Below are positions 1-64,000 of a stretch of 64,000 nt of DNA, in pieces. Origin of the DNA: an uncultured Gammaproteobacteria bacterium (lineage in GTDB: Bacteria > Patescibacteriota > Patescibacteriia > Magasanikbacterales > UBA922). The position numbers and the translations under genes were made by a program. The stretch covers positions 539,264 to 603,263 of the forward strand of contig CAYFPM010000001.1 in assembly GCA_964345045.1 (NCBI GenBank). Direction: 5' to 3'. The notes under the pieces were generated by a model. It saw only the letters and a list, made by a program, of their open reading frames with translations. It ran no database searches and was not told where the DNA came from. Each line of letters begins with the position of its first letter. Position 1 is the first letter of the stretch.

Positions 1-100
1 CAAAAATAACTTATACACATTTTCTTTTGTACTTTACACTTTTAATGCTACAGTAAATATATAACCGGCTAACAAGCCACAGGAGAGAAGGGAGGACGCC

Positions 101-433
101 ATGCAGCGTCTTTTTCTATTGACTCTTCTGGGCCTTTGTCCGGTCTTCGGAGGTTGTGTCTCGATCGAGCTAAAATTCGAGACGGCTGTGAGGACGGTGC
201 ACCACCATCACCACAGTAACAACCGATGCGAGGAGAGACGAGCAAAAGCAAAGACCAAACCTGAATCAGCAACACCTCTTCCGGCGCTGGTCTCGTCGGA
301 GTTGAGCTTTCGCTACGCAGAGGAAGGCGTAGCTAGGACTTCCACAACCTCGAGAGTGGAAGACCTCCTCAGCCTGGTAGTGAAACCAGGCAACATCGAA
401 GAAGACCGCGAAGAGGAAGGCGCGGAAGAGTAA
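101..433 (+). CDS. hypothetical secreted protein (N-terminal signal peptide, His-rich stretch); GC-rich island gene
   Basis: ORF track; hydrophobic N-terminus LLTLLGLCPVFGGC; strong SD GGAGAGAAGGGAGG ~8 nt upstream of the ATG; local GC far above the AT-rich surroundings. Confidence 0.4.
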   Translation: MQRLFLLTLLGLCPVFGGCVSIELKFETAVRTVHHHHHSNNRCEERRAKAKTKPESATPLPALVSSELSFRYAEEGVARTSTTSRVEDLLSLVVKPGNIEEDREEEGAEE

Positions 434-443
434 CAACTAGAGG

Positions 444-489
444 GGTGATCCCGGCTGTAGGAGCCGTCGAGGGCAGCCGGGATCACCTT
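444..489 (+). terminator. GC-rich perfect hairpin (GGTGATCCCGGCTG...CAGCCGGGATCACC) just after the stop of the 101..433 ORF; no clear U-tract
   Basis: inverted repeat read directly in the sequence. Confidence 0.3.
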
Positions 490-564
490 CTCGCCCACTT
501 GCAATCAACCTTGTTTAGGTTGTTTTATTTTTGCTAAATTTAGTTAAATTTATATGTTTTTAGC

Positions 565-593
565 TTGACAAATAGCTTCAAATTTGTTATTAT
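565..593 (+). promoter_or_regulatory. sigma70-like promoter TTGACA-N17-TATTAT, followed by a ~170-nt leader to the 768 ATG
   Basis: TAGCTTGACA at 561-570, TATTAT at 588-593; SD GGGAGG at 756-761. Confidence 0.4.
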
Positions 594-767
594 CACCGAC
601 TACTTTTTAGTAGCTATGTTCTTTCAAATGCGAATTAGCTTGGGATTTTGAGGCGTATATTTGCGCCCCAGTATCTCTAGCTAATTTGCTACAAGCAAAG
701 AGGCTACGAGTGGCAAAAACTGCGTCGTTTTTTCGGCGCCTTTTCCGAAGTTTCATGGGAGGACCAT

Positions 768-1949
768 ATGAACTTCACTCGCTTGGCGAGCATGATCGCC
801 GTTCTGTTCACCCTTTCCGTCGTGGCCTGCGGGCCGAGCTACGACATCAACCTGCCCGAGCCCGAGGTGGTGGTCAACGAGACCGTCACCTCGACCACGA
901 TCGTCATCAACAACACCGAGACGTCGACCACCATCGTGGTCGATGGGAACTGTCGCTACGGCGCCCACACGCAGCGCCACCTCTACATCGGTGACATCAC
1001 GAGAACCGAAGTGGAGGCCGGGCAGAGCCTGGTGGTGGCTGGTGCGGATCTCATCCCCAGTTGCGAGGGCAAAGAAATCTTCCTCCGCTCGGTTGCATTC
1101 CGGATCAACACCAACGAGGTCGGCGAGATCATCACCGACACTCGACTCATGATCGGCCCAGAGTTGGTCACCAACGCGAACTTCACCAACAACCGCGATC
1201 GCATCTTCACCTGGATTCTCCCAAACGCACGGCCAATCGACTACAGCGGCATGGGGTTCAATATCCTGGCCACCACTAGCACGTCGGCACCGCTCGGGTA
1301 CTACGGCATAGACATCGTCGAACTCGTCATCGAAGACGAGAACGGTGATGTTGTAGAAACCAGTCCCATGAACGGAGGCTGGTCCTTCCAGATCGTTGAA
1401 AGAACCGCAGGCTACTGCGAAGGTGCTGGCTGCTGTGGCACGGGGACAACCTGGGACTCAGTCCGAGAGATCTGCATCGCAGATGTACAAATTTCCCAAT
1501 GCGGTGGCAACCTAAACCTAATACCGGCTCTCAACGTAGGCAATAACACCTACGGCCCAGGTCAGGCAGCCGAGTGGTTCTTCGATCTGGAGAACCAGGC
1601 CAGTGAGGCTAGCAACCTTGAGCGACTTACTTTTGTTCTAAGTGGTCAATCGATTCAACCGTGGGTCAACTGCACTTTTGGTACTGCTAGCGGGGTCCTA
1701 CTCGACAGCGGTAGTATCCCCACCACTGCCTATCGTGTAGAATTCTTGCTCAACTCGGGAGCAGGATACATACTGCCAGCCGGAGCCACAGAACGTATGG
1801 TCGTACGGTGCCAACTCTCTTCACAGATGGTCAACTCTGGCCGACAGTGGCTGTCGCTCATCAAGATGGGAGCAGAAGGCAATCGAACCCGGTGCAGCAT
1901 GCCCTGGCTCGGGGCCTTCCACGATTGGGTGGACATCGTCGGCAACTAG
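768..1949 (+). CDS. hypothetical secreted lipoprotein (signal peptide ending in a lipobox-like VVAC); GC-rich island gene
   Basis: 393-aa ORF; N-terminus MNFTRLASMIAVLFTLSVVAC; high GC; other-frame ORFs in the same span are GC artefacts. Confidence 0.55.
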   Translation: MNFTRLASMIAVLFTLSVVACGPSYDINLPEPEVVVNETVTSTTIVINNTETSTTIVVDGNCRYGAHTQRHLYIGDITRTEVEAGQSLVVAGADLIPSCEGKEIFLRSVAFRINTNEVGEIITDTRLMIGPELVTNANFTNNRDRIFTWILPNARPIDYSGMGFNILATTSTSAPLGYYGIDIVELVIEDENGDVVETSPMNGGWSFQIVERTAGYCEGAGCCGTGTTWDSVREICIADVQISQCGGNLNLIPALNVGNNTYGPGQAAEWFFDLENQASEASNLERLTFVLSGQSIQPWVNCTFGTASGVLLDSGSIPTTAYRVEFLLNSGAGYILPAGATERMVVRCQLSSQMVNSGRQWLSLIKMGAEGNRTRCSMPWLGAFHDWVDIVGN

Positions 1950-2059
1950 ATACCCCCCGAGAGAGCCTCTTTGCTTGCGACTCTCCGGTTCGATTCACTT
2001 CGAGCCGGAGGGTCAAAAAGCATTCAATAATTTTAAAAAATTAAAGTTATTGATAAATA

Positions 2060-2096
2060 AAAAATCCTTCTAGACGAAGGATTTTTTATTTTGAAA
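2060..2096. terminator. bidirectional rho-independent terminator (ATCCTTC-TAGAC-GAAGGAT flanked by T/A runs)
   Basis: 7-bp stem with a U-tract on both strands; sits at the dus stop. Confidence 0.55.
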
Positions 2097-3090
2097 AATT
2101 ATTTTTAAATTCTAGGAGCAAATCTTCCAATTCTTCTAGAGAATTAACTCTTACCAATTTTCCTCGAAATTCTTTGATACCCGGAATTTCCAAACCAATT
2201 TTATTAGTTTTGAAATACCAACTAAGATGCTTGCGAAAAGTTACAATCCCCCGTTCGCCATACTGCTCTACATGCAACTTAGCATGACGCAAAACCACAT
2301 CTCCCCTTTCTTCAATTGGAACCAAGAGATCCTTCGACTCCGCTGCGCTTCGTTCAGGATGACTAAGCGCTAGTCTGAAAAACCAAGGGTTGCCAAGAGC
2401 ACCCCTTGCAATCAAAGCTCCGTCTGCATCGGTTTGTTCCAAAACTTCTTTTACTTGATATGGCTCGTGGATGTCTCCATTGGCTAGGAGCGGCACACTA
2501 GCAATTTCTTTGGCTATTTTGATCCTTCCCCAATCACTAACTCCACTATACCCTTGAGCTTTGGTGCGACCATGAATCGTTATCAAATCTGCGCCAGCTT
2601 TTTCTACCACTGGAATAAAATTTTTAAAATCATCTGGATCACTCCAACCAAGCCTTATTTTTACAGATAGAGGGGTATTACCTATAGCGGCTTTCATTTC
2701 TTTTACAATTTTGGCAGCCAGGTCTGGATCTTTCATTAAAGCGCAACCATTAAAATTGCTGGTGATTTTGTAAACCGGGCAGCCCATGTTTATATCTATA
2801 CCTTCGGGTCTGGCATGTTCCATTACAATTGCAGCAGATTTGGCCATGGTCATAGGATCGGCTCCAAAAATTTGTTGCACGATTGGTCGCTCTGCCTCTA
2901 CAAAATCTGTCATGCCCAAGGTCTTTTCGTTTTCTCGCACAATTGCTTCGCTAGATACCATTTCACGAAACACAACACTGGCTCCACCGATTTGACGCAC
3001 TATTTGGCAAAAAGCCGAATCCGTCATATCGGCCATAGGTGACAGAGCCATAATTTTACCTTTATTTTTTAGAGTTTCTTCTATCCACAT
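2086..3090 (-). CDS. dus: tRNA-dihydrouridine synthase (Dus family, TIM barrel)
   Basis: matches Dus motifs (MADMTDSAFCQIVRQ..., GIDINMGCPV, KIRLGW); the true start is probably the internal MALSP... Confidence 0.85.
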   Translation of the reverse strand: MWIEETLKNKGKIMALSPMADMTDSAFCQIVRQIGGASVVFREMVSSEAIVRENEKTLGMTDFVEAERPIVQQIFGADPMTMAKSAAIVMEHARPEGIDINMGCPVYKITSNFNGCALMKDPDLAAKIVKEMKAAIGNTPLSVKIRLGWSDPDDFKNFIPVVEKAGADLITIHGRTKAQGYSGVSDWGRIKIAKEIASVPLLANGDIHEPYQVKEVLEQTDADGALIARGALGNPWFFRLALSHPERSAAESKDLLVPIEERGDVVLRHAKLHVEQYGERGIVTFRKHLSWYFKTNKIGLEIPGIKEFRGKLVRVNSLEELEDLLLEFKNNFSK

Positions 3091-3285
3091 AAACTAAAAG
3101 TTGTTTGAGTTTTCTAAGTTTACTAAGTAACTAAAATAAAAAACTTAGTTAACTAAATAAACTTAGCCAACCTAGCAAACTTAGAATAAGTTATCCCCAT
3201 ACTACCCACTTTTTACCCAAAAATCAACCCTTGCCAAGAATATAGATTGCTGATAATGTGCCTATACAACCAAACACATTTATTG

Positions 3286-3400
3286 TGGAACTGGGGTTAG
3301 AGTCCCCGACTGTGCCGCAACGGTAAAGTCCTCCAACTACTTGAGAGGAACAAGTCCGATCTTCGATAAATGTGCCAATCCCGAGCAGGATAAAAAGTCA
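3286..3400 (+). ncRNA. candidate cobalamin (B12) riboswitch aptamer
   Basis: GGAACTGGGGTTAGAGTCCCCGACTGTGCCGCAACGGTAAAG resembles the E. coli btuB riboswitch core (GGGAATCCAGTGCGAATCTGGAGCTGACGCGCAGCGGTAAGG); the downstream genes are B12-binding-type proteins; the 3' B12-box half was not confidently recognised. Confidence 0.4.
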
Positions 3401-3423
3401 AAATAATTTGACCAAGTCTTAAA

Positions 3424-3448
3424 TCTCTGCTCGCAGCAGATTTTTTTA
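3424..3448 (+). terminator. intrinsic terminator immediately upstream of the 3455 ATG; likely the riboswitch expression platform
   Basis: TCTGCT-CGC-AGCAGA stem followed by TTTTTTT. Confidence 0.5.
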
Positions 3449-3454
3449 TTTAAA

Positions 3455-3895
3455 TTGCCTATGAAAAATTTTCTCAAAAACCACAAAGTGCATTTGGCCA
3501 TTTTTTTGGCTCTGGTAGCCATAGCTATAGTTTCTAACAATTACAGCACTAACAAAGAAAACAGCCCCCCGCAAATAATAAAAGAAGTAAGTACCTTATC
3601 GGCAACTATCCAGATAGAAAACGAGGATAGCCTGACAACCAAAATAAAAGAAGAAAGTACAGTTCTAGACTTAATGAAAAAATTAAAAGAAAAAGAGCGA
3701 CTAACTTTTGAAAGTAAGAATTTTGGATCGGGACTTGGAGAATATATCGAATCTATAAACGGTAAAAAAAGCACAGACAAAGAATTTTGGATTTACTACA
3801 TTAATAACAAAAAAGCTACAGTTGGTGTATCGACCTACAAACTGCAGCCAAATGACATAATAACTTGGAAATATGAACAAGATGAAACAAATTAG
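3455..3895 (+). CDS. DUF4430-domain secreted protein (transcobalamin beta-domain-like, putative B12 binder)
   Basis: signal peptide; C-terminal GxGLGEYIESINGKK...EFWIYYINNKKATVGVSTYKLQPNDIITWKY pattern typical of DUF4430. Confidence 0.55.
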   Translation: MPMKNFLKNHKVHLAIFLALVAIAIVSNNYSTNKENSPPQIIKEVSTLSATIQIENEDSLTTKIKEESTVLDLMKKLKEKERLTFESKNFGSGLGEYIESINGKKSTDKEFWIYYINNKKATVGVSTYKLQPNDIITWKYEQDETN

Positions 3896-5879
3896 TTTGG
3901 GGTTGGGTTTAATCACCCTATTGCTATGGCCAGGCAAAGAGGTACTAGCTGCCAACGAAATAGAAGTAAACGTACGAATAGAGGGACCTTCGGCCAATAT
4001 AGTTGATCAAGCTGTACAAATCCCAGATAGTTGTACAGTTACAGATTCTGCCGGAGGTACCCACACCTTTACCAATTACGAGGCTATCTGTGCTCTACAA
4101 GTACTAAAAGAAGCCGGTACCATTGATTTTCAAGCTACAGATTGGGGCTGGGCTATGGCACTAGACAGCATAACTAACATAAAAAATGCTAGTGATTGGA
4201 GTGAATCTTGGTTTATTCGTATAAATAGCGCTACTTCCAACTTTGGGATAGATTCTTTGGTACTTAATCCAAATGATCGTTTACTTTTGGGCTACGGTGG
4301 TTGGCCTTTTCCAGAACCATTACTTTTTGAAAAAACAGGTAATGCTGCCAAAATTGGAGATTCAGTTACCTTTGTCACAAAAATTTGGAATGACGACAAT
4401 GGAGGTTACGAAGATTATCAAAGTCCTGTTATTTTTTATCTAAAAGGAACTCCAATCTCATCGGAAAATGGAGAGATCACTTGGACAGTAGACACCATTG
4501 ACACTTTTCCTATTTGGGTAGAAGCAGTAGGAAAAATAAGAAGTCCCAAATATCAATTTGAACCAAAAGCTACAGAAGCTAATTACATTGGAAATCAAGT
4601 AGGACTAAATACCAAAGAAGCTGTTGATTTTCTAGAAAAAAATCAAAACAAAGACGGCTCATTTGCCAAAAACCAATTATTTTCCGACTGGGCCGCGATT
4701 GCTTTGTCTACACAAGACACCAACAATTCTGCCAGACAAAAAATCACTAACTATCTATTACAAGGAAGAAAACCCGGAAAAAATACTACAGATTACGAAA
4801 GAAGAGCTTTGGCACTTTTGACATTAGGAATTAATCCCTATGATGTAAATGGTAGAAATTATATAGAACCAATTGTAAATGATTTTGATGGAACTCAAAT
4901 TGGTAACAAAGATTATGTAAACGATGATATATTTGGGCTACTTGTCTTGAGAAAATCTGGATTTGATTTGAGGGAAGAAATAATAACAAAATTGACCAAC
5001 CATATTCTCTCTAACCAAAATAAAAATGGTTCTTGGGCAGAAAGCACAGATATGACCTCTGCTGCTATCCAAGCCCTTCAAACAGTAGAAGGAGCCACAA
5101 ATGTTTACGAAGCTTTGGAAAAAGCAAAAAGATATATAAGAACCCAACAAAAAACAAATGGTAGTTTCAACAACAGTGCCTACTCTACAACTTGGGCAAT
5201 ACAGGCAATTACCACTTTGGGAATGGATGCTTCTGACTGGTACAAAAACGACAATACTCCTGTAAATTATCTAGCCGCCTTGCAAGAGCCCGATGGAGGT
5301 TTGGGAAAAGATTCTCCTATTGAAATGAGGATTTGGTTAACTTCCTACGCTATTCCAGCTTCTTTAGGCAAAAGCTGGGCAGATTTGATGCATGAATTCC
5401 CAAAAGGAGAAATAAAAATAATTGAGAAAAAAGAAGAAACACAGGAAACTTTGGAAGAAACAAAAGAAGAAATAATCTCAGAAAAAACAGAACTTAATAT
5501 CAAAGAAAATATTAAAGAAGACACTGAACCTTTGGAACCTGAACCAAAATTAAGCGAAGAAGTTTTGAAATTAAAAATTGTAGAAGATATATCGGTAGAA
5601 GAACCTAAACAAAATATTATTAGCACAAACCAAATAGAAAGAGAAAGACCTGTAGAGATAGCAGAAGTTGTAGACAATCAAACCGAAGAAAAGATTATTG
5701 AAAACGAAGATCCTGTAATTCTGGAAACAGTATCTGCCGATGGTTCTGTACTGGCTGCTGCCGATAATTTGCCTACAGAAGGATCAAACAGCGCTAGAAA
5801 TGTATTTCGAACAGCTACTACCCTAGCCACCACCCTAGGAGCCTATTTGGCTTGGAGAGCCTTGCAGACTATAGTGTAA
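3873..5879 (+). CDS. surface protein: DUF4430-like domain + alpha/alpha-toroid (prenyltransferase/terpene-cyclase-like repeats), acidic linker, LPTEG sortase signal; transcobalamin-like
   Basis: signal peptide; repeats KDGSF/KNGSW/TNGSF/PDGGL with aromatic residues; LPTEG at 5769-5783 followed by a hydrophobic stretch and a basic tail. Confidence 0.55.
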   Translation: MNKMKQISLGLGLITLLLWPGKEVLAANEIEVNVRIEGPSANIVDQAVQIPDSCTVTDSAGGTHTFTNYEAICALQVLKEAGTIDFQATDWGWAMALDSITNIKNASDWSESWFIRINSATSNFGIDSLVLNPNDRLLLGYGGWPFPEPLLFEKTGNAAKIGDSVTFVTKIWNDDNGGYEDYQSPVIFYLKGTPISSENGEITWTVDTIDTFPIWVEAVGKIRSPKYQFEPKATEANYIGNQVGLNTKEAVDFLEKNQNKDGSFAKNQLFSDWAAIALSTQDTNNSARQKITNYLLQGRKPGKNTTDYERRALALLTLGINPYDVNGRNYIEPIVNDFDGTQIGNKDYVNDDIFGLLVLRKSGFDLREEIITKLTNHILSNQNKNGSWAESTDMTSAAIQALQTVEGATNVYEALEKAKRYIRTQQKTNGSFNNSAYSTTWAIQAITTLGMDASDWYKNDNTPVNYLAALQEPDGGLGKDSPIEMRIWLTSYAIPASLGKSWADLMHEFPKGEIKIIEKKEETQETLEETKEEIISEKTELNIKENIKEDTEPLEPEPKLSEEVLKLKIVEDISVEEPKQNIISTNQIERERPVEIAEVVDNQTEEKIIENEDPVILETVSADGSVLAAADNLPTEGSNSARNVFRTATTLATTLGAYLAWRALQTIV

Positions 5880-5911
5880 TAGTATATCCTGTAGAATATA
5901 AAATAAAAAAT

Positions 5912-6433
5912 ATGAAAAAAAATACTCTAATACTTACAGCCCTATTAATTGCTCTAGGCATTGCTGGTAGGCTACTCCCCCACCCGGCCAATTTTACTCC
6001 AGTAGCAGCGATTGCTCTTTTTGGAGCATTTTACCTGCCCAAACGCTGGGCTGTAGTTTTGCCTCTTTTGGCAATTTTGCTTAGTGATATCTTTATTGGT
6101 TTTTACAATCCAAAGATGATGATCGCTGTTTATGGTAGTTTTGCCATAACTGGTGCTATTGGTCTTTATTTCCGAGAGAAAAAAAGCTTTGCAACAGTAG
6201 CAGCTAGCACCTTGCTTGGTTCGATTATCTTTTTTCTGGTTACCAATGCCGCTGTTTGGGCCTTTGGCACTATGTATACCAAAGATTTAGCAGGACTCTT
6301 GAACAGCTATACCATGGCTATTCCATTTTTTAGAAATAGCTTACTTGGAAATGTGTTTTTTGTAAGTTTGTTGTTTGGTAGTATGGAAATGCTTTTATCC
6401 ACCCAAAAGAAAAAAGCTTCTCTAAAAACTTAA
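5912..6433 (+). CDS. small multi-TM membrane protein, ECF-transporter S-component-like (CbrT-like candidate)
   Basis: ~173 aa, 5-6 TM helices; sits in the putative B12 operon; start taken at MKKNTLIL (5912) rather than the upstream in-frame ORF start. Confidence 0.4.
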   Translation: MKKNTLILTALLIALGIAGRLLPHPANFTPVAAIALFGAFYLPKRWAVVLPLLAILLSDIFIGFYNPKMMIAVYGSFAITGAIGLYFREKKSFATVAASTLLGSIIFFLVTNAAVWAFGTMYTKDLAGLLNSYTMAIPFFRNSLLGNVFFVSLLFGSMEMLLSTQKKKASLKT

Positions 6434-6450
6434 TAAGATTTAAAAATAAA

Positions 6451-6480
6451 AAAACTCCAATGTAAAATTGGAGTTTTTTA
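6451..6480 (+). terminator. rho-independent terminator (CTCCAAT-GTAAA-ATTGGAG + TTTTTT)
   Basis: read directly in the sequence. Confidence 0.65.
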
Positions 6481-6694
6481 TTGGCTATATGTGAGTATAA
6501 CTAAACTAGTGATAAAAAATTTGTTAACTATAGACTTTCTAAAAATGAAATAAAGATCAACTTATACCATAAGTAAAAGTAAAAAGCTCTTCCCTCTCCC
6601 CCCGTTAGCCTGCCCTGATCAAAGCCTCGGGAAGCATATCTGGTAAACAATTTGACCCCACCTAACCTCCCCTCATAGGGGAGGAAAAATTGAT

Positions 6695-8137
6695 TTAACC
6701 AAACTTTACAGTATCCCCATAACCAACCATGTCTCCAGAATCTGTTCGATATTTGCCAGAAGTTGGAGTTTCTTTTTCTTCTGCTTCTTCTTCTGCTACT
6801 GGGGCTACTACCCCCTCTATAGGCAAACCCGGAGGAGGTTCGGCTCGCTTGCCTTGAGCTTTTTGGATAAGCGGTGTTTGTACATGAGACATTGGGAAAT
6901 GCCAAATCGTAGCCAATTCTTCTATGTTCATTATAAAAGGACTGCCTCCACTATTTATTTTTCTTTTCTTAAATGCTTTTACCAAAAGTTTTTTTCTATA
7001 AGATACTCGCTTATCCTTTAGGGCATAAGAAGTGGAGACCGTATACTTGGGTACAATCGAATTTGAACTAGGAATATTAAATTGATTAATAGCTCCAATC
7101 ATAGCTTGAACACCACGTTCTGGTCTAAATACTTCTTTTCTGGCCACATACCCCCCTCTAATCTTGGTTTTAAAGCCTATTTTTGCAATTTTGTTTTCCA
7201 TTGCTTCTACTAGCTTTACTTGCCCTGGTGTCATGTAACGTAATTTATTTGGCTCTCCACTATCGGAATCTTTGCTACTACCAGAAGCTTCTGCTACGCC
7301 TCCACCAGAGAGTTGAGCCCCTATTTCTGCCAAACCTTTGGTAATCTCATCTGCCAACAAATTATCTGTAAGCAAATCGACTGGGCTGGAAGAAGAAGAT
7401 TTGGTTTCTTCACCTATAAATTCTTTTATTTTTTTGATAGATTTTTCTTTCCAACTGTTTCCAGTTGGTTGGAGTAGAATTTGAAACCACATCTGCTCAC
7501 CAGGACCTATTCTACTAAAACTTTCCAAAAATGTTCCCATAGGATCTTTTAGAACTGTATCTTTGGAAATACTGTGTTCAAATTCTGTGTAAGAACGAAT
7601 TGGAAAAGCATCTGATTCTGCCAAGCCAAAATCCCCCATCCAAACATCGTGAGTGTCGTTGGGATATTCGGCTGGAATGTCTTTGGTATAGTCTTCTACT
7701 TCGATAATTTCTGCTTCTGGGTATTGGGCATAGATAGAAGCTTCTACCAAATCTCTAAATTTTGCTTCTGTTCTAACCAAAAACTGAATATAACCCTCTA
7801 TACTAACAACCTCAAAACTAAACCAGCGTTGTTTGTAACCTTGTCGAAATCTTTCTGCCAAATTTGGGGACTCGTAAACCCCGGCAATATGAGCAAACAT
7901 TTGTTCGACCGCTTTTGGAGTCTGAACGTTTAAAGCCGGGATATCTACTGCCAAAAGTACCCACTCCCAATTTTCTTTGTATTTTTCTTCTTTGTATTCT
8001 TCTAGATAATAAACTACCAAAAAAGCAAAAACCCAAAACATTAATATCCAACCAAAAAGCACAAAAAGCTGGTAGATTATAGCTCCAGTAGAATTAGTAC
8101 TAAAAAAATTAGCAATGGTATTGAAATCAAACTGCAT
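6695..8137 (-). CDS. conserved hypothetical membrane-anchored protein (N-terminal TM pair, large soluble domain)
   Basis: 480-aa ORF with coherent composition; no family recognised. Confidence 0.55.
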   Translation of the reverse strand: MQFDFNTIANFFSTNSTGAIIYQLFVLFGWILMFWVFAFLVVYYLEEYKEEKYKENWEWVLLAVDIPALNVQTPKAVEQMFAHIAGVYESPNLAERFRQGYKQRWFSFEVVSIEGYIQFLVRTEAKFRDLVEASIYAQYPEAEIIEVEDYTKDIPAEYPNDTHDVWMGDFGLAESDAFPIRSYTEFEHSISKDTVLKDPMGTFLESFSRIGPGEQMWFQILLQPTGNSWKEKSIKKIKEFIGEETKSSSSSPVDLLTDNLLADEITKGLAEIGAQLSGGGVAEASGSSKDSDSGEPNKLRYMTPGQVKLVEAMENKIAKIGFKTKIRGGYVARKEVFRPERGVQAMIGAINQFNIPSSNSIVPKYTVSTSYALKDKRVSYRKKLLVKAFKKRKINSGGSPFIMNIEELATIWHFPMSHVQTPLIQKAQGKRAEPPPGLPIEGVVAPVAEEEAEEKETPTSGKYRTDSGDMVGYGDTVKFG

Positions 8138-8150
8138 ATTTAGAAAAGCC

Positions 8151-8314
8151 TAAGCATCTATCAGCTTGAGTATAATAAAATAAACTGCAACCAAACCAAT
8201 GGCTGTCCACCACCAACTCTCTTTGCCAGCAAAGTATCCCCCCAAATAAGCCATAAGGCAAGCCATGGTTCCCACAAAAGATATAAAATGCTTCATGAAA
8301 TTTTCAGACATAAC
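8151..8314 (-). CDS. possible small membrane peptide (~54 aa, MSENFMKHFISFVGTMACLMAYLGGYFAGKESWWWTAIGLVAVYFIILKLIDA)
   Basis: manual translation; lies directly upstream of the 480-aa gene on the same strand. Confidence 0.25.
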
Positions 8315-8409
8315 TTTTGCTTTATCTATAAATCTTATTTTTAGTTAGCTATATTCTATCACAAAAACAACCCGCCTGGTAGCGAGTTGTTTAAAATCTT
8401 TGCTAAAGC

Positions 8410-9426
8410 TTATTTTTTGCCCAATTTTGACCAAACTACCAACAAAGGACTGGCCAAGAATATAGAAGAATAAGTACCAATTATAATACCGATAATCAAG
8501 GTAAGCGCAAAATAATGTACCGAATCACCTCCAAAGATTAAGAGGGATAGTAGTACCAACAAGGTTGTAATAGAAGTATTTAATGATCTTGTCAAAGTTT
8601 GATTTACCCCAATGTTAACTGTTTCAGCAAATTTGTCACTACCTCGTTTTACAAGAGTTTCTCTCACCCGGTCAAACACAACAATAGTATCGTTTACAGA
8701 GTAACCCATAATAGTAAGCAAAGCCACTACAAAGGGAATATCTACCTCTACACCATAAACTTTGCCCAATATAGCAAATATAGCCATAGTAATGGTTACA
8801 TCATGAAATAAAGCTATTACCGCAGTTAGACCATATTTCCAAGATTGTACAGGCTTTGAAACTTTTCTAAAGGCATAACCTACATAAAGAATAATAGCAA
8901 CAATTACAGCAATAGCCGCTGAGATTGATCTACTTCTTAGATTGGCACTTACAGTTGGGCCAATCGTCTCAAATCTTTCTTCTAGGACTCTTGGTTTTTC
9001 TTCTTCGTCTCCGGTGCTGACACCTACACTAATCCCATTTTCTCCAACGATATCTATAGTTTCTACTCCCAAATTATTTTCTTCTATAACGGCAGTATCT
9101 TCTTCGGTAGATTCTTCTGCAATCATAGCGCGCAAGGCAGAAAGAACTGTTTGATGCTCTGTTTCGGACAAAAACTTCATTCGGATAATCATGTTTTTGT
9201 CGTCACTTGGTTGGACTAGTACATTGCCTATATCCAATTTTTCAAGTTCTGTTTGTATTTCTTGGTTAGTTGGTCTCTCTGCTGTGTATTCTACTTCTAG
9301 TAGAGATCCACCGGTAAAATCAATCCCAGGTTTTAAACCTACTGTAAACAAAATTACCAAACTAACTGCAAAAAGCAGACTAGAGACTGTAAATGAAATT
9401 TTTCTTTTTGGGATTATGTTCAACAT
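8410..9426 (-). CDS. secF: protein-export membrane protein SecF
   Basis: SecF-like TM pattern and sequence; immediately downstream of secD. Confidence 0.9.
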   Translation of the reverse strand: MLNIIPKRKISFTVSSLLFAVSLVILFTVGLKPGIDFTGGSLLEVEYTAERPTNQEIQTELEKLDIGNVLVQPSDDKNMIIRMKFLSETEHQTVLSALRAMIAEESTEEDTAVIEENNLGVETIDIVGENGISVGVSTGDEEEKPRVLEERFETIGPTVSANLRSRSISAAIAVIVAIILYVGYAFRKVSKPVQSWKYGLTAVIALFHDVTITMAIFAILGKVYGVEVDIPFVVALLTIMGYSVNDTIVVFDRVRETLVKRGSDKFAETVNIGVNQTLTRSLNTSITTLLVLLSLLIFGGDSVHYFALTLIIGIIIGTYSSIFLASPLLVVWSKLGKK

Positions 9427-9427
9427 A

Positions 9428-11464
9428 TTATTTTCTAGCTCCTAGAAAAAATTTACTTCCTTCTTTTTTGAACCAAGGGGTAACAAATCGTAGCATAAGT
9501 CTGGTAATGGTGATAGCTGAAAACATACTTACCAAAACACCAATAGCCAATGTTACAGCGAAACCTTGTACAAAACTAGAACCAAACCAGATTAACAAAA
9601 CACACGTAATAAGAGTAGAAATATTACCATCGCGAATAGATGTCCAAGCTCTTAAGAAACCTTCTTCTACTGAGGCTTTTAGGCTTTTACCTTCTTTTAG
9701 TTCTTCTTTTAACCTTTCAAAAATAAGCACATTGGCGTCTACAGCCAAACCAATCGACAGGATAAAACCGGCAATTCCAGCCAAAGTCAAAGTAACACCG
9801 ATTAGCTTGAACAAAGCCAAAGTCAAAGTAATATAAAGAGTAAGAGCAACTACAGACAATACACCAGGCAATCTATAGTACAAGACCATAAATAGCATAA
9901 CTAATAGCAAACTAATCATCCCGGCTTTTAAACTTTTTTCTAGAGATTCTGCTCCAAGAGTGGCTCCTACAGACTGCTGAGAAACCAAATCAACTGGCAC
10001 AGGCAAAGCTCCGGCATTTAATCTTTGGGTTAGTAGTCTAGCTTCTGCTATATCAAAATTTCCTGTAATTACAGCTCTACCATCGGTAATTGGTTGTTGT
10101 ACCACAGGCACGCTAATAGCCACTCCATCTAGATAAATAGCAATTGGTTTACCAATATTGGCTTCTGTTAATTGTTTGAACAAATCTTTACCTTCTCCAT
10201 CAAACTGCAAAGAAACTTGCAAAGCTCCGGTATTACCATCGCTAACTACTTCGGCTCTTTCCAATTGTGCCCCAGATAATTCTGTTGGTTTGAATGGATC
10301 TTGTGGAGGCAAAATATCTATTTCGGTTTGTTTTGCAATTACTACAGCAGAGATTTCGTATTCTTTTTGAACTTTACGATCTTTTTTGTAAATAATGTGG
10401 TAACCAAATTCGGTTTCAACCGGTCCAATTATTTGACCAACTTCGGCATTGAACACAGCATCTTCAAAAGCGCCTACCATTACTCCTCTACCAAAATAAC
10501 CCAAGTTTCCACCATCATCTTTGTTGGAATAATCGGTTGAGTGCTCGGCAGCTAAGTCGGCAAAATTATTGGCATTAACTTGCTCAAAAATTTCTTGAGC
10601 TTTGGTTTCGGCTTCTTGTTTGGTATAAAGTGGAGCATCACAATTGGCTGCACCCAAGTAACAAATTAGGATATGGCTAGCTTCTATTTCTTCGCCACCT
10701 TCTCTTTCTCCACCTCTTTTTAGAATAGAAAAGGTATTTTCGGTTTCTACCAATTGGCTAGATAATTCTCCTTCGCTAGCGCTGGCGGCCCAATCAAAAA
10801 TTTCTGGAAATGCCGCTGTTTTATTTATAAAGCCAACATAACCATCGTTGTTTCTACTGGCATCTTCGGAATTTTCTCTGGCAGCTTCTGCAAAATCCAA
10901 TTCTTCATTTTTTATTTTGTCCAAAATATCTTGAGCTTTGCTCTTGGCTTCGGCATTAAAATCGTTCATTTGTTGTTTTTCTTCTTCGGTTAGCTCTCTG
11001 GCCGGTTCGGTATTTTCTTCGCGAAATTCCAAAATTGGGGTTTCTCCAATCATTTCAATCGCTTGGTTTACATCTGTTACACCAGGCAATTCTACAATAA
11101 TTCGGTATTGTTCTCCTACTTTGGTAGTTTGAATACTTGGTTCACCTACTCCCAAACCATTAACCCGTCTTTCTATTACATCTCTTACTCCTTCTACAGC
11201 TTCGGCTCTTTCGGCTGGAGCTACTTGTTTGGTATCGGCTTCGTAGATTAGGTGGGCGCCACCTTGCAAATCTAGTCCTAGGGCAAAATCACTTTCCGGG
11301 ATATTTGGCAAGCCCAAAGAAATAGTATTGTTTACTTTGTCTATCCCTTTATTAAAGAATTTTGGAGCAACGTAAAAACTCGTCACTACCAATAGTGCGA
11401 GTATTCCTACTACCCCCCATCTTATTTTGGCTCTTAATTGTGATTTTAACTTATCTGAAGACAT
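9428..11464 (-). CDS. secD: protein-export membrane protein SecD carrying an inserted parvulin-type PPIase domain
   Basis: SecD N- and C-terminal TM bundles; internal ASHILI...GGNLGYFGRGVMVGAFEDAVF...GPVETEFGYHIIYK is a textbook parvulin signature. Confidence 0.9.
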   Translation of the reverse strand: MSSDKLKSQLRAKIRWGVVGILALLVVTSFYVAPKFFNKGIDKVNNTISLGLPNIPESDFALGLDLQGGAHLIYEADTKQVAPAERAEAVEGVRDVIERRVNGLGVGEPSIQTTKVGEQYRIIVELPGVTDVNQAIEMIGETPILEFREENTEPARELTEEEKQQMNDFNAEAKSKAQDILDKIKNEELDFAEAARENSEDASRNNDGYVGFINKTAAFPEIFDWAASASEGELSSQLVETENTFSILKRGGEREGGEEIEASHILICYLGAANCDAPLYTKQEAETKAQEIFEQVNANNFADLAAEHSTDYSNKDDGGNLGYFGRGVMVGAFEDAVFNAEVGQIIGPVETEFGYHIIYKKDRKVQKEYEISAVVIAKQTEIDILPPQDPFKPTELSGAQLERAEVVSDGNTGALQVSLQFDGEGKDLFKQLTEANIGKPIAIYLDGVAISVPVVQQPITDGRAVITGNFDIAEARLLTQRLNAGALPVPVDLVSQQSVGATLGAESLEKSLKAGMISLLLVMLFMVLYYRLPGVLSVVALTLYITLTLALFKLIGVTLTLAGIAGFILSIGLAVDANVLIFERLKEELKEGKSLKASVEEGFLRAWTSIRDGNISTLITCVLLIWFGSSFVQGFAVTLAIGVLVSMFSAITITRLMLRFVTPWFKKEGSKFFLGARK

Positions 11465-11571
11465 ATTTTGTGACCGCTATTTTACCCTAACCTTATTTAG
11501 ACGTCAAGTGATCTTTATATTGGTTATAAACAGGTTGACTTTTTGCTATATTTTGTCTAGTATAACAAACA

Positions 11572-12156
11572 ATGGTGACAACAGACCATTCTCAAAAACC
11601 TTTTTCCAAGGAAGAACAGCAACTTTTAGTTGACGCTCTCGTAGATAGAGCCCAAGCAGCAGCAAAAAACGCCAGGTCCTACCGCGACTTCAAAGTCGGT
11701 TGTGCTTTGCAAGGGGTTTACTACAGCGATCACCTTAAAATTTCGGTTCCCAAAGTCTATACAGGTGCGAACCTCAAACCTGTCCAAGGTGGACCAAAAA
11801 TTTGCGCTGAGCAAGGAGCAATCGCGAGTGCCATAGCCGATGGCTGCACGCACATTACAGCTATTGCGGTTGCCGGCGATCCGCTCAACGAACGAGACCC
11901 GGTGAGTGGCAAAACGCCGGAGACACTGCACCCCTGCCCAACTTGCCGTGCCCTGATGGCCGGACTCCCCGAGATCATCTCAAAAGAGACCTTGATCATC
12001 TTGGCGCCCAACGGTGGCCAGCCAAAGGTGATGACTTTTGGAGAGCTATTGGAGTATCATGCTCCTCCAAAAGTAGAACCAACTGTTTGGAACACAGGTA
12101 CGGGAAGTGGCTACGTCTTCGACACAAGAGGCACGAGATGCCAAGCACCCAAGTAA
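11572..12156 (+). CDS. cytidine deaminase family protein (Cdd-like zinc deaminase) with N- and C-terminal extensions; GC-rich island gene
   Basis: CAEQGAIASAIADG...IAVAGD...HPCPTCRALMA matches the Cdd CAE / PCxxC zinc-binding motifs; TTGACT promoter-like element at 11536; high GC. Confidence 0.55.
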   Translation: MVTTDHSQKPFSKEEQQLLVDALVDRAQAAAKNARSYRDFKVGCALQGVYYSDHLKISVPKVYTGANLKPVQGGPKICAEQGAIASAIADGCTHITAIAVAGDPLNERDPVSGKTPETLHPCPTCRALMAGLPEIISKETLIILAPNGGQPKVMTFGELLEYHAPPKVEPTVWNTGTGSGYVFDTRGTRCQAPK

Positions 12157-12171
12157 AACCAAAGTTAAATC

Positions 12172-12258
12172 AAAAATCACCCACACCTCACATTGTAGCC
12201 AATATTTATTGGAAGCAGTGTAAGGAGTTGGGTGGTTTTTGTTTTGTAAAAAAATTGC
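12172..12258 (+). repeat. ~85-nt structured repeat, copy 1 (second copy at 12597-12690), ending ...AGTGYAAGGAGTTGGGTGGTTTTTGTTTTGTAAAA
   Basis: direct comparison of the two copies; each contains an internal palindrome and a terminal GGTGG-TTTTT. Confidence 0.6.
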
Positions 12259-12301
12259 CCTAAGATTTGACGAGCATGACAATTAATTGTAATGTCTTTT
12301 T

Positions 12302-12577
12302 ATGGATAGAATCACAAAAGCCGTTACCTCCAAAGGCCAGCGACGGGCTCTGCGTAAAAAATTCCCAAATCGGAAGATCCAGTTGTTGGGCGGAATTTGG
12401 TACTTCGTCGATGGAGAAAATCCCGAGGAAATCCCCGGCGCTCCCCAAATGACGGGAGCCAAAGGACTCGCCGCTGCCAGACCCGAACGAGGGCAACACA
12501 AGGTAGCGGCTGCCAGGGACGAACACAGTAGGCCCAAACAAGGCTGGGGGGACTACGGTACCAAGTACAGGTACTAG
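12302..12577 (+). CDS. hypothetical basic protein (91 aa), GC-rich, between the two ~85-nt repeats
   Basis: ORF track only; no SD. Confidence 0.25.
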   Translation: MDRITKAVTSKGQRRALRKKFPNRKIQLLGGIWYFVDGENPEEIPGAPQMTGAKGLAAARPERGQHKVAAARDEHSRPKQGWGDYGTKYRY

Positions 12578-12596
12578 TCCAAAATCACACTCCTTT

Positions 12597-12690
12597 TCTG
12601 TGATAAACAAAAACCACCGACATCTCACATTGCAGTTGCAATATCGACTGCAGTGCAAGGAGTTGGGTGGTTTTTGTTTTGTAAAATTTT
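12597..12690 (+). repeat. ~85-nt structured repeat, copy 2
   Basis: AAAAACCACC...GGTGGTTTTT 10-bp stem enclosing a TGCAGT..ACTGCA inner palindrome. Confidence 0.6.
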
Positions 12691-12736
12691 TCTTGGTAAG
12701 TTCCCTCTCCTAATAGGAGAGGGACAGGGTGAGGTC

Positions 12737-13114
12737 TCAAGACCTAGTTGACTCTAAAATATAAAAACAATCTTCAAGGCATTGCAGTACTGTTTCCCTT
12801 TCAAATAAAACTTCATCATTTAAAAACCTTATTACTACATACCCCTGACTACGCAAATGTAATTCTCGCCAAGTGTCATATTCTTTTTGTTCTTCATGAA
12901 TTGGGCCATCGACTTCAATAATAAGCCTCAACTCATGACAATAAAAATCTACAATAAATCTGCCAATGCTAACCTGCCTACGAAACAAATAACCAACTTT
13001 TTTGTTTCGCAATTCTTGCCACAAAACGCATTCAGCTTTAGTATTATTTCTTCTTAAGGATCTTCTTTTAAATTTTAATTCTTCGTCTTTTACATTACGC
13101 GTTCTTTTCTGCAT
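12737..13114 (-). CDS. DUF559 / Vsr-like endonuclease domain protein
   Basis: ECVLWQELRNKKVGYLFRRQ...FIVDFYCHELRLIIEVDGPIHEEQKEYD matches DUF559; flanked by GC-rich palindromes at 12702-12725 and 13149-13169. Confidence 0.8.
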   Translation of the reverse strand: MQKRTRNVKDEELKFKRRSLRRNNTKAECVLWQELRNKKVGYLFRRQVSIGRFIVDFYCHELRLIIEVDGPIHEEQKEYDTWRELHLRSQGYVVIRFLNDEVLFERETVLQCLEDCFYILESTRS

Positions 13115-13187
13115 ATCCTCCTTTAGTTTTGGTTTAGACCTCCTCCTGCCCTCCTCCTAAAAGGAGGAGGAACTTACTATGAAAACT

Positions 13188-16127
13188 TTATGCCCCATGA
13201 CATTTTTTGAATTTCTTTCCGCTCCCACAGTGACAAGGATCATTTCTACCAATTTTTTTACCAGCTTCATCACGCGGTTTTTGCTCTACCAGACCAGCCT
13301 CGCTAGATGTAGTTTTTTTGGCGCCTTTTAGCGTCATTTTGTCATTGGCCATAATAGTAGGCGCTGCTTGTAAGCCAACCCCCACCTTGAAAAATGAATA
13401 AACTACTTCTTTTTGAATATTAGCTTGCAAAGCGTTAAAAAGATTATAAGTTTCCTTTTTGTATTCTATTAGAGGATCACGTTGGCCATAACCTTGCAAA
13501 CCAATACCGGTACGCAAATAATCAATAGAAATAAGATGTTCCACCCACAAATTATCTATGGCTCTCAAAAGAATACTTTTTTCAATTGATTTAAATACTT
13601 TTTCGGAATCTTCTTCCCCTGGAACATTGGCTTTTACTTTTTCTTGAATATTTTCATACTCTCTTTTGGCAATTGCCATCAAAAACTTCACAATTTTGTC
13701 ACGCTGTTTTACATCGTCAAATTTGTCAGAATCACTAATTTTGTCCATAGACAAAATTTTGTTTTCTTCTTCTTTGGAAAGTGGAAACATGGTTTTGCCC
13801 GTTTCTACAATTTCTTTCATATTCCAATCACTCTTTTTTTCACCTGTTTCACTAGCTACCGGATTGGTATGAAAAGAAACTACAAACTCTATTTCTTGTT
13901 CTATCATGTCTAGGATAACCCCTTTCAAAGTCTTGTATGGCCTACCATCTTCTTTGTGACCTTCTGCCCCAACACCAACCTCGGCCAAAGCCGGGTTCTC
14001 ACCTCTCCCAAGGGGAGAGGTCGACACGACCGTAGGGAGTGCGGGAGAGGGGGAAGAAAGAGCTTTATCCTCTGTAGTCATAACTTCTTTTGCAGTCAAC
14101 TCCAAAATATTTCTACGTCTTTGGTAAATAGCTGCGCGCTGCTTGTTTAATACATCATCGTATTCTAGTAAATGTTTTCTAGTGTCAAAATTATGAGCTT
14201 CTACTTTTTTCTGAGCATTCTCGAGCATTTTGGTAATCATCTTTTGCTCAATAGGCATGTCGTCTGGGACGTTTAATCTTTCCATTACAGATTTCATCCT
14301 GTCGCCCGCAAAAATACGCATAAGGTCATCGTCTGTAGACACAAAAAACTGGGTCTCACCTTTGTCTCCCTGGCGAGCCGAACGACCACGCAACTGATTG
14401 TCGATACGGCGAGAATCGTGACGTTCTGTACCAAGTACAAAAAGTCCACCAGCTTCTAAAACTTTGGTCTCTTCTTCTTTGTTTACCGGGCTACCGCCAA
14501 GTTTGATATCTACCCCACGACCAGCCATGTTGGTAGCGAGAGTGATAGCCCCAGGTCTACCAGCTTGAGCTACGATCTCCCCTTCTCTCTCATGGTTCTT
14601 GGCGTTTAAGGCTTCGTGGGCTATGCCACTAGCTTCTAGATAAGCACTTAGCTCTTCGTTTTTTTCTACAGAAATTGTACCTACCAAAATTGGTTGTCCT
14701 TTGGCTTGGCATTCCTTTATTTTTTCTACAATTGCTTTGAATTTGGCTTTTTCATTTTTGTAAATTCTGTCTGGATGATCGATTCTGGCATCAGGTCTAT
14801 TGGTCGGCATCACTACTACATCTAGTCCATAAATGCTTTGGAACTCTTCTTCTTCGGTAATAGCGGTACCGGTCATTCCAGACAATTTGCTGTACATGCG
14901 AAAAAGATTTTGAAAAGTAATAGTTGCCAAAGTTTGACTTTCGCGTTGGATAGATACATTTTCTTTGGCTTCTATAGCCTGGTGTAGACCTTCGCTGTAG
15001 CGACGACCAGGCATTTTGCGACCAGTAAATTCGTCGATAATTATTACTTCGCCACCTTCTACCACATACTCTTTGTCGCGATTAAACAATACTTCTGCCT
15101 TTAGCGCTTGCTCTAGGTGGTGCACAATACGCATACCACCTTCGGCATAGATATTATCTACGCCCAAAGCTTTTTCCATCTTGGCAATTCCCTCTTCTGT
15201 AAGCGTAGCTGCTCGCATTTTTTCGTCTACATTATAGTCTTCGTTTTCTTTTAGTTGTTTTACCAATTTGGCAAATTGATAGTACTGATCTGCAGCCTCG
15301 GCAGCCGGGGCAGAAATAATAAGAGGTGTTCTGGCTTCATCAATTAAAATAGAATCAACTTCGTCGATAATCGCGTAGCTCATTTCTTCTCCCGGACGCA
15401 TTACCATCTCGGACAGATCTTGCACCATGTTGTCACGCAAGTAATCAAAACCAAACTCGTTGTTGGTTCCATAGGTAATGTCTGCTCTGTAAGCTTCTTG
15501 TCTACTAGCCGGACGCAGGTATTCGTCTTCTACTTTAAAACTACCGGTTTCGTCACGTTCTTTGTCTATTTCTCCACCTTGGGCCTTCTCGGAAGCCAAA
15601 GCGGGTGAAGGGCTCGGTAGTCCACTGTCATAAACAAAAGAAACTCTCTGATTTTGAATAATACCTATAGATAATCCTAGGTAATCATAAATTTGTCCCA
15701 TCCACACAGCGTCACGTTTGGCTAGGTAATCGTTGACTGTAATTACGTGTACTCCTTTGCCAGCTAGAGCATTTAGATAAGTTGGCACAGTCGCTACCAA
15801 GGTTTTACCTTCACCAGTACGCATTTCGGCAATCTTGCCGCGGTGCAAAATAATCCCACCAATAAGCTGCACATCGTAGTGGCGCATGCCAGTAGTACGT
15901 TTGGAAGCTTCGCGCACAGTGGCGAGGGCTTCTACCAAAATATCTTCTAGAGTTTCGCCTTTTTCTAGACGAGCTTTAAATTCTGGTGTTTTGGCTTTTA
16001 GTTCGGCCTCGGATAATTTTTCGTAGTCCTTTTCTAGATTATTAATTTTTTCTACCAATGGTTTTATTTCATTAATTATCTTGGCGTTGGTATCGCCCAC
16101 AAAAATTTTTGATAGTAATTTTCTCAT
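13188..16127 (-). CDS. secA: preprotein translocase ATPase SecA (C-terminal zinc finger CHCGSGKKFKKCHGA); contains GC-rich in-frame inserts
   Basis: DEAD motor motifs and the SecA C-terminus; start set at the internal MRKLLSKIF (SecA-typical) rather than the upstream TTG of the ORF track. Confidence 0.93.
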   Translation of the reverse strand: MRKLLSKIFVGDTNAKIINEIKPLVEKINNLEKDYEKLSEAELKAKTPEFKARLEKGETLEDILVEALATVREASKRTTGMRHYDVQLIGGIILHRGKIAEMRTGEGKTLVATVPTYLNALAGKGVHVITVNDYLAKRDAVWMGQIYDYLGLSIGIIQNQRVSFVYDSGLPSPSPALASEKAQGGEIDKERDETGSFKVEDEYLRPASRQEAYRADITYGTNNEFGFDYLRDNMVQDLSEMVMRPGEEMSYAIIDEVDSILIDEARTPLIISAPAAEAADQYYQFAKLVKQLKENEDYNVDEKMRAATLTEEGIAKMEKALGVDNIYAEGGMRIVHHLEQALKAEVLFNRDKEYVVEGGEVIIIDEFTGRKMPGRRYSEGLHQAIEAKENVSIQRESQTLATITFQNLFRMYSKLSGMTGTAITEEEEFQSIYGLDVVVMPTNRPDARIDHPDRIYKNEKAKFKAIVEKIKECQAKGQPILVGTISVEKNEELSAYLEASGIAHEALNAKNHEREGEIVAQAGRPGAITLATNMAGRGVDIKLGGSPVNKEEETKVLEAGGLFVLGTERHDSRRIDNQLRGRSARQGDKGETQFFVSTDDDLMRIFAGDRMKSVMERLNVPDDMPIEQKMITKMLENAQKKVEAHNFDTRKHLLEYDDVLNKQRAAIYQRRRNILELTAKEVMTTEDKALSSPSPALPTVVSTSPLGRGENPALAEVGVGAEGHKEDGRPYKTLKGVILDMIEQEIEFVVSFHTNPVASETGEKKSDWNMKEIVETGKTMFPLSKEEENKILSMDKISDSDKFDDVKQRDKIVKFLMAIAKREYENIQEKVKANVPGEEDSEKVFKSIEKSILLRAIDNLWVEHLISIDYLRTGIGLQGYGQRDPLIEYKKETYNLFNALQANIQKEVVYSFFKVGVGLQAAPTIMANDKMTLKGAKKTTSSEAGLVEQKPRDEAGKKIGRNDPCHCGSGKKFKKCHGA

Positions 16128-16311
16128 AGGTTTAAAAGCCTGCCTGCCGGTAGGCAGGGCTAAAAAAGCTTGCAAGGCTGGCTGATTTATAATAGTTAAC
16201 TGGACTAGCTTAGCACTTTTTTGGCTCTGTGTCTATGGGTAGAAAAATTACTTTACCCTTGACAAAGTGGCTTATTTATGATAAAAATTTGTCAGGAGGC
16301 TCGTCAATTAC

Positions 16312-16509
16312 ATGACTACCAAATGCAATTCTTGCGGACAAAATAGCAAAGGACATATTTGCAAGAGATGCAAGCACAAAAAAGGACTCGCAAAAGGCAA
16401 CCGCAGATGCAACTGCAGAATCTGCCAAGCTCTCAGAGCCGAAACCCACCATGAGTGGCTCGAGTGGAGAAAGCCATTCGACGTACGACAAGCAAGTCCG
16501 CATCAATAG
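16312..16509 (+). CDS. Cys-rich zinc-ribbon mini-protein (CxxC-x8-CxxC plus extra Cys); GC-rich island gene
   Basis: SD AGGAGG at 16295-16300; TTGACA at 16259. Confidence 0.4.
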   Translation: MTTKCNSCGQNSKGHICKRCKHKKGLAKGNRRCNCRICQALRAETHHEWLEWRKPFDVRQASPHQ

Positions 16510-16659
16510 ATACCACAGGAGGTAGGAGGACTACCCCCGTGCGCCCCCCTTTTCTCCCCCCCTTCGCGCACCCATCCAAAAACAATCCCCCGAATTATCG
16601 GGGTTTTTTATTTGACTTTTTTAAATTAATTAGAAAAAATAACTTGGGGAGTAATACTC

Positions 16660-16887
16660 ATGAAAATTTGTGAACTTTGCGGACATCCAAATAATGATGA
16701 AGCCAGATTTTGTGCTGGTCAAATTCGAGACGAAGTCCTAAGAGGCGTGATCAGATCCTGCCGCCACAAACTTGGGGGCACCCAAGATACTGGCTGCGGC
16801 TGCCAAACTTGCAACTATACGGCCGCCCAAAGGAATGAGGGCAACAAATCCAGGTTTGGTTTGGATGGTTCGCTGAGAGTACGATAA
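16660..16887 (+). CDS. Cys-rich zinc-ribbon mini-protein (CELCGH...RFCAG, CGCQTC); GC-rich island gene
   Basis: SD GGGGAG upstream; followed by the 16592-16615 hairpin + T-run region. Confidence 0.4.
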   Translation: MKICELCGHPNNDEARFCAGQIRDEVLRGVIRSCRHKLGGTQDTGCGCQTCNYTAAQRNEGNKSRFGLDGSLRVR

Positions 16888-16982
16888 ATCAGACTCACAC
16901 ACTCCAAGGAGGAAAAATCAATCAAATTATAGTTATTTACAAAAATATTTAATTATTGCTATATTATTTGTGGAGGTTTGGG

Positions 16983-17189
16983 ATGTTTCGAAAAGAAGAC
17001 TTTCTGAGTTTTCTACGCCGACGTAGGAGCAATCAAGCGCCAGCAGCCCTAGAAGGCCAACTAGGTCCACCAGGCAAAGAAGAAGAGCCACAAGTCGTTG
17101 TCGACATTGCTTTCACTGTGAAAGTTGATCCAGATACAGGCGCAATAACCTTCCCCAATGCAGATGAAGATAACGAAGGCGACAAGTAG
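16983..17189 (+). CDS. small acidic hypothetical protein (68 aa); GC-rich island gene
   Basis: SD GGAGG at 16970-16974 before the ATG at 16983. Confidence 0.3.
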   Translation: MFRKEDFLSFLRRRRSNQAPAALEGQLGPPGKEEEPQVVVDIAFTVKVDPDTGAITFPNADEDNEGDK

Positions 17190-17228
17190 CCACCACCCGA
17201 ACCACCACAAGGAGGACCAATCAAAAAA

Positions 17229-17260
17229 TTAAAACCGGCAACGAGCCGGTTTTAAAATTT
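17229..17260. terminator. bidirectional terminator (AACCGGC-AACGA-GCCGGTT)
   Basis: stem-loop with A/T runs on both sides; lies between the island and the hpf stop. Confidence 0.55.
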
Positions 17261-17271
17261 ATAATTTGAAA

Positions 17272-17616
17272 TTAAATCTGGTATTCCTTTTGACTTCTCA
17301 ATTGCTCTTTGTCTTTGTCTCTCATTTTCTCTTTCATCTTGGTTAGTTCCTCTTTCAAATGATCTTTTACTTTGTCTATAGCCTTGTAAAGATCTTCGGC
17401 ATCTTTTTCTACCCGTACAACGTGCTTGGGAATATGCAAATCAACTTCGGCATAATAAACCTCGCCTTTGTTGTGGTGATGGGTGCGCATACCCACATCT
17501 ATGTCTGCTCTTTGGATATTATCAAAAAATTTTGTTAATCCCCCAAATTTTTCTTCTGCGTAATTTCGAATAGCATCGGTCAAATCGATGCCAGTTCCCT
17601 GGATGTTGATGTTCAT
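17272..17616 (-). CDS. hpf: ribosome hibernation promoting factor (HPF/RaiA family)
   Basis: MNINIQGTGIDLTDAIRNYAEEKF... typical HPF. Confidence 0.85.
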   Translation of the reverse strand: MNINIQGTGIDLTDAIRNYAEEKFGGLTKFFDNIQRADIDVGMRTHHHNKGEVYYAEVDLHIPKHVVRVEKDAEDLYKAIDKVKDHLKEELTKMKEKMRDKDKEQLRSQKEYQI

Positions 17617-17701
17617 AATTTTGAAATGCTTACAAGGCCATAAAGGCTGGCAAAGCTTGCAAGGCCTTGGAGCCTAGCTAGCAGGGTAAGCCTAGTTAGC
17701 C

Positions 17702-18676
17702 TTAAATAATTTTTATCTCCTCTTCTAACTCTATACCAAACTTATCATACACCTCTCCCTTAATCTTTTCAATAATTTCTTTTACTTCGCTAGCAGTGGA
17801 TCCTCCCAAGTTCAATACAAAATTACCATGCTTATCACTAACCATTGCATTTCCTATTTTTAGTCCTTTTAGTCCGGCTTGTTCTACCAACCAACCAGCC
17901 GAGATTTTTTCGCGATGTAAAAATTCTTTTACTTTTTCGTCTTGGCTATCGAAATGCTGCAAAAGCCTGACTCGGTGCGCTTCGCCATGAGAGCCTTCTA
18001 GACTAACATTTTTGAAAATGCAACCAGTAGAAGAATAACCTTGTGGTTGAGTTTCATTTCTATACTTTAGATATTCGAGAGCTTTTTTTATCAATTCTTT
18101 ATTTTTTGTTTTTTCTAATTTTAGATAAACCCGCAAAATTATATCTCGGTTGTGTTTGAACACACTATCCCTATAACCAAATTTACAGGCTTTATTGTTT
18201 AATTCTACTATTTCTCCATCTCTATAAACTTCTACTTTTTCTACATTGTCTTTCATCTCTCCTCCCATAGCTCCGGCATTGCCCCTAGTTGCTCCTCCCA
18301 TAGTACCAGGCACTCCTACCCCCCATTCAAACCCTGTAAGTCTTGCTTTCATACTCTCTTGTGCTATGGCCACAGTGCTACAGCCGGCACCAGCAATCAA
18401 GACATCATTCTCAATTCTAAAATCAACAATCTTCATTTTTACAACTACGCCCTTGAATCCATTGTCACTTACTAGCAAATTACTTCCTCCACCCAAAACA
18501 AAATACTCTACACCTTCTGCCCGCAAAAAATTCAAAACTTCTATAAGTTTTTCTACGCTATCTATCTCCACCAAAAAATCTGCCTCCCCGCCAATTTTGA
18601 AGGTAGTATGTTTGGACAAGGGCTCGTTCGTTTTTACTTTGCCAAATTGTTTTAGTTGGCTGTAGATCTCTTTCAT
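17702..18676 (-). CDS. murB: UDP-N-acetylenolpyruvoylglucosamine reductase MurB
   Basis: FAD-binding GGGSNLL motif and MurB C-terminal domain. Confidence 0.9.
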   Translation of the reverse strand: MKEIYSQLKQFGKVKTNEPLSKHTTFKIGGEADFLVEIDSVEKLIEVLNFLRAEGVEYFVLGGGSNLLVSDNGFKGVVVKMKIVDFRIENDVLIAGAGCSTVAIAQESMKARLTGFEWGVGVPGTMGGATRGNAGAMGGEMKDNVEKVEVYRDGEIVELNNKACKFGYRDSVFKHNRDIILRVYLKLEKTKNKELIKKALEYLKYRNETQPQGYSSTGCIFKNVSLEGSHGEAHRVRLLQHFDSQDEKVKEFLHREKISAGWLVEQAGLKGLKIGNAMVSDKHGNFVLNLGGSTASEVKEIIEKIKGEVYDKFGIELEEEIKII

Positions 18677-19287
18677 AATGTCTGAACTGTATTTGAAACT
18701 TGTTCAAGTTTTTCCCAATCTATATGTTCATAAGTAGTTACAACTACAGCATTAATACCACTTTGAATATAATAAATTGGATACTCTACTTCTACACCGG
18801 TACTTAGTTCCTTGGTGATATTTTGCATTCTTACATTTTGATTATTTATAGTGTAATTTGCTTCATCAATATTTGTAATTCTTTTATCAATTTGTTCAAA
18901 GGCATCAATATCTTGATCTTCGTAAAAATGTACTGTAGCTACAGGGGTGGCGCTAGTCTGGGCGGCATCATCTGGGATGATATTTCCTTCGTAAGCTCCC
19001 CGCATTTTGGATTTGGTTAAACTCAAGGAATACTCCGCTGGAAACTCAATAGCAAAACCTAAATCTGAATTTATATACTGCTCCCACTTGGTATTATACT
19101 TTTCTATATTCTCTTTAGATTCATCCAAAACCTCTGCACTACTATCTTCTATAGAAGATCCAATAGAATTGTCTACCCCCACGACATCTCTGCTATTACT
19201 ATTTAAAAAACGATTTAATAAGGGAACCGCAAATAATAAAACAACTACTCCTATTAATCCATACTTAATAATTTTCATACCTTGCAA
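18673..19287 (-). CDS. hypothetical membrane-anchored protein; 4-nt overlap with murB suggests an operon
   Basis: ORF track; N-terminal TM helix. Confidence 0.5.
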   Translation of the reverse strand: MQGMKIIKYGLIGVVVLLFAVPLLNRFLNSNSRDVVGVDNSIGSSIEDSSAEVLDESKENIEKYNTKWEQYINSDLGFAIEFPAEYSLSLTKSKMRGAYEGNIIPDDAAQTSATPVATVHFYEDQDIDAFEQIDKRITNIDEANYTINNQNVRMQNITKELSTGVEVEYPIYYIQSGINAVVVTTYEHIDWEKLEQVSNTVQTL

Positions 19288-19318
19288 AATTAGCTTAATT
19301 TAGTATAATTATTTAATT

Positions 19319-21205
19319 ATGAATCTACTATACGAGAATTTAAAAAGCAACCCAATTGTCTATGTAACTCGAGATATCGAGCGGGCTTTGGGTTTGCCGG
19401 TAGACACACAAGGCTACTATATTATCTCAAACTCTACTCCCTTTGCCAAGAAAATTGCTAACGAAAGAAAAAATATTTTACTGGTAGAAAATAGCGAAAT
19501 TCTAGACACTTGGCAACTATTGGAAAAACCAGAAACCCAAACCTGGATAGAAGCAATCCAACCCTCCCCCCTTGTAGGGGGGAGCAAGAGGGGGGTAAAG
19601 TCAATCGTCGCCTTCAAAAACTCCAAAAAAATAGAAACTATTTGTGAAAAAAATAATTGGGATCTACTAAACCCCAGTGCCGAAGTAATCCAAAATATAG
19701 AAGGTAAAGTAACCCAAGAAGAATTCCTACCAGAACTCTCTCATCTTTACCCACCACATACAATTTCAGAACTACAAACTACAAACTACAAACTACAAAC
19801 TATCTTACAATTCAACCACTCCCACACTGGAGAAGGCACAATATTGCTTGATAATAAAAAAGAATTGGAAGAGTTAAAAAACAAGTTCCCAAAACGTGAG
19901 GTTCGTCTTACAGATTTTGTAAATGGCCAAGTTTATACCAACAATAACGTAGTAGCAAAAAATAAAGTTTTGGTTGGTAATATTAGTAAACAACTAACCG
20001 GCATTAAGCCTTATACAAATAATCCTTTTGCAACTGTTGGTAACGATTGGGGGGCAGCTGTAGATGAACTAAGTGAAAAGCAAGAAAATGAATTCGCCAA
20101 AATTGCCCAAAAAGTTGGTGAAGAATTAAGAAAGAAGAATTGGAAAGGACTGTTTGGAATTGATGTAATCGTAGAAAAAGAAACTGGTAAATTGTACTTA
20201 ATTGAAATAAATGCCAGACAACCACAGTCAGCGGTTTTTGAATCGGCCTTACAGCGAAAAGCGGAAAGCGAAAAGCAAAAAGCGATAACTATTTTTGAAG
20301 CTCATTTGGCAGCTTTGCTAAATTTGGAAGTTAATCTAGAATTAGTTGAAATTGCAGAGGGTTCACAAATTATTGATAGACGAAATGAAGATATAAAATA
20401 CGTCCAAAAACCTGCTATTAGCTTCCAGCCTTTAGCTTTTCGCTCTAATCAAACAACCCTTTCAAAAAAAGGACAATCTGTCTTAAACAACTACCTCCAC
20501 CTCCCCTTCCAAAACACTCAACCAAAAACTCCATATTTTAATAATAAAAAAAGCAAAGTTCGTGGGGGGCTTCGAGCGCTTATAGGCAAAGGTAGTCCAA
20601 CAGAGATTGTAGAAGAAGCCAAAATATTAGCTTTGAAAAAAAAAGTTGATTTTAATAAGTTAGATGAAAAAACTTTAACTAAATTTTTGGTAGACCATAA
20701 TATTGGGGTAGACTGTTCTGGATTTGTTTATCATGTTTTAAAAGCCGAAAATCCTGAAAAAATAAAAAACTTAAAATTTTCTAAATCAAAAAACCCCATC
20801 AGAAATTTTATTCGCAAATTCCGCCCAACCGAAAACACTAGTGTAAAAGTTTTGGCAGATGATAAAAATAGTAAAAAAATAGACTTAAAAGACGTACAGC
20901 CAGGTGACTTGATTACCATAATTGCCGCTGGAAAGAATGCCGATCGTGATCATGTGCTTTTGATAGACGAGGTACAAAAAAATTCTTTTGGTGAAATCAC
21001 TTTTGTGAGGTACACCCACTCACTCGACTGGAGTACCGATGGCAAATACAATCACGGCATTCGCCAAGGAACTATTGAAATTAACGATATAAACAAACCA
21101 CTTATCGAGCAGCATTGGATAGAAAGTGAAAAAACTGGCCAAGAAAACGAAACTTACGGTAGAACCCTAAGTGGCCAAACTTATCTAAGGCGTTTAAAAT
21201 ATTGA
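19319..21205 (+). CDS. fusion protein: ATP-grasp ligase domain + C-terminal NlpC/P60-like cysteine peptidase domain
   Basis: GLFGIDVIVEKETGKLYLIEINARQ (ATP-grasp); GVDCSGFVYHVL ... DHVLLIDEV (Cys/His pair); carries an in-frame GC hairpin and a 7-nt tandem repeat. Confidence 0.5.
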   Translation: MNLLYENLKSNPIVYVTRDIERALGLPVDTQGYYIISNSTPFAKKIANERKNILLVENSEILDTWQLLEKPETQTWIEAIQPSPLVGGSKRGVKSIVAFKNSKKIETICEKNNWDLLNPSAEVIQNIEGKVTQEEFLPELSHLYPPHTISELQTTNYKLQTILQFNHSHTGEGTILLDNKKELEELKNKFPKREVRLTDFVNGQVYTNNNVVAKNKVLVGNISKQLTGIKPYTNNPFATVGNDWGAAVDELSEKQENEFAKIAQKVGEELRKKNWKGLFGIDVIVEKETGKLYLIEINARQPQSAVFESALQRKAESEKQKAITIFEAHLAALLNLEVNLELVEIAEGSQIIDRRNEDIKYVQKPAISFQPLAFRSNQTTLSKKGQSVLNNYLHLPFQNTQPKTPYFNNKKSKVRGGLRALIGKGSPTEIVEEAKILALKKKVDFNKLDEKTLTKFLVDHNIGVDCSGFVYHVLKAENPEKIKNLKFSKSKNPIRNFIRKFRPTENTSVKVLADDKNSKKIDLKDVQPGDLITIIAAGKNADRDHVLLIDEVQKNSFGEITFVRYTHSLDWSTDGKYNHGIRQGTIEINDINKPLIEQHWIESEKTGQENETYGRTLSGQTYLRRLKY

Positions 21206-21216
21206 CACTCCCTCCC

Positions 21217-21248
21217 AAAAAACAGCTTGATTTATAGGCTGTTTTTTG
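21217..21248 (+). terminator. rho-independent terminator (AAAACAGC ... GCTGTTTTTT)
   Basis: read directly in the sequence. Confidence 0.6.
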
Positions 21249-21279
21249 GTACTATTTCTTACGATAAAAAGAGACAAAA

Positions 21280-22410
21280 ATGCCAATTTCCCCAGACAAT
21301 CTAGAATTACTCAAAATAGCCATTGGATTTGGCTTATTTTCGTCTATAATCGCCTTTTTGTGGGCGCCTCTTTTGATTAAATTTTTGTACAAATACAATA
21401 TCACTCGCTGCGCCGAATACGACGCTACCCTGGCTATGGGTGCCAGAAAAGGCAAAACCGGTGTGCCAGTTATGGGAGGCTTGCTTATAGTTATCACAGT
21501 TTTGGTAATCACATATCTATTTAACTGGGAACGTAGCTTTACCTGGATGCCTATTGGCGTAATGATGCTGTCTGCTTTCTTGGGTGGGATTGACGACCTA
21601 CTCAACATCTACGGTCACAAACGTCGCCACCGCAATTTCAAACAAACTTTACGCCTAATTCGGGTACACAAACACTGGCACTATCGCTTGTGGCTAGCCA
21701 TTACCCTACCATGGACCATGTTCAAACGTATGTCACTTTGGCTAGGTTCTCACCCTGGCAAAGGTATACATGTACACGAAAAACTTATTTTACAATTCGC
21801 TGCCGGGGCTATTGCTGCTTGGTGGATTTACTTCAAACTTGGAGAAGAATGGTTAAATGTTTTTATTCCATTCGACGGCTTTATCTATTTTGGTTGGCTT
21901 ATCATTCCGCTTATTATTTTCTTTGTTATGTTTACTGCCAACGCTGTAAACGTAGCCGATGGTATGGATGGTCTAGCTGGAGGATCACTCCTAGTTACTT
22001 TTGCTGGACTTACTTTGCTTAGCTGGCTAGAGGGTTACCAAGAAATGGCTATTTTGAACGCTACGGTAGTTGGCACACTGATTGCCTATACTTATTTCAA
22101 TATCAAACCAGCCAGATTCCAAATGGGAGATGTGGGCAGCCTAGCCCTAGGTTCGCTACTTGCCATCAACGCTATTATTATCAACCGCATGCTCTTACTT
22201 CCTTTTTTTGGTTTTATTTTTTATGTAGAGCTAATCACTGTTATTATCCAAGTTTTTGGTCGTCAATTTTTGGGCAAAAGAATTTTCAAAATGGCTCCAA
22301 TTCACCATCACTTTGAAATGCGTGGCTGGAGTGAAGAAAAAACAGTAATGCGTTTTTGGATTATGCACATTGCCTTTGTCCTCTTGGGGCTTTGGGTAGC
22401 GCTTTACTAA
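21280..22410 (+). CDS. mraY: phospho-N-acetylmuramoyl-pentapeptide transferase MraY (with a basic His-rich loop insert)
   Basis: NAVNVADGMDGLAGG and APIHHHFEMRGW signatures. Confidence 0.85.
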   Translation: MPISPDNLELLKIAIGFGLFSSIIAFLWAPLLIKFLYKYNITRCAEYDATLAMGARKGKTGVPVMGGLLIVITVLVITYLFNWERSFTWMPIGVMMLSAFLGGIDDLLNIYGHKRRHRNFKQTLRLIRVHKHWHYRLWLAITLPWTMFKRMSLWLGSHPGKGIHVHEKLILQFAAGAIAAWWIYFKLGEEWLNVFIPFDGFIYFGWLIIPLIIFFVMFTANAVNVADGMDGLAGGSLLVTFAGLTLLSWLEGYQEMAILNATVVGTLIAYTYFNIKPARFQMGDVGSLALGSLLAINAIIINRMLLLPFFGFIFYVELITVIIQVFGRQFLGKRIFKMAPIHHHFEMRGWSEEKTVMRFWIMHIAFVLLGLWVALY

Positions 22411-22749
22411 GCAGAGTAAGCAAATTAGGCAGAATAAGCAGAATAACAAAACACTTAGTCTGCTTACCAACTTAATCTGCTATGTCAAAGACTTTTAAAA
22501 TATCTATCTTAATAATTTTTCTGCTAACCGGAGTTGTTTTCCATACAATTGGGAAACAAGCTTGCCCTCTAAATGACTACACACCTGGTAAATGTGAAAG
22601 ATCTTTATATTTGTAAATTAAAGGTTTTTAAAACAAAAGAACAAGCTCAAAAAGAATATGATGAGGCCGTTAAAAATCATTTTATAGGTGAAGTAACCAG
22701 ACCAACCGAGGACATAAAAAGATGTACTCATATACTTTCTTTCTAAATT

Positions 22750-23508
22750 ATGTATCTAAATTGGAACGAACAAACTATCACTGACTTTTCCAACGAAAAT
22801 ATTAACCGCATGTACAATGACGGTTATGTTTTTACTAGACGTGGCAAAGGCGTAATGCAACAAACCAGAAGTGTACGCATTGATCTAAGTAAGTTTGAGC
22901 TCTCTAGCGAAAATAGAAGAATTATACGAAAGGTAGAAGGACTCGAACTAAATATTCTCCCTCTTCCCTACTCTAGCTACACTTGGCAAGTTGGCAAGCT
23001 AGCCAAAGATTTTTATGATGAAAAATTTGGTGTAGGCACTATGAGTGCAAACAAGGTGAAAGAAATGTTAACCGAAGAAAATAAGAGTAATTTTAATGTC
23101 TTATTTTCTTATGTCATTTCGAACCCAAAGGGTGAGAAATCTTTCCGTGAACAAAATGCCCAGACAGAAAGATCTCTGGTCGAGTCTAACGACTCTCCTC
23201 GAGATGACAATAAAATCGGCTACACCATCTGCTACGCCAACGAAAAAATTCTCCACTATTCATATCCTTTTTACAAACTAAACTCTCCCCCTTACGAAGG
23301 GGGAGCTGGAGGGGGTTTACCCCCTAATTTAGGTATGGGTATGATGACCATGGCTGTTAGTGCTGCCAAGGAAAATGGTCTACAATATGTCTACCTTGGA
23401 TCCTTCCAACGCCCAACTGATACTTACAAACTCCAGTTTAGTGGTTTGGAATGGTTTGATGGAGAGAGATGGAGTGAGAATTTGGAGGAGTTGAAAAAAA
23501 CTGTATAA
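22750..23508 (+). CDS. possible aminoacyl-tRNA-protein transferase (Bpt/Ate1-like) carrying an in-frame GC hairpin insert
   Basis: C-terminal YVYLGSFQRPTDTYKLQFSGLEWFDGERW resembles the ATE_C signature; weak. Confidence 0.35.
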   Translation: MYLNWNEQTITDFSNENINRMYNDGYVFTRRGKGVMQQTRSVRIDLSKFELSSENRRIIRKVEGLELNILPLPYSSYTWQVGKLAKDFYDEKFGVGTMSANKVKEMLTEENKSNFNVLFSYVISNPKGEKSFREQNAQTERSLVESNDSPRDDNKIGYTICYANEKILHYSYPFYKLNSPPYEGGAGGGLPPNLGMGMMTMAVSAAKENGLQYVYLGSFQRPTDTYKLQFSGLEWFDGERWSENLEELKKTV

Positions 23509-23515
23509 AAATAAC

Positions 23516-24208
23516 ATGCCACAGCAAGCTATTTGGGAAAAAGAATATAGAAACAGCAAACTGCTACATTTCCACCCGGAACCACAAAAAGATACGGTTC
23601 GTTTTTTTAAATGGCAAAAAAAGAAAACCAAAGCCAATCTCGAAGGTAAACATATCCTTGATCTTGGTTCTGGTACTGGTAGAAATGCCAATTATTGTGC
23701 CGACAAAGGAGCAATCGTTACGGGTATTGAAATTTCTCCTACAGCTGTTAGTATTGCCAAAAAGGAAGCCAAAAAACTAGGCGTTTCTGTAGCGTACATT
23801 TTGGGCAGTTTTGGCGACAAGTTCCCAATAACAGATAATAGTGTAGACATTGTTTTAGACATTACTTCTTCTAACTCTCTTAACGAAGAAGAAAGAAAAG
23901 TTTACCTGTCGGAGATTAATCGTGTCTTAAAACCAGGCGGATTTATATTTGTAAAAACTTTGTCCAAAGAGGGCGACAATAATGCCAAAAGATTGCTAAA
24001 GTTATCTCCAGGAAAAGAAAAAGATACTTACCTAATGAAAGAATTGGGCTTGGTTGAACGGGTTTTTACTCGAGAAGATCTTGTTTCTACATATTCGCCT
24101 TACTTTGATATACTGTCTCTTGATCGAAAAGAGAGTTATACCCATATGAATGGGAGGAAGTACAAAAGGCAGTTTTGGTTATTATATGCAAAAAAATATG
24201 AAAAATAA
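23516..24208 (+). CDS. class I SAM-dependent methyltransferase
   Basis: ILDLGSGTGRNANYCADKGAIVTGIEIS motif I. Confidence 0.75.
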   Translation: MPQQAIWEKEYRNSKLLHFHPEPQKDTVRFFKWQKKKTKANLEGKHILDLGSGTGRNANYCADKGAIVTGIEISPTAVSIAKKEAKKLGVSVAYILGSFGDKFPITDNSVDIVLDITSSNSLNEEERKVYLSEINRVLKPGGFIFVKTLSKEGDNNAKRLLKLSPGKEKDTYLMKELGLVERVFTREDLVSTYSPYFDILSLDRKESYTHMNGRKYKRQFWLLYAKKYEK

Positions 24209-25595
24209 ACACATCCATTTTATAGGAATTTGCGGAGTAGCCATGTCTGCCCTCGCCATAGCCCTACAAAAACAAGGCCACAAAATCACAGGGAGTGACA
24301 AAGGTTTTTATCCGCCAGTTTCCGATAACCTTCGCGAAAGCAATATAGACTTTTACCCAGGCTGGCACCCAGAAAAAATGAGTAAAGATGGCAACCCAGA
24401 TCTAGTCGTAGTGGGCAATGTAGCCGGATCCAAAAATCCAGAATGGCTGTATGTACAAGAAAACAACATACCATACAAATCTTACCCAGAAGTTGTAGAA
24501 GAATTTTTGATAAAAGAAAATTCTATTGTCTGTGCCGGTACCTTTGGCAAATCTACCAACGCTACCCTACTATCTTGGATATTAAAAGAATCTGGAATAG
24601 ATTTGTCGTACATGTTTGGTGGAGTGGCCCTAAACAATTTGGCCCCAGCCGAAATTACAGAAGGAAACTGGAGTGTAGTAGAAGGAGACGAATACAAAAC
24701 CTCTCGTTGGGACGACAAAGCCAAATTCTTCCACTATTCCCCTACTCACCTACTCCTAACAGCCGCTGTCTGGGACCATGCCGATATTTACCCAACAAAA
24801 GAACTTTACCAGCAGGCTTTTGTAGATTTGGTAAACACAATCCCAGACACAGGAGTAATAGTAACAAACAACGAAGAAAAAACTTCTGTAGAAATAATGA
24901 ATATTGCCAATCGTGAGTTTATTTCTTTTGGATCAAAAAAGGCTGATTATATTTATAAAAACATAAACCTAAGCACAGCGGGTACTGGTTTTGATATAGA
25001 AATAAAAGCAACTGGCGAAACTTACCATGTGCAAGCCAAAATGCTGGGTGACTACATTGCCAAAAATTTTACTGGCTGTTTTGCTATGGCTCACCAAGTT
25101 GGAATTGAACCAGAAAAAATTGTAAAAGCAATTGAATCTTTTGAAGGTGTAAAAAGAAGATTGGAAAAAAGATTAGATAGTGAAATAACAATCTACGACG
25201 ACATTTCCCACTCACCAGAAAAAAGCCGCGCTGTACTGTCATCCCTAAAACAAATTTGTACGGGTAAGCTCTATGCTGTCTACGAACCAAATACAGGAAA
25301 CAGACGAGAGGCCTCGAAACCTGGCTATGCTGGCAATTTTGACTCTGCCGACATAGTAATCATCCCTAGACTTACAAAATTAAAAGTAGACCCCAACGAC
25401 CCCGAACCTGTTATGGATGGTGAAGAACTGGCCAACTTAATAAAAGAAACCCAACCAAACACCAAGTATTTTGAAATTGATGATGAATTGGTAAAATTTT
25501 TGGTAGAGGAAACAAAAAAAGATGATATAATCGTCTTCCTAGGTTCGCACGGTTTCCGTGGTATGATAGAAGAAGTGTGCGAAAAACTACAATAA
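24183..25595 (+). CDS. Mur ligase family protein, Mpl/MurC-like (UDP-N-acetylmuramate-peptide/alanine ligase)
   Basis: HFIGICGVAMSALAIAL...GSDKGFYPPVS N-terminal signature; GTFGKST P-loop. Confidence 0.8.
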   Translation, partial: YMQKNMKNKHIHFIGICGVAMSALAIALQKQGHKITGSDKGFYPPVSDNLRESNIDFYPGWHPEKMSKDGNPDLVVVGNVAGSKNPEWLYVQENNIPYKSYPEVVEEFLIKENSIVCAGTFGKSTNATLLSWILKESGIDLSYMFGGVALNNLAPAEITEGNWSVVEGDEYKTSRWDDKAKFFHYSPTHLLLTAAVWDHADIYPTKELYQQAFVDLVNTIPDTGVIVTNNEEKTSVEIMNIANREFISFGSKKADYIYKNINLSTAGTGFDIEIKATGETYHVQAKMLGDYIAKNFTGCFAMAHQVGIEPEKIVKAIESFEGVKRRLEKRLDSEITIYDDISHSPEKSRAVLSSLKQICTGKLYAVYEPNTGNRREASKPGYAGNFDSADIVIIPRLTKLKVDPNDPEPVMDGEELANLIKETQPNTKYFEIDDELVKFLVEETKKDDIIVFLGSHGFRGMIEEVCEKLQ

Positions 25596-25645
25596 AAAAT
25601 GAAGTGAGGTGTGAAATTGAAACTTTTTGACCGGATGAAACAAGA

Positions 25646-25864
25646 CTATACTCCCCACCACATACTACTAGGATCATCGAGATCTTCACTTGAAAATTTA
25701 GGAGCTGGTATATCAACCGGTAATTCTGCTAGTCGCAAACACTGCAACAAACGAAAAGGATCTTCTATCCAGTATTCACACCAATGGCAGAACCTCCTTT
25801 CTTTGGTCTCTATTAGCTTGGCACCGCAAGTGCCACAGGTTTCTTCCACTATTCTTGCCATCAA
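25646..25864 (-). CDS. small zinc-ribbon protein (CGTCG-x11-CHWC)
   Basis: ORF track; CxxC...CxxC pattern. Confidence 0.35.
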   Translation of the reverse strand: MMARIVEETCGTCGAKLIETKERRFCHWCEYWIEDPFRLLQCLRLAELPVDIPAPKFSSEDLDDPSSMWWGV

Positions 25865-25924
25865 GCCTAATTATAGATAACATGTATCTAAATTGCAAAA
25901 ATTATATAATCGACAACAAAAAAT

Positions 25925-26010
25925 AAAGTCATCCTGAGCGTAAGCGAAGGATCCCGAGCATAGCACAAAAGTAAGGGATGCTTCGATTCCGGCTAACGCC
26001 TACACTCAGC
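25925..26010. repeat. ~86-bp MITE-like element with terminal inverted repeats GTCATCCTGAG / CTCAGCATGAC and a nested hairpin (CGAAGGATCCC / GGGATGCTTCG)
   Basis: read directly in the sequence; related copies at 63950-63990 and 45616-45640. Confidence 0.5.
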
Positions 26011-26024
26011 ATGACTACAAAAAA

Positions 26025-26189
26025 TCACTTCCCCTCATCTGTCACTTCTGCTTCTACCTTGTCTCCCTCTATATTAGTAACCATTAGAGTAATCCCGCAG
26101 GTGCCACACTCAATCACTTGATCTTTGGCCAAATTCGGGTAAGATGATAGATCTACGTCGTTTTTACACTCCGGGCAAGTTAATCTCAT
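26025..26189 (-). CDS. small zinc-ribbon protein (54 aa, CPEC-x19-CGTCG, acidic tail)
   Basis: manual translation MRLTCPECKNDVDLSSYPNLAKDQVIECGTCGITLMVTNIEGDKVEAEVTDEGK. Confidence 0.3.
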   Translation of the reverse strand: MRLTCPECKNDVDLSSYPNLAKDQVIECGTCGITLMVTNIEGDKVEAEVTDEGK

Positions 26190-26363
26190 AAATTAAAAGT
26201 ATTATATTAAATTAAGTAAAGTTTATCATTATTGAGAAAAATATCAAGATTATATACCAGTAAATAAGCAGAGTAAGCAGAGTAAGAATTAAGACATTTC
26301 GTTACTTACTCTGCTTATTACTTACTCTGCCTACTCTGTTCACCTTGCCTAAAAATTTTTAAT

Positions 26364-26398
26364 TTCGTATATTCGTACTATTCGTAATTCGTAGATAC
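26364..26398 (+). promoter_or_regulatory. four tandem TTCGTA repeats (spacing 9/9/7) ending 5 nt before the ATG at 26399
   Basis: read directly in the sequence; the same arrangement sits upstream of infB. Confidence 0.4.
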
Positions 26399-27280
26399 AT
26401 GAAAACTCCTCAACAATCCTACCCAGAACTAGCCAAAGCCTTGGGACTAAAAGAGGTTTTTTTGAAACGCGAAGATTTGCACAAATACCAATCTCACAAA
26501 GGGAGATCTATTCCCACCATGATAAAAAATTATGCCAAAGCTGGTTATAAACAGTTTGTAATATCTAGCTCTGGCAATGCCGCTCTAGCGGCAGCTCTGG
26601 CTACCAGCCAACACAATAAAAATAATCCTGGCAAAGAAATCAAACTTACTATTTTTGTAGGAGAAAAAATAGACCAAACCAAACTCACAAAAATCAAATC
26701 ATTGATTACTGATCATTGTTCGCTGATCTCTGCCGAGCGTCCCAAACAAGCCGCTTTTCAAGCTGAAAAAGAAAACCCAGAAACAGTCAAAAATTTACGC
26801 CAATCAACCGATGACTTGGCTCTAGAGGGCTATATATCTCTAGCCCAAGAACTGTGCAAAATAGAAAATATTAGCGCAATATTTTTGCCAACATCTTCTG
26901 GCACTACAGCCGAAGCCCTTGCCAATTACTTTGTAGAGAATAATAAAAAAATACAACTCCATATAGTACAAACAAATTTTTGTCATCCAATAGCAAAAAA
27001 TTTTGACGAGGAAGACCTAGAAAAATCTTCACTAGCCTCTGCTATAGTAGACAATGTTGCTCATCGCAAAAACAAAGTAGTAGAACTAATAAAACAAACT
27101 GGTGGCTTTGGTTGGATAATAAATGATAACGAGATAATAGAAGCCCAAAAACTGGTAAAAATTACCACAGGTATAGAAATCTCTGCCAATAGCGCCCTGT
27201 CTATTGCTGGATTAAAAAAAGCCGCAAAAAGCGGCTTTGATTGCGGCGAGGTTGTCGCCTGTATTATTACCGGTCGGTAA
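26399..27280 (+). CDS. PLP-dependent enzyme of the tryptophan-synthase-beta fold (threonine/cysteine synthase-like)
   Basis: FLKREDLHKYQSHKGRS resembles the PALP lysine motif; glycine-rich loop LPTSSGTTAEA. Confidence 0.55.
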   Translation: MKTPQQSYPELAKALGLKEVFLKREDLHKYQSHKGRSIPTMIKNYAKAGYKQFVISSSGNAALAAALATSQHNKNNPGKEIKLTIFVGEKIDQTKLTKIKSLITDHCSLISAERPKQAAFQAEKENPETVKNLRQSTDDLALEGYISLAQELCKIENISAIFLPTSSGTTAEALANYFVENNKKIQLHIVQTNFCHPIAKNFDEEDLEKSSLASAIVDNVAHRKNKVVELIKQTGGFGWIINDNEIIEAQKLVKITTGIEISANSALSIAGLKKAAKSGFDCGEVVACIITGR

Positions 27281-30200
27281 TTATTCTACACATTGGTTTA
27301 ATTCTGTTTCGAGAGAAAAAGATTTTTCTTGATTCACAGCAGTGTGAGAATCTTCCCAAACTTGCAAATCTCTTATTTCTTCTTCATCTACTACCCATTT
27401 CATTCTGATCTCATGGTGATCAGCAGCCTCTATAGAGATTATTTTGGCATTGATCACCTTGTCGGCACAATCTTTTGTTATTTCCAAAATAACATCATTA
27501 AAATCTTGTTCATGAGGAGCAGTAGAATCTTCAAATCTAACTATTTCATGACCATTAGATAAAATTTCTACTTTGGCCTGGCTAGAATCGGCTCTATACT
27601 CATTACCCGCCGGAGTTACAATATAAAATATAGGCTCTATCAATTCACAACTTAGACATTCTTTTACTTCTTCTATTTCTACAATTGGTTCAATTTCACA
27701 ATCTTCTCCTACATAAACTTTTTCAAATTCTACACTTAAAATTTCTTGGCTTTCTAAAGCTGCATGAGAATCTTCCCAAAGCAAGATATCTTTTACTTCT
27801 TCTTGATTGGCAAAAATCTTAATATAAACTTCGTGGTGCCAGTCAGCATCTACATAAACTACTTCAGAATTAATCACATTTTCTTCACAGTTTTTTTCTA
27901 CATCCACTACAACATCGTCAAAATCTTGTTCATGAGGAGCAGTGGAATCTTCAAAGAAAAATCTAGTTTTACCATTTTCAAGGATGGTTTGTTTTACATA
28001 TTTTGAGTCAAGCTGAATTTCTCTACCTTCCGGAGTTACTATATAAACTTCATAAGTGGTTTTGTCACAATCATATTCACATACAGGTAATACTTCCAAT
28101 TCTTCTGGCTGTGGTTCTACAATATAACCACCTACTCCACAATCTGTTTCTACTTCTTTGGTAACTACATAAACATCGGAACGGGTACCTCTACTATCTC
28201 TAAACTCTACATAAACACTAAATTTATTATCTGTTCCAAGAACAACTTCCCTTTCTACAAAAATTTTATTTTTACCGGTTGGAAATTCTTGCCATACAGC
28301 ATCACTCATGTTTCCACTGTCATTCAATCTGTATTCAACAGCTCTTTGTGAATTCAAGACTAATTTTACTTGACCATTAAATAAACAAGGATCAAAATCA
28401 ACGGTATTTATACTACCTATTGGTAATATATGCGTAGAAGATCCTCCACCCCCACCGCCTCCTCCAGATGGTGGAGGGGTTGGTTCTGGAGTAGGTTCTT
28501 CATAATTATTTTGAACAATTACTTCAATAACATCGGTAGCATTATTATTGCTACTATCTACATCTGCAGGACTAGCTTCTGTATCGTGAGCAATGGTTAC
28601 AGTACTAGTTACAAAGCTAGAAAATTGGCTATCTACAATTAAACCAAAAGTAGCAGAACCACTAGCTCCGACAGCCAAATCTCCTATAATTAGGGAGCAT
28701 ACGGTTCCATTTATAGAACCATCTGGACAACTCCAGCTACCAACACTACCAGCTAGAGAAAAAGTTGTTCCGGCTGGAACCACATGATTCATAAATGCTC
28801 CAGTAGCATTGGCCGTACCATTATTAGCATAATCAAAGGTAAATGATACTTGAGACCCAGGTGTAGTAGAATCTACACTACGGGTATTGGTTACAGAAAG
28901 ATCTACATATGGCACAGAAACTCCTGTGATAACCACAGAATCGCTGTTATTAGTAGAATCATGATCAGAAGTGTAAGGATTACCTCCAAAACAGCCAACC
29001 TCACTATTACAGGTCTCACCTGTACGTACAAATGGACTAATCGTAATTGGAAATACGGCAGTATTTTGAATCTGCAAGGCAAAATCAATGCTTCCTGTAT
29101 CATTGTAACCCAATAAAGCTGGGGTGGTAGAAGCCAGACAAACGGTTCCTGAACCGGATCCATCGGCACAGCTCCAGCTACCAGTACTGCTGGCTGCAAA
29201 GAAAGTAGTATTATTTGGCACAGAAACTTCCAACTCTATACCAAGAATTGGTTGGCTGCCCCGATTACCATAATCAAAGGTAAGTACTACAATATCTCCT
29301 GCGGTTGCTTGTGAAGTAGTGCTAGAAGCTGTTAAATAGACATCTCTAGTCTTGTACCCCATGTCCAAACTAAAATCATTAGTCCCTGCGGCTCCCGTGG
29401 TAAATTCTAAGTAAGAATCACCACCAAAACCTTCTAGTAATGACGAATCCAAATCATCGCTTATAGCTGGAACAGAATTTACATATGTATAGGTAGCGTT
29501 GCTAAGAGAGCTATTTGGGACAAGAAAATAATAAGCTGTATTTGGTAATAGAGAATTACCACCAGTCATATTTAGATTATTTGGTCCACCAAAATAAAAA
29601 TTTCCATTGGCGTCTGTAGTAACACTACCTACCAAGGTTCCATTTGAAAAAGTTCCTTGATAAAGATCTACCTGAACATTGGGAAGATTATCTTCACCAG
29701 CATCTTGTATGCCATTATCATTCAAGTCTATCCAAACTCGATCTCCAATCATTATGTCCGAATAGCTGGTAGTAGTTACAAAAGAACTGTCCAAATTGCT
29801 AGCAGGGGCTTGCCCAAAAATTATATTTGAATTGATATTATTGGCAGTATTTGGGATACCGTAGGTAAAATACTGACTTGGCAAAGTAGTATTTGCTACT
29901 TCTATTCTAAATGATTCTGAATCATTAAATGAAAAAGAATAAAGACCTGCTTGTGTAGTTCTACATTGATCAATTAAATTATTGTTAGCATCATAAGCAG
30001 ATACATAAACATGAGGTCTAACCAAATCAACAGCACTATTATAAGTACCATCGGCATCTACATCTACAAAAACTGTACCAGATACATTGCCATTTGTATT
30101 ACAAACCGATGGTACAGATCCGGTTGGTTGAAAAAAAATATGATTATTTTCTACAAACCCTGAATTATTATCAAGGCTAAAAGTATAATAAGACGGATTG

Positions 30201-30658
30201 CTAGCACATCTTATATCCAAAATACCAGATGGAGAAAAAGCAATATCCTGACCCAAAGTTGTAGTAGCACCTGTTGGAGTATACGGTGTGGCAGAAGGAG
30301 CACAGCCACTAGAAACTTGAAATCCAGCAGGACTAGTGGTAACACTCATAGTGTAGTCACCAGCTACTACCGGGCTGTCGGCCGGTTCCCACTGGTAAAT
30401 TCCTGCAAGGGAACCGTCAAAGTTAGAATTGTTGGCCAAAAATTGCCAAGTTGCCCCTGTTGGAGCTACAACATCTACAGCCCCACCTGTTAGGATTTCT
30501 CCTGTAAACTCATTAATTAAATATCCTTGAGGATCCTTACTACTATAAGAGTCTGCAACAGCTTGAGCTGGTTGACCAAAATTGCTAGCAAGGCTAGCTA
30601 TTATAACTAGCAATGTAGCTAGAGAAGCTCCTATTTTGCCTATTTTCATTTGGTTCAT
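27281..30658 (-). CDS. large secreted adhesin-like protein: SdrD-B/Cna-B-type and DUF11-type repeats, poly-Gly linker, duplicated ~125-aa C-terminal domains
   Basis: signal peptide; GDRVWIDLNDNGIQDAGED...DANGNFYF; two DUF11-like segments; PTPEPTPPPSGGGGGGGG; internally duplicated C-terminus. Confidence 0.8.
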   Translation of the reverse strand: MNQMKIGKIGASLATLLVIIASLASNFGQPAQAVADSYSSKDPQGYLINEFTGEILTGGAVDVVAPTGATWQFLANNSNFDGSLAGIYQWEPADSPVVAGDYTMSVTTSPAGFQVSSGCAPSATPYTPTGATTTLGQDIAFSPSGILDIRCASNPSYYTFSLDNNSGFVENNHIFFQPTGSVPSVCNTNGNVSGTVFVDVDADGTYNSAVDLVRPHVYVSAYDANNNLIDQCRTTQAGLYSFSFNDSESFRIEVANTTLPSQYFTYGIPNTANNINSNIIFGQAPASNLDSSFVTTTSYSDIMIGDRVWIDLNDNGIQDAGEDNLPNVQVDLYQGTFSNGTLVGSVTTDANGNFYFGGPNNLNMTGGNSLLPNTAYYFLVPNSSLSNATYTYVNSVPAISDDLDSSLLEGFGGDSYLEFTTGAAGTNDFSLDMGYKTRDVYLTASSTTSQATAGDIVVLTFDYGNRGSQPILGIELEVSVPNNTTFFAASSTGSWSCADGSGSGTVCLASTTPALLGYNDTGSIDFALQIQNTAVFPITISPFVRTGETCNSEVGCFGGNPYTSDHDSTNNSDSVVITGVSVPYVDLSVTNTRSVDSTTPGSQVSFTFDYANNGTANATGAFMNHVVPAGTTFSLAGSVGSWSCPDGSINGTVCSLIIGDLAVGASGSATFGLIVDSQFSSFVTSTVTIAHDTEASPADVDSSNNNATDVIEVIVQNNYEEPTPEPTPPPSGGGGGGGGSSTHILPIGSINTVDFDPCLFNGQVKLVLNSQRAVEYRLNDSGNMSDAVWQEFPTGKNKIFVEREVVLGTDNKFSVYVEFRDSRGTRSDVYVVTKEVETDCGVGGYIVEPQPEELEVLPVCEYDCDKTTYEVYIVTPEGREIQLDSKYVKQTILENGKTRFFFEDSTAPHEQDFDDVVVDVEKNCEENVINSEVVYVDADWHHEVYIKIFANQEEVKDILLWEDSHAALESQEILSVEFEKVYVGEDCEIEPIVEIEEVKECLSCELIEPIFYIVTPAGNEYRADSSQAKVEILSNGHEIVRFEDSTAPHEQDFNDVILEITKDCADKVINAKIISIEAADHHEIRMKWVVDEEEIRDLQVWEDSHTAVNQEKSFSLETELNQCVE

Positions 30659-30761
30659 ATGAGTTAAATTTTTTATTAATATAATTTTACAAATTGTATA
30701 AAATATATATACACAAATAAGACTTACTTGTCAACTAATAAGTACACCTACCTAGGTTACC

Positions 30762-31481
30762 TTAACATGCCTTTTCAGCTACAGTTACTATATTCATTCC
30801 AAGTTCTATCCCTACTCTTTCACCATGACGAAGAAAATATTGATCTTTTAATTTTAAACCTGTCTTTTTAATTAATCCTTCTAACTCTTCTATTTTAAAA
30901 CCATAATAAAAACGATCCCCCAATACTGTACCATCGGCTTTTTTCCAAGAAAGTTGAAAAAGTCCATTACCCAAATCTTTGTAACTACCTTTTTTAAATT
31001 TTTTATTGGCCCAATCACTATAAGCATTCCAATTTAACATTACTAGTACCCCACCTGGTTTTAAAACTCTTTTTATCTCTTGCAAAGCTTGTTCTTGTGA
31101 ATTTTTGTCTGGCAAATGATGAAAAGCTACCAAACCCAAAACAACATTAAAACTTTCGTCAGAAAAAGGTAGTTCTCTCATATCACCTACCACAAACTCA
31201 ACCCCTTTGTATTTTTCTTTGGCAAAATCAATTAGTTTTTTGCTTATATCTATACCAACAAATTCAACTCCTAATGGTTGCCCATAATCTGTTGACTGAT
31301 CATCAAATAGCTGGTATAATCTACCATTACCACAGCCAATATCGAGTATCTTGTCACCTGGTTTTACAAAATCTCGTAAGAATACCAAATCTTCCCAAAG
31401 AAAAGACCTGGTGCTGGAAAAATGATCTGCAATATCGTTATAAACATCTTTATTTTTATTTATAATACTTTCTGGATCCAT
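30762..31481 (-). CDS. class I SAM-dependent methyltransferase
   Basis: ILDIGCGNGRLYQLF motif I. Confidence 0.75.
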   Translation of the reverse strand: MDPESIINKNKDVYNDIADHFSSTRSFLWEDLVFLRDFVKPGDKILDIGCGNGRLYQLFDDQSTDYGQPLGVEFVGIDISKKLIDFAKEKYKGVEFVVGDMRELPFSDESFNVVLGLVAFHHLPDKNSQEQALQEIKRVLKPGGVLVMLNWNAYSDWANKKFKKGSYKDLGNGLFQLSWKKADGTVLGDRFYYGFKIEELEGLIKKTGLKLKDQYFLRHGERVGIELGMNIVTVAEKAC

Positions 31482-31512
31482 AATTGTTGTATTTTTTAAA
31501 TAGTTCTAAATA

Positions 31513-33324
31513 ATGAAATTCTCCCCGGAACAACTAGAAAAAATGGTTGAATATATCCTTAGTGATAACCCTCAAACTAGGGATGATTTTAATACAGCCA
31601 GACAAAATGCATCTGGTAAGCTAAAGATTACTCCCCCATCCAACCGGGAGCTGTTTGCAGCCTACCAAAATTTGCTCAAATTGAAAAGGGTAAAGCAAAA
31701 TAAACAACTAGAAGAATTTTTGCGCAAAGCCAATATTCGTAGTATGTCTGGAATTGCTGTAGTAACCTCTCTAGTAAAGCCCTACAACTGCCCTGGAGAA
31801 TGTGTATATTGCCCTACAGAGGTGCGGATGCCAAAAAGCTACATAGCCTCGGAACCAGCTGCCGCCAGAGCCCTAAGGCTAGATTTTTCGCCGTACGAGC
31901 AGATGAGAAGGAGAATTCTAATGCTAGAATCTAATGGCCACCCTGTAGACAAAATTGAGTATATTATAAAAGGTGGAACTTGGAATGCTTATCCTATTAA
32001 GTATCAATACTGGTTTATTTTGGAAAGCTTCCGAGCCTGCAACGACCTAACAAGAAGGCAAAAGTCAAAAAAGCAAGAAAACCACCCTTCGGCTGATCAC
32101 CCAGAGGGTGACAATAAAACAAAAAAACAAGTAGATGAAAAATCTAGTTTGGAGGAATTGCAAACTGAGTTAGAAAAAGAGCAAAGATATAATGAAAATG
32201 CTAAACATAGAATAATCGGTCTAACTCTAGAAACCAGACCAGACGCCATTAGCCCAAAAACTGTATACCATATGCGTCACCAAGGTTGCACCAGACTAGA
32301 ACTTGGTTTACAGGCACCGGACGATAAGATTTTGGATTTGGTTAAACGTGGTCATAGTGTAGCCGATTTCAAAAAAGCTATTTTGCTACTAAGACAAGCT
32401 GGTTTCAAAGTTGATCTGCATTTTATGCCAGATTTGCCTGGGACTACTCCAAAACATGATGTAGACATGTACAAATCCCTCTTTAGTGATCCGGCTTTTC
32501 GCCCGGACATGGTTAAGATTTATCCAAACACGGTAATCCCTTCGGCAGAACTATACCAATGGTTTCTTGATGGTAGATACAAACCATACGGCGAAGAAAA
32601 TTTATTCAATGCTTTATTAGAAATGAAATTGGCTACTCCAAAATACTGCCGTATTTCTAGATTAATAAGAGACATTCCAGCCAACGAAATTAAAGCTGGC
32701 AACAAAATAACCAATCTAAGAGAAGAGCTGGCCGCTCATCTAAAAAAACAAGGTCAGAAATGTTTGTGTTTGCGTTGCCGAGAAATTGGCCGCCATCCGG
32801 AAATAAAAAGTACGGAAACAAAAATTTTTGTAGAAGAATATGAAACAGTTGGTGGCCAAGAATATTTTTTAACTGTAGAAGACCCCAAAAGAATAGCTGT
32901 TTATGCTTTTTTACGACTTAGAATCCCATATACAGAAAGAGTGACGAGCGTAAGCTCGTCTGACAAACTAACGTTTGTCACTCCTTTGCCCCACAACCAG
33001 GCTAAAAATAAAAAAATTAAAGATATAAGTTTACTCCCAAAAAACAATTTACTCTACAAACTAATTCCCGAAATAAAAAACACGGCCTTTATCCGTGAAC
33101 TTCATACATATGGTCAATTGGTAAAAGTTGGCAAACGTAGTGCCAAAGACAGCCAACACAAAGGCCTAGGCAAAAGCTTGGTCAAAAAAGCCGAAGAAAT
33201 TACCAAACAAAATAATTTGAATAAACTAGCTGTAATCTCCGGAGTGGGAGTACGTGGCTACTACCGCAAACTTGGGTATAGAAAAATTGGAACCTACATG
33301 ATAAAAAAACTTGACGCCAAATAA
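31513..33324 (+). CDS. Elp3-like radical-SAM/GNAT tRNA modification enzyme
   Basis: radical-SAM Cys cluster CPGECVYCP; Elp3-type CLCLRCREIG zinc motif; C-terminal GNAT (HKGLGKSLVKKAE). Confidence 0.7.
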   Translation: MKFSPEQLEKMVEYILSDNPQTRDDFNTARQNASGKLKITPPSNRELFAAYQNLLKLKRVKQNKQLEEFLRKANIRSMSGIAVVTSLVKPYNCPGECVYCPTEVRMPKSYIASEPAAARALRLDFSPYEQMRRRILMLESNGHPVDKIEYIIKGGTWNAYPIKYQYWFILESFRACNDLTRRQKSKKQENHPSADHPEGDNKTKKQVDEKSSLEELQTELEKEQRYNENAKHRIIGLTLETRPDAISPKTVYHMRHQGCTRLELGLQAPDDKILDLVKRGHSVADFKKAILLLRQAGFKVDLHFMPDLPGTTPKHDVDMYKSLFSDPAFRPDMVKIYPNTVIPSAELYQWFLDGRYKPYGEENLFNALLEMKLATPKYCRISRLIRDIPANEIKAGNKITNLREELAAHLKKQGQKCLCLRCREIGRHPEIKSTETKIFVEEYETVGGQEYFLTVEDPKRIAVYAFLRLRIPYTERVTSVSSSDKLTFVTPLPHNQAKNKKIKDISLLPKNNLLYKLIPEIKNTAFIRELHTYGQLVKVGKRSAKDSQHKGLGKSLVKKAEEITKQNNLNKLAVISGVGVRGYYRKLGYRKIGTYMIKKLDAK

Positions 33325-33490
33325 TTTTGAGAGTAAATTTGTCCCTGGAGGAATCGATTGCAAGGAGAAAAAAAGAGTCTGAAACAAGACTGGCTGATCT
33401 GGGCCTTTGGGATCTTGGCCGTACTGGGAGTTATTGCGGCTATCTCATAACTACTGATACACACACCAAGGAGGAAAATTCAAAAACAAA

Positions 33491-33523
33491 ACTACTTATC
33501 TAGAATAAGTGGTTTTTTATTTT
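33491..33523. terminator. bidirectional terminator (ACTTAT-CTAGA-ATAAGT + GGTTTTTTATTTT)
   Basis: read directly in the sequence. Confidence 0.5.
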
Positions 33524-34416
33524 ATAGATAATATGTATATCCCTAGTACAACAAAAATAAGGGCTATTAGTTTCAAAAATGCATTTTTGGCATCGAATTT
33601 TTCTACAAAAATACTTGGTTTGTATTTGCTAATAAGCAAGGCAAGCCCAAACACAAAAGCAGCTTGCAAACCAGAAAAAGAAACTACCAAGGCTGCTGGC
33701 GCTTTGGACAAAGCAAAAACATTGAGACCATATGCAATCGTATTAAACAAAGAAATAACAATAAGTATTTTAAAAATTGATAGATCTCTATTTTTTCTAA
33801 AAAATTCTTTTACATCCTTGCGATAGCTTCTTTTTGTAAAAAGCGTTAATGACCACAAAAAAATAAAAACTAAATTGAGCACATACACAATCCACTGGTC
33901 TGTAGAAAGCGTGACGCTACGAGTAACTACGGCATAACCGGCATAAGACAAACAAGCCACCACCATATACCAAAATCCTTTGGAAAAATGAATTCTTTCT
34001 TGATGAACGTGAATAGAAGCAATGATAGTTCCAAAAAGCAAAACAAAAAAAGCTAAAAATTGTCTGGTAGAAAGAACTTCTCCAATAAAAAGCCAGCTTA
34101 GTAGCAAACCAAACAGAGGTACTAACCCCCAAAGAATATTAACTCTCGATACTTCTTCTAGCTCTAGCGCCCGAAGATAAGCAATGTCTCCGACAAACCA
34201 AATCAAAGCGCCAAAAGCAATAATTAAAATTATATACAAATCTGGAAAAGAAAAATTTACAAAAGGCAAAATCAATAAACCCAATAGTCCCAAAGCCTCG
34301 ATTAACCAAGCATAGACTAGCGGTTTGTCTATTCTTTTTTCCAAGATGTATTTGTCACCGGTATTGCCAAGGGCCCACAAAAAATGAAAACCAATGACTA
34401 AAAAAATCCAAGTCAT
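33517..34416 (-). CDS. DMT superfamily (EamA-like) transporter
   Basis: 10-TM duplicated EamA-like architecture. Confidence 0.7.
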   Translation of the reverse strand: MTWIFLVIGFHFLWALGNTGDKYILEKRIDKPLVYAWLIEALGLLGLLILPFVNFSFPDLYIILIIAFGALIWFVGDIAYLRALELEEVSRVNILWGLVPLFGLLLSWLFIGEVLSTRQFLAFFVLLFGTIIASIHVHQERIHFSKGFWYMVVACLSYAGYAVVTRSVTLSTDQWIVYVLNLVFIFLWSLTLFTKRSYRKDVKEFFRKNRDLSIFKILIVISLFNTIAYGLNVFALSKAPAALVVSFSGLQAAFVFGLALLISKYKPSIFVEKFDAKNAFLKLIALIFVVLGIYILSIK

Positions 34417-34564
34417 AAATTTGTTTATTCTCTAAAAGAATAACATAATAACGAACAAACATCGAGAAAATGAGATATACACAAGCTATTTGTCAGGTTT
34501 TTTTGAGAGTGTTAACATAGTTTAAATTCGTTCGCTCATTCTAGTTTTCAAAAGGAGGACGAGC

Positions 34565-34738
34565 GTGAGTTACTGGGACACACTGAAACCACCAGACGGT
34601 GGCATTCGTTACGATATACCAGCTTGCAGCAAGTGTGGAAACAAACTGCAAGATAATGGCAACTGTCGTAACTGCTCCGACAGCAAGGTAGCGCGTCCAG
34701 AGAATGTTGAGCTACCCCCACCCAATTCTAAAAAGTAG
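34565..34738 (+). CDS. zinc-ribbon mini-protein (GTG start; CSKCG-x10-CRNC); GC-richer island
   Basis: SD AGGAGG at 34551-34556; manual translation. Confidence 0.35.
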   Translation: MSYWDTLKPPDGGIRYDIPACSKCGNKLQDNGNCRNCSDSKVARPENVELPPPNSKK

Positions 34739-34787
34739 CATAACCAAAGCTCTGTACACACGCTCCCCCATTCATCCCAAAAAAATC

Positions 34788-34817
34788 GCCTAAATGGCGA
34801 TTTTTTAATAATTATAA
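34788..34817 (+). terminator. rho-independent terminator (AATCGCC-TAAAT-GGCGATT + TTTTT)
   Basis: read directly in the sequence. Confidence 0.55.
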
Positions 34818-34875
34818 AACATTGCTTTGTTAGATAATAAGTGCTACGATAACGGAAACTAAACCTAGGAGGAGC

Positions 34876-35061
34876 ATGATGCTTTACGGGTACGAAAGCA
34901 AATCACGAAACTGTCCCAATTGTGGGAGAAGAATGGCCAGACATAACGATCAAGGGGATATATCTTGTATCGGCTGTGGACTGCCGGGAGAAAACCTACA
35001 AAAGAGGTTCAAAAAAGACAAAACCCCCAAGAAGAACGACGATCCCACCGACGAGAAGTAG
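34876..35061 (+). CDS. zinc-ribbon mini-protein (CPNCG-x16-CIGCG) with a lysine-rich tail
   Basis: SD AGGAGG at 34866-34871. Confidence 0.4.
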   Translation: MMLYGYESKSRNCPNCGRRMARHNDQGDISCIGCGLPGENLQKRFKKDKTPKKNDDPTDEK

Positions 35062-35178
35062 TCGGATCCCCCCAACCATCATGCTCAATCATTCAAAACA
35101 AACTCTATGATTTTTGAATCACTAGAACATAAATAAATTAAGTGAATAAGAAAAAACTTATTCATTAATTTTTGTTAT

Positions 35179-36456
35179 ATGGAAAATAATTTAGCCAATC
35201 AAGATCCAGATATAAAAAATCTAATTGACCAAGAAATAAACAGACAAAGCCAAGGACTAGAAATGATTCCTTCGGAAAATCATACTTCCGAAGCTGTACT
35301 AGAAGCGCTTGGCTCTCGTCTAACCGACAAATATTCCGAAGGCTACCCAGGCATGCGCTACTATGGTGGCTGCGACATAGTAGACCAAGTAGAAAACCTA
35401 GCTCGCGACCGTGCCAAAGAGCTATTTGGTGCCGATCACGCCAATGTCCAACCTCATTCCGGCTGCCCAGCCAATATTGCAGTTTACTTTGCCCTACTCA
35501 ATCCGGGTGATACTCTTATGGGACTCAAATTATTTCATGGTGGACACATGACCCATGGTTTGAAACTAAATTTTTCTGGTAAATATTTTAACTCTATCCA
35601 ATACGGTTGTCGCGAAGATGGTTATGTAGATATAGATGAAATGTTTAAACTGGCCAAAGAACACAAACCAAAAATAATTGTTACCGGAGGTAGTGCCTAT
35701 CCCAGACAATACGAATGGGAAAAATACCAAGAAGTAGCCGAAGCTGTAGGCGCTTTTCATCTGGCAGATATGAGTCATGTAGCCGGATTAGTCGCTGGTG
35801 GGGCTCACCCCAATCCAGTTGGAGTAGCCGATGTGGTAACCAGCACAACCCACAAAACTTTGCGTGGCCCACGAGGCGCCATGATTCTGGCCAATGGAAA
35901 TCCTTCTACTCCTCTAAAACCGGTCGAACTAACCAAAGAAAATATTCCAACCCTAATTGATAGAGCGATAATACCCGGAATTCAAGGTGGACCTCACAAT
36001 CACCAAACCGCCGCTATTGCCGTAGCCCTAAAAGAAGCTATGCAGCCAGAGTTTAAAGTTTACGCCAAACAAGTAGTAACCAATGCCAAAACTTTGGCCG
36101 AAGAATTGCTTCAAAAAGGTTATGAACTAGTAACCGGCGGCACAGAAACTCACCTGATACTTTTGAATCTTACTAACAAAAATATAACCGGAAAGAAAGC
36201 AGAAAAAGCTTTGGGAAAAGCCGGGATTACAGTAAATAAAAATACTATCCCACACGATCCTCGCAAACCATTTGATCCCTCCGGCTTGCGTATGGGGACA
36301 CCGGCTCTAACCACTCGTGGAATGAAAGAAACCGAAATGAAAATAGTAGCTAATTTTATAGATAGAGCTTTGCAAAATATGGAAAATGAAGAAGAGTTAG
36401 ACCGAATTCACAAAGAAGTAAAAGAATTATGCAAATCTTTTCCTTTACCTAGTTAA
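35179..36456 (+). CDS. glyA: serine hydroxymethyltransferase
   Basis: full-length SHMT signature including THKTLRGPRG. Confidence 0.95.
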   Translation: MENNLANQDPDIKNLIDQEINRQSQGLEMIPSENHTSEAVLEALGSRLTDKYSEGYPGMRYYGGCDIVDQVENLARDRAKELFGADHANVQPHSGCPANIAVYFALLNPGDTLMGLKLFHGGHMTHGLKLNFSGKYFNSIQYGCREDGYVDIDEMFKLAKEHKPKIIVTGGSAYPRQYEWEKYQEVAEAVGAFHLADMSHVAGLVAGGAHPNPVGVADVVTSTTHKTLRGPRGAMILANGNPSTPLKPVELTKENIPTLIDRAIIPGIQGGPHNHQTAAIAVALKEAMQPEFKVYAKQVVTNAKTLAEELLQKGYELVTGGTETHLILLNLTNKNITGKKAEKALGKAGITVNKNTIPHDPRKPFDPSGLRMGTPALTTRGMKETEMKIVANFIDRALQNMENEEELDRIHKEVKELCKSFPLPS

Positions 36457-36870
36457 GACATCTTCGCTCCAACCAAGTTTTTCCAAAGCTTCTTGCCTGG
36501 TATCACAATAAAAAACTTTGTCACTATTTTTTAGTAACATTGAACGTATAATTCTTATAACAATATAAATGTATCTGCTGGTTACCAAAGCCATTTTACC
36601 AAATTGATCACTCTCGATATTATCTTGGTAAACTTGCCTGGTTCTGTGATCCATAAGTGGGATACCCTTGTGCCCAATCTCAATCAAAATTTCTGATTTT
36701 TTGTTTGGATATTTGAGCATAATATCCTCGGAAATACCGACTGCCCACTTTGCTAGTTCATATGTCCCTTCTTTGTCCTTTGGTCTTTTTATGTAGACCA
36801 CCCAAATCTTACCATCTCCTAAATCTCTAATAACCGTCTTAACAGGTTTATAGACAAATTTTTTCTTCAT
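36445..36870 (-). CDS. hypothetical protein (141 aa)
   Basis: ORF track only; its start is 4 nt from the divergent tsaE start, which is unusual. Confidence 0.35.
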   Translation of the reverse strand: MKKKFVYKPVKTVIRDLGDGKIWVVYIKRPKDKEGTYELAKWAVGISEDIMLKYPNKKSEILIEIGHKGIPLMDHRTRQVYQDNIESDQFGKMALVTSRYIYIVIRIIRSMLLKNSDKVFYCDTRQEALEKLGWSEDVLTR

Positions 36871-36874
36871 AAAT

Positions 36875-37330
36875 ATGAAAAGACAAGAATCTTACAATAT
36901 ACAGGATACACTACATATAGGTGAATCCGCAAGCCAACAATTACAAGGGGGTGATATTGTGTTACTACATGGTGATTTGGGAGCAGGCAAAACAACTTTT
37001 GTAAAAGGTTTGGCCAAGGGGCTGGGAATAGAAGCAAACATTGTTAGCCCTACTTTTACGATTATGAATGTATATGATATTAATCACAAAAACCTAAAAT
37101 CATTAAACCATAAAAGCATTAAAACATTGGTTCATGTAGATACATACAGGTTGGAGGATGAAGAAGAACTGGTAAAAATAGGAATAGAAGATTACCTGGG
37201 CCAACCAGATACGATTTGTATAATCGAATGGCCGGAAAAAATTCCAAATTTGCTAAAAGATAAAAAAATGAAAAATATTTATCTATCTCATACAAAAAAT
37301 GAAAATAGAGTTATAAGTTTTGATTATTAA
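36875..37330 (+). CDS. tsaE: tRNA threonylcarbamoyladenosine biosynthesis protein TsaE
   Basis: HGDLGAGKTTFVKGL ... SPTF. Confidence 0.8.
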   Translation: MKRQESYNIQDTLHIGESASQQLQGGDIVLLHGDLGAGKTTFVKGLAKGLGIEANIVSPTFTIMNVYDINHKNLKSLNHKSIKTLVHVDTYRLEDEEELVKIGIEDYLGQPDTICIIEWPEKIPNLLKDKKMKNIYLSHTKNENRVISFDY

Positions 37331-37344
37331 ACATAAAACCACCT

Positions 37345-38442
37345 TCATCTATTTTTATCACTATGCCAAATCCGATATAGTCTATAGGCTATATTTTCTT
37401 TAAACCTTTGCCATTTGCTTCTTTTTCTCCAAGCTTTTCTATCAAATTTTTTGGAGGTATTTATCCAGCCAGTAAGAATACCTTTTAATTTTTTGACGGT
37501 TAATTTGTCTTCTATTTTTACATTGGCTTCGTAGTAATTGTAAAAACTACCATGTTCGATATTTGAACTGCCTACAATCGCCCATTCATCGTCTACTATA
37601 ACTCCTTTGCCGTGCATCATTTTGTCGGATAAATGAATATTTACTCCGGCCTTGGCCATAAATGCCAACCAAGCATACGCAGCATATGTAGCCAATCGTA
37701 CATCTGTACGAAAAGGAATAAGCAAATCAACTCTTACTCCCCTTCTTTTTGCCTTCCACAGCGCTTTTATTAATTTTCTATCTGGAAAGTAATATGGAGA
37801 AAAAAGAATAACTCTTTCCCTAGCCTTGAGCAAAGCTTCTGTATATTTTTTGCGCATTTTGGAACGCTTGTTGTCGGCATCGTCATAAATAAAATTTATC
37901 AAACTTCCTTTTACTCTAAATTTGTAACGCAAAAGATGTTTGACGTTTTTTTTGTCTCCACCCGAGATAAGATATATTTTGGCAAAAGCTCTAAGCAAAG
38001 AACGAACTGCTTTGCCTTCTATTTTTACATGTATATCTAGCCATTCTTTCATGTGCTTTTGCACATTTACACCACCAATAAAACCAATCTTTTGGTCTAT
38101 TACTAAAATTTTGCGATGAGTGCGAGATATCATTTTGGACCAAAGCCCACGATAACGATGTTTACGTTCATGAAATATTCTTATATCTACCCCAGATTTT
38201 TTTAATTTTTCTATTCTAGATTTAGAAACAGAAAAACTTCCGATTCCGTCTATAATTAATTTTACATCAACGCCCTCTTTGGATTTTTTCTCTAACAAAT
38301 TAAAAAATTTTTTGCCAACTTCATCGTCAATCAAGATATATACTTCCCAATAAATAGATTTTTGGGCAGACAAAATAGCATCGTACATAGCATGCCATGC
38401 TTCTTCGGATGTAGAGTAAATTTGGCAAACCTCACGAGACAT
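37345..38442 (-). CDS. phospholipase D family protein (cardiolipin-synthase-like, two HKD motifs)
   Basis: HRKILVID and HGKGVIVDDEWAIVGSSN. Confidence 0.8.
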   Translation of the reverse strand: MSREVCQIYSTSEEAWHAMYDAILSAQKSIYWEVYILIDDEVGKKFFNLLEKKSKEGVDVKLIIDGIGSFSVSKSRIEKLKKSGVDIRIFHERKHRYRGLWSKMISRTHRKILVIDQKIGFIGGVNVQKHMKEWLDIHVKIEGKAVRSLLRAFAKIYLISGGDKKNVKHLLRYKFRVKGSLINFIYDDADNKRSKMRKKYTEALLKARERVILFSPYYFPDRKLIKALWKAKRRGVRVDLLIPFRTDVRLATYAAYAWLAFMAKAGVNIHLSDKMMHGKGVIVDDEWAIVGSSNIEHGSFYNYYEANVKIEDKLTVKKLKGILTGWINTSKKFDRKAWRKRSKWQRFKENIAYRLYRIWHSDKNR

Positions 38443-38444
38443 AT

Positions 38445-39722
38445 TTATTTTTTATCTTTTCTATCTTTTATATAAGTTGTCCACCTAGTTTTTGGAGAAG
38501 CAAAATAGTTTTTGTTTTGTAATTCTTTTGGCAAATAACTTTGTTCTACTTCTCCATCATAATCTGGATTATACTTGTATCCTTTGCCATAGTCCAGATC
38601 TTTCATTAATTTGGTGGGAGCATTGCGCAGGTGTAGTGGTACGCCAAGGTGAGAAGTGCGTCTGGCATCCATGGAGGCTTCTTCGTAAGCTTTGTAAAGC
38701 AAGTTCGATTTTTGTGATTTGGCACAATAAACCACCGCTTGAGCCAAATGTACATTGCATTCTGGATAACCCAACTTGTGAGAAGCATCATAAGCGGTAT
38801 TGGCTTGTACCATAGCTTCGCTATTGGCCATACCAATGTCTTCGCTAGCAAAACGAAGCACCCGTCTGGCAATATAGATTGGATCACAGCCACCTTCAAA
38901 CATCCTAGCCAACCAATAAAGTGCTGCATTGGCATCACTTCCACGCATAGATTTGTGGAGAGCAGAAATAAGATTATAAAATTCTTCTCCTTTTTTATCA
39001 AAAATCAAATGAGTTCTTTGCAAAGCTTCTTTTATATCGTCTTTATCTAAATTAATTTTTGATTTTAGACTTTTGATTTTAGATTTAACAGCTAGATCCA
39101 ATCCATTCAAGGCTACTCTAGCATCTCCATTAGAAAGTTCTGCCAATAATTCTATAACTTCTTTATCGATCTCAATTTTATAATTTCCTAATCCATTTTC
39201 TTTATCTTTCAAAGCTTGTTCAATTACTTGCAAGATATCTGCTACTTCTAGACTCTTCAAAACAAAAACTCGAGAACGAGAAAGAAGAGCTCCTACAATT
39301 TCAAAAGAGGGATTCTCTGTAGTGGCGCCGATCAATACCACTGTCCCCTTTTCTACATGGGGCAAGAGGGCGTCTTGCTGCACCTTGCTCCAGCGATGAA
39401 TTTCGTCTACAAAAAGTACGGTTTTTTTATTTTCTATTCGCAGTGACATTTCTGCTTTTTCTATCACTTTTCTTAATTCTTTTTTGCCACTATCCACTGC
39501 CGAAAGTTGTACAAAATCAGCTTGTGTTTCTTTGGCGATTATCCTAGCCAGGGTTGTTTTGCCTACTCCTGGAGGTCCCCAAAATATTATGGATGATAAC
39601 TCATCATTTTCTATTAACTTTCGTAGTAACCTCCCCTCACCCACAATTTCAGCCTGCCCAAAAAACTGCCCAAAATGGGCAGGACGCATTCGATTGGCCA
39701 GAGGTTGATTGGTGTTTTTCAT
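38445..39722 (-). CDS. rarA: replication-associated recombination protein A (RarA/MgsA AAA+ ATPase)
   Basis: GPPGVGKTT Walker A and a MgsA-like C-terminal domain. Confidence 0.9.
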
Positions 39723-39767
39723 AGGTAATATCTACTGTATGTCAAAAGAAAAAACTTGTCTAGACCA

Positions 39768-39800
39768 AAAATACTCACTAGATTAGTGAGTATTTTTTAT
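39768..39800. terminator. bidirectional terminator (AATACTCACT-AGATT-AGTGAGTATT + T-run)
   Basis: 10-bp perfect stem. Confidence 0.55.
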
Positions 39801-39826
39801 ATCATCCAATCCCCTGTTTTTATGAT

Positions 39827-40525
39827 TTAATGTTTTAATGTAATTACTGTCCCCTTAAATTTCTTACCATCAAGCGCTTTTTTAACTTCTGCTAGATTTG
39901 TTCCTTTTAGAATAGAAACTCGGAGGCCAAGTTTTTGGGCTTCGCGACTAGCAATAGGATCAAATGGAGCATTTTTTCCAGCTTCCCACTTATTTCCTAC
40001 TACTTCTTTGCGAAAAGTCGCCCAATCTATATTTTCAATTTTTTTAGCATTTTTATATTTATTTGGATCTTTGTCGTAGACGTATTCTATGTTTGATAAA
40101 TTCAAAAGTTCTTTGGCACCATAAGCTTTGGCTAGTAACACAGTATCATAATCTGTAGAACAACCTGGTTTCCAGCCCGCAGCTATTATCAAAGGCTTGT
40201 TAGTTTTGATTTTTTGTCTTGGATCTCTAATTACTTCTTTATAAGCAATATCTTTGAAAAGCATGCGTACAAACTCGGCATTAAAAACGGTGGTATGAAT
40301 TCCAATCCAATCTAGATCTGTGTTGGTTAGTTTTATAGTTTTTGCAGCGGCTTCTTGGTAATTTCTACAAGTGGCTCCCCCACCAATTACCAAAATAAAT
40401 TTTTCACCTTTTTTTATTTTGTCCAAAATAAATTTTCTAAATTTCTTTAGAAAAGCAATATCAAAACCGGTTTTTGGAATAATAATTGATCCTCCAACCG
40501 AAATAATTTTCCAATCTTTTTTCAT
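39827..40525 (-). CDS. amino-acid-kinase-fold protein, archaeal-type UMP kinase-like
   Basis: ISVGGSII ... VIGGGATCR ... GWKPGCSTD pattern. Confidence 0.55.
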   Translation of the reverse strand: MKKDWKIISVGGSIIIPKTGFDIAFLKKFRKFILDKIKKGEKFILVIGGGATCRNYQEAAAKTIKLTNTDLDWIGIHTTVFNAEFVRMLFKDIAYKEVIRDPRQKIKTNKPLIIAAGWKPGCSTDYDTVLLAKAYGAKELLNLSNIEYVYDKDPNKYKNAKKIENIDWATFRKEVVGNKWEAGKNAPFDPIASREAQKLGLRVSILKGTNLAEVKKALDGKKFKGTVITLKH

Positions 40526-40528
40526 AAT

Positions 40529-40882
40529 TTATCTTCTATAATTATCTTGTTTCAAAAGGCTACTGATTACCCAACTTACAATGGTAAGGATAAGCGCTCC
40601 CCAAAAAGCTGGCCAAAAACCAACAACCTCAAAACCTTTCACAATTGTGCTTACAAACCAAAATAACAAGGCATTAATCACAAAAGTGAAGAGTCCAAGG
40701 GTAACAATATTTATGGGTAATGTCAACAAAATTATAATTGGTCTAATTACAGCATTTACAATTCCTAGAACAAGCGCGATAATAAGAGCTGAATAAAAAC
40801 CACTAACAGTAATACCTGGTAAATAATAGGCAATCCCCAATATAGCCAAAGCATTAATTAACCAACGAAATAAAATATACAT
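40529..40882 (-). CDS. small 4-TM membrane protein (phage-holin-4-like / YvlD-like family)
   Basis: hydrophobic repeats; start taken at MYILFRW. Confidence 0.45.
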   Translation of the reverse strand: MYILFRWLINALAILGIAYYLPGITVSGFYSALIIALVLGIVNAVIRPIIILLTLPINIVTLGLFTFVINALLFWFVSTIVKGFEVVGFWPAFWGALILTIVSWVISSLLKQDNYRR

Positions 40883-40917
40883 ATTAATAATTTTAAATTT
40901 ATAATTAAGAACAATAC

Positions 40918-41223
40918 TTAGTAGACTGAATCTTTTATCCACCTCAAAAAATCTTTATTACCATCAATTTTGTTCGAAGCAATAACAGGACATTCATCTC
41001 TGTGGATCTTTCGAACTTCTTCAATTATTTTGTTTTTATGTTTTGCAAGTGAAAAAGCTTCAATATTCCAATACATTTTCTCTTCAATTTTCCCTTTCCA
41101 CCAGTAATGTGAAAGCCCCTTATAAATAGTAGTACCTGCCACTAATCTTTTTTCTACCAATTTTTTTGAAATTACACCTGCTTCTTTCTCTGATGTGGCA
41201 CTAATACTAAATCTACAATACAT
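40918..41223 (-). CDS. cutA: divalent-cation tolerance protein CutA
   Basis: SHYWWKGKIEE ... HRDECPVIAS ... FLRWIKDSV pattern. Confidence 0.65.
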   Translation of the reverse strand: MYCRFSISATSEKEAGVISKKLVEKRLVAGTTIYKGLSHYWWKGKIEEKMYWNIEAFSLAKHKNKIIEEVRKIHRDECPVIASNKIDGNKDFLRWIKDSVY

Positions 41224-41228
41224 ATTAT

Positions 41229-42641
41229 TTATCTTCTATCCAAATATAAACCGTAAAAAATAATTGTTAAGAAAAATGAAGCAAATACTCCGGCCCAAAG
41301 CAATAATTTATTATTCAAAAAATTTCTGTTGTAAACAAGCGGATCGCTGTCTTCGCCATCTATAGTACCATCATCATCACTATCGGCTCTGGCCGGGTCT
41401 GTCCCTTTTTTTACTTCTTCTCCGTCGTTTAGACCATCTTCGTCGCTATCTATATTTTTTGGGTCACTACCACGGATAGATTCATCGGCATCAAGTAGGC
41501 CATCATTGTCGTCGTCTGTGTCAGCATTGTCGCCAGTACCATCTTCGTCAAAATCAAATTGTTCATTTGGATCAACTGGAAAAGCATCGTCACCATCTTC
41601 TACTCCATCGTCATCACTATCTTTTTTGTTTGGATCACTACCCGCAGCTATTTCGTCTCCATCTAGAAGTCCGTCGCCATCGCTATCATTATTCAAAGGA
41701 TCAGTCCCAAGTTCTATTTCTTCGTTATCTGCCAAACCATCTTTATCACTATCGCTACTAGCGGGGTCTGTACCTGCGGCTATTTCTTCTTTGTCATTTA
41801 TACCATCTCCGTCAGTATCTACTTTGGTGGGACTACTACCTTTTTCATATTCTTCTCCATCCAAAATTCCATCTCCATCACTATCTTTGTTATGTGGGTC
41901 ACTGCCCAGTTCTTTTTCTTTGTCGTCTGGTAATCCATCGTTATCGTCGTCTGTGTCAGCATTGTCACCAGTGCCATCACCATCGGCATCGTCCCACTCG
42001 CCGGCATTGTTTGGAAAATTATCATTTTTGTCGTCATAACCATCACCATCTGTATCTTTTTTGTTTGGATCAGTCCCGCCGTCTACTTCTTTTTTGTCTG
42101 CCACGCCATCATCATCTGTATCTACTTTTTTGCTATCTGTACCAAGTTCAGCTTCTTTGGCATCGTTCAGTCCGTCGTTATCATCGTCTGTATCTTCTTT
42201 GTCTCCTACATTGTCTCCATCGGTATCCAAATCTATACTAAAAGAACTAGAGATATTGGCACTTGTGACTTGTTCTCTAGAAACTTCTGTACTGCCACCA
42301 CTTAGATCAATTGCCACAATATCAGTAAGAGCCACCGAAATATTATTTTCTCCTTCTGGCAAAGTATATTCTATCCAAACTTGCTTGGCCTCTTCCAAAA
42401 CCAAATTATTTACTCTGGTTTCTCCAATTTGTTCCCCTTTGTTATAAAACTCGGCAGTGGCGCTAATACTCTGGTAACTATTGTTAACCAAAACTGTATA
42501 AACTTTTACTTTGTCTCCGGCAAAAGCATTTTCGTCGGACAACCAAACACCTTGGGAATTAACAAAACCCACTGTTTGTGTGTAAACAGTAATTGGTAAA
42601 AATAATAAAGCTAAAAATAAAAAAATTTTGACATTTTTCAT
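41229..42641 (-). CDS. secreted calcium-binding protein with many thrombospondin type-3 (DxDxDGxxD) repeats and a C-terminal TM anchor
   Basis: signal peptide; tandem TDDDNDG/DTDGDG repeats; overlapping ORFs in other frames are repeat artefacts. Confidence 0.7.
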   Translation of the reverse strand: MKNVKIFLFLALLFLPITVYTQTVGFVNSQGVWLSDENAFAGDKVKVYTVLVNNSYQSISATAEFYNKGEQIGETRVNNLVLEEAKQVWIEYTLPEGENNISVALTDIVAIDLSGGSTEVSREQVTSANISSSFSIDLDTDGDNVGDKEDTDDDNDGLNDAKEAELGTDSKKVDTDDDGVADKKEVDGGTDPNKKDTDGDGYDDKNDNFPNNAGEWDDADGDGTGDNADTDDDNDGLPDDKEKELGSDPHNKDSDGDGILDGEEYEKGSSPTKVDTDGDGINDKEEIAAGTDPASSDSDKDGLADNEEIELGTDPLNNDSDGDGLLDGDEIAAGSDPNKKDSDDDGVEDGDDAFPVDPNEQFDFDEDGTGDNADTDDDNDGLLDADESIRGSDPKNIDSDEDGLNDGEEVKKGTDPARADSDDDGTIDGEDSDPLVYNRNFLNNKLLLWAGVFASFFLTIIFYGLYLDRR

Positions 42642-42665
42642 AGCTATTATATTTTACCACAAAAC

Positions 42666-43565
42666 CTACTCAAAAATTAATTTTTCTGGGTACAACTTTA
42701 GCTTTATATCTCCCATAGTGTCCGTACGCCAAACTGTAGAATTAACCCGCTCTACTCTTTTTAAAACTCTTCTCGACGGATGCCCAAACCTGTTATCTAA
42801 GCCAGCCGAAACTACAAAATGTTCTGGGCTAGTTAGCTGTACAAAAGGCTCTATAGAAGAGCTAGCACTACCATGGTGCCCAGCTTTTAAAACTTCTACA
42901 TCAAGCTTTTCTCCGTATTTGGCTATTAAATATTCTTCTAGAATATCTTCGGCATCTCCTGTAAAAAGTATTTTATTTTCTCCCAAGGAAAGAAAAAAAG
43001 CAATCGAAGCATTATTAGCATTGGCTGGCTTTTCGGAGCCTGGAATACTCGAATCTCTTTCTAAATTATGATCTGGATAAAGGAATTCAATAGAAGAGCT
43101 GGCAAATTGCCAAATTTGTGGCTCTACAATTTGGTGTTTTACTAAATTTTCTTCTGCTACTGTTTGCAAAAAATATTGCCAACTTTTATTTTCTTCTTTT
43201 CCAAATCCGGTATGAATATAATTCTTCACTTCGAATCTTTTCAAAACATCGGTACAACCACCATAGTGGTCTAAATCTGGGTGAGTAACTAGCAAGTAAT
43301 CTATAGTCTTGTCGTAAAAATCCATATTTCTACCCAATGCTTCTAGCACTCTAGCATCAACTGCACAGTCAATTAGCATTTGTGTGCCATCTGGCCATTC
43401 TACAAAAGTAGCATCGCCCTGGCCAATGTCCAAAAAAGTAACTTCGATAAAATCTTTTGTTTTATTCTCTACTACTTTTTGTGGAGAATTTTTTTGACGT
43501 AAAAAAAATAATAGCCCTAAAGTTATTATTAACAAAATCAAAATTGTATAAAATGCTTTTTTCAT
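42666..43565 (-). CDS. ComEC-associated metallo-beta-lactamase-fold protein (C-terminal ComEC module as a separate gene)
   Basis: FLDIGQGDATFVEWPDGTQMLIDCA ... HPDLDHYGG ... GHHGSASS. Confidence 0.7.
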   Translation of the reverse strand: MKKAFYTILILLIITLGLLFFLRQKNSPQKVVENKTKDFIEVTFLDIGQGDATFVEWPDGTQMLIDCAVDARVLEALGRNMDFYDKTIDYLLVTHPDLDHYGGCTDVLKRFEVKNYIHTGFGKEENKSWQYFLQTVAEENLVKHQIVEPQIWQFASSSIEFLYPDHNLERDSSIPGSEKPANANNASIAFFLSLGENKILFTGDAEDILEEYLIAKYGEKLDVEVLKAGHHGSASSSIEPFVQLTSPEHFVVSAGLDNRFGHPSRRVLKRVERVNSTVWRTDTMGDIKLKLYPEKLIFE

Positions 43566-43723
43566 TTTTCTCCTTTAATGTGCTAGAAAGTTAGCATTTA
43601 TAGTAGACAAAGTCAATAATCAAAAAACAGAGTTGTCTTTAACAAAAACAACTCTGTGATTAGGGTGACGTTTGAGATGGTCACCAAAATAAAAACAAAA
43701 GAGCTGATAAGAAATGTTCGCCA

Positions 43724-44089
43724 TTATTCTTTACGAAATGGCCAACCTTTCCCCGTGCACGCAGGACACTTATAGTTTTTCCAACTCTTTCTAAAACAGA
43801 GAGGAGCCTTTTTTTCATTGAGAGTCTGCAAAGGGTATTTGCCTGGTTCCAATATGTAGACAGTGATTTCCCCCATAAACTTATTCTTCATATAAATCCC
43901 CCCGCCTCCACATTTTTGACAAGGCTTAGAACCAACAGGTACCAACACCTGACCAGAGCCTTTGCAAACATGACAATCGTGAACTAGGCGGAAAGTAAAG
44001 AAAAAAAACTCCTTCCCTGTGTGCACCAGCTTACCGGTGCCCGAACAAAACTGGCAATCTCTAGACTCGTAATTCACTTCATGACTCAT
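43724..44089 (-). CDS. small Cys-rich protein with four DnaJ-type CxxCxGxG zinc-finger motifs
   Basis: CQFCSGTG, CHVCKGSG, CQKCGGGG, CPACTGKG. Confidence 0.5.
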   Translation of the reverse strand: MSHEVNYESRDCQFCSGTGKLVHTGKEFFFFTFRLVHDCHVCKGSGQVLVPVGSKPCQKCGGGGIYMKNKFMGEITVYILEPGKYPLQTLNEKKAPLCFRKSWKNYKCPACTGKGWPFRKE

Positions 44090-44141
44090 AGACTAAATCT
44101 CCTTCACCAAGAAGACTAAGTCAAAAATTAATTTATGTCAA

Positions 44142-45599
44142 TCATAAATATATTTTTTTATAAAAAACAAACGACCAAATATACAAAAAAATCATCACCC
44201 AAACAGAAATAGAAAAGTCATAAGCAGCAAATGGCAAGCGAGCAAAAAATTCCACTACCAAAGTCACATACTTCATACCAAGCCACCCAACCCAAGCCAA
44301 TACCAAACCAAAAGGTTCAAAGACAAAAGCCGCAAATACAGCCAAAAATCCAACTAGCATAATCCAAGGAATAAGCCAAAGAATAAGTACATTTACAATT
44401 GGGGCAACAAAAGACAATCTCCCAAATTGATAGAGAATAAGTGGTAAGGTAATCGTAATAGCCGAGATAGTTGAAATAAAAGATTCTTTTAGACCCATAA
44501 ATTCTGGAATACTCCTAAATCTCTTTTCCAAAATAGGGTTAAAATAAACCAAACCAATAGTAGCCAAAAAAGATAGTTGAAACCCCGCATCCCACACCAA
44601 CACAAATGGATTGTGTAGGGTCATAACTACAGCAGTAAGGGCCATGGCATTGGCTACTTTATTTCTTCGACCCATTTGCCTGGCGAGAAGCACTAGCACC
44701 CCCATAATCCCTGCTCGCACTACCGAAGCACTAGCTCCGGCAAAAATCACAAATAATATTATCCCCAAAACAATTAGCCAAAAAGCTTTTTTTCTATTTA
44801 TTCGTAAGTTAACAAAAATCGCCATCAAAATGCTGGCTACAATAGTAATGTTGTAACCAGAGATGGCAATAATATGCGTAACCCCCGTAATGTTGAATAA
44901 TTCATTCAAGCTCCCCAGCCCCCCACGATAACCATAGAGCAGCCCCGCCATAAACCCAGCATATGGCTCGTGCCATAGCTGATTTACTTTGCTAGCAACA
45001 GTATTTTTTACTGCAAATACTCCAGACAACACTACGTTCCCCTCCCCTGTCCCTATTTTCTCTATTTTTGGATTTCTACAAATAGCAAACACCCCAAAAT
45101 TGGCCAGGTACATATCGTAGCGAAAGTTATCTATTGGCTCTGGATTTTCTAATTTGCAAGTCAACTCCAACTCATCACCATATTTGTATCTCGGGTATAG
45201 TTGTGATTTAAAGTACAATTTCCTTTTGATTCTGTTTACTGTTTTCTGTTCACTGTTTACTAAAACAATGTACCGAACCCCATATTGCCGTACATCCGGC
45301 TCAGACGAGATATAGCCTGTTATAGTTTCTTTATTTTCCGGTAGTTTAAAATCCTTTGGTAATGCAAAGTTATATCTGGTAAAACCAACGAGAGTAATTA
45401 GTAAACAGTAAATAGTGAACTGAATCTTCTTGTCATCTTTGTAAATAAAAACAAAAGCTACCAAAATAAAGGCAGCCAAGTATATAAAAACGAAATCTAT
45501 TTTTTGATTGATAAGAGATGCTATGGCTATACCAATAAGAAAAAAAAAGCAAAAAGTTAGGAATGTTTTTGATTTGCTGTTTATGATGCCCTTTAACAT
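44142..45599 (-). CDS. comEC: ComEC/Rec2 DNA-uptake channel, membrane (DUF4131 + competence) portion
   Basis: polytopic membrane protein with ComEC-typical segments. Confidence 0.75.
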   Translation of the reverse strand: MLKGIINSKSKTFLTFCFFFLIGIAIASLINQKIDFVFIYLAAFILVAFVFIYKDDKKIQFTIYCLLITLVGFTRYNFALPKDFKLPENKETITGYISSEPDVRQYGVRYIVLVNSEQKTVNRIKRKLYFKSQLYPRYKYGDELELTCKLENPEPIDNFRYDMYLANFGVFAICRNPKIEKIGTGEGNVVLSGVFAVKNTVASKVNQLWHEPYAGFMAGLLYGYRGGLGSLNELFNITGVTHIIAISGYNITIVASILMAIFVNLRINRKKAFWLIVLGIILFVIFAGASASVVRAGIMGVLVLLARQMGRRNKVANAMALTAVVMTLHNPFVLVWDAGFQLSFLATIGLVYFNPILEKRFRSIPEFMGLKESFISTISAITITLPLILYQFGRLSFVAPIVNVLILWLIPWIMLVGFLAVFAAFVFEPFGLVLAWVGWLGMKYVTLVVEFFARLPFAAYDFSISVWVMIFLYIWSFVFYKKIYL

Positions 45600-45617
45600 A
45601 AAATTATAATCTAAACG

Positions 45618-45935
45618 TCATTCCCGCGTACGCGGGAATCCAGTTAGCAAATCATTACCACTCAAGTCCACCCAGTTAGGATTATCTTTTTCAATCAACT
45701 CAACCTTCCAAGCTCGATTCCACTTTTTCAATTGTTTCTCCCTTTTTATGGCATCATTAATACTGGGATACACTTCATAGTAAACCAACATATGGACATT
45801 ATATTTTTTGGTAAAGCCTTCATTCCTACCAAAAGAATGCTCAACCATTCTTCTGGATAAGTTATTAGTAACACCAATATAAAGCGTACCATTACGCTTA
45901 CTTGCTAAAATGTAAACAAAAAAATCCCTCCTCAT
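45618..45935 (-). CDS. GIY-YIG nuclease family protein (UPF0213-like)
   Basis: FFVYILASKRNGTLYIGVTNNLSRRMVEH; its C-terminal FPRTRE is encoded by a GC palindrome. Confidence 0.8.
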   Translation of the reverse strand: MRRDFFVYILASKRNGTLYIGVTNNLSRRMVEHSFGRNEGFTKKYNVHMLVYYEVYPSINDAIKREKQLKKWNRAWKVELIEKDNPNWVDLSGNDLLTGFPRTRE

Positions 45936-45985
45936 ATTTACTTTGTGGATGCCCAGTCAAGCTGGGCATGACGAATTGAATATTC

Positions 45986-48900
45986 CTATACAACAACACT
46001 CACCAACCTCCCCTTCACATAAATCACCTTTTTCGGTTCTTTGCCCTCTAGCCATTTTATAACATTCTCTTGTTCTAGAGCTGTTTTCTTCACTTCTTCT
46101 TCACTAATTTCGGCTGGCACTTCTATAGTCGCCCGTACTTTACCATTTACCTGCACCGCGATTTTGACTACATCGTCGACTATTTTTTCTTTGTCATACT
46201 CTGGCCAAACGGATAGTGAAACAAATTCTTCAAATTCAAACATACCCGCAATCTCTTCGGCCAAATGCGGAGCAAATGGAGCCATTAATTTTTGCATGGC
46301 AATAACTGAACTGTAGTTCACTGTAGGAACTTCCTTAGTTCCAATATTCTTTCTTAGGATCATCAATTGGCTCACGGCAGTATTGAATCTCATTCCATCC
46401 AAATCTTCACCAATCTTCTTGATAGATTTGTGCAAAAGCTTTTCAAATTCTGGATTATTCTCACCCATGTACTCCCCATTTTTGTAAACTGCAAAATTGT
46501 CCCCTATATTTTCTTTTAGCTCTGCAAAGTAATCGTACCAACGATCCAAAAATCTGCGTACCCCTTTTACCCCGTCATCATTCCACGGCTTGGTCTGTTC
46601 TAGCGGCCCCATAAACATCTCGTAGGTACGCAAAGTGTCGGCTCCAAACTCATTAACTACATCAGTGGGGTTAATCACATTACCCCAGCGTTTACTCATC
46701 TTTCTATTATCTTCTCCCAATATAAGTCCTTGATGACGATTCTTGGTAAATGGCTCATCGAAATCAATGTAACCTGCATCAAATAAAACCTTGGTAAAAA
46801 AACGTGAGTATAAGAGGTGTCCATTGACATGCTCTTCTCCACCTAGGTAAAAATCTACTGGCATCCAAGCTTTCAAACTTTCTGGAGAAGCAAATTCATT
46901 TTCATTGTTTGGGTCTAGGTAACGGAAGTAATACCAAGAAGAACACATAAATGTATCCAATGTGTCTACCTCGCGCTTCCAACCTGCACCATATTTTTCC
47001 TCTACTCCTTTTTGAAATTCTTCGGAATATGTAAGTGGAGATTGACCAGTTGGTTTAAAATCTACGTCGCTTGGGAGTAATACTGGGAGATCTTTTTCTG
47101 GAACTGGTTTCAAACCAGAAACAAATACTTCTTCCAAAATTGCCGGCTCTACCAAACCAGTCAAATGATCTTCGTTTGCACTGGCATACACTACTCTTGC
47201 ATCAAAGATATTTACTTGTTCGTCTATTTGTTCTTTTTTGATTATAGGATAATTTTTGTCTGCAATAACAACTGTTTCTTGTGGTAAATCTTTTATTGAA
47301 GCAAAATCAAATTGTAATTTTGCTTCATCACGAAATTCTCTTTCTTTTCCATCATTAAATTCTGGTCTTAGCATGGTATCTATCAATACCAATTTGGCAA
47401 TAGGCTGTTTGGTTTTTGCCAAAAGATGAAATGCCACTGGACCACCATGGCTATGAGCTACCACAACGGTATCTTTGTCCAATTTTATATTTTCAAATAA
47501 ATAATTGGCCTGTTCTGTGGCATTTGGTATTTCTGTATTTGGCAAATCTAGCACCACAACTTTGTGACCTTTTGCTTCTACTTGTGCTTTTAACCACGGC
47601 CAAAAATCTGACTCTGCTGTACCACCTCGTCCATGAATAAAAACATATTGTCTTTTGCTCTCTGCTTCTTGTTCATTGACCAGAATTGGCAATGGTGCTC
47701 CCCAAAAACGCTGGCGAGACACAGACCAATCGCGGAGTTTGTATTGAACTTTACTTTCTCCGTAACCACCATCTACAATCTTTTGCAAAATCTTTTTTCT
47801 ACCTTCCTCATAATCAAATCCATCAAATTCTTCTGAATTTATCAATTTAAACTTCTTTTTGTCTTTTTTTATCTCTGCGTAGCTTACAAACTCTTCTTTT
47901 GAATCCACCACACTTATAACTTCCAAACCAAACTTCTTGGCAAATTCATAATCACGTTCGTCTGCTCCAGGCACAGCCATAATAGAACCAGTTCCATAGG
48001 TAGCCAAAACATAATCTGAAATCCACACTGAAATTTCTTTACCGTTTATAGGATTAATAGCTTTTATTCCCTTTAGTTCTACTCCGGTCTTTTCTTTTTG
48101 GGTTTGTCTATCTAATTCTGTTTTCTTGGAAGTTTCTTTTATATACTTTTCAACTTCATCAATATTTTCAACAATTGTTTCTTGTTTCTTGCCTGCCCCG
48201 TTAGCTTGTCTTTCGGGGTTTCTTGTTTCTTCGAGAAGCGTAGCGACGAGCTCATGCTCTGGTGCCAAAACCATAAAAGAAACTCCGTAGATAGTGTCGT
48301 GAGCGGTGGTAAAGACTGGAATTCTGAATTCTGAATTCTGAATTTCAAAATCAATCTCTGCTCCTTCCGAACGCCCAATCCAATTCCTCTGTCTCATCTT
48401 TGTCTCCTCTGGCCAATCAATCTTATCAAGATCTGCCAAAAGTCTGTCGGCATAATCAGTAATTTTCAAATACCATTGCTCCATTTCTTTTTGCACTACC
48501 ACGTCATCACTACGTTCACACTTACCATCTACCACTTGCTCGTTGGCCAGAACTGTTTTACAACCATCACACCAGTTTACACTTTGCTTTTTTCTATAAG
48601 CCAAACCACGCTCGTACATAAGAAGAAAAAACCACTGGGTGAATTTGTAATACCCAGGATCAGAACTACGCACAAACCTATCCCAATCAACCGAAATTCC
48701 AAGAGACTTTACTTGAGACACAAACATCTCACCAGTTTTGTCGATAGTTTCTCTGGGGTGTACATTAGTCTTAATTGCATAATTCTCGGCTGGCAAACCA
48801 AAAGAATCCAAACCAAAAACTTGAAGGACTTTCTTACCCTTCATACGCAAGTAACGAGCATAAATATCGCAGGCAGTATAAACCTCGGCATGGCCTACAT

Positions 48901-49048
48901 GCAGCCCAGATCCAGATGGGTACGGCAGCTGTGGCAGCACATAAGCTTTGTTTTCGGGGGTAGCATCGGCTGGAGTCTTGAACACCTCTTCTTCTTCCCA
49001 TATCTCTTGCCACTTAGCCTCTATCTCTTTTGGGTTATATTCTTTCAT
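45986..49048 (-). CDS. leuS: leucyl-tRNA synthetase with an inserted YdeN/RBBP9-like serine hydrolase domain
   Basis: HVGH class-I motif, CP1 editing domain, KMSKS; residues ~458-645 (YVFIHGRGG...DFWPW...VVAHSHGG) match the Ser_hydrolase fold. Confidence 0.95.
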   Translation of the reverse strand: MKEYNPKEIEAKWQEIWEEEEVFKTPADATPENKAYVLPQLPYPSGSGLHVGHAEVYTACDIYARYLRMKGKKVLQVFGLDSFGLPAENYAIKTNVHPRETIDKTGEMFVSQVKSLGISVDWDRFVRSSDPGYYKFTQWFFLLMYERGLAYRKKQSVNWCDGCKTVLANEQVVDGKCERSDDVVVQKEMEQWYLKITDYADRLLADLDKIDWPEETKMRQRNWIGRSEGAEIDFEIQNSEFRIPVFTTAHDTIYGVSFMVLAPEHELVATLLEETRNPERQANGAGKKQETIVENIDEVEKYIKETSKKTELDRQTQKEKTGVELKGIKAINPINGKEISVWISDYVLATYGTGSIMAVPGADERDYEFAKKFGLEVISVVDSKEEFVSYAEIKKDKKKFKLINSEEFDGFDYEEGRKKILQKIVDGGYGESKVQYKLRDWSVSRQRFWGAPLPILVNEQEAESKRQYVFIHGRGGTAESDFWPWLKAQVEAKGHKVVVLDLPNTEIPNATEQANYLFENIKLDKDTVVVAHSHGGPVAFHLLAKTKQPIAKLVLIDTMLRPEFNDGKEREFRDEAKLQFDFASIKDLPQETVVIADKNYPIIKKEQIDEQVNIFDARVVYASANEDHLTGLVEPAILEEVFVSGLKPVPEKDLPVLLPSDVDFKPTGQSPLTYSEEFQKGVEEKYGAGWKREVDTLDTFMCSSWYYFRYLDPNNENEFASPESLKAWMPVDFYLGGEEHVNGHLLYSRFFTKVLFDAGYIDFDEPFTKNRHQGLILGEDNRKMSKRWGNVINPTDVVNEFGADTLRTYEMFMGPLEQTKPWNDDGVKGVRRFLDRWYDYFAELKENIGDNFAVYKNGEYMGENNPEFEKLLHKSIKKIGEDLDGMRFNTAVSQLMILRKNIGTKEVPTVNYSSVIAMQKLMAPFAPHLAEEIAGMFEFEEFVSLSVWPEYDKEKIVDDVVKIAVQVNGKVRATIEVPAEISEEEVKKTALEQENVIKWLEGKEPKKVIYVKGRLVSVVV

Positions 49049-49059
49049 AAATTATAAAT

Positions 49060-49172
49060 TAATTTTGCTTGCCCGACGAAGCTTTACCGTGTCCGTCCGC
49101 AGCCAAAGGCGTAGGAGGAGCGAAGGCGGGCCATTTTTGTTCTATTTCTTTTGGGTTGTAAATATTATTCAT
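49060..49172 (-). pseudogene. remnant duplicate of the leuS 5' end (MNNIYNPKEIEQKW) fused to a GC-rich element and a stop
   Basis: manual translation; DNA at 49135-49172 aligns with 49010-49048. Confidence 0.4.
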
Positions 49173-49254
49173 ATAGTTTTAACTTTTAGCTTATTCTAGT
49201 TAAATTAGCCTTTTTTTGCAAGTATGATATAGTTTATTAAATATAATCAAAATT

Positions 49255-49938
49255 ATGGAAAGACTACATTCAGAAAGGAGATTAGGAGAGATAGAAGGAG
49301 ATAGTATTAATACTAATGAAAATTCCCGTTTTGAAAAAACCAAAGAAGAACAAGCTTTGGTAGAGAGAGCTGTGGCTGGAGATAGAGAAGCTTTTTCTGC
49401 TTTGGTAATTGAAAACCAAAATATTGTAGAAGCTAGCTTGAGAGCAATAGTTACAGGACTTAGTGATGAGGATGTAGAAGATATTATTTCAACTACCTGG
49501 CTCAAAGCTCTAAATAACATAGATTCTTTCGAGCCACAGGCAAAATTTTCTACTTGGCTTACCCAAATAGCAAAAAATACAGCTTTAGACAGGTTAAGAA
49601 AAAAGAGCAATAAAGATAGAATTATTTCTGGTAGTGCAAATGTCCCAGTCCATGATTCAGAAAATTCCCCAGAATTAATAAACGTAACAGCTGACCCAAA
49701 GGCATTTTTGCCAGATGAAGAGTATTCTTCTAGAGAAGGGATTCATTTACTTAGAAAAGCAATAAATGAATTACCAGAATCATTAAAAAAACCACTGTTA
49801 ATGACCATGTTTGAAGATAAAGACTATGATACTATTGCCGAAGAACTTGGTATCACGAAGCAAGCGCTAAAAAATAGAATCCACCGTGCCAGAACTGAAA
49901 TAAAAGACAAAATTTCTAAAAGAGAAAATTCGCACTAA
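49255..49938 (+). CDS. RNA polymerase sigma-70 family (ECF-type) sigma factor
   Basis: region 2 (VERAVAGDREAFSALV...) and region 4 (TIAEELGITKQALKNRIHRAR). Confidence 0.7.
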   Translation: MERLHSERRLGEIEGDSINTNENSRFEKTKEEQALVERAVAGDREAFSALVIENQNIVEASLRAIVTGLSDEDVEDIISTTWLKALNNIDSFEPQAKFSTWLTQIAKNTALDRLRKKSNKDRIISGSANVPVHDSENSPELINVTADPKAFLPDEEYSSREGIHLLRKAINELPESLKKPLLMTMFEDKDYDTIAEELGITKQALKNRIHRARTEIKDKISKRENSH

Positions 49939-49940
49939 AA

Positions 49941-49975
49941 CAAAACACCTCTTTTTACGAGGTGTTTTTTATTTA
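49941..49975. terminator. bidirectional terminator (AACACCTC ... GAGGTGTT + TTTTTT)
   Basis: read directly in the sequence. Confidence 0.65.
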
Positions 49976-50745
49976 AAAAATTCCATTACCTTCGGGTGTA
50001 GCTTGGGGTTGGCTATTATCATGTCTTGCCTACCACGCTGCCAGGGGTTACCATCGGCATCGGTAATAGTTGCTCCAGCTTCTTTGCAAATAAGATATGG
50101 GGCTAGAAAATCATGATCCAGCCCAGCGTTTTGTAGCCAAAAATCCACTCCTCCCATAGCTAGGTAACAAGTTGCTAGCATAGTACCGTACTGGTGGACC
50201 CAGATATTACTTTCTTCTATCATTCTTACAAAAGCTTTTCGAAATTCCTCTACCTTTGTACCATACGGGCCGGTAATCTCTGGAACTCTGGCAATGTAGG
50301 CATAGGCATGGTCAAGTATTTCGGTGTTATTTACACTAATTTTTTTGTCATTCATATAAGCCCCTTCGCCAACTTTGGCAAAAAAAAGCTCGTCGGCATT
50401 GGGATTGTAAACTGCAGCCATGTATGGCTCACCATTTTTTAATACCGCTACAATTTGGCACCATATAGAGATACCCATGGCAAAGTTACGTGTACCATCT
50501 ACCGGATCTATCACCCATTCGTATTCTGCTCCTGGGTTAATATCTTCTTCCATCTCTTCGCTTTTTATATGGTGATCTGGATATTTGGCATGAATTTCGC
50601 TAACCAAAAATTCGCTAACCGCAATATCGGCATCTGTAAGCAAATCCCCCAGATTGGATTTGACAGTATGTTTGACCCCGGCATCAAAATATTGTTTGGC
50701 CAAGGCTCCGGCTTCTTTTATCTTTTGTTTGAGAAATTCTTCCAT
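49969..50745 (-). CDS. inositol monophosphatase family protein
   Basis: WVIDPVDGTRNF motif. Confidence 0.8.
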   Translation of the reverse strand: MEEFLKQKIKEAGALAKQYFDAGVKHTVKSNLGDLLTDADIAVSEFLVSEIHAKYPDHHIKSEEMEEDINPGAEYEWVIDPVDGTRNFAMGISIWCQIVAVLKNGEPYMAAVYNPNADELFFAKVGEGAYMNDKKISVNNTEILDHAYAYIARVPEITGPYGTKVEEFRKAFVRMIEESNIWVHQYGTMLATCYLAMGGVDFWLQNAGLDHDFLAPYLICKEAGATITDADGNPWQRGRQDMIIANPKLHPKVMEFFK

Positions 50746-50827
50746 AGAGACTTTATCTTAGCGGAATGTGTGGGAAATTACAAGTAATTATGCTAGGATA
50801 TAAAATATTATATTTTAAAATAAAATT

Positions 50828-51535
50828 ATGGAAGGAAAAGAGCATCCCCAAGGAACTCAACCACCAGTGGAGGAGCAAGGAGAAGAAATTAAGGAGAAAA
50901 AAGAAAAAAAACCAGTGGATCCAGAATTAGCAGAGGCTCGCAAAAAAGAATTGAAAGAATTACTTGCTGGAAAAGAAATACAAGCTTACTTACTAAAATA
51001 TATAAATAAATACCATAGCCCCTTATCTTACATAGCAGATGATATTGTTCAAACAGTTTTATTAAAAGCCTTAAACCCCAAAAACCCTTTTAATGGAGAA
51101 TCTAATCCCAAAACTTGGATTCTAGCTATAGCAAGAAATACATGTTTGGAAAAAGCTCGCACTAGAAAAAAACAAATAGAACGTACAGCTCAATCTAAAC
51201 TATTAGATTTATTAGAAGATGAATCTCCTAAAACTCAATTGGAACAAGGGGCTTTTACCAAAGAACAAAAACGGATTCTCCTACAAGCTATTGAAGCTAC
51301 TTTGAGGGTAGAAGATAAACTAATAATGATGATGTTTTATAACGATGGTAAAACTTCTAAAGAAATAAGTGAAATTTTAGACATAACTCCCGTAGCTGTA
51401 CGCCAAAGACTTAATAGAGCTAGAAAAGAAATAAAAAAATATATAAAAACGATTGAGAAAGGAAGGATTCCTCTAGACAAAGACTCCTATATAGAACACT
51501 ACCCAGAAAAATTGGTGGGGCATAAAGGAGTTTAA
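50828..51535 (+). CDS. RNA polymerase sigma-70 family (ECF-type) sigma factor with an N-terminal low-complexity extension
   Basis: region 2 (DIVQTVLLKAL...WILAIARN) and region 4 (ISEILDITPVAVRQRLNRARKEIK). Confidence 0.65.
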   Translation: MEGKEHPQGTQPPVEEQGEEIKEKKEKKPVDPELAEARKKELKELLAGKEIQAYLLKYINKYHSPLSYIADDIVQTVLLKALNPKNPFNGESNPKTWILAIARNTCLEKARTRKKQIERTAQSKLLDLLEDESPKTQLEQGAFTKEQKRILLQAIEATLRVEDKLIMMMFYNDGKTSKEISEILDITPVAVRQRLNRARKEIKKYIKTIEKGRIPLDKDSYIEHYPEKLVGHKGV

Positions 51536-51544
51536 CCTAATTTA

Positions 51545-51572
51545 AAAAACTGCCAATCTGGCAGTTTTTTGA
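51545..51572 (+). terminator. rho-independent terminator (AACTGCCA-ATC-TGGCAGTT + TTTT)
   Basis: read directly in the sequence. Confidence 0.6.
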
Positions 51573-51723
51573 TTTTTGCTTTTCGTCCTTTCTACAAACA
51601 TTTTGGACTCATCAGTGCCGACATTATCGACAGAAGCTTGTGGAGAATCGGTAAGAAAACTCCAGTTGGTACCCCCCTCGCTCGCTTACCCGAGGCCCAT
51701 GATCCAAGGATCACATGATTAGG

Positions 51724-52392
51724 TCAAGAACCCTCTTCTATTCGACGACTCTCATCGCCTACTTTGATAAGATAGTCCACCCTCTCTTCGTCAACTCGCA
51801 GTTTCATACACGACCAAAGGCATAAGCCTAGATAATAACTGAACAAGACGTGACAGATCCGTGTGTATAGGCTGAAGGGCCAGGAGCCCGCATAGCGGTA
51901 GTCATAGTTGTGGATCCACCAGTCTATTACGACAGCCATGAAGGAGGATATCCCACCCAAAATTCCAAAAAACAAGAGTCCGACTACCAATCTAGGTAGC
52001 CACTTGAGAAAAAACATCGGCTGGGCATGAACGAGCTTTCGAACCAAGAAAGTCATGGGGGCCAGAATAGCGATGATCCATGGCACCAGGAATAGATACC
52101 AATAGGACCTCGTACCTGGGTAGAACCAGCTATCGTTAAAGGGACGCCAGCTCTTTAGCCCCAAAATATTGACACCAATCGCGACTAGCAAAATCCAGGC
52201 GACTAAGATTGGAAACAGGGACAAAAACTGTTTGAGAGAAGGATTGCGATCGAGATAAGGCTTAACGAACTTGAAGCTTACCGAGAAGACTCCCTTTATG
52301 AGGGTGACTGCTGATATGAAGACACTCAACACTTTCCGGATCATGTCCAGTCCGTCGTCAAGGTAATCGTCAACGGTTTTGAAGTCTTTCAT
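51724..52392 (-). CDS. hypothetical polytopic membrane protein; compositionally GC-richer than neighbours, strong SD (AGGAGGGGG)
   Basis: ORF track; SD read on the minus strand at 52396-52410. Confidence 0.5.
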   Translation of the reverse strand: MKDFKTVDDYLDDGLDMIRKVLSVFISAVTLIKGVFSVSFKFVKPYLDRNPSLKQFLSLFPILVAWILLVAIGVNILGLKSWRPFNDSWFYPGTRSYWYLFLVPWIIAILAPMTFLVRKLVHAQPMFFLKWLPRLVVGLLFFGILGGISSFMAVVIDWWIHNYDYRYAGSWPFSLYTRICHVLFSYYLGLCLWSCMKLRVDEERVDYLIKVGDESRRIEEGS

Positions 52393-52592
52393 CTTTTTTT
52401 CCCCCTCCTTAAGGGCATCAAAGAGTGCGTAACCTTATGATGGCCACGCATGATTGTAAACTTCCAAAGTGTACTGCCGACCTATGCCGACGTACATCAT
52501 GGATAGTGACGGTAGGTATACCATAAAAAAATCATTCTGTCAATATAAAAAGAACATTCTTTATAGAATGTTCTTTTTGTTTTTAAAAATTT

Positions 52593-53843
52593 TTAATCCA
52601 TCCCCTCGGTAATTCTCTCTACTGCCCGTACAAAAGCAGCGGTTCTCATGTCTATATTATATTTTTCTTTGGTCTCCCATACATCGTCAAAAGCAGGCAC
52701 CATGATTTTTTCTAATTTTTCCAAAACTTCGGCTTCGCTCCAGTGCTCCCCTTTTACATTTTGATCCCATTCAAAATAACTAACTGTTACACCGCCAGCA
52801 TTGGCCAGTACATCTGGTACCACCACAATCCCCTTTTGTTTTAATATTTCATCTGCTTCTGGAGTAGTGGGACCATTGGCTAGCTCTACTATGGCTTTGG
52901 CTTTTATATCGTCGGCATTGTCTGTGGTAATTTGATTTTCCAGAGCTGCTGGTACCAAAATATCTACGTCTAGCTCAAGTAGTTGGCGGTTACTAATTTT
53001 TTCGTGTTCTACATCACTACACACAGAACCTTCGCAATAAACTGCTTTTAGCTCTCTCGTTTCTTGTTTTACCTTATCCACACTTTCTGGATCAAGTCCT
53101 TCTTTTCTATAAATCCCCCCTTTGCTGTCGCTCACAGCTACAATTTTGTAACCAAGCTTGTGCAATATCTTGGCCATGTAGCTACCAGCATTACCAAAAC
53201 CTTGGATGGCTACAGTAGTTTCTTCGGGCTTTAGATTCATTTTTTTGGCTAGCTCTATTGTGCAATAAACTCCACCTTGGGCCGTAGCAAAACTACGACC
53301 TTCGGAACCACCCTCGGAAACAGGTTTACCAGTAATAACGCCTGGATCTTTTTTGCCAACCATTTTTTCGTACTCATCGCGCATCCAGTTCATAATAGTG
53401 GCGTTGGTGTACACGTCTGGAGCAGGCACGTCTTTGTCGCTACCTAGTACTGGCCACATTTTCTGCATATAGCCACGAGAGAGTCTTTCTAACTCACCTT
53501 CGGACAAATCTTTGGGGTGGACTATTACCCCGCCTTTTCCACCACCAAGTGGAATATTAACTGTGGCACATTTGATCGCCATCCAAAAAGACAAGGCTTT
53601 TACTTCGTCTTTGGTTACATCTGGATGGTAACGGATGCCTCCTTTGTATACGCCCAATGTATTGTTGTACTGGCTGCGGTAACCAGCAAAAACTTTGGTA
53701 CTTCCATCGTCCATTTTTACTGGAATCGAAACAGTTACAAATCTATCTGGGAACTGCAAAACTCTATGCAAATTGGGGTCTAGGTCTATAATCTTGGCTG
53801 CTTTGTCTAGCTGAGCCATAGCATTGTCAAAAGGGTTGTTCAT
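52593..53843 (-). CDS. gdhA: Glu/Leu/Phe/Val dehydrogenase (glutamate dehydrogenase)
   Basis: GGGKGG catalytic lysine region and NAD(P)-binding GFGNAGS. Confidence 0.9.
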   Translation of the reverse strand: MNNPFDNAMAQLDKAAKIIDLDPNLHRVLQFPDRFVTVSIPVKMDDGSTKVFAGYRSQYNNTLGVYKGGIRYHPDVTKDEVKALSFWMAIKCATVNIPLGGGKGGVIVHPKDLSEGELERLSRGYMQKMWPVLGSDKDVPAPDVYTNATIMNWMRDEYEKMVGKKDPGVITGKPVSEGGSEGRSFATAQGGVYCTIELAKKMNLKPEETTVAIQGFGNAGSYMAKILHKLGYKIVAVSDSKGGIYRKEGLDPESVDKVKQETRELKAVYCEGSVCSDVEHEKISNRQLLELDVDILVPAALENQITTDNADDIKAKAIVELANGPTTPEADEILKQKGIVVVPDVLANAGGVTVSYFEWDQNVKGEHWSEAEVLEKLEKIMVPAFDDVWETKEKYNIDMRTAAFVRAVERITEGMD

Positions 53844-53992
53844 ATATATTCATTAAAACTTTAAAATATTAAAGCATTAAAACAACTGCTTTATTTGTTC
53901 CTAGTCTATACCTCCTAAAATTAGTACGCAAGTGTTAATAAAATCCCCTCCCCTTTAGAAGGGGCGGGTTAGGGTGGGGTTATTCAATATAA

Positions 53993-54967
53993 TTAACCTC
54001 TATATCTAAACCAAACCTTTTTACCAAGCCAAACTAGCAAAACCAGCAAAGCCCAGAGTGGAATGTAAACTACAAACCAGATTACAAAGTTAGCCAGACT
54101 TTGGAAAACTCCAATTAGATTTCTGGCAGAATCTTTTACTACGGCCAGCGGTTTCCACTTGTCATCTTCGTCTATTACAGGTAATTCTTCTGGATCAGTA
54201 GAGAGATGCACAGTAATAGTAGATAGAGACGCACTAGTTTCTAGATATCTTTTTCTACCTTCCATACGCTCTATTTGGCTGCGAACATTGCTAAGCTCTC
54301 TTTGCACATTCAACACATCTTCGATCTTAAAAGCCTTTTTCATAATTTCCAAAAATTGTTCTTCTGTAGCTTTCAGATTGGCCAGCTGAGCCGATACATC
54401 TACAAACTCTTCGGTTACGTCACGCCCACTTGTTTGCTGACTTTTTATTTCTCCCTCTCCTCTAATCATATCAATCCCTTCGTCAAAACTTCTTGAAGGA
54501 ATTTTTATAGTTACCGAACCAGCCCAACCATTGCCTTGTTTGTAAATATTTCTATTTACTTCGAATCCTCCTTTTTCTACAGCATAACTGGCGATATTAC
54601 CTGCTGCTACAGCTACATCGTCTACCACTACAGATAGGTTGGCAGTGCGAATAATTAATGGTTCGTCTGGGATAAACTCGTCTCCCCCGCCGGTTTCGAA
54701 TCCTGGAGGTTCTGGTGATGGTGGTAGCACAATAGAATTTCTAGAAACAGTATCTACCAATCCGGCCATTTCTTCGGCTTCGAAAGCAGCTACTTTGCCC
54801 ATAGCCATAGCTCCATCATCGGCATAGTCATATTCGGCTACCATAGCATGCTTGGCAAACCCAGGGCTACCTGTGGTAGCTCCCAAACCAAAAAAGTAAT
54901 TGGCGACAAACAAAGCTACTACCAAGAGCAAAACTCCTATAAAAATTTTTTTATGATTTTCTTGCAT
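53993..54967 (-). CDS. DUF4349-like protein (N-terminal TM, coiled-coil, C-terminal TM)
   Basis: architecture and composition; weak family recall. Confidence 0.45.
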   Translation of the reverse strand: MQENHKKIFIGVLLLVVALFVANYFFGLGATTGSPGFAKHAMVAEYDYADDGAMAMGKVAAFEAEEMAGLVDTVSRNSIVLPPSPEPPGFETGGGDEFIPDEPLIIRTANLSVVVDDVAVAAGNIASYAVEKGGFEVNRNIYKQGNGWAGSVTIKIPSRSFDEGIDMIRGEGEIKSQQTSGRDVTEEFVDVSAQLANLKATEEQFLEIMKKAFKIEDVLNVQRELSNVRSQIERMEGRKRYLETSASLSTITVHLSTDPEELPVIDEDDKWKPLAVVKDSARNLIGVFQSLANFVIWFVVYIPLWALLVLLVWLGKKVWFRYRG

Positions 54968-54982
54968 ATATAAATACTTATT

Positions 54983-55360
54983 TTAAGATTTAAATTTGTT
55001 TAATAAATAAAAAATTATTTTAAAAATAAATATATACCAAACTAACAAAAAGCTTAAACCGATGATGGTCATAAATATTTGAAATGAAAAAGAAGGACCT
55101 TCTGAAATATTTATACTCCCACCGACAGGAGCAATACATCTATTGTAATCCAAAAATCCTATCTTGCCTATAAAACAATAGATTTCTCTAATATTCTCAA
55201 CTATCACCATGAACGGAAAAAACAAAATATCTCTAACCGGCCTAAAAAATCTTATAGCTTCTAAATCGTTTATAAAATAAGAAAAAAAGGCGTGTAAAAC
55301 AAAAATAAATGCCACAAAAAGCACACTCCAAAAAACAGATCTTCTAAAATTATTTATCAT
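54983..55360 (-). CDS. hypothetical small membrane protein
   Basis: ORF track; 3 predicted TM helices. Confidence 0.4.
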   Translation of the reverse strand: MINNFRRSVFWSVLFVAFIFVLHAFFSYFINDLEAIRFFRPVRDILFFPFMVIVENIREIYCFIGKIGFLDYNRCIAPVGGSINISEGPSFSFQIFMTIIGLSFLLVWYIFIFKIIFYLLNKFKS

Positions 55361-55619
55361 AAGTTAAATCAACTTATTTAAGATTATACTTTATATAATT
55401 TTATAAGCAAGAACTCCTAGAACACGCTACTACTATCGCAACCTCACACTAGGGGTTGGAGCCTAATGTAATGTGCGAGATTGCCATCCTTCGGCTCCGC
55501 TCAGGACAGGCTCAGGTCTTGCCGACCTACTCGCAATGACAGAAACAAAGAGAGATAACCTAAAAAAAACCCTGAGCTTGAGCCCAGGATTGTTTTAATG
55601 ATTTCAAGATTTGATGTTT

Positions 55620-55946
55620 TTATGAAACATGTTTATCTATAGCTTCTTTCAATTTTTCTTTTTGTACACCACCTACTACTTTTTCTACCACTTCTCCACC
55701 TTTGAAAACAAGAAAAGTTGGAATACTCAGTACTTGGTATTTGCCAGCAGTTGCTTGATTGTCGTCTACATTTAGCTTGGCAATTTTTACTTTGCTAGCG
55801 TCATATTCATTGGCTAGTTCGTCTACCATTGGGCCCATTACTTGACATGGTCCACACCAAGGTGCCCAAAAATCTACAAACACAGGGACGTCGGATTTTA
55901 GAACTTCGGCTTCGAAGTTTGCATCTGTTAGAGTTAATTCTGCCAT
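55620..55946 (-). CDS. trxA: thioredoxin
   Basis: WAPWCGPCQ active site. Confidence 0.92.
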   Translation of the reverse strand: MAELTLTDANFEAEVLKSDVPVFVDFWAPWCGPCQVMGPMVDELANEYDASKVKIAKLNVDDNQATAGKYQVLSIPTFLVFKGGEVVEKVVGGVQKEKLKEAIDKHVS

Positions 55947-56075
55947 AAAAATTTAATTAATATTTAGCCTGAGTATATTAACGCACTTTTCTAAAGCAAG
56001 CAATTGGGGATAAAAAACTGCTCAATTGAGCAGTTTTACTAATCAAAAAAGTTATATACTGTTCACTGTTTACAC

Positions 56076-58106
56076 TTACTCTTCCTTAAACTCAATCTTT
56101 CTAATCTTGGATTCTTCGGTGTAAAATTCTAGCACATCACCCACTTCTATTTTTACTTTACCTTCGTAACGCATACCACACTCGGTTCCGCTTGGGACTT
56201 CTTTTTCGGTTTGTTTACCAATTTGCAAGTTTGTAACCTTGCCCAAACCAATTTCTTCACCATCGCGTTTTACTCGAACTTGAGCATCTTTTTTAATCTT
56301 ACCACTCTCGACTCTACCACCTACGGTCATAGCTTTTTTCTCGGTTCGGAAAATAGCCATTACTTTCAAATTTCCCAGTTCGGTAACAATCTTTTCGTGT
56401 TCTAATAATTTTTCTAATTCTTCTTGAGTCCATTTGATAAGGTCATAAATAACTTGAAACTGTAAAAAATTAACTCCTTTTTCTCGCATAGACTCTTCGG
56501 CCATTGGAGTTGGATTAACATGAAAACCAATCACATGCGCTTTTCCAGCTTCGGCTTTGCTGATATCTGATTCATTGATATTTCCCAAACCTTTTCCAAT
56601 AATCTTAATAGCCACTTCGTCGTGTCTGATTTTTTCTAGTGAACCAATAATCGCTTCTAGCGAACCAAGCACATCGGCTTTTATAAGCAAGTTCAAATTT
56701 TTCTTGCCTTCTTCATCTTCACCAGAATCATCACTTTGCAAAACTACGCTAGTTTTTTGCGCTCCGGTCATTTGGCTGTGTTTTTGTTTTACATCAATTT
56801 TTTCTGCGGTTTCGGCTTTGGCTACGTTTAGGATATCTCCTACTTCCGGAGCTACTTTAAAACCAATAATCTGTACTGGCACAGCTGGACCAGCTTCTTC
56901 TATTTGATTACCCTTGTAATCTTTCATGGCTCTTACCTTGCCATAAATTTCGTTGTTTACTACTAGTGGATCATTTTTCTTTAGGGTTCCGGCTTGTACC
57001 AAAATAGTGGCCACCGGGCCTACGTTTTTGTCTTTGTGAGATTCAATCACAGTACCCACAGCTGGGATACCGGCATCGGCTACTATGTTTTCTCCATTCA
57101 TATCGGCCATTAGCAAAAGCACATCTAGAAGTTTATCTATATTTATTTCGTTCTTGGCAGAAATTTCTACCATTGGCACGTCTCCGCCCCAATCTTCGGC
57201 TTGCACACCTTTGCCACTAAGTTCGGTTTTTACTTTTTGTACATCGGCAGTGTCTTTGTCGATTTTGTTAATAGCTACTACAAATGGTAGTTTGGCAGCT
57301 TTGATAATTTGGATTACTTCTTCGGTTTGTGGTTTTACCCCATCGTCGGCAGCTACTACCAAGATAGCCATGTCGGCGACTTTGGCACCACGGCTACGCA
57401 TAACTGTAAAGGCTTCGTGACCTGGAGTATCGATAAAGGTGAGGGCTCTTTCTTCTTTGCTTTTTGGATCTTTCCAAACTGTTTGGTAAGCCCCAATGTG
57501 CTGGGTAATTCCTCCGGCTTCGGTATCTATAATATTGGCTTTTCTAATGGTGTCTAGTAATCTGGTTTTTCCGTGGTCTACATGCCCCATCACTACTACT
57601 ACCGGAGATCTGGTGGCTTTGTTTTCTCCTTTTGCCAAAGCATCTTCTAGGACTTCACTTTTTTCTGTTTCTTCTTCTACATTTTCTTCATTTTCTCTAT
57701 TTACAGTAAAACCCAAATCTTCGGCCATAATAGAAGCAGTTTCTATATCCAAGTTTTGGTTTTGGTTGGCCAAAATTCCGTTTTTCATAAGCTCGGTAAT
57801 TACTTGAGCTACAGACATATCTAGTCTTTCGGCAAATTCTTTTACTGTAAGTAAATTTGGCAAAGTTACGGTCTTTCCCATTTCTCTACGCAATTCTTTT
57901 TCTTTTTCTTTACGTTCTTCTTCGGCTTTGCTTTCTTGGGCTTCTATTTCTCTTTTTATGTGTCTCCAACGACGCATTATGGTATTGGCCACTTTGTCGT
58001 CTATCTTAATAGCTTTGGCTCCAATATCAAAACCATGCTTAGGTAATATTTCTAGCATTTTTTTGGGATGGACACGGAGTCTTCTGGCGAGTTCGGTTAC
58101 ATTCAT
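56076..58106 (-). CDS. infB: translation initiation factor IF-2
   Basis: GHVDHGKT G-domain plus the IF-2 C-terminal domains. Confidence 0.95.
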   Translation of the reverse strand: MNVTELARRLRVHPKKMLEILPKHGFDIGAKAIKIDDKVANTIMRRWRHIKREIEAQESKAEEERKEKEKELRREMGKTVTLPNLLTVKEFAERLDMSVAQVITELMKNGILANQNQNLDIETASIMAEDLGFTVNRENEENVEEETEKSEVLEDALAKGENKATRSPVVVVMGHVDHGKTRLLDTIRKANIIDTEAGGITQHIGAYQTVWKDPKSKEERALTFIDTPGHEAFTVMRSRGAKVADMAILVVAADDGVKPQTEEVIQIIKAAKLPFVVAINKIDKDTADVQKVKTELSGKGVQAEDWGGDVPMVEISAKNEINIDKLLDVLLLMADMNGENIVADAGIPAVGTVIESHKDKNVGPVATILVQAGTLKKNDPLVVNNEIYGKVRAMKDYKGNQIEEAGPAVPVQIIGFKVAPEVGDILNVAKAETAEKIDVKQKHSQMTGAQKTSVVLQSDDSGEDEEGKKNLNLLIKADVLGSLEAIIGSLEKIRHDEVAIKIIGKGLGNINESDISKAEAGKAHVIGFHVNPTPMAEESMREKGVNFLQFQVIYDLIKWTQEELEKLLEHEKIVTELGNLKVMAIFRTEKKAMTVGGRVESGKIKKDAQVRVKRDGEEIGLGKVTNLQIGKQTEKEVPSGTECGMRYEGKVKIEVGDVLEFYTEESKIRKIEFKEE

Positions 58107-58114
58107 AAGGTATA

Positions 58115-58144
58115 TACGAAATACGAAATATACGAAAGTACGAA
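58115..58144 (-). promoter_or_regulatory. four tandem TTCGTA repeats (gene orientation; spacing 8/9/7) ending 8 nt before the infB ATG
   Basis: read directly in the sequence. Confidence 0.4.
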
Positions 58145-58245
58145 ATTTTGTATTTTATTTTTAAAAAGTGAGTATTATAATTTACCTGATTGTATCTAAA
58201 TTTAGCGAAAAAGTCAAGATTAGGCTTTGGCCAAGTAAAAATAGC

Positions 58246-58275
58246 TTGACATTATTATATTTTTAATGATAAAAT
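58246..58275 (+). promoter_or_regulatory. sigma70-like promoter TAGCTTGACA-N18-TAAAAT driving a ~200-nt structured leader
   Basis: read directly in the sequence; shares the TAGCTTGACA context with the 565-593 promoter. Confidence 0.4.
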
Positions 58276-58380
58276 TTTTCACTATGTATTTTTTGGAGGC
58301 TCTGCATGGCTATATGTGAGTTTTCATTTTTATTAAGAAGACTTAATTGTTCTTTACAGGATAGATAGGAATAAAAAATA

Positions 58381-58436
58381 AAGAGATCGTGAGCAAATGG
58401 CTTATATATGGAGCTTTTTGTTCGCGATCTCTTTGA
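58381..58436 (+). other. 18-bp RNA hairpin in the nhaA leader (AAAGAGATCGTGAGCAAA ... TTGTTCGCGATCTCTTT) with two G-U wobbles that form only on the plus-strand RNA
   Basis: read directly in the sequence. Confidence 0.45.
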
Positions 58437-58485
58437 GATCAAATGATAATGGCGCATTTGCGCCCAACACAAGAGGAGTACCACA

Positions 58486-59736
58486 GTGTCTCACGAGAAG
58501 GAAGGGCCTCGAAGGCCAATCGACATCATCCAAGAATACTCACTCCCGCTCATCGCGGGGGTGATCGGTGCAATGTTGTGGGCCAATCTGAGCCCACACT
58601 CCTACCACGAGTTCATCCACTTCTCTCCGTTCGCGGAGGGGAACCCCCTGCACGTACTGAACTTCCACTTCCTGATGAACGACTTCGTGATGGTCTTCTT
58701 CTTCGGAATCGCTACCAAGGAGATCACCGAAGCCTGCCTCCCCGAAGGAGACCTCAACCCTCCGAGGAAGGCAGTGAACCCGCTGCTGGGAACGCTGGGA
58801 GGAGTGATTGGACCCATCGCGGTCTACAAACTCTACGTCTACTTCACGGGTGCCGAAGCCATCAGCGAAGGCTGGGGCATCCCCACCGCAACTGACATCG
58901 CGCTCGCGTGGCTACTGGCTCGTGTAGTTTTCGGGAAGAATCACCCAGCAGTGAGCTTCCTGCTCCTGTTGGCCGTGGCCGACGACGGACTCGGACTCGG
59001 CATCATCGCCGTCTTCTACCCAGATCCTTCCCACCCGGTGCAGCCAGCCTACTTGGTACTGGTGGCCATCGCCATGGCTGGCGCGTACTACTTGCGAAGG
59101 AAGAATGTACAGAACTACGGGGTCTACCTCGTAGGGCCAGGAGTTCTCTCCTGGGCCGGCCTTTTCCTGGCACACCTCCACCCAGCGCTCGCGCTGGTGT
59201 TCGTGGTTCCTTTCTTGCCCAACATGGGTCATGACGACGGCATGTACGCGGAGATGAGTACTGGAAAAACGTACCTCGATCCGCTCAACAAGTTCGAACA
59301 CGCTGTCAAGCTGCCAGTGGATCTCGGACTCTTCGGGTTCGGCCTGGCCAACGCTGGGGTGGAGTTCTCGAGCATGGGTCATGGTACCTGGGCAGTTCTG
59401 GCCGGGCTGCTACTCGGCAAGACTGTAGGTATCTTCGGCTTCTCGATGCTCGGCCACCTGAGTGGCAAGGCGCCCCTCCCCGAAGGGATGCGCTGGAACC
59501 ACTTGCTGGTCGCCGGCATCGTGGCAGGTCTCGGTCTGACCGTAGCTCTGTTCGTGGCAGGAGTCGCGTTCACCGAACCTATGTTGCAGGGTGCGGCCAA
59601 GATGGGTGCACTGCTTTCGGCATTCATTGCCCCCATCGCGGTCGTGGCAGGTTTCGTCCTGCGTGTGAAGGACGAAGACAAATCACCCGTCGATCTGAGC
59701 AGTGCTGCCGAAGCGCCAGCCACCAGCAGCAGCTGA
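58486..59736 (+). CDS. nhaA: Na+/H+ antiporter NhaA (GTG start); GC-rich island gene
   Basis: GIPTATDIALAWLLA and LLLLAVADDGLGLGIIAVFY signatures; SD AAGAGGAG at 58471-58478. Confidence 0.85.
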   Translation: MSHEKEGPRRPIDIIQEYSLPLIAGVIGAMLWANLSPHSYHEFIHFSPFAEGNPLHVLNFHFLMNDFVMVFFFGIATKEITEACLPEGDLNPPRKAVNPLLGTLGGVIGPIAVYKLYVYFTGAEAISEGWGIPTATDIALAWLLARVVFGKNHPAVSFLLLLAVADDGLGLGIIAVFYPDPSHPVQPAYLVLVAIAMAGAYYLRRKNVQNYGVYLVGPGVLSWAGLFLAHLHPALALVFVVPFLPNMGHDDGMYAEMSTGKTYLDPLNKFEHAVKLPVDLGLFGFGLANAGVEFSSMGHGTWAVLAGLLLGKTVGIFGFSMLGHLSGKAPLPEGMRWNHLLVAGIVAGLGLTVALFVAGVAFTEPMLQGAAKMGALLSAFIAPIAVVAGFVLRVKDEDKSPVDLSSAAEAPATSSS

Positions 59737-59857
59737 CCCCCACCCACCGCGTTTCCCTTCTGGTATTCTCCAGGAAGCTGTTAGAGGACACAGCGAACAC
59801 GCTATTCATTCCTATCTGTCCTCATTCCCTTTGCCCTTAAAAATATTTTAAGATCAA

Positions 59858-59893
59858 AGGAAAATAAAAAACCCTGTACAGATTAATACAGGG
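59858..59893 (+). terminator. rho-independent terminator (ACCCTGTA ... TACAGGGT + TTTTTT)
   Basis: read directly in the sequence. Confidence 0.65.
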
Positions 59894-59947
59894 TTTTTTG
59901 TTTGCCAAGCCAAAATAACTTTGTTAATCTGATAACAAGGAGGACAA

Positions 59948-60208
59948 ATGTCTGCAAAAAAAGAAAAATTGCATCATTTTTTTCTACACTACCTAATCCT
60001 TATAAGCGCAGGGGTCCTCTACACCCTGGTGTCTCTATTTCTCCTCGTCAGAAAAAAATACTTACAACTACTCCTAAGCATCCGCTTTGGAGTACCGTTC
60101 TTCTTCCAAAAAAAAATCCCAAAACCACTGCACCGTCCATCTCTCCGAAAAGCCCTAGAATCTATTGGAGATAGAGAAGATGATAGAACATTTTTTGAAG
60201 CAGACTAA
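59948..60208 (+). CDS. small membrane protein (86 aa), SD-led
   Basis: SD AAGGAGG at 59934-59940; hydrophobic core. Confidence 0.35.
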   Translation: MSAKKEKLHHFFLHYLILISAGVLYTLVSLFLLVRKKYLQLLLSIRFGVPFFFQKKIPKPLHRPSLRKALESIGDREDDRTFFEAD

Positions 60209-60331
60209 AGCCCGCGCCAACGAAAAAATCCAGAGGGCACCCAACTTCATTTTCTCCCCGCACCCAAACGGTGCAGTTTTTTATTTGTAGTAAAAAATAT
60301 TCTCTGTTATGATCAAATCAAGGAGAATGCT

Positions 60332-60523
60332 ATGTCCGAACAAAACATCACACTTTTCTTGCTTGTCATCTTGGGGGTCGTGTTCCTCTACGGATGGTGG
60401 AGAAGAAGAAACAAACCAAATTTGTATACCAGAAAGGAACCCCATCTCCCAGAAAGAAGAACATCGAGCGGTAAAAAAGGTATCCAAGCGATACCGATTG
60501 CAAAACGCAAAAAACCGGACTAG
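60332..60523 (+). CDS. small single-TM peptide (63 aa) with a basic tail, SD-led
   Basis: SD AAGGAG at 60319-60324. Confidence 0.4.
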   Translation: MSEQNITLFLLVILGVVFLYGWWRRRNKPNLYTRKEPHLPERRTSSGKKGIQAIPIAKRKKPD

Positions 60524-60579
60524 CCAGCGCCCAACCATATACCAACAAACTCTTCAGGCTGGGCCATTCATCCAAAAAA

Positions 60580-60615
60580 AACCTGCACCAAAATAGTGCA
60601 GGATTTATTTTTTAA
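60580..60615 (+). terminator. rho-independent terminator (CCTGCAC ... GTGCAGG + T-run)
   Basis: read directly in the sequence. Confidence 0.6.
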
Positions 60616-60658
60616 AAAGTATTAATACTAGTATAATCTCAAATACTACTCACTACAC

Positions 60659-61030
60659 CTAATTCCCCATTTCTAATTTCTCCACCCTTCTTTGTAGTTT
60701 AACTACCAAGCTTCTTAAACTAAGCAATTCAGAAGCTGTGGCATCTGTATCTTCTGCTCCTCTTTTTTCAAGCTCTTCCAATTTTAATTTTACGCTCTCC
60801 AATTCATCTTTAACTTCTCTAATCTCCGCTCGGATCGAATCAAAACCTTCTTGCATTTCTCTACGCAAATCAAGCAAGTCATCTTTGGTAGCGAAATTTT
60901 TTAGATCATCTTTGGTAGCAAAACCTTTCAAATCATCCTTGGTAGCAAAATTCTTAGCATCCTCTTTGGTTACCATATTCTCTTGCAAAAAATCCATTAA
61001 TTCATCAATTGTGACATCATTTTTAGACAT
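60659..61030 (-). CDS. coiled-coil protein with 3x tandem NFATKDDLK repeats
   Basis: 27-bp DNA tandem repeats at ~60880-60960. Confidence 0.5.
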   Translation of the reverse strand: MSKNDVTIDELMDFLQENMVTKEDAKNFATKDDLKGFATKDDLKNFATKDDLLDLRREMQEGFDSIRAEIREVKDELESVKLKLEELEKRGAEDTDATASELLSLRSLVVKLQRRVEKLEMGN

Positions 61031-61134
61031 AGATATTTCTTAATTTCATTATCTAGCAAAAAAGCTTGGCTGTCAACAAAAGATCCTACCTTTTAGAAAA
61101 AAGTAGGATCTAGATTTTATACTTCAATATTCCC

Positions 61135-61665
61135 TTACTTGGCCAACTTTTCGTTATACAATTCCATTGATCTTTTTACAGCAGCTAGAGCAGCTTCTTT
61201 GCCTTCGAATCCATTTACTTCTACTACTTTGTCTTGCAACTTTTTGTAATTTTCGTAAAAGTGTTTCAAAGTTTTTAATTGATGCTGGTTTACGTCGCCA
61301 ATGTCTTGTACATTGTCCCAGCGTGGGTCGTCTACCGGCACGCCAATTACTTTGTCGTCACTGTCACCACTATCTATCATTTTCATTAGTCCCACTGGTC
61401 TGGTGTGAACTACAATCCCCGGATGTAGCGGCTCGGTAGTTAGCACAATTACGTCTAGAGCATCGCCATCGTCCCAAAGAGTTTTTGGAGCAAACCCATA
61501 GTCCATTGGGAATACTTGAGCAGTGTGGCTAACGCGGTCTAACGCAATCAGTCCAGTTTCTTTATCGATTTCGTATTTATTTAACGATCCTCTTGGGATT
61601 TCTATAATAGTGGTAAATATTTCCGGTGCCTTTTCTCCTAGCGGCACATCATGCCATAGATTCAT
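61135..61665 (-). CDS. ppa: inorganic pyrophosphatase (family I)
   Basis: DGDALDVIVL and PVGLMKMID motifs. Confidence 0.9.
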   Translation of the reverse strand: MNLWHDVPLGEKAPEIFTTIIEIPRGSLNKYEIDKETGLIALDRVSHTAQVFPMDYGFAPKTLWDDGDALDVIVLTTEPLHPGIVVHTRPVGLMKMIDSGDSDDKVIGVPVDDPRWDNVQDIGDVNQHQLKTLKHFYENYKKLQDKVVEVNGFEGKEAALAAVKRSMELYNEKLAK

Positions 61666-61880
61666 ATATTTTAGTAATTAGGTGATTAGTAATTAGGTGG
61701 TTAGGTTAGCGTAATATTAACAAAAAGGCAAGCATCTCACAATGTTTAATTTTTAATTATTATTGTCATCTCGAGGAGAGTCCTCAGACTCGACGAGAGA
61801 TCTTTCTGTCTAATTATTTTGCCAACGGAAAGATTTCTCACCCTAAGGGTTCGAAATGACAGTATAACAAATCAGCCGAG

Positions 61881-62831
61881 TTAATGTTCTCGTGTTTTTG
61901 TGTTTTCATGTTTCCTGGCCAAAATCACATACCCTTGGGCTTCTATCCATCTACCTATTAACTTCATTTCAACCAATCCATACAATTCGGCTAGGGCTGT
62001 AGAAACCGGGTGGGTTATTTTCTTAATAAAATACAAAACAAGATTCAACAAACTCAAAAAAGGAAAATTTTTATTATTTTTTAATTTTGGAAAAAATTCA
62101 TCCGGATGTACCAAAAAATGTGACCAAAAAGCATTGTACATTTTTTCTATATCAAATCCGGCTTTGGTTATGAGAGCTTTTAATTTCTTTTTGGAATAAA
62201 GTGAAATATGAAACTCAGCGTGGGGATCAATATTTAATCCTTTTTCAAAAAGATAATTTCTAATATAAGCATGCTTACCGAGCTTTGATTCACTAAACAT
62301 AGCCAGAGGCGCTCCTGTTTTTAGAACTCTTTGAATTTCTTCCAACCAAGCAGGAACATTTTTTACATGCCCCAAAACATCGGAAGTATATACTGCGTCA
62401 AAGTATTCGGCAGGAAAAGGAAAATTTTCTCCATTAAAATATTTGAACTCTGCATGCACCCCATATTTTTTGGCTCTTTCCTTTGCCAATTCTATTTGAA
62501 TTTTTACTACATCTATTCCTATTATCTCGGCTCGTCTACCAAATATTTTTTTAAGATCTATTACAGCGGCTCCTGTACCACAGCCTACATCCAAAATCCT
62601 TATAGGTTCTTTTAGGTCTGTTTTTTTGTTCTTATATTTCAATGATCTTTTTATATATTTGTACAAAAAAAATTTCTTTGGATAAAAAAGAAGTTTTAAC
62701 CAATCGATAGAGTGTACATTGTCCCCTGTAAATACTGGCTTGGTATCCCAAATTTCGGCTCCACTTTCGTCTACCAGCCCCCAACCTAGTTTTTCCTTTT
62801 TTGTTTCATTCATAATGGTATAGTTTACCAC
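61881..62831 (-). CDS. class I SAM-dependent methyltransferase with an N-terminal extension
   Basis: ILDVGCGTGAAVIDL motif I. Confidence 0.7.
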   Translation of the reverse strand: MVNYTIMNETKKEKLGWGLVDESGAEIWDTKPVFTGDNVHSIDWLKLLFYPKKFFLYKYIKRSLKYKNKKTDLKEPIRILDVGCGTGAAVIDLKKIFGRRAEIIGIDVVKIQIELAKERAKKYGVHAEFKYFNGENFPFPAEYFDAVYTSDVLGHVKNVPAWLEEIQRVLKTGAPLAMFSESKLGKHAYIRNYLFEKGLNIDPHAEFHISLYSKKKLKALITKAGFDIEKMYNAFWSHFLVHPDEFFPKLKNNKNFPFLSLLNLVLYFIKKITHPVSTALAELYGLVEMKLIGRWIEAQGYVILARKHENTKTREH

Positions 62832-62935
62832 AGCCTATGAATTGCTAAAAATTTGTATTTTAATATGGGTATGTTGTATCTTGTTTATATAATCTTGTGT
62901 ATATAAATGATGAAGCCCGCCTAGGTAGACGGGTA

Positions 62936-63340
62936 TTACTTGCGAACGCATTTGTAGAGTCTTTGTGCTCTCTTTGCCATAACTACCAAAAGAGCTACCG
63001 TGTACATGGCAAAGACAGCCACCAGGCCGGCAGCAATTGCAAAACTGGCAAACGTCCAAAGACCCGATAGCAAGTTTCCCCCATGCACCACATGGTAGGC
63101 TCCGGTCATGATTGAATAGGCTACGACCAGTGCCCCTCCTACACGAGGAAAGATTTTTACTCTGGACATCTCCAACCAATCTAGTCGTAGAACCAGAGTG
63201 GCCACAAAAGAGTAGCCATAGATAGTGTAGTAGTATAGTTGGTAGCTCTCCTCCAGATCCACCACATAACCAACCCAGGCAAACAAGGCCAGAAAAAAAT
63301 TGAAAGGAAGAACAAATCCCAACCAAAACAAACGTGACAT
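62936..63340 (-). CDS. hypothetical 4-TM membrane protein, GC-richer, strong SD (AGGAGG)
   Basis: start set at MSRLFWLG, preceded by AGGAGGTTTGCG on the minus strand. Confidence 0.5.
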   Translation of the reverse strand: MSRLFWLGFVLPFNFFLALFAWVGYVVDLEESYQLYYYTIYGYSFVATLVLRLDWLEMSRVKIFPRVGGALVVAYSIMTGAYHVVHGGNLLSGLWTFASFAIAAGLVAVFAMYTVALLVVMAKRAQRLYKCVRK

Positions 63341-63376
63341 CGCAAACCTCCTATATCCGTTTTTAGCAAATTTTTT

Positions 63377-64000
63377 ATGCAGAGTCAATCTACAAACAAC
63401 TTATCTGGATTTTTGTTAGTAAACAAACCTGTCGATTGGACTAGCCATGATGTGGTTGGATATATCCGAAAAATTGTTAGAGAATTTTACAAAAAAAATA
63501 ATTTGCCAGACAAAGCAAAAAAAGTGAAGGTGGGCCACGCCGGCACTCTAGATCCATTTGCTACTGGCCTGCTTATAGTAGCCATTGGCCGCGAAGCCAC
63601 CAAACGAATTGACGAGTTTAAAAATCTGAAAAAAGAATATGTTACTACTTTGCAACTTGGAGCCACTTCCGATACTCTCGACAGAACAGGAGAAATAAAA
63701 CAATGGAACAATGGGACAATGGAAAAATTACAAACTAAGTTAAAAGAGCTGGATAAGAAAAAACTTACAAAAGTATTAAAAGAATTCATTGGAAAGCAAA
63801 CCCAAATCCCTCCCATGTACAGTGCCAAAAAAGTTGGTGGTAAAAAACTTTATGAGTTGGCTAGAAAAGGAATAGAGATTGAAAGAAAACCTTGTGAGAT
63901 TGAAATATATGATATTAAACTTTTGGAATTTCCAAGTCATCCTGATCCGCCGCAGGCAGAGAAGGATCCCAGTGGCAGTCCAGAGAGATCCTTCGTTAGC
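63377..64000 (+). CDS. truB: tRNA pseudouridine(55) synthase TruB (partial, runs off the window end); carries a GC-rich in-frame element at its 3' end
   Basis: manual translation MQSQSTNNLSGFLLVNKPVDWTSHDVV ... KVGHAGTLDPFATGLL; not in the ORF track because it has no stop. Confidence 0.85.
   Translation, partial: MQSQSTNNLSGFLLVNKPVDWTSHDVVGYIRKIVREFYKKNNLPDKAKKVKVGHAGTLDPFATGLLIVAIGREATKRIDEFKNLKKEYVTTLQLGATSDTLDRTGEIKQWNNGTMEKLQTKLKELDKKKLTKVLKEFIGKQTQIPPMYSAKKVGGKKLYELARKGIEIERKPCEIEIYDIKLLEFPSHPDPPQAEKDPSGSPERSFVS

Follow-up and report, generated by a model that had tools for sequence, protein, structure and literature searches.

Two genes of unrelated function on opposite strands, infB and a gene for a PLP-dependent enzyme, are each preceded in the 64-kb stretch of DNA analysed here (hereafter, the window) by four copies of the word TTCGTA that end a few nucleotides before the start codon. 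This arrangement raises the question of whether such a quad is a leader element belonging to these two genes or a sequence with an origin and distribution of its own.

Two exact quads and their neighbourhoods

Both arrays claimed in the initial annotation were confirmed as runs of exact hexamers (Table 1). In gene orientation, the infB copy reads TTCGTA-CT-TTCGTA-TAT-TTCGTA-T-TTCGTA, followed by TATACCTT and the ATG, and the PLP-gene copy reads TTCGTA-TA-TTCGTA-CTA-TTCGTA-A-TTCGTA, followed by GATAC and the ATG. The latter represents an ATTCGTA subtype that is common in Parcubacteria-type genomes. Both follow the scheme TTCGTA-NN-TTCGTA-NNN-TTCGTA-N-TTCGTA with a unit spacing of 8/9/7; this spacing had been given correctly for infB, whereas the 9/9/7 assigned to the gene at 26399 was in fact 8/9/7. 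The distance to the ATG, described earlier as 5–8 nt, takes the lower value at the PLP gene and the upper value at infB. Neither gap holds a Shine–Dalgarno (SD) sequence, as had also been noted, and most other genes of the window likewise lack one.

Table 1. Positions of the two quads and of adjoining features in the window
Feature	Coordinates	Strand	Remarks
TTCGTA quad, infB copy	58115..58144	-	Hexamer starts in gene orientation: 58144/58136/58127/58120
infB (IF-2), host gene	56076..58106	-	ATG at 58106, 8 nt from the quad 3′ end
infB sigma70-type promoter, TTGACT-17-TACAAT	58189..58217	-	44 nt upstream of the quad
TTCGTA quad, PLP-gene copy	26364..26393	+	Exact hexamer starts: 26364/26372/26381/26388
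PLP-dependent enzyme gene (PALP, PF00291)	26399..27280	+	ATG 5 nt from the quad 3′ end
LysW-like zinc-ribbon ORF, 54 aa, divergent	26025..26189	-	Adjoins the PLP gene in all relatives
Second repeat element, lysW-like/PLP intergenic region	26264..26338	.	Inverted tail-to-tail pair of 9-nt word arrays

The pattern TTCGTANNTTCGTANNNTTCGTANTTCGTA matched the window twice with 0 mismatches, and 0.00 matches were expected from shuffled sequences. No further site was found in the window at up to 3 mismatches, and the next-best sites, with at least 8 of 24 positions mismatched, were no more frequent than in shuffled sequence. Because these next-best sites occur only at background frequency, the window contains two perfect copies and no degenerate family. 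A search against Rfam gave no match in the window at the gathering score and only chance-level matches around both sites at E values up to 10. The window contains no rRNA or tRNA.

The infB quad is probably part of the mRNA leader, with a transcription start predicted near 58181 and a 5′UTR of approximately 85 nt, since a sigma70-type promoter lies upstream; an equivalent promoter was present in all seven infB relatives. The quad itself was rejected as a promoter: it bears no likeness to a −35 or −10 element, canonical TTGACA-17-TATAAT promoters are separate from it, and −10-like hexamers follow it at no fixed distance. The infB leader containing the quad was predicted to be no better folded than shuffled sequences (z = 0.01).

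Comparison with orthologous loci gave little indication that the quads belong to these two genes. The window derives from a contig of Magasanikbacteria (Patescibacteria) in metagenome ERR2281803, and its IF-2 protein is 65%–75% identical to Magasanikbacteria proteins. Only the closest relative (locus L121; 75% identity) carries the quad, which lies 7 nt upstream of the ATG and whose fourth unit is degenerate. When the window and L121 were aligned, the quad was nearly identical and the remaining infB leader could not be aligned. The six other relatives (70%–72% identity) have no quad, and two of them carry another fourfold tandem word abutting the ATG (TTGCNNC in L123 and CCTAYAA in L126). A metagenome scan with IF-2, in which low-complexity peptides served as the query, returned only three distant loci. 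At the PLP gene, the region between the divergent lysW-like ORF and the PLP ORF measures 209 nt in the window and is a motif-free 43–75 nt in three relatives; the expansion is made up of the quad and the second repeat element. Because the lysW-like ORF adjoins the PLP gene in all relatives, the quad was inserted between conserved neighbours. The same conserved neighbour led us to reject the idea that the two window copies (26364 to 58144) are the ends of a composite transposon. The second element consists of AGTAAGCAG ×2.4 and TTACTCTGC ×3, also given as AGTAAGCAG/CTCTGCTTA word arrays, and has the architecture of the TTCGTA pairs described below with a different word.

Overall, the quad was missing from all three orthologous PLP-gene leaders and from six of the seven orthologous infB leaders. 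Absence from orthologous leaders had been named in the initial annotation as an outcome that would speak against a conserved leader element, and this is largely what was observed.

A dispersed and polar repeat family

A motif search across other genomes revealed that the pattern recurs widely and is placed non-randomly relative to ORFs. The exact pattern occurs in more than 115 stretches of a species-representative genome collection; 115 loci were chosen for carrying the quad, and 163 copies in Patescibacteria and Bacteroidota MAGs were analysed. The hosts include Magasanik-, Moran-, Uhr-, Komeili-, Taga-, Sungii- and other Patescibacteria, in addition to Bacteroidota MAGs, whose loci are genuine as judged by a T9SS CHU_C domain and a TonB-dependent outer-membrane protein. 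Gammaproteobacteria were rejected as a further host group: the RpoD encoded at a locus of a “Gammaproteobacteria” MAG (L017) is 66%–81% identical to Magasanikbacteria RpoD and, owing to this resemblance, the “Gammaproteobacteria” TPA labels are unreliable, at least for L017. In 185 kb of relatives fetched regardless of the motif, approximately three quads were present, compared with two in the 64-kb window. This density is far below the value of about one per kb for DNA uptake sequences (USS/DUS), and such a role was rejected. A replication-oriented site was also dismissed, as both orientations occur on one replichore and the GC skew is negative throughout. No quad was matched in 2.9 million viral contigs or in plasmids, and a phage or plasmid origin was therefore rejected. 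Two marginal Vibrio phage matches (E = 0.05) were recorded. A literature search for 13–14-mers of the quad found no occurrence.

The family repeat is a polar sequence of 30–34 bp comprising four (A/T)TTCGTA heptads at 8/9(10)/7 and a 3-nt flank. A spacing of 8/9/7 was found in 151 copies and 8/10/7 in 10, with six five-unit forms; the unit number varies, with 3- and 5-unit variants, and arms of three and four units were found in L027 and L045, respectively. The flank after the fourth unit is lineage-specific (TCC, GAG/GGA/GAT, AAG or CAT). Whereas the hexamers are exact, the spacers are nearly free, with 91 combinations in 144 copies, and the AT-rich quad is exact even in Uhrbacteria loci of 57%–59% GC. 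All analysed copies lie between or within protein-coding genes, and none lies in a 23S or 16S rRNA helix. Genes downstream of quads are heterogeneous, including infB, tuf, rpoC, atpA, dnaK, pyk, ribosomal protein genes, tgt and others. The TACGAA strand has a stop codon in none of its frames, and single copies were found in frame in uvrB, leuS (twice), tsaE, tgt and a glycosyltransferase gene, where they encode parts of loops of UvrB, LeuRS, TsaE, Tgt and the glycosyltransferase. Tandem arrays of whole quads with a period of 40–41 nt were found in L003, L068 and L075, the array in L068 consisting of 6.5 copies just upstream of the tuf promoter.

The quad is strongly polar relative to neighbouring ORFs. 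Of its two ends, the 3′ end was the closer one to an ORF in 89 copies and the 5′ end in 31 (p = 1e-7), and the bias held for solitary copies only (23 vs. 5; p = 9e-4). Among 121 intergenic copies in other genomes, the 3′ end faced a start codon 58 times and a convergent gene's stop codon 63 times. Stop codons within 30 nt lay on the 3′ side in 56 copies and on the 5′ side in seven (p = 1e-10), so that stop-adjacent copies were mostly antisense (56 vs. 7); an ATG within 30 nt lay on the 3′ side in 30 copies and on the 5′ side in seven. The initial annotation had argued for a functional cis element from the shared orientation of the two window copies relative to their genes. The non-random occurrence and a fixed polarity towards the neighbouring ORF are borne out by the larger family, but the same orientation relative to genes is not a family rule, given the nearly even numbers of start and convergent-stop neighbours. 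Together with the absence from most orthologous leaders, this split leaves a translation enhancer dedicated to infB and the PLP gene unsupported. The gene-specific leader reading of the quad is thus mostly wrong, although a local effect on the translation of infB or the PLP gene is still conceivable. The quad is a specific cis element, probably one recognised by a protein or RNase.

The 5′ side of the quad was distinguished by partner sequences. Reverse-orientation partner hexamers numbered 310 on the 5′ side and seven on the 3′ side, and all 17 pairs of exact quads were tail-to-tail, with no head-to-head pair. ORF-less arm pairs are predicted to fold at −35 to −73 kcal/mol. The complementarity of the spacers in paired arms (0.54 vs. 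0.52) was not above chance and, consequently, stem formation alone does not explain the conservation of the quad. A structured RNA was rejected because of the lack of compensatory complementarity in these spacers, the absence of an Rfam match and the unstructured infB leader.

Small cassettes bracketed by word arrays

In four loci (L080, L092, L098 and L114), inverted TTCGTA quads bracket an ORF that matches the GxxExxY family TIGR04256 (PF13366), which has a PD-(D/E)XK fold. An intact cassette of this type measures approximately 0.45–0.5 kb and consists of a left arm of TACGAA ×4, a GxxExxY ORF of approximately 130 aa and a right arm of TTCGTA ×4, with arm–ORF gaps of 0–6 nt on the left and 0–5 nt on the right. 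The 5′ ends of the arms lie 0–6 nt from the ATG or stop codon of the cassette ORF, and the 3′ ends lie 4–10 nt from the next host ATG. In L080, the 32-nt arms lie 1 nt upstream of the ATG and 2 nt downstream of the stop codon; the arms measure 35 nt in L098 and 36 nt in L092. For the RNA of the L080 cassette, the MFE and centroid structures both predict a terminal stem of approximately 31 bp that encloses the ORF (z = −3.6).

The bracketing of GxxExxY genes was evaluated against other small ORFs. The flank complementarity scores of the 10 GxxExxY ORFs in the fetched loci were 55, 53, 46, 38, 30 and lower, down to 10, compared with a median of 14 and a 99th percentile of 36 among 516 control small ORFs (p = 8e-5); four of the 10 exceeded this percentile. 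The GxxExxY genes of L023, L037, L122 and L124 carry arms of related words, e.g., ATCCGCGT, ATCCNGAT and ATTCGTT/ATCCGTT. Among the 115 loci selected for the quad, only four intact and two rearranged TTCGTA-armed cassettes were found, and the 64-kb window contains no GxxExxY gene.

As an independent test, GxxExxY genes on plasmids and chromids of cultured bacteria were searched for by protein only. All eight genes found were flanked by arrays of three or four short words. The arms were inverted in Sphingomonas, Bacteroides finegoldii, Bernardetia, Treponema and Gemmatirosa, and the remaining three genes had direct arrays. In Sphingomonas, the gene is situated between fabD and fabG with 25-nt arms of TTCGCGNN ×3 that are 92% complementary; the corresponding values are 30 nt and 90% in B. 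finegoldii and 28 nt and 86% in Bernardetia. Word-array arms are not confined to GxxExxY genes. Genes for four-helix-bundle proteins (TIGR02436/PF05635) were bracketed by such arms in all four cases (L049, L055, L076 and L078), for example by ATTGTT ×4 and AACAAT ×4 in L055. These 23S_rRNA_IVP genes carry other words, and none adjoining a TTCGTA quad was found in the loci.

Arm word and protein clade vary together. Proteins with TTCGTA arms share 39%–67% identity among themselves and 25%–41% with others, and the two CTCTGTG-armed proteins are mutual closest relatives (55% identity). The proteins of L092 (labelled Parcubacteria) and L114 (Bacteroidetes) are 67% identical and have their arms in common. 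The function of PF13366 has been listed as unknown, with “multiple transfers” between divisions (PMC3424549). A sequence search found no solved structure for a GxxExxY protein, and a literature search for mobility of these genes found no report.

Origin of the quads and relation to known elements

We consider it fairly probable that the window quads are orphan terminal arms from a widespread and previously undescribed family of selfish mini-cassettes. This reading starts from the observed cassette layout, the predicted stem, the co-variation of word and protein and the insertion between conserved neighbours. The window copies are regarded as orphan arms because neither has an ORF or a partner arm. 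The polarity of the family would follow from the cassette layout, in which the outer ends of the arms abut host ORFs, and the exclusively tail-to-tail pairs would arise because a cassette lost its ORF; the same layout also accounts for single arms. Cassettes would spread horizontally as units of protein and arms, loss of the ORF would leave tail-to-tail arm pairs, and further loss would leave single arms. In the window, only right arms would remain, at the ATGs of infB and the PLP gene, the position that they take in intact cassettes, a few nucleotides before a host ATG. A sequence-specific reader, most simply the GxxExxY protein, would recognise the hexamers and their spacing, and RNase III would excise the cassette from host transcripts. 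The window arms themselves form no RNA structure, being unable to pair into a stem, and might act at most as an unstructured, G-poor spacer before two SD-less start codons.

Several observations fit this reading poorly. Solitary arms look selected rather than decaying, with exact hexamers and drifting spacers, and the infB arm is retained in L121 despite the diverged genome, whereas simple remnants should decay. To account for this persistence and for the exact hexamers, a host function of the arm, selection acting on it or repeated homing to one site would be needed. Loss of the cassette interior also fails to explain the single copies in frame within genes and the tandem arrays of entire quads. 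No direct repeats indicative of target-site duplications (TSDs) flank intragenic or intergenic copies, and a BLAST search with flanking sequences, which gave little, found no pair of empty and filled sites. Owing to these misfits, and to the small number of cassettes, which were selected by motif, our confidence in the orphan-arm reading is only moderate.

A role of the quad as a translation-initiation element is rather unlikely. Under this explanation, (UUCGUA)4 would be an unstructured, U-rich standby or S1-binding site replacing the SD sequence, comparable to the TMV omega leader, in which CAA-rich direct repeats enhance translation that does not depend on an SD sequence. The scarcity of SD sequences in the window and the unstructured infB leader are compatible with such a role. 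Elsewhere, approximately 30 sense copies end 4–30 nt before an ATG, orthologous infB leaders often carry a different fourfold word at the ATG (L123 and L126), and atpA is preceded by TTCGTA ×4 in L073 and L099 or by AACAAT arrays in L102. However, as many copies face convergent stops as start codons (63 vs. 58), and the mRNA there would read UACGAA; other copies are in frame within ORFs or upstream of a promoter (L068), and most orthologous leaders have no quad. A translation element also leaves unexplained the exact hexamers and the 8/9/7 spacing across two phyla and the bracketing of GxxExxY ORFs.

An operator array of a host DNA-binding regulator, which would bind the four heptads cooperatively with a 7–9-bp period and control adjacent genes, appears improbable. 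Invariant hexamers and spacing with free spacers are a signature of protein recognition. The infB site kept between the window and L121, the exactness of the AT-rich quad in GC-rich Uhrbacteria loci and the 6.5-copy array just upstream of the tuf promoter also agree with an operator. There are precedents for short identical words near a start codon or promoter, such as the 11 (G/U)AG repeats in leaders bound by TRAP, MetJ metboxes, and the heptad or tetramer-box arrays of omega and ParG. MetJ binds 8-bp metboxes cooperatively, and the ribbon-helix-helix proteins omega and ParG bind 7–8-bp repeats. However, these sites define regulons and are fixed to promoters or ribosome-binding sites, whereas the quad occurs equally after opposite-strand stops and inside ORFs. 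The genes downstream of quads do not form a coherent regulon, the position relative to promoters is variable (5′UTR, upstream of −35, after stop codons or inside ORFs), graded weaker sites are missing from the window with its two perfect copies, and orthologous promoters lack the quad.

The quad could also be an independent REP/REPIN- or MITE-type element moved in trans by a RAYT or IS transposase, with its adjacency to GxxExxY genes being a coincidence of both collecting in permissive intergenic sites; we regard this as quite improbable. Copies of the family are numerous and scattered and occur singly, as inverted doublets and in clusters, as in REP/REPIN systems with their IS200-like RAYT, whose extragenic repeats of approximately 30 bp likewise flank a cognate gene and often lie a few nucleotides from stop codons. 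Approximately 95% of the analysed copies have no adjoining GxxExxY gene, and one orthologous site is occupied by a quad in L049 and by a GxxExxY gene without TTCGTA arms in L037. In contrast to the imperfect palindrome of REP, the quad consists of four direct repeats, is not palindromic as a single copy and does not fold; its associated protein has a PD-(D/E)XK fold rather than being an HUH Y1 transposase, and quads are common to different phyla and sometimes lie inside ORFs. With IS, MITEs and solo terminal inverted repeats, the cassettes share the IRL-ORF-IRR layout, internally deleted derivatives, solo ends and outer ends abutting host sequence. Unlike in IS and MITEs, no TSD was found and the bracketed ORF is GxxExxY (PF13366), not a recognised transposase family; moreover, the cassettes are far smaller than any IS and their arms are arrays of three to five short words. 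For 150 small ORFs of the loci, the list of the 25 commonest families included neither a transposase nor Y1_Tnp, although a single-member match could be missing from such a list. Coincidental adjacency is also difficult to reconcile with arms that bracket GxxExxY ORFs within 0–6 nt, with flank scores of 30–55 against the control 99th percentile of 36, and with an arm word that co-varies with the protein clade. The quad is not a member of the REP, MITE or any Rfam family.

Independent formation of two similar tandem repeats by chance or local replication slippage, although the window is rich in other 7–9-nt tandem arrays, has virtually no probability and is already refuted by the expectation of 0.00 matches in shuffled sequences and by the identical irregular 8/9/7 spacing in both copies and in more than 150 copies of other genomes.

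Returning to the orphan-arm reading, the cassette is best classified as a selfish element of IVS type that lies outside rRNA and has orphan derivatives resembling REP and MITEs. In Coxiella, the IVS is a selfish element of 428 nt that carries an S23p (PF05635) ORF; RNase III cuts the 28-bp stem formed by its terminal inverted repeats, a cleavage known for both Coxiella and Leptospira IVS, and tandem heptamers abut its ATG in a number that varies by strain (PMC4990558). The 23S rRNA IVS of Coxiella and Leptospira and the cassette are alike in their length of approximately 0.43–0.48 kb, a small ORF of unknown function that decays over time, terminal inverted repeats that form a stem of approximately 28–31 bp around the ORF (predicted in the cassette) and heptamers abutting the start codon in variable number. 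The likeness extends to the protein family (PF05635/TIGR02436) in the armed loci L049, L055, L076 and L078. In contrast, IVS are located in rRNA and encode S23p, whereas cassettes lie between or beside protein-coding genes and the TTCGTA cassette encodes a GxxExxY PD-(D/E)XK protein. Unlike IVS, TTCGTA arms are also dispersed as orphan pairs, singles, in-frame copies and tandem arrays.

Two further repeat types are partly similar. The STRR of heterocystous cyanobacteria are intergenic tandem 7-nt words near genes that can form hairpins when inverted (e.g., PMC2670836). In the quad, an irregular but fixed spacing, free spacers and a count of exactly four units indicate copying of the whole unit rather than growth by slippage. 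To our knowledge, no link between STRR and a protein has been reported. Rickettsia palindromic elements are likewise selfish repeats tolerated in frame in conserved protein genes; the quad differs from these 100–150-bp palindromes, which are found only in Rickettsia.

A broader reading, which we offer tentatively as a possibility, is that GxxExxY (PF13366) and four-helix-bundle/S23p (PF05635) genes are the cargo of one superfamily of IVS-like mini-cassettes located mainly outside rRNA, with clade-specific tandem-word arms read by their own protein. The PD-(D/E)XK protein would then be a homing or transposition nuclease. In Patescibacteria and Bacteroidota, orphan arms would be a major source of UTRs with tandem words, of hairpins between cistrons and of peptides inserted in frame, and could be exapted as SD-independent leaders.

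The present analysis connects two large, functionally uncharacterised protein families with a putatively mobile architecture. If the interpretation is correct, it would provide the first functional context for the very large TIGR04256 GxxExxY and TIGR02436 four-helix-bundle families. IVS-type selfish elements would not be confined to rRNA but would form a general class that moves horizontally and enters streamlined genomes between their housekeeping genes and sometimes inside them. Such repeats at start codons should then not be annotated as regulatory leaders of the genes that follow them. The cassettes would also account for the origin of many unusual tandem-repeat leaders in CPR bacteria, as well as of intercistronic hairpins and of peptide loops encoded by repeats.

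Gene starts and small genes

The start codons of most genes in the window lack a Shine-Dalgarno sequence. In many of them a TTGACA-17-TATAAT promoter is located just 5-15 nt from the ATG, and this short distance suggests that many mRNAs of the window are leaderless or have very short leaders. A strong GGAGG Shine-Dalgarno sequence was found upstream of ATG 58306; the ORF starting there is just a short one and precedes the NhaA gene (GTG 58486). A promoter (TTGACA-18-TAAAAT, 58246-58275) lies upstream of both the GGAGG and this ORF, which may encode a leader peptide. The window also contains two genes for stand-alone small nucleases, of the GIY-YIG and DUF559 (Vsr-like) types, the latter with CCTCC/GGAGG word hairpins upstream (Table).

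Tandem words in the window and in relatives

Tandem-word arrays also adjoin the start codons of further window genes, at three sites. Perfect or near-perfect arrays of 7-8-nt words, approximately 26-40 nt long, were additionally observed inside ORFs, including leuS, tsaE, a truB-like gene and ORF 19319..21205, which contains two. The array in tsaE is in the same loop as the TACGAA quad (four TTCGTA units spaced 8/9/7, read on the reverse strand) in the TsaE of another genome, L005. A second word family, TAAGCAGAR / CTCTGCTTA, has a period of 9 and occurs at two places in the window; one of these is a tail-to-tail pair, in which two inverted arms have their 3' ends outward. The word is similar to the CTCTGTG arms of the GxxExxY genes of Bacteroides finegoldii and Bernardetia, and similar words are present in loci L038 and L123.

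Table. Coordinates of repeats and genes in the window and in loci of other genomes
Feature	Location	Strand	Remarks
GGAGG Shine-Dalgarno, strong	window 58295-58308		6 nt upstream of ATG 58306
GIY-YIG gene	window 45618-45935	-	adjoins leuS
DUF559 gene	window 12737-13114	-	
leuS	window 45986-49048	-	1020-aa product
TTTTAATG x4	window 53851-53884	-	ends 7 nt from ATG 53843
CACCTAATTACTAAT x2.3	window 61671-61706	-	ends 4 nt from ATG 61665
CTAAGTTTN x5	window 3108-3184	-	upstream of ATG 3090
Intra-ORF arrays	window 48319-48344, 37089-37128, 63699-63728, 19770-19802, 20253-20285, 45232-45261, 39055-39086		
Period-9 array	window 22408-22470		begins at stop codon of ORF 21280..22410, then one inverted unit
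Period-9 array	window 26264-26338		tail-to-tail pair forming a hairpin
Whole-quad array	L068 6568-6863		period 40 nt
Whole-quad array	L075 3516-3667		period 40 nt
Whole-quad array	L003 7090-7364		period 41 nt
Whole-quad array	L114 4719-4922		period 58 nt
Whole-quad array	L087 4757-5701		period 95 nt
GxxExxY gene, TTCGCG-word arms	L135 (NZ_CP155749.1) 482837-483265		between fabD and fabG

Entire TTCGTA quads are themselves repeated in tandem in five loci. In L068, 6.5 copies lie between the stop codon of the upstream gene and the tuf promoter, and the array in L075 is upstream of rpoC. A hairpin, CTCCCTTTTCCAAAGGGAG, stands immediately 5' of the quad in two unrelated MAGs, in L014 (ca. 1760-1780) and, as the reverse complement, in L073 upstream of atpA. 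The GC-rich palindrome CCTGCCTGCCGGCAGGCAGG, which is recurrent in Magasanikbacteria intergenic regions (L012, L068, L071, L078, L105, L122), looks like a separate REP-like family.

The loci L005, L009, L017, L029, L040, L042, L087, L089, L098, L113 and others come from TPA 'binchicken'/SRP MAGs. Those labelled Gammaproteobacteria carry genes of Patescibacteria type, and those labelled Bdellovibrionales or Saccharibacteria probably do as well. The RpoD of L017 is as much as 81% identical to Magasanikbacteria RpoD.

Insertions in leuS and at proposed cassette sites

The window leuS product contains an inserted alpha/beta-hydrolase domain of approximately 190 aa. The LeuRS proteins of L124 and L125, which are 993 and 981 aa long, respectively, share this domain, and that of L121 (826 aa) lacks it; in L122, the gene is split. 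The L121 LeuRS (14410-16890) has two repeat-derived insertions: KLRTSNSKLRTEI within the zinc-binding region, and a TACGAA quad (DIRNTKDTKLRNT) on the N-terminal side of the FTTRPDT motif.

L049 and L037 share an orthologous intergenic site with flanks 93-94% identical, filled in L049 by a TTCGTA quad plus 103 nt and in L037 by a GxxExxY gene that has arms of the ATCCNGAT type and lacks TTCGTA. Different cassette types appear to use this site as a hot spot for insertion. In the cultured bacterium Sphingomonas parapaucimobilis (L135), the GxxExxY gene is located 33 nt downstream of fabD and 2 nt upstream of fabG; this cassette is experimentally tractable.
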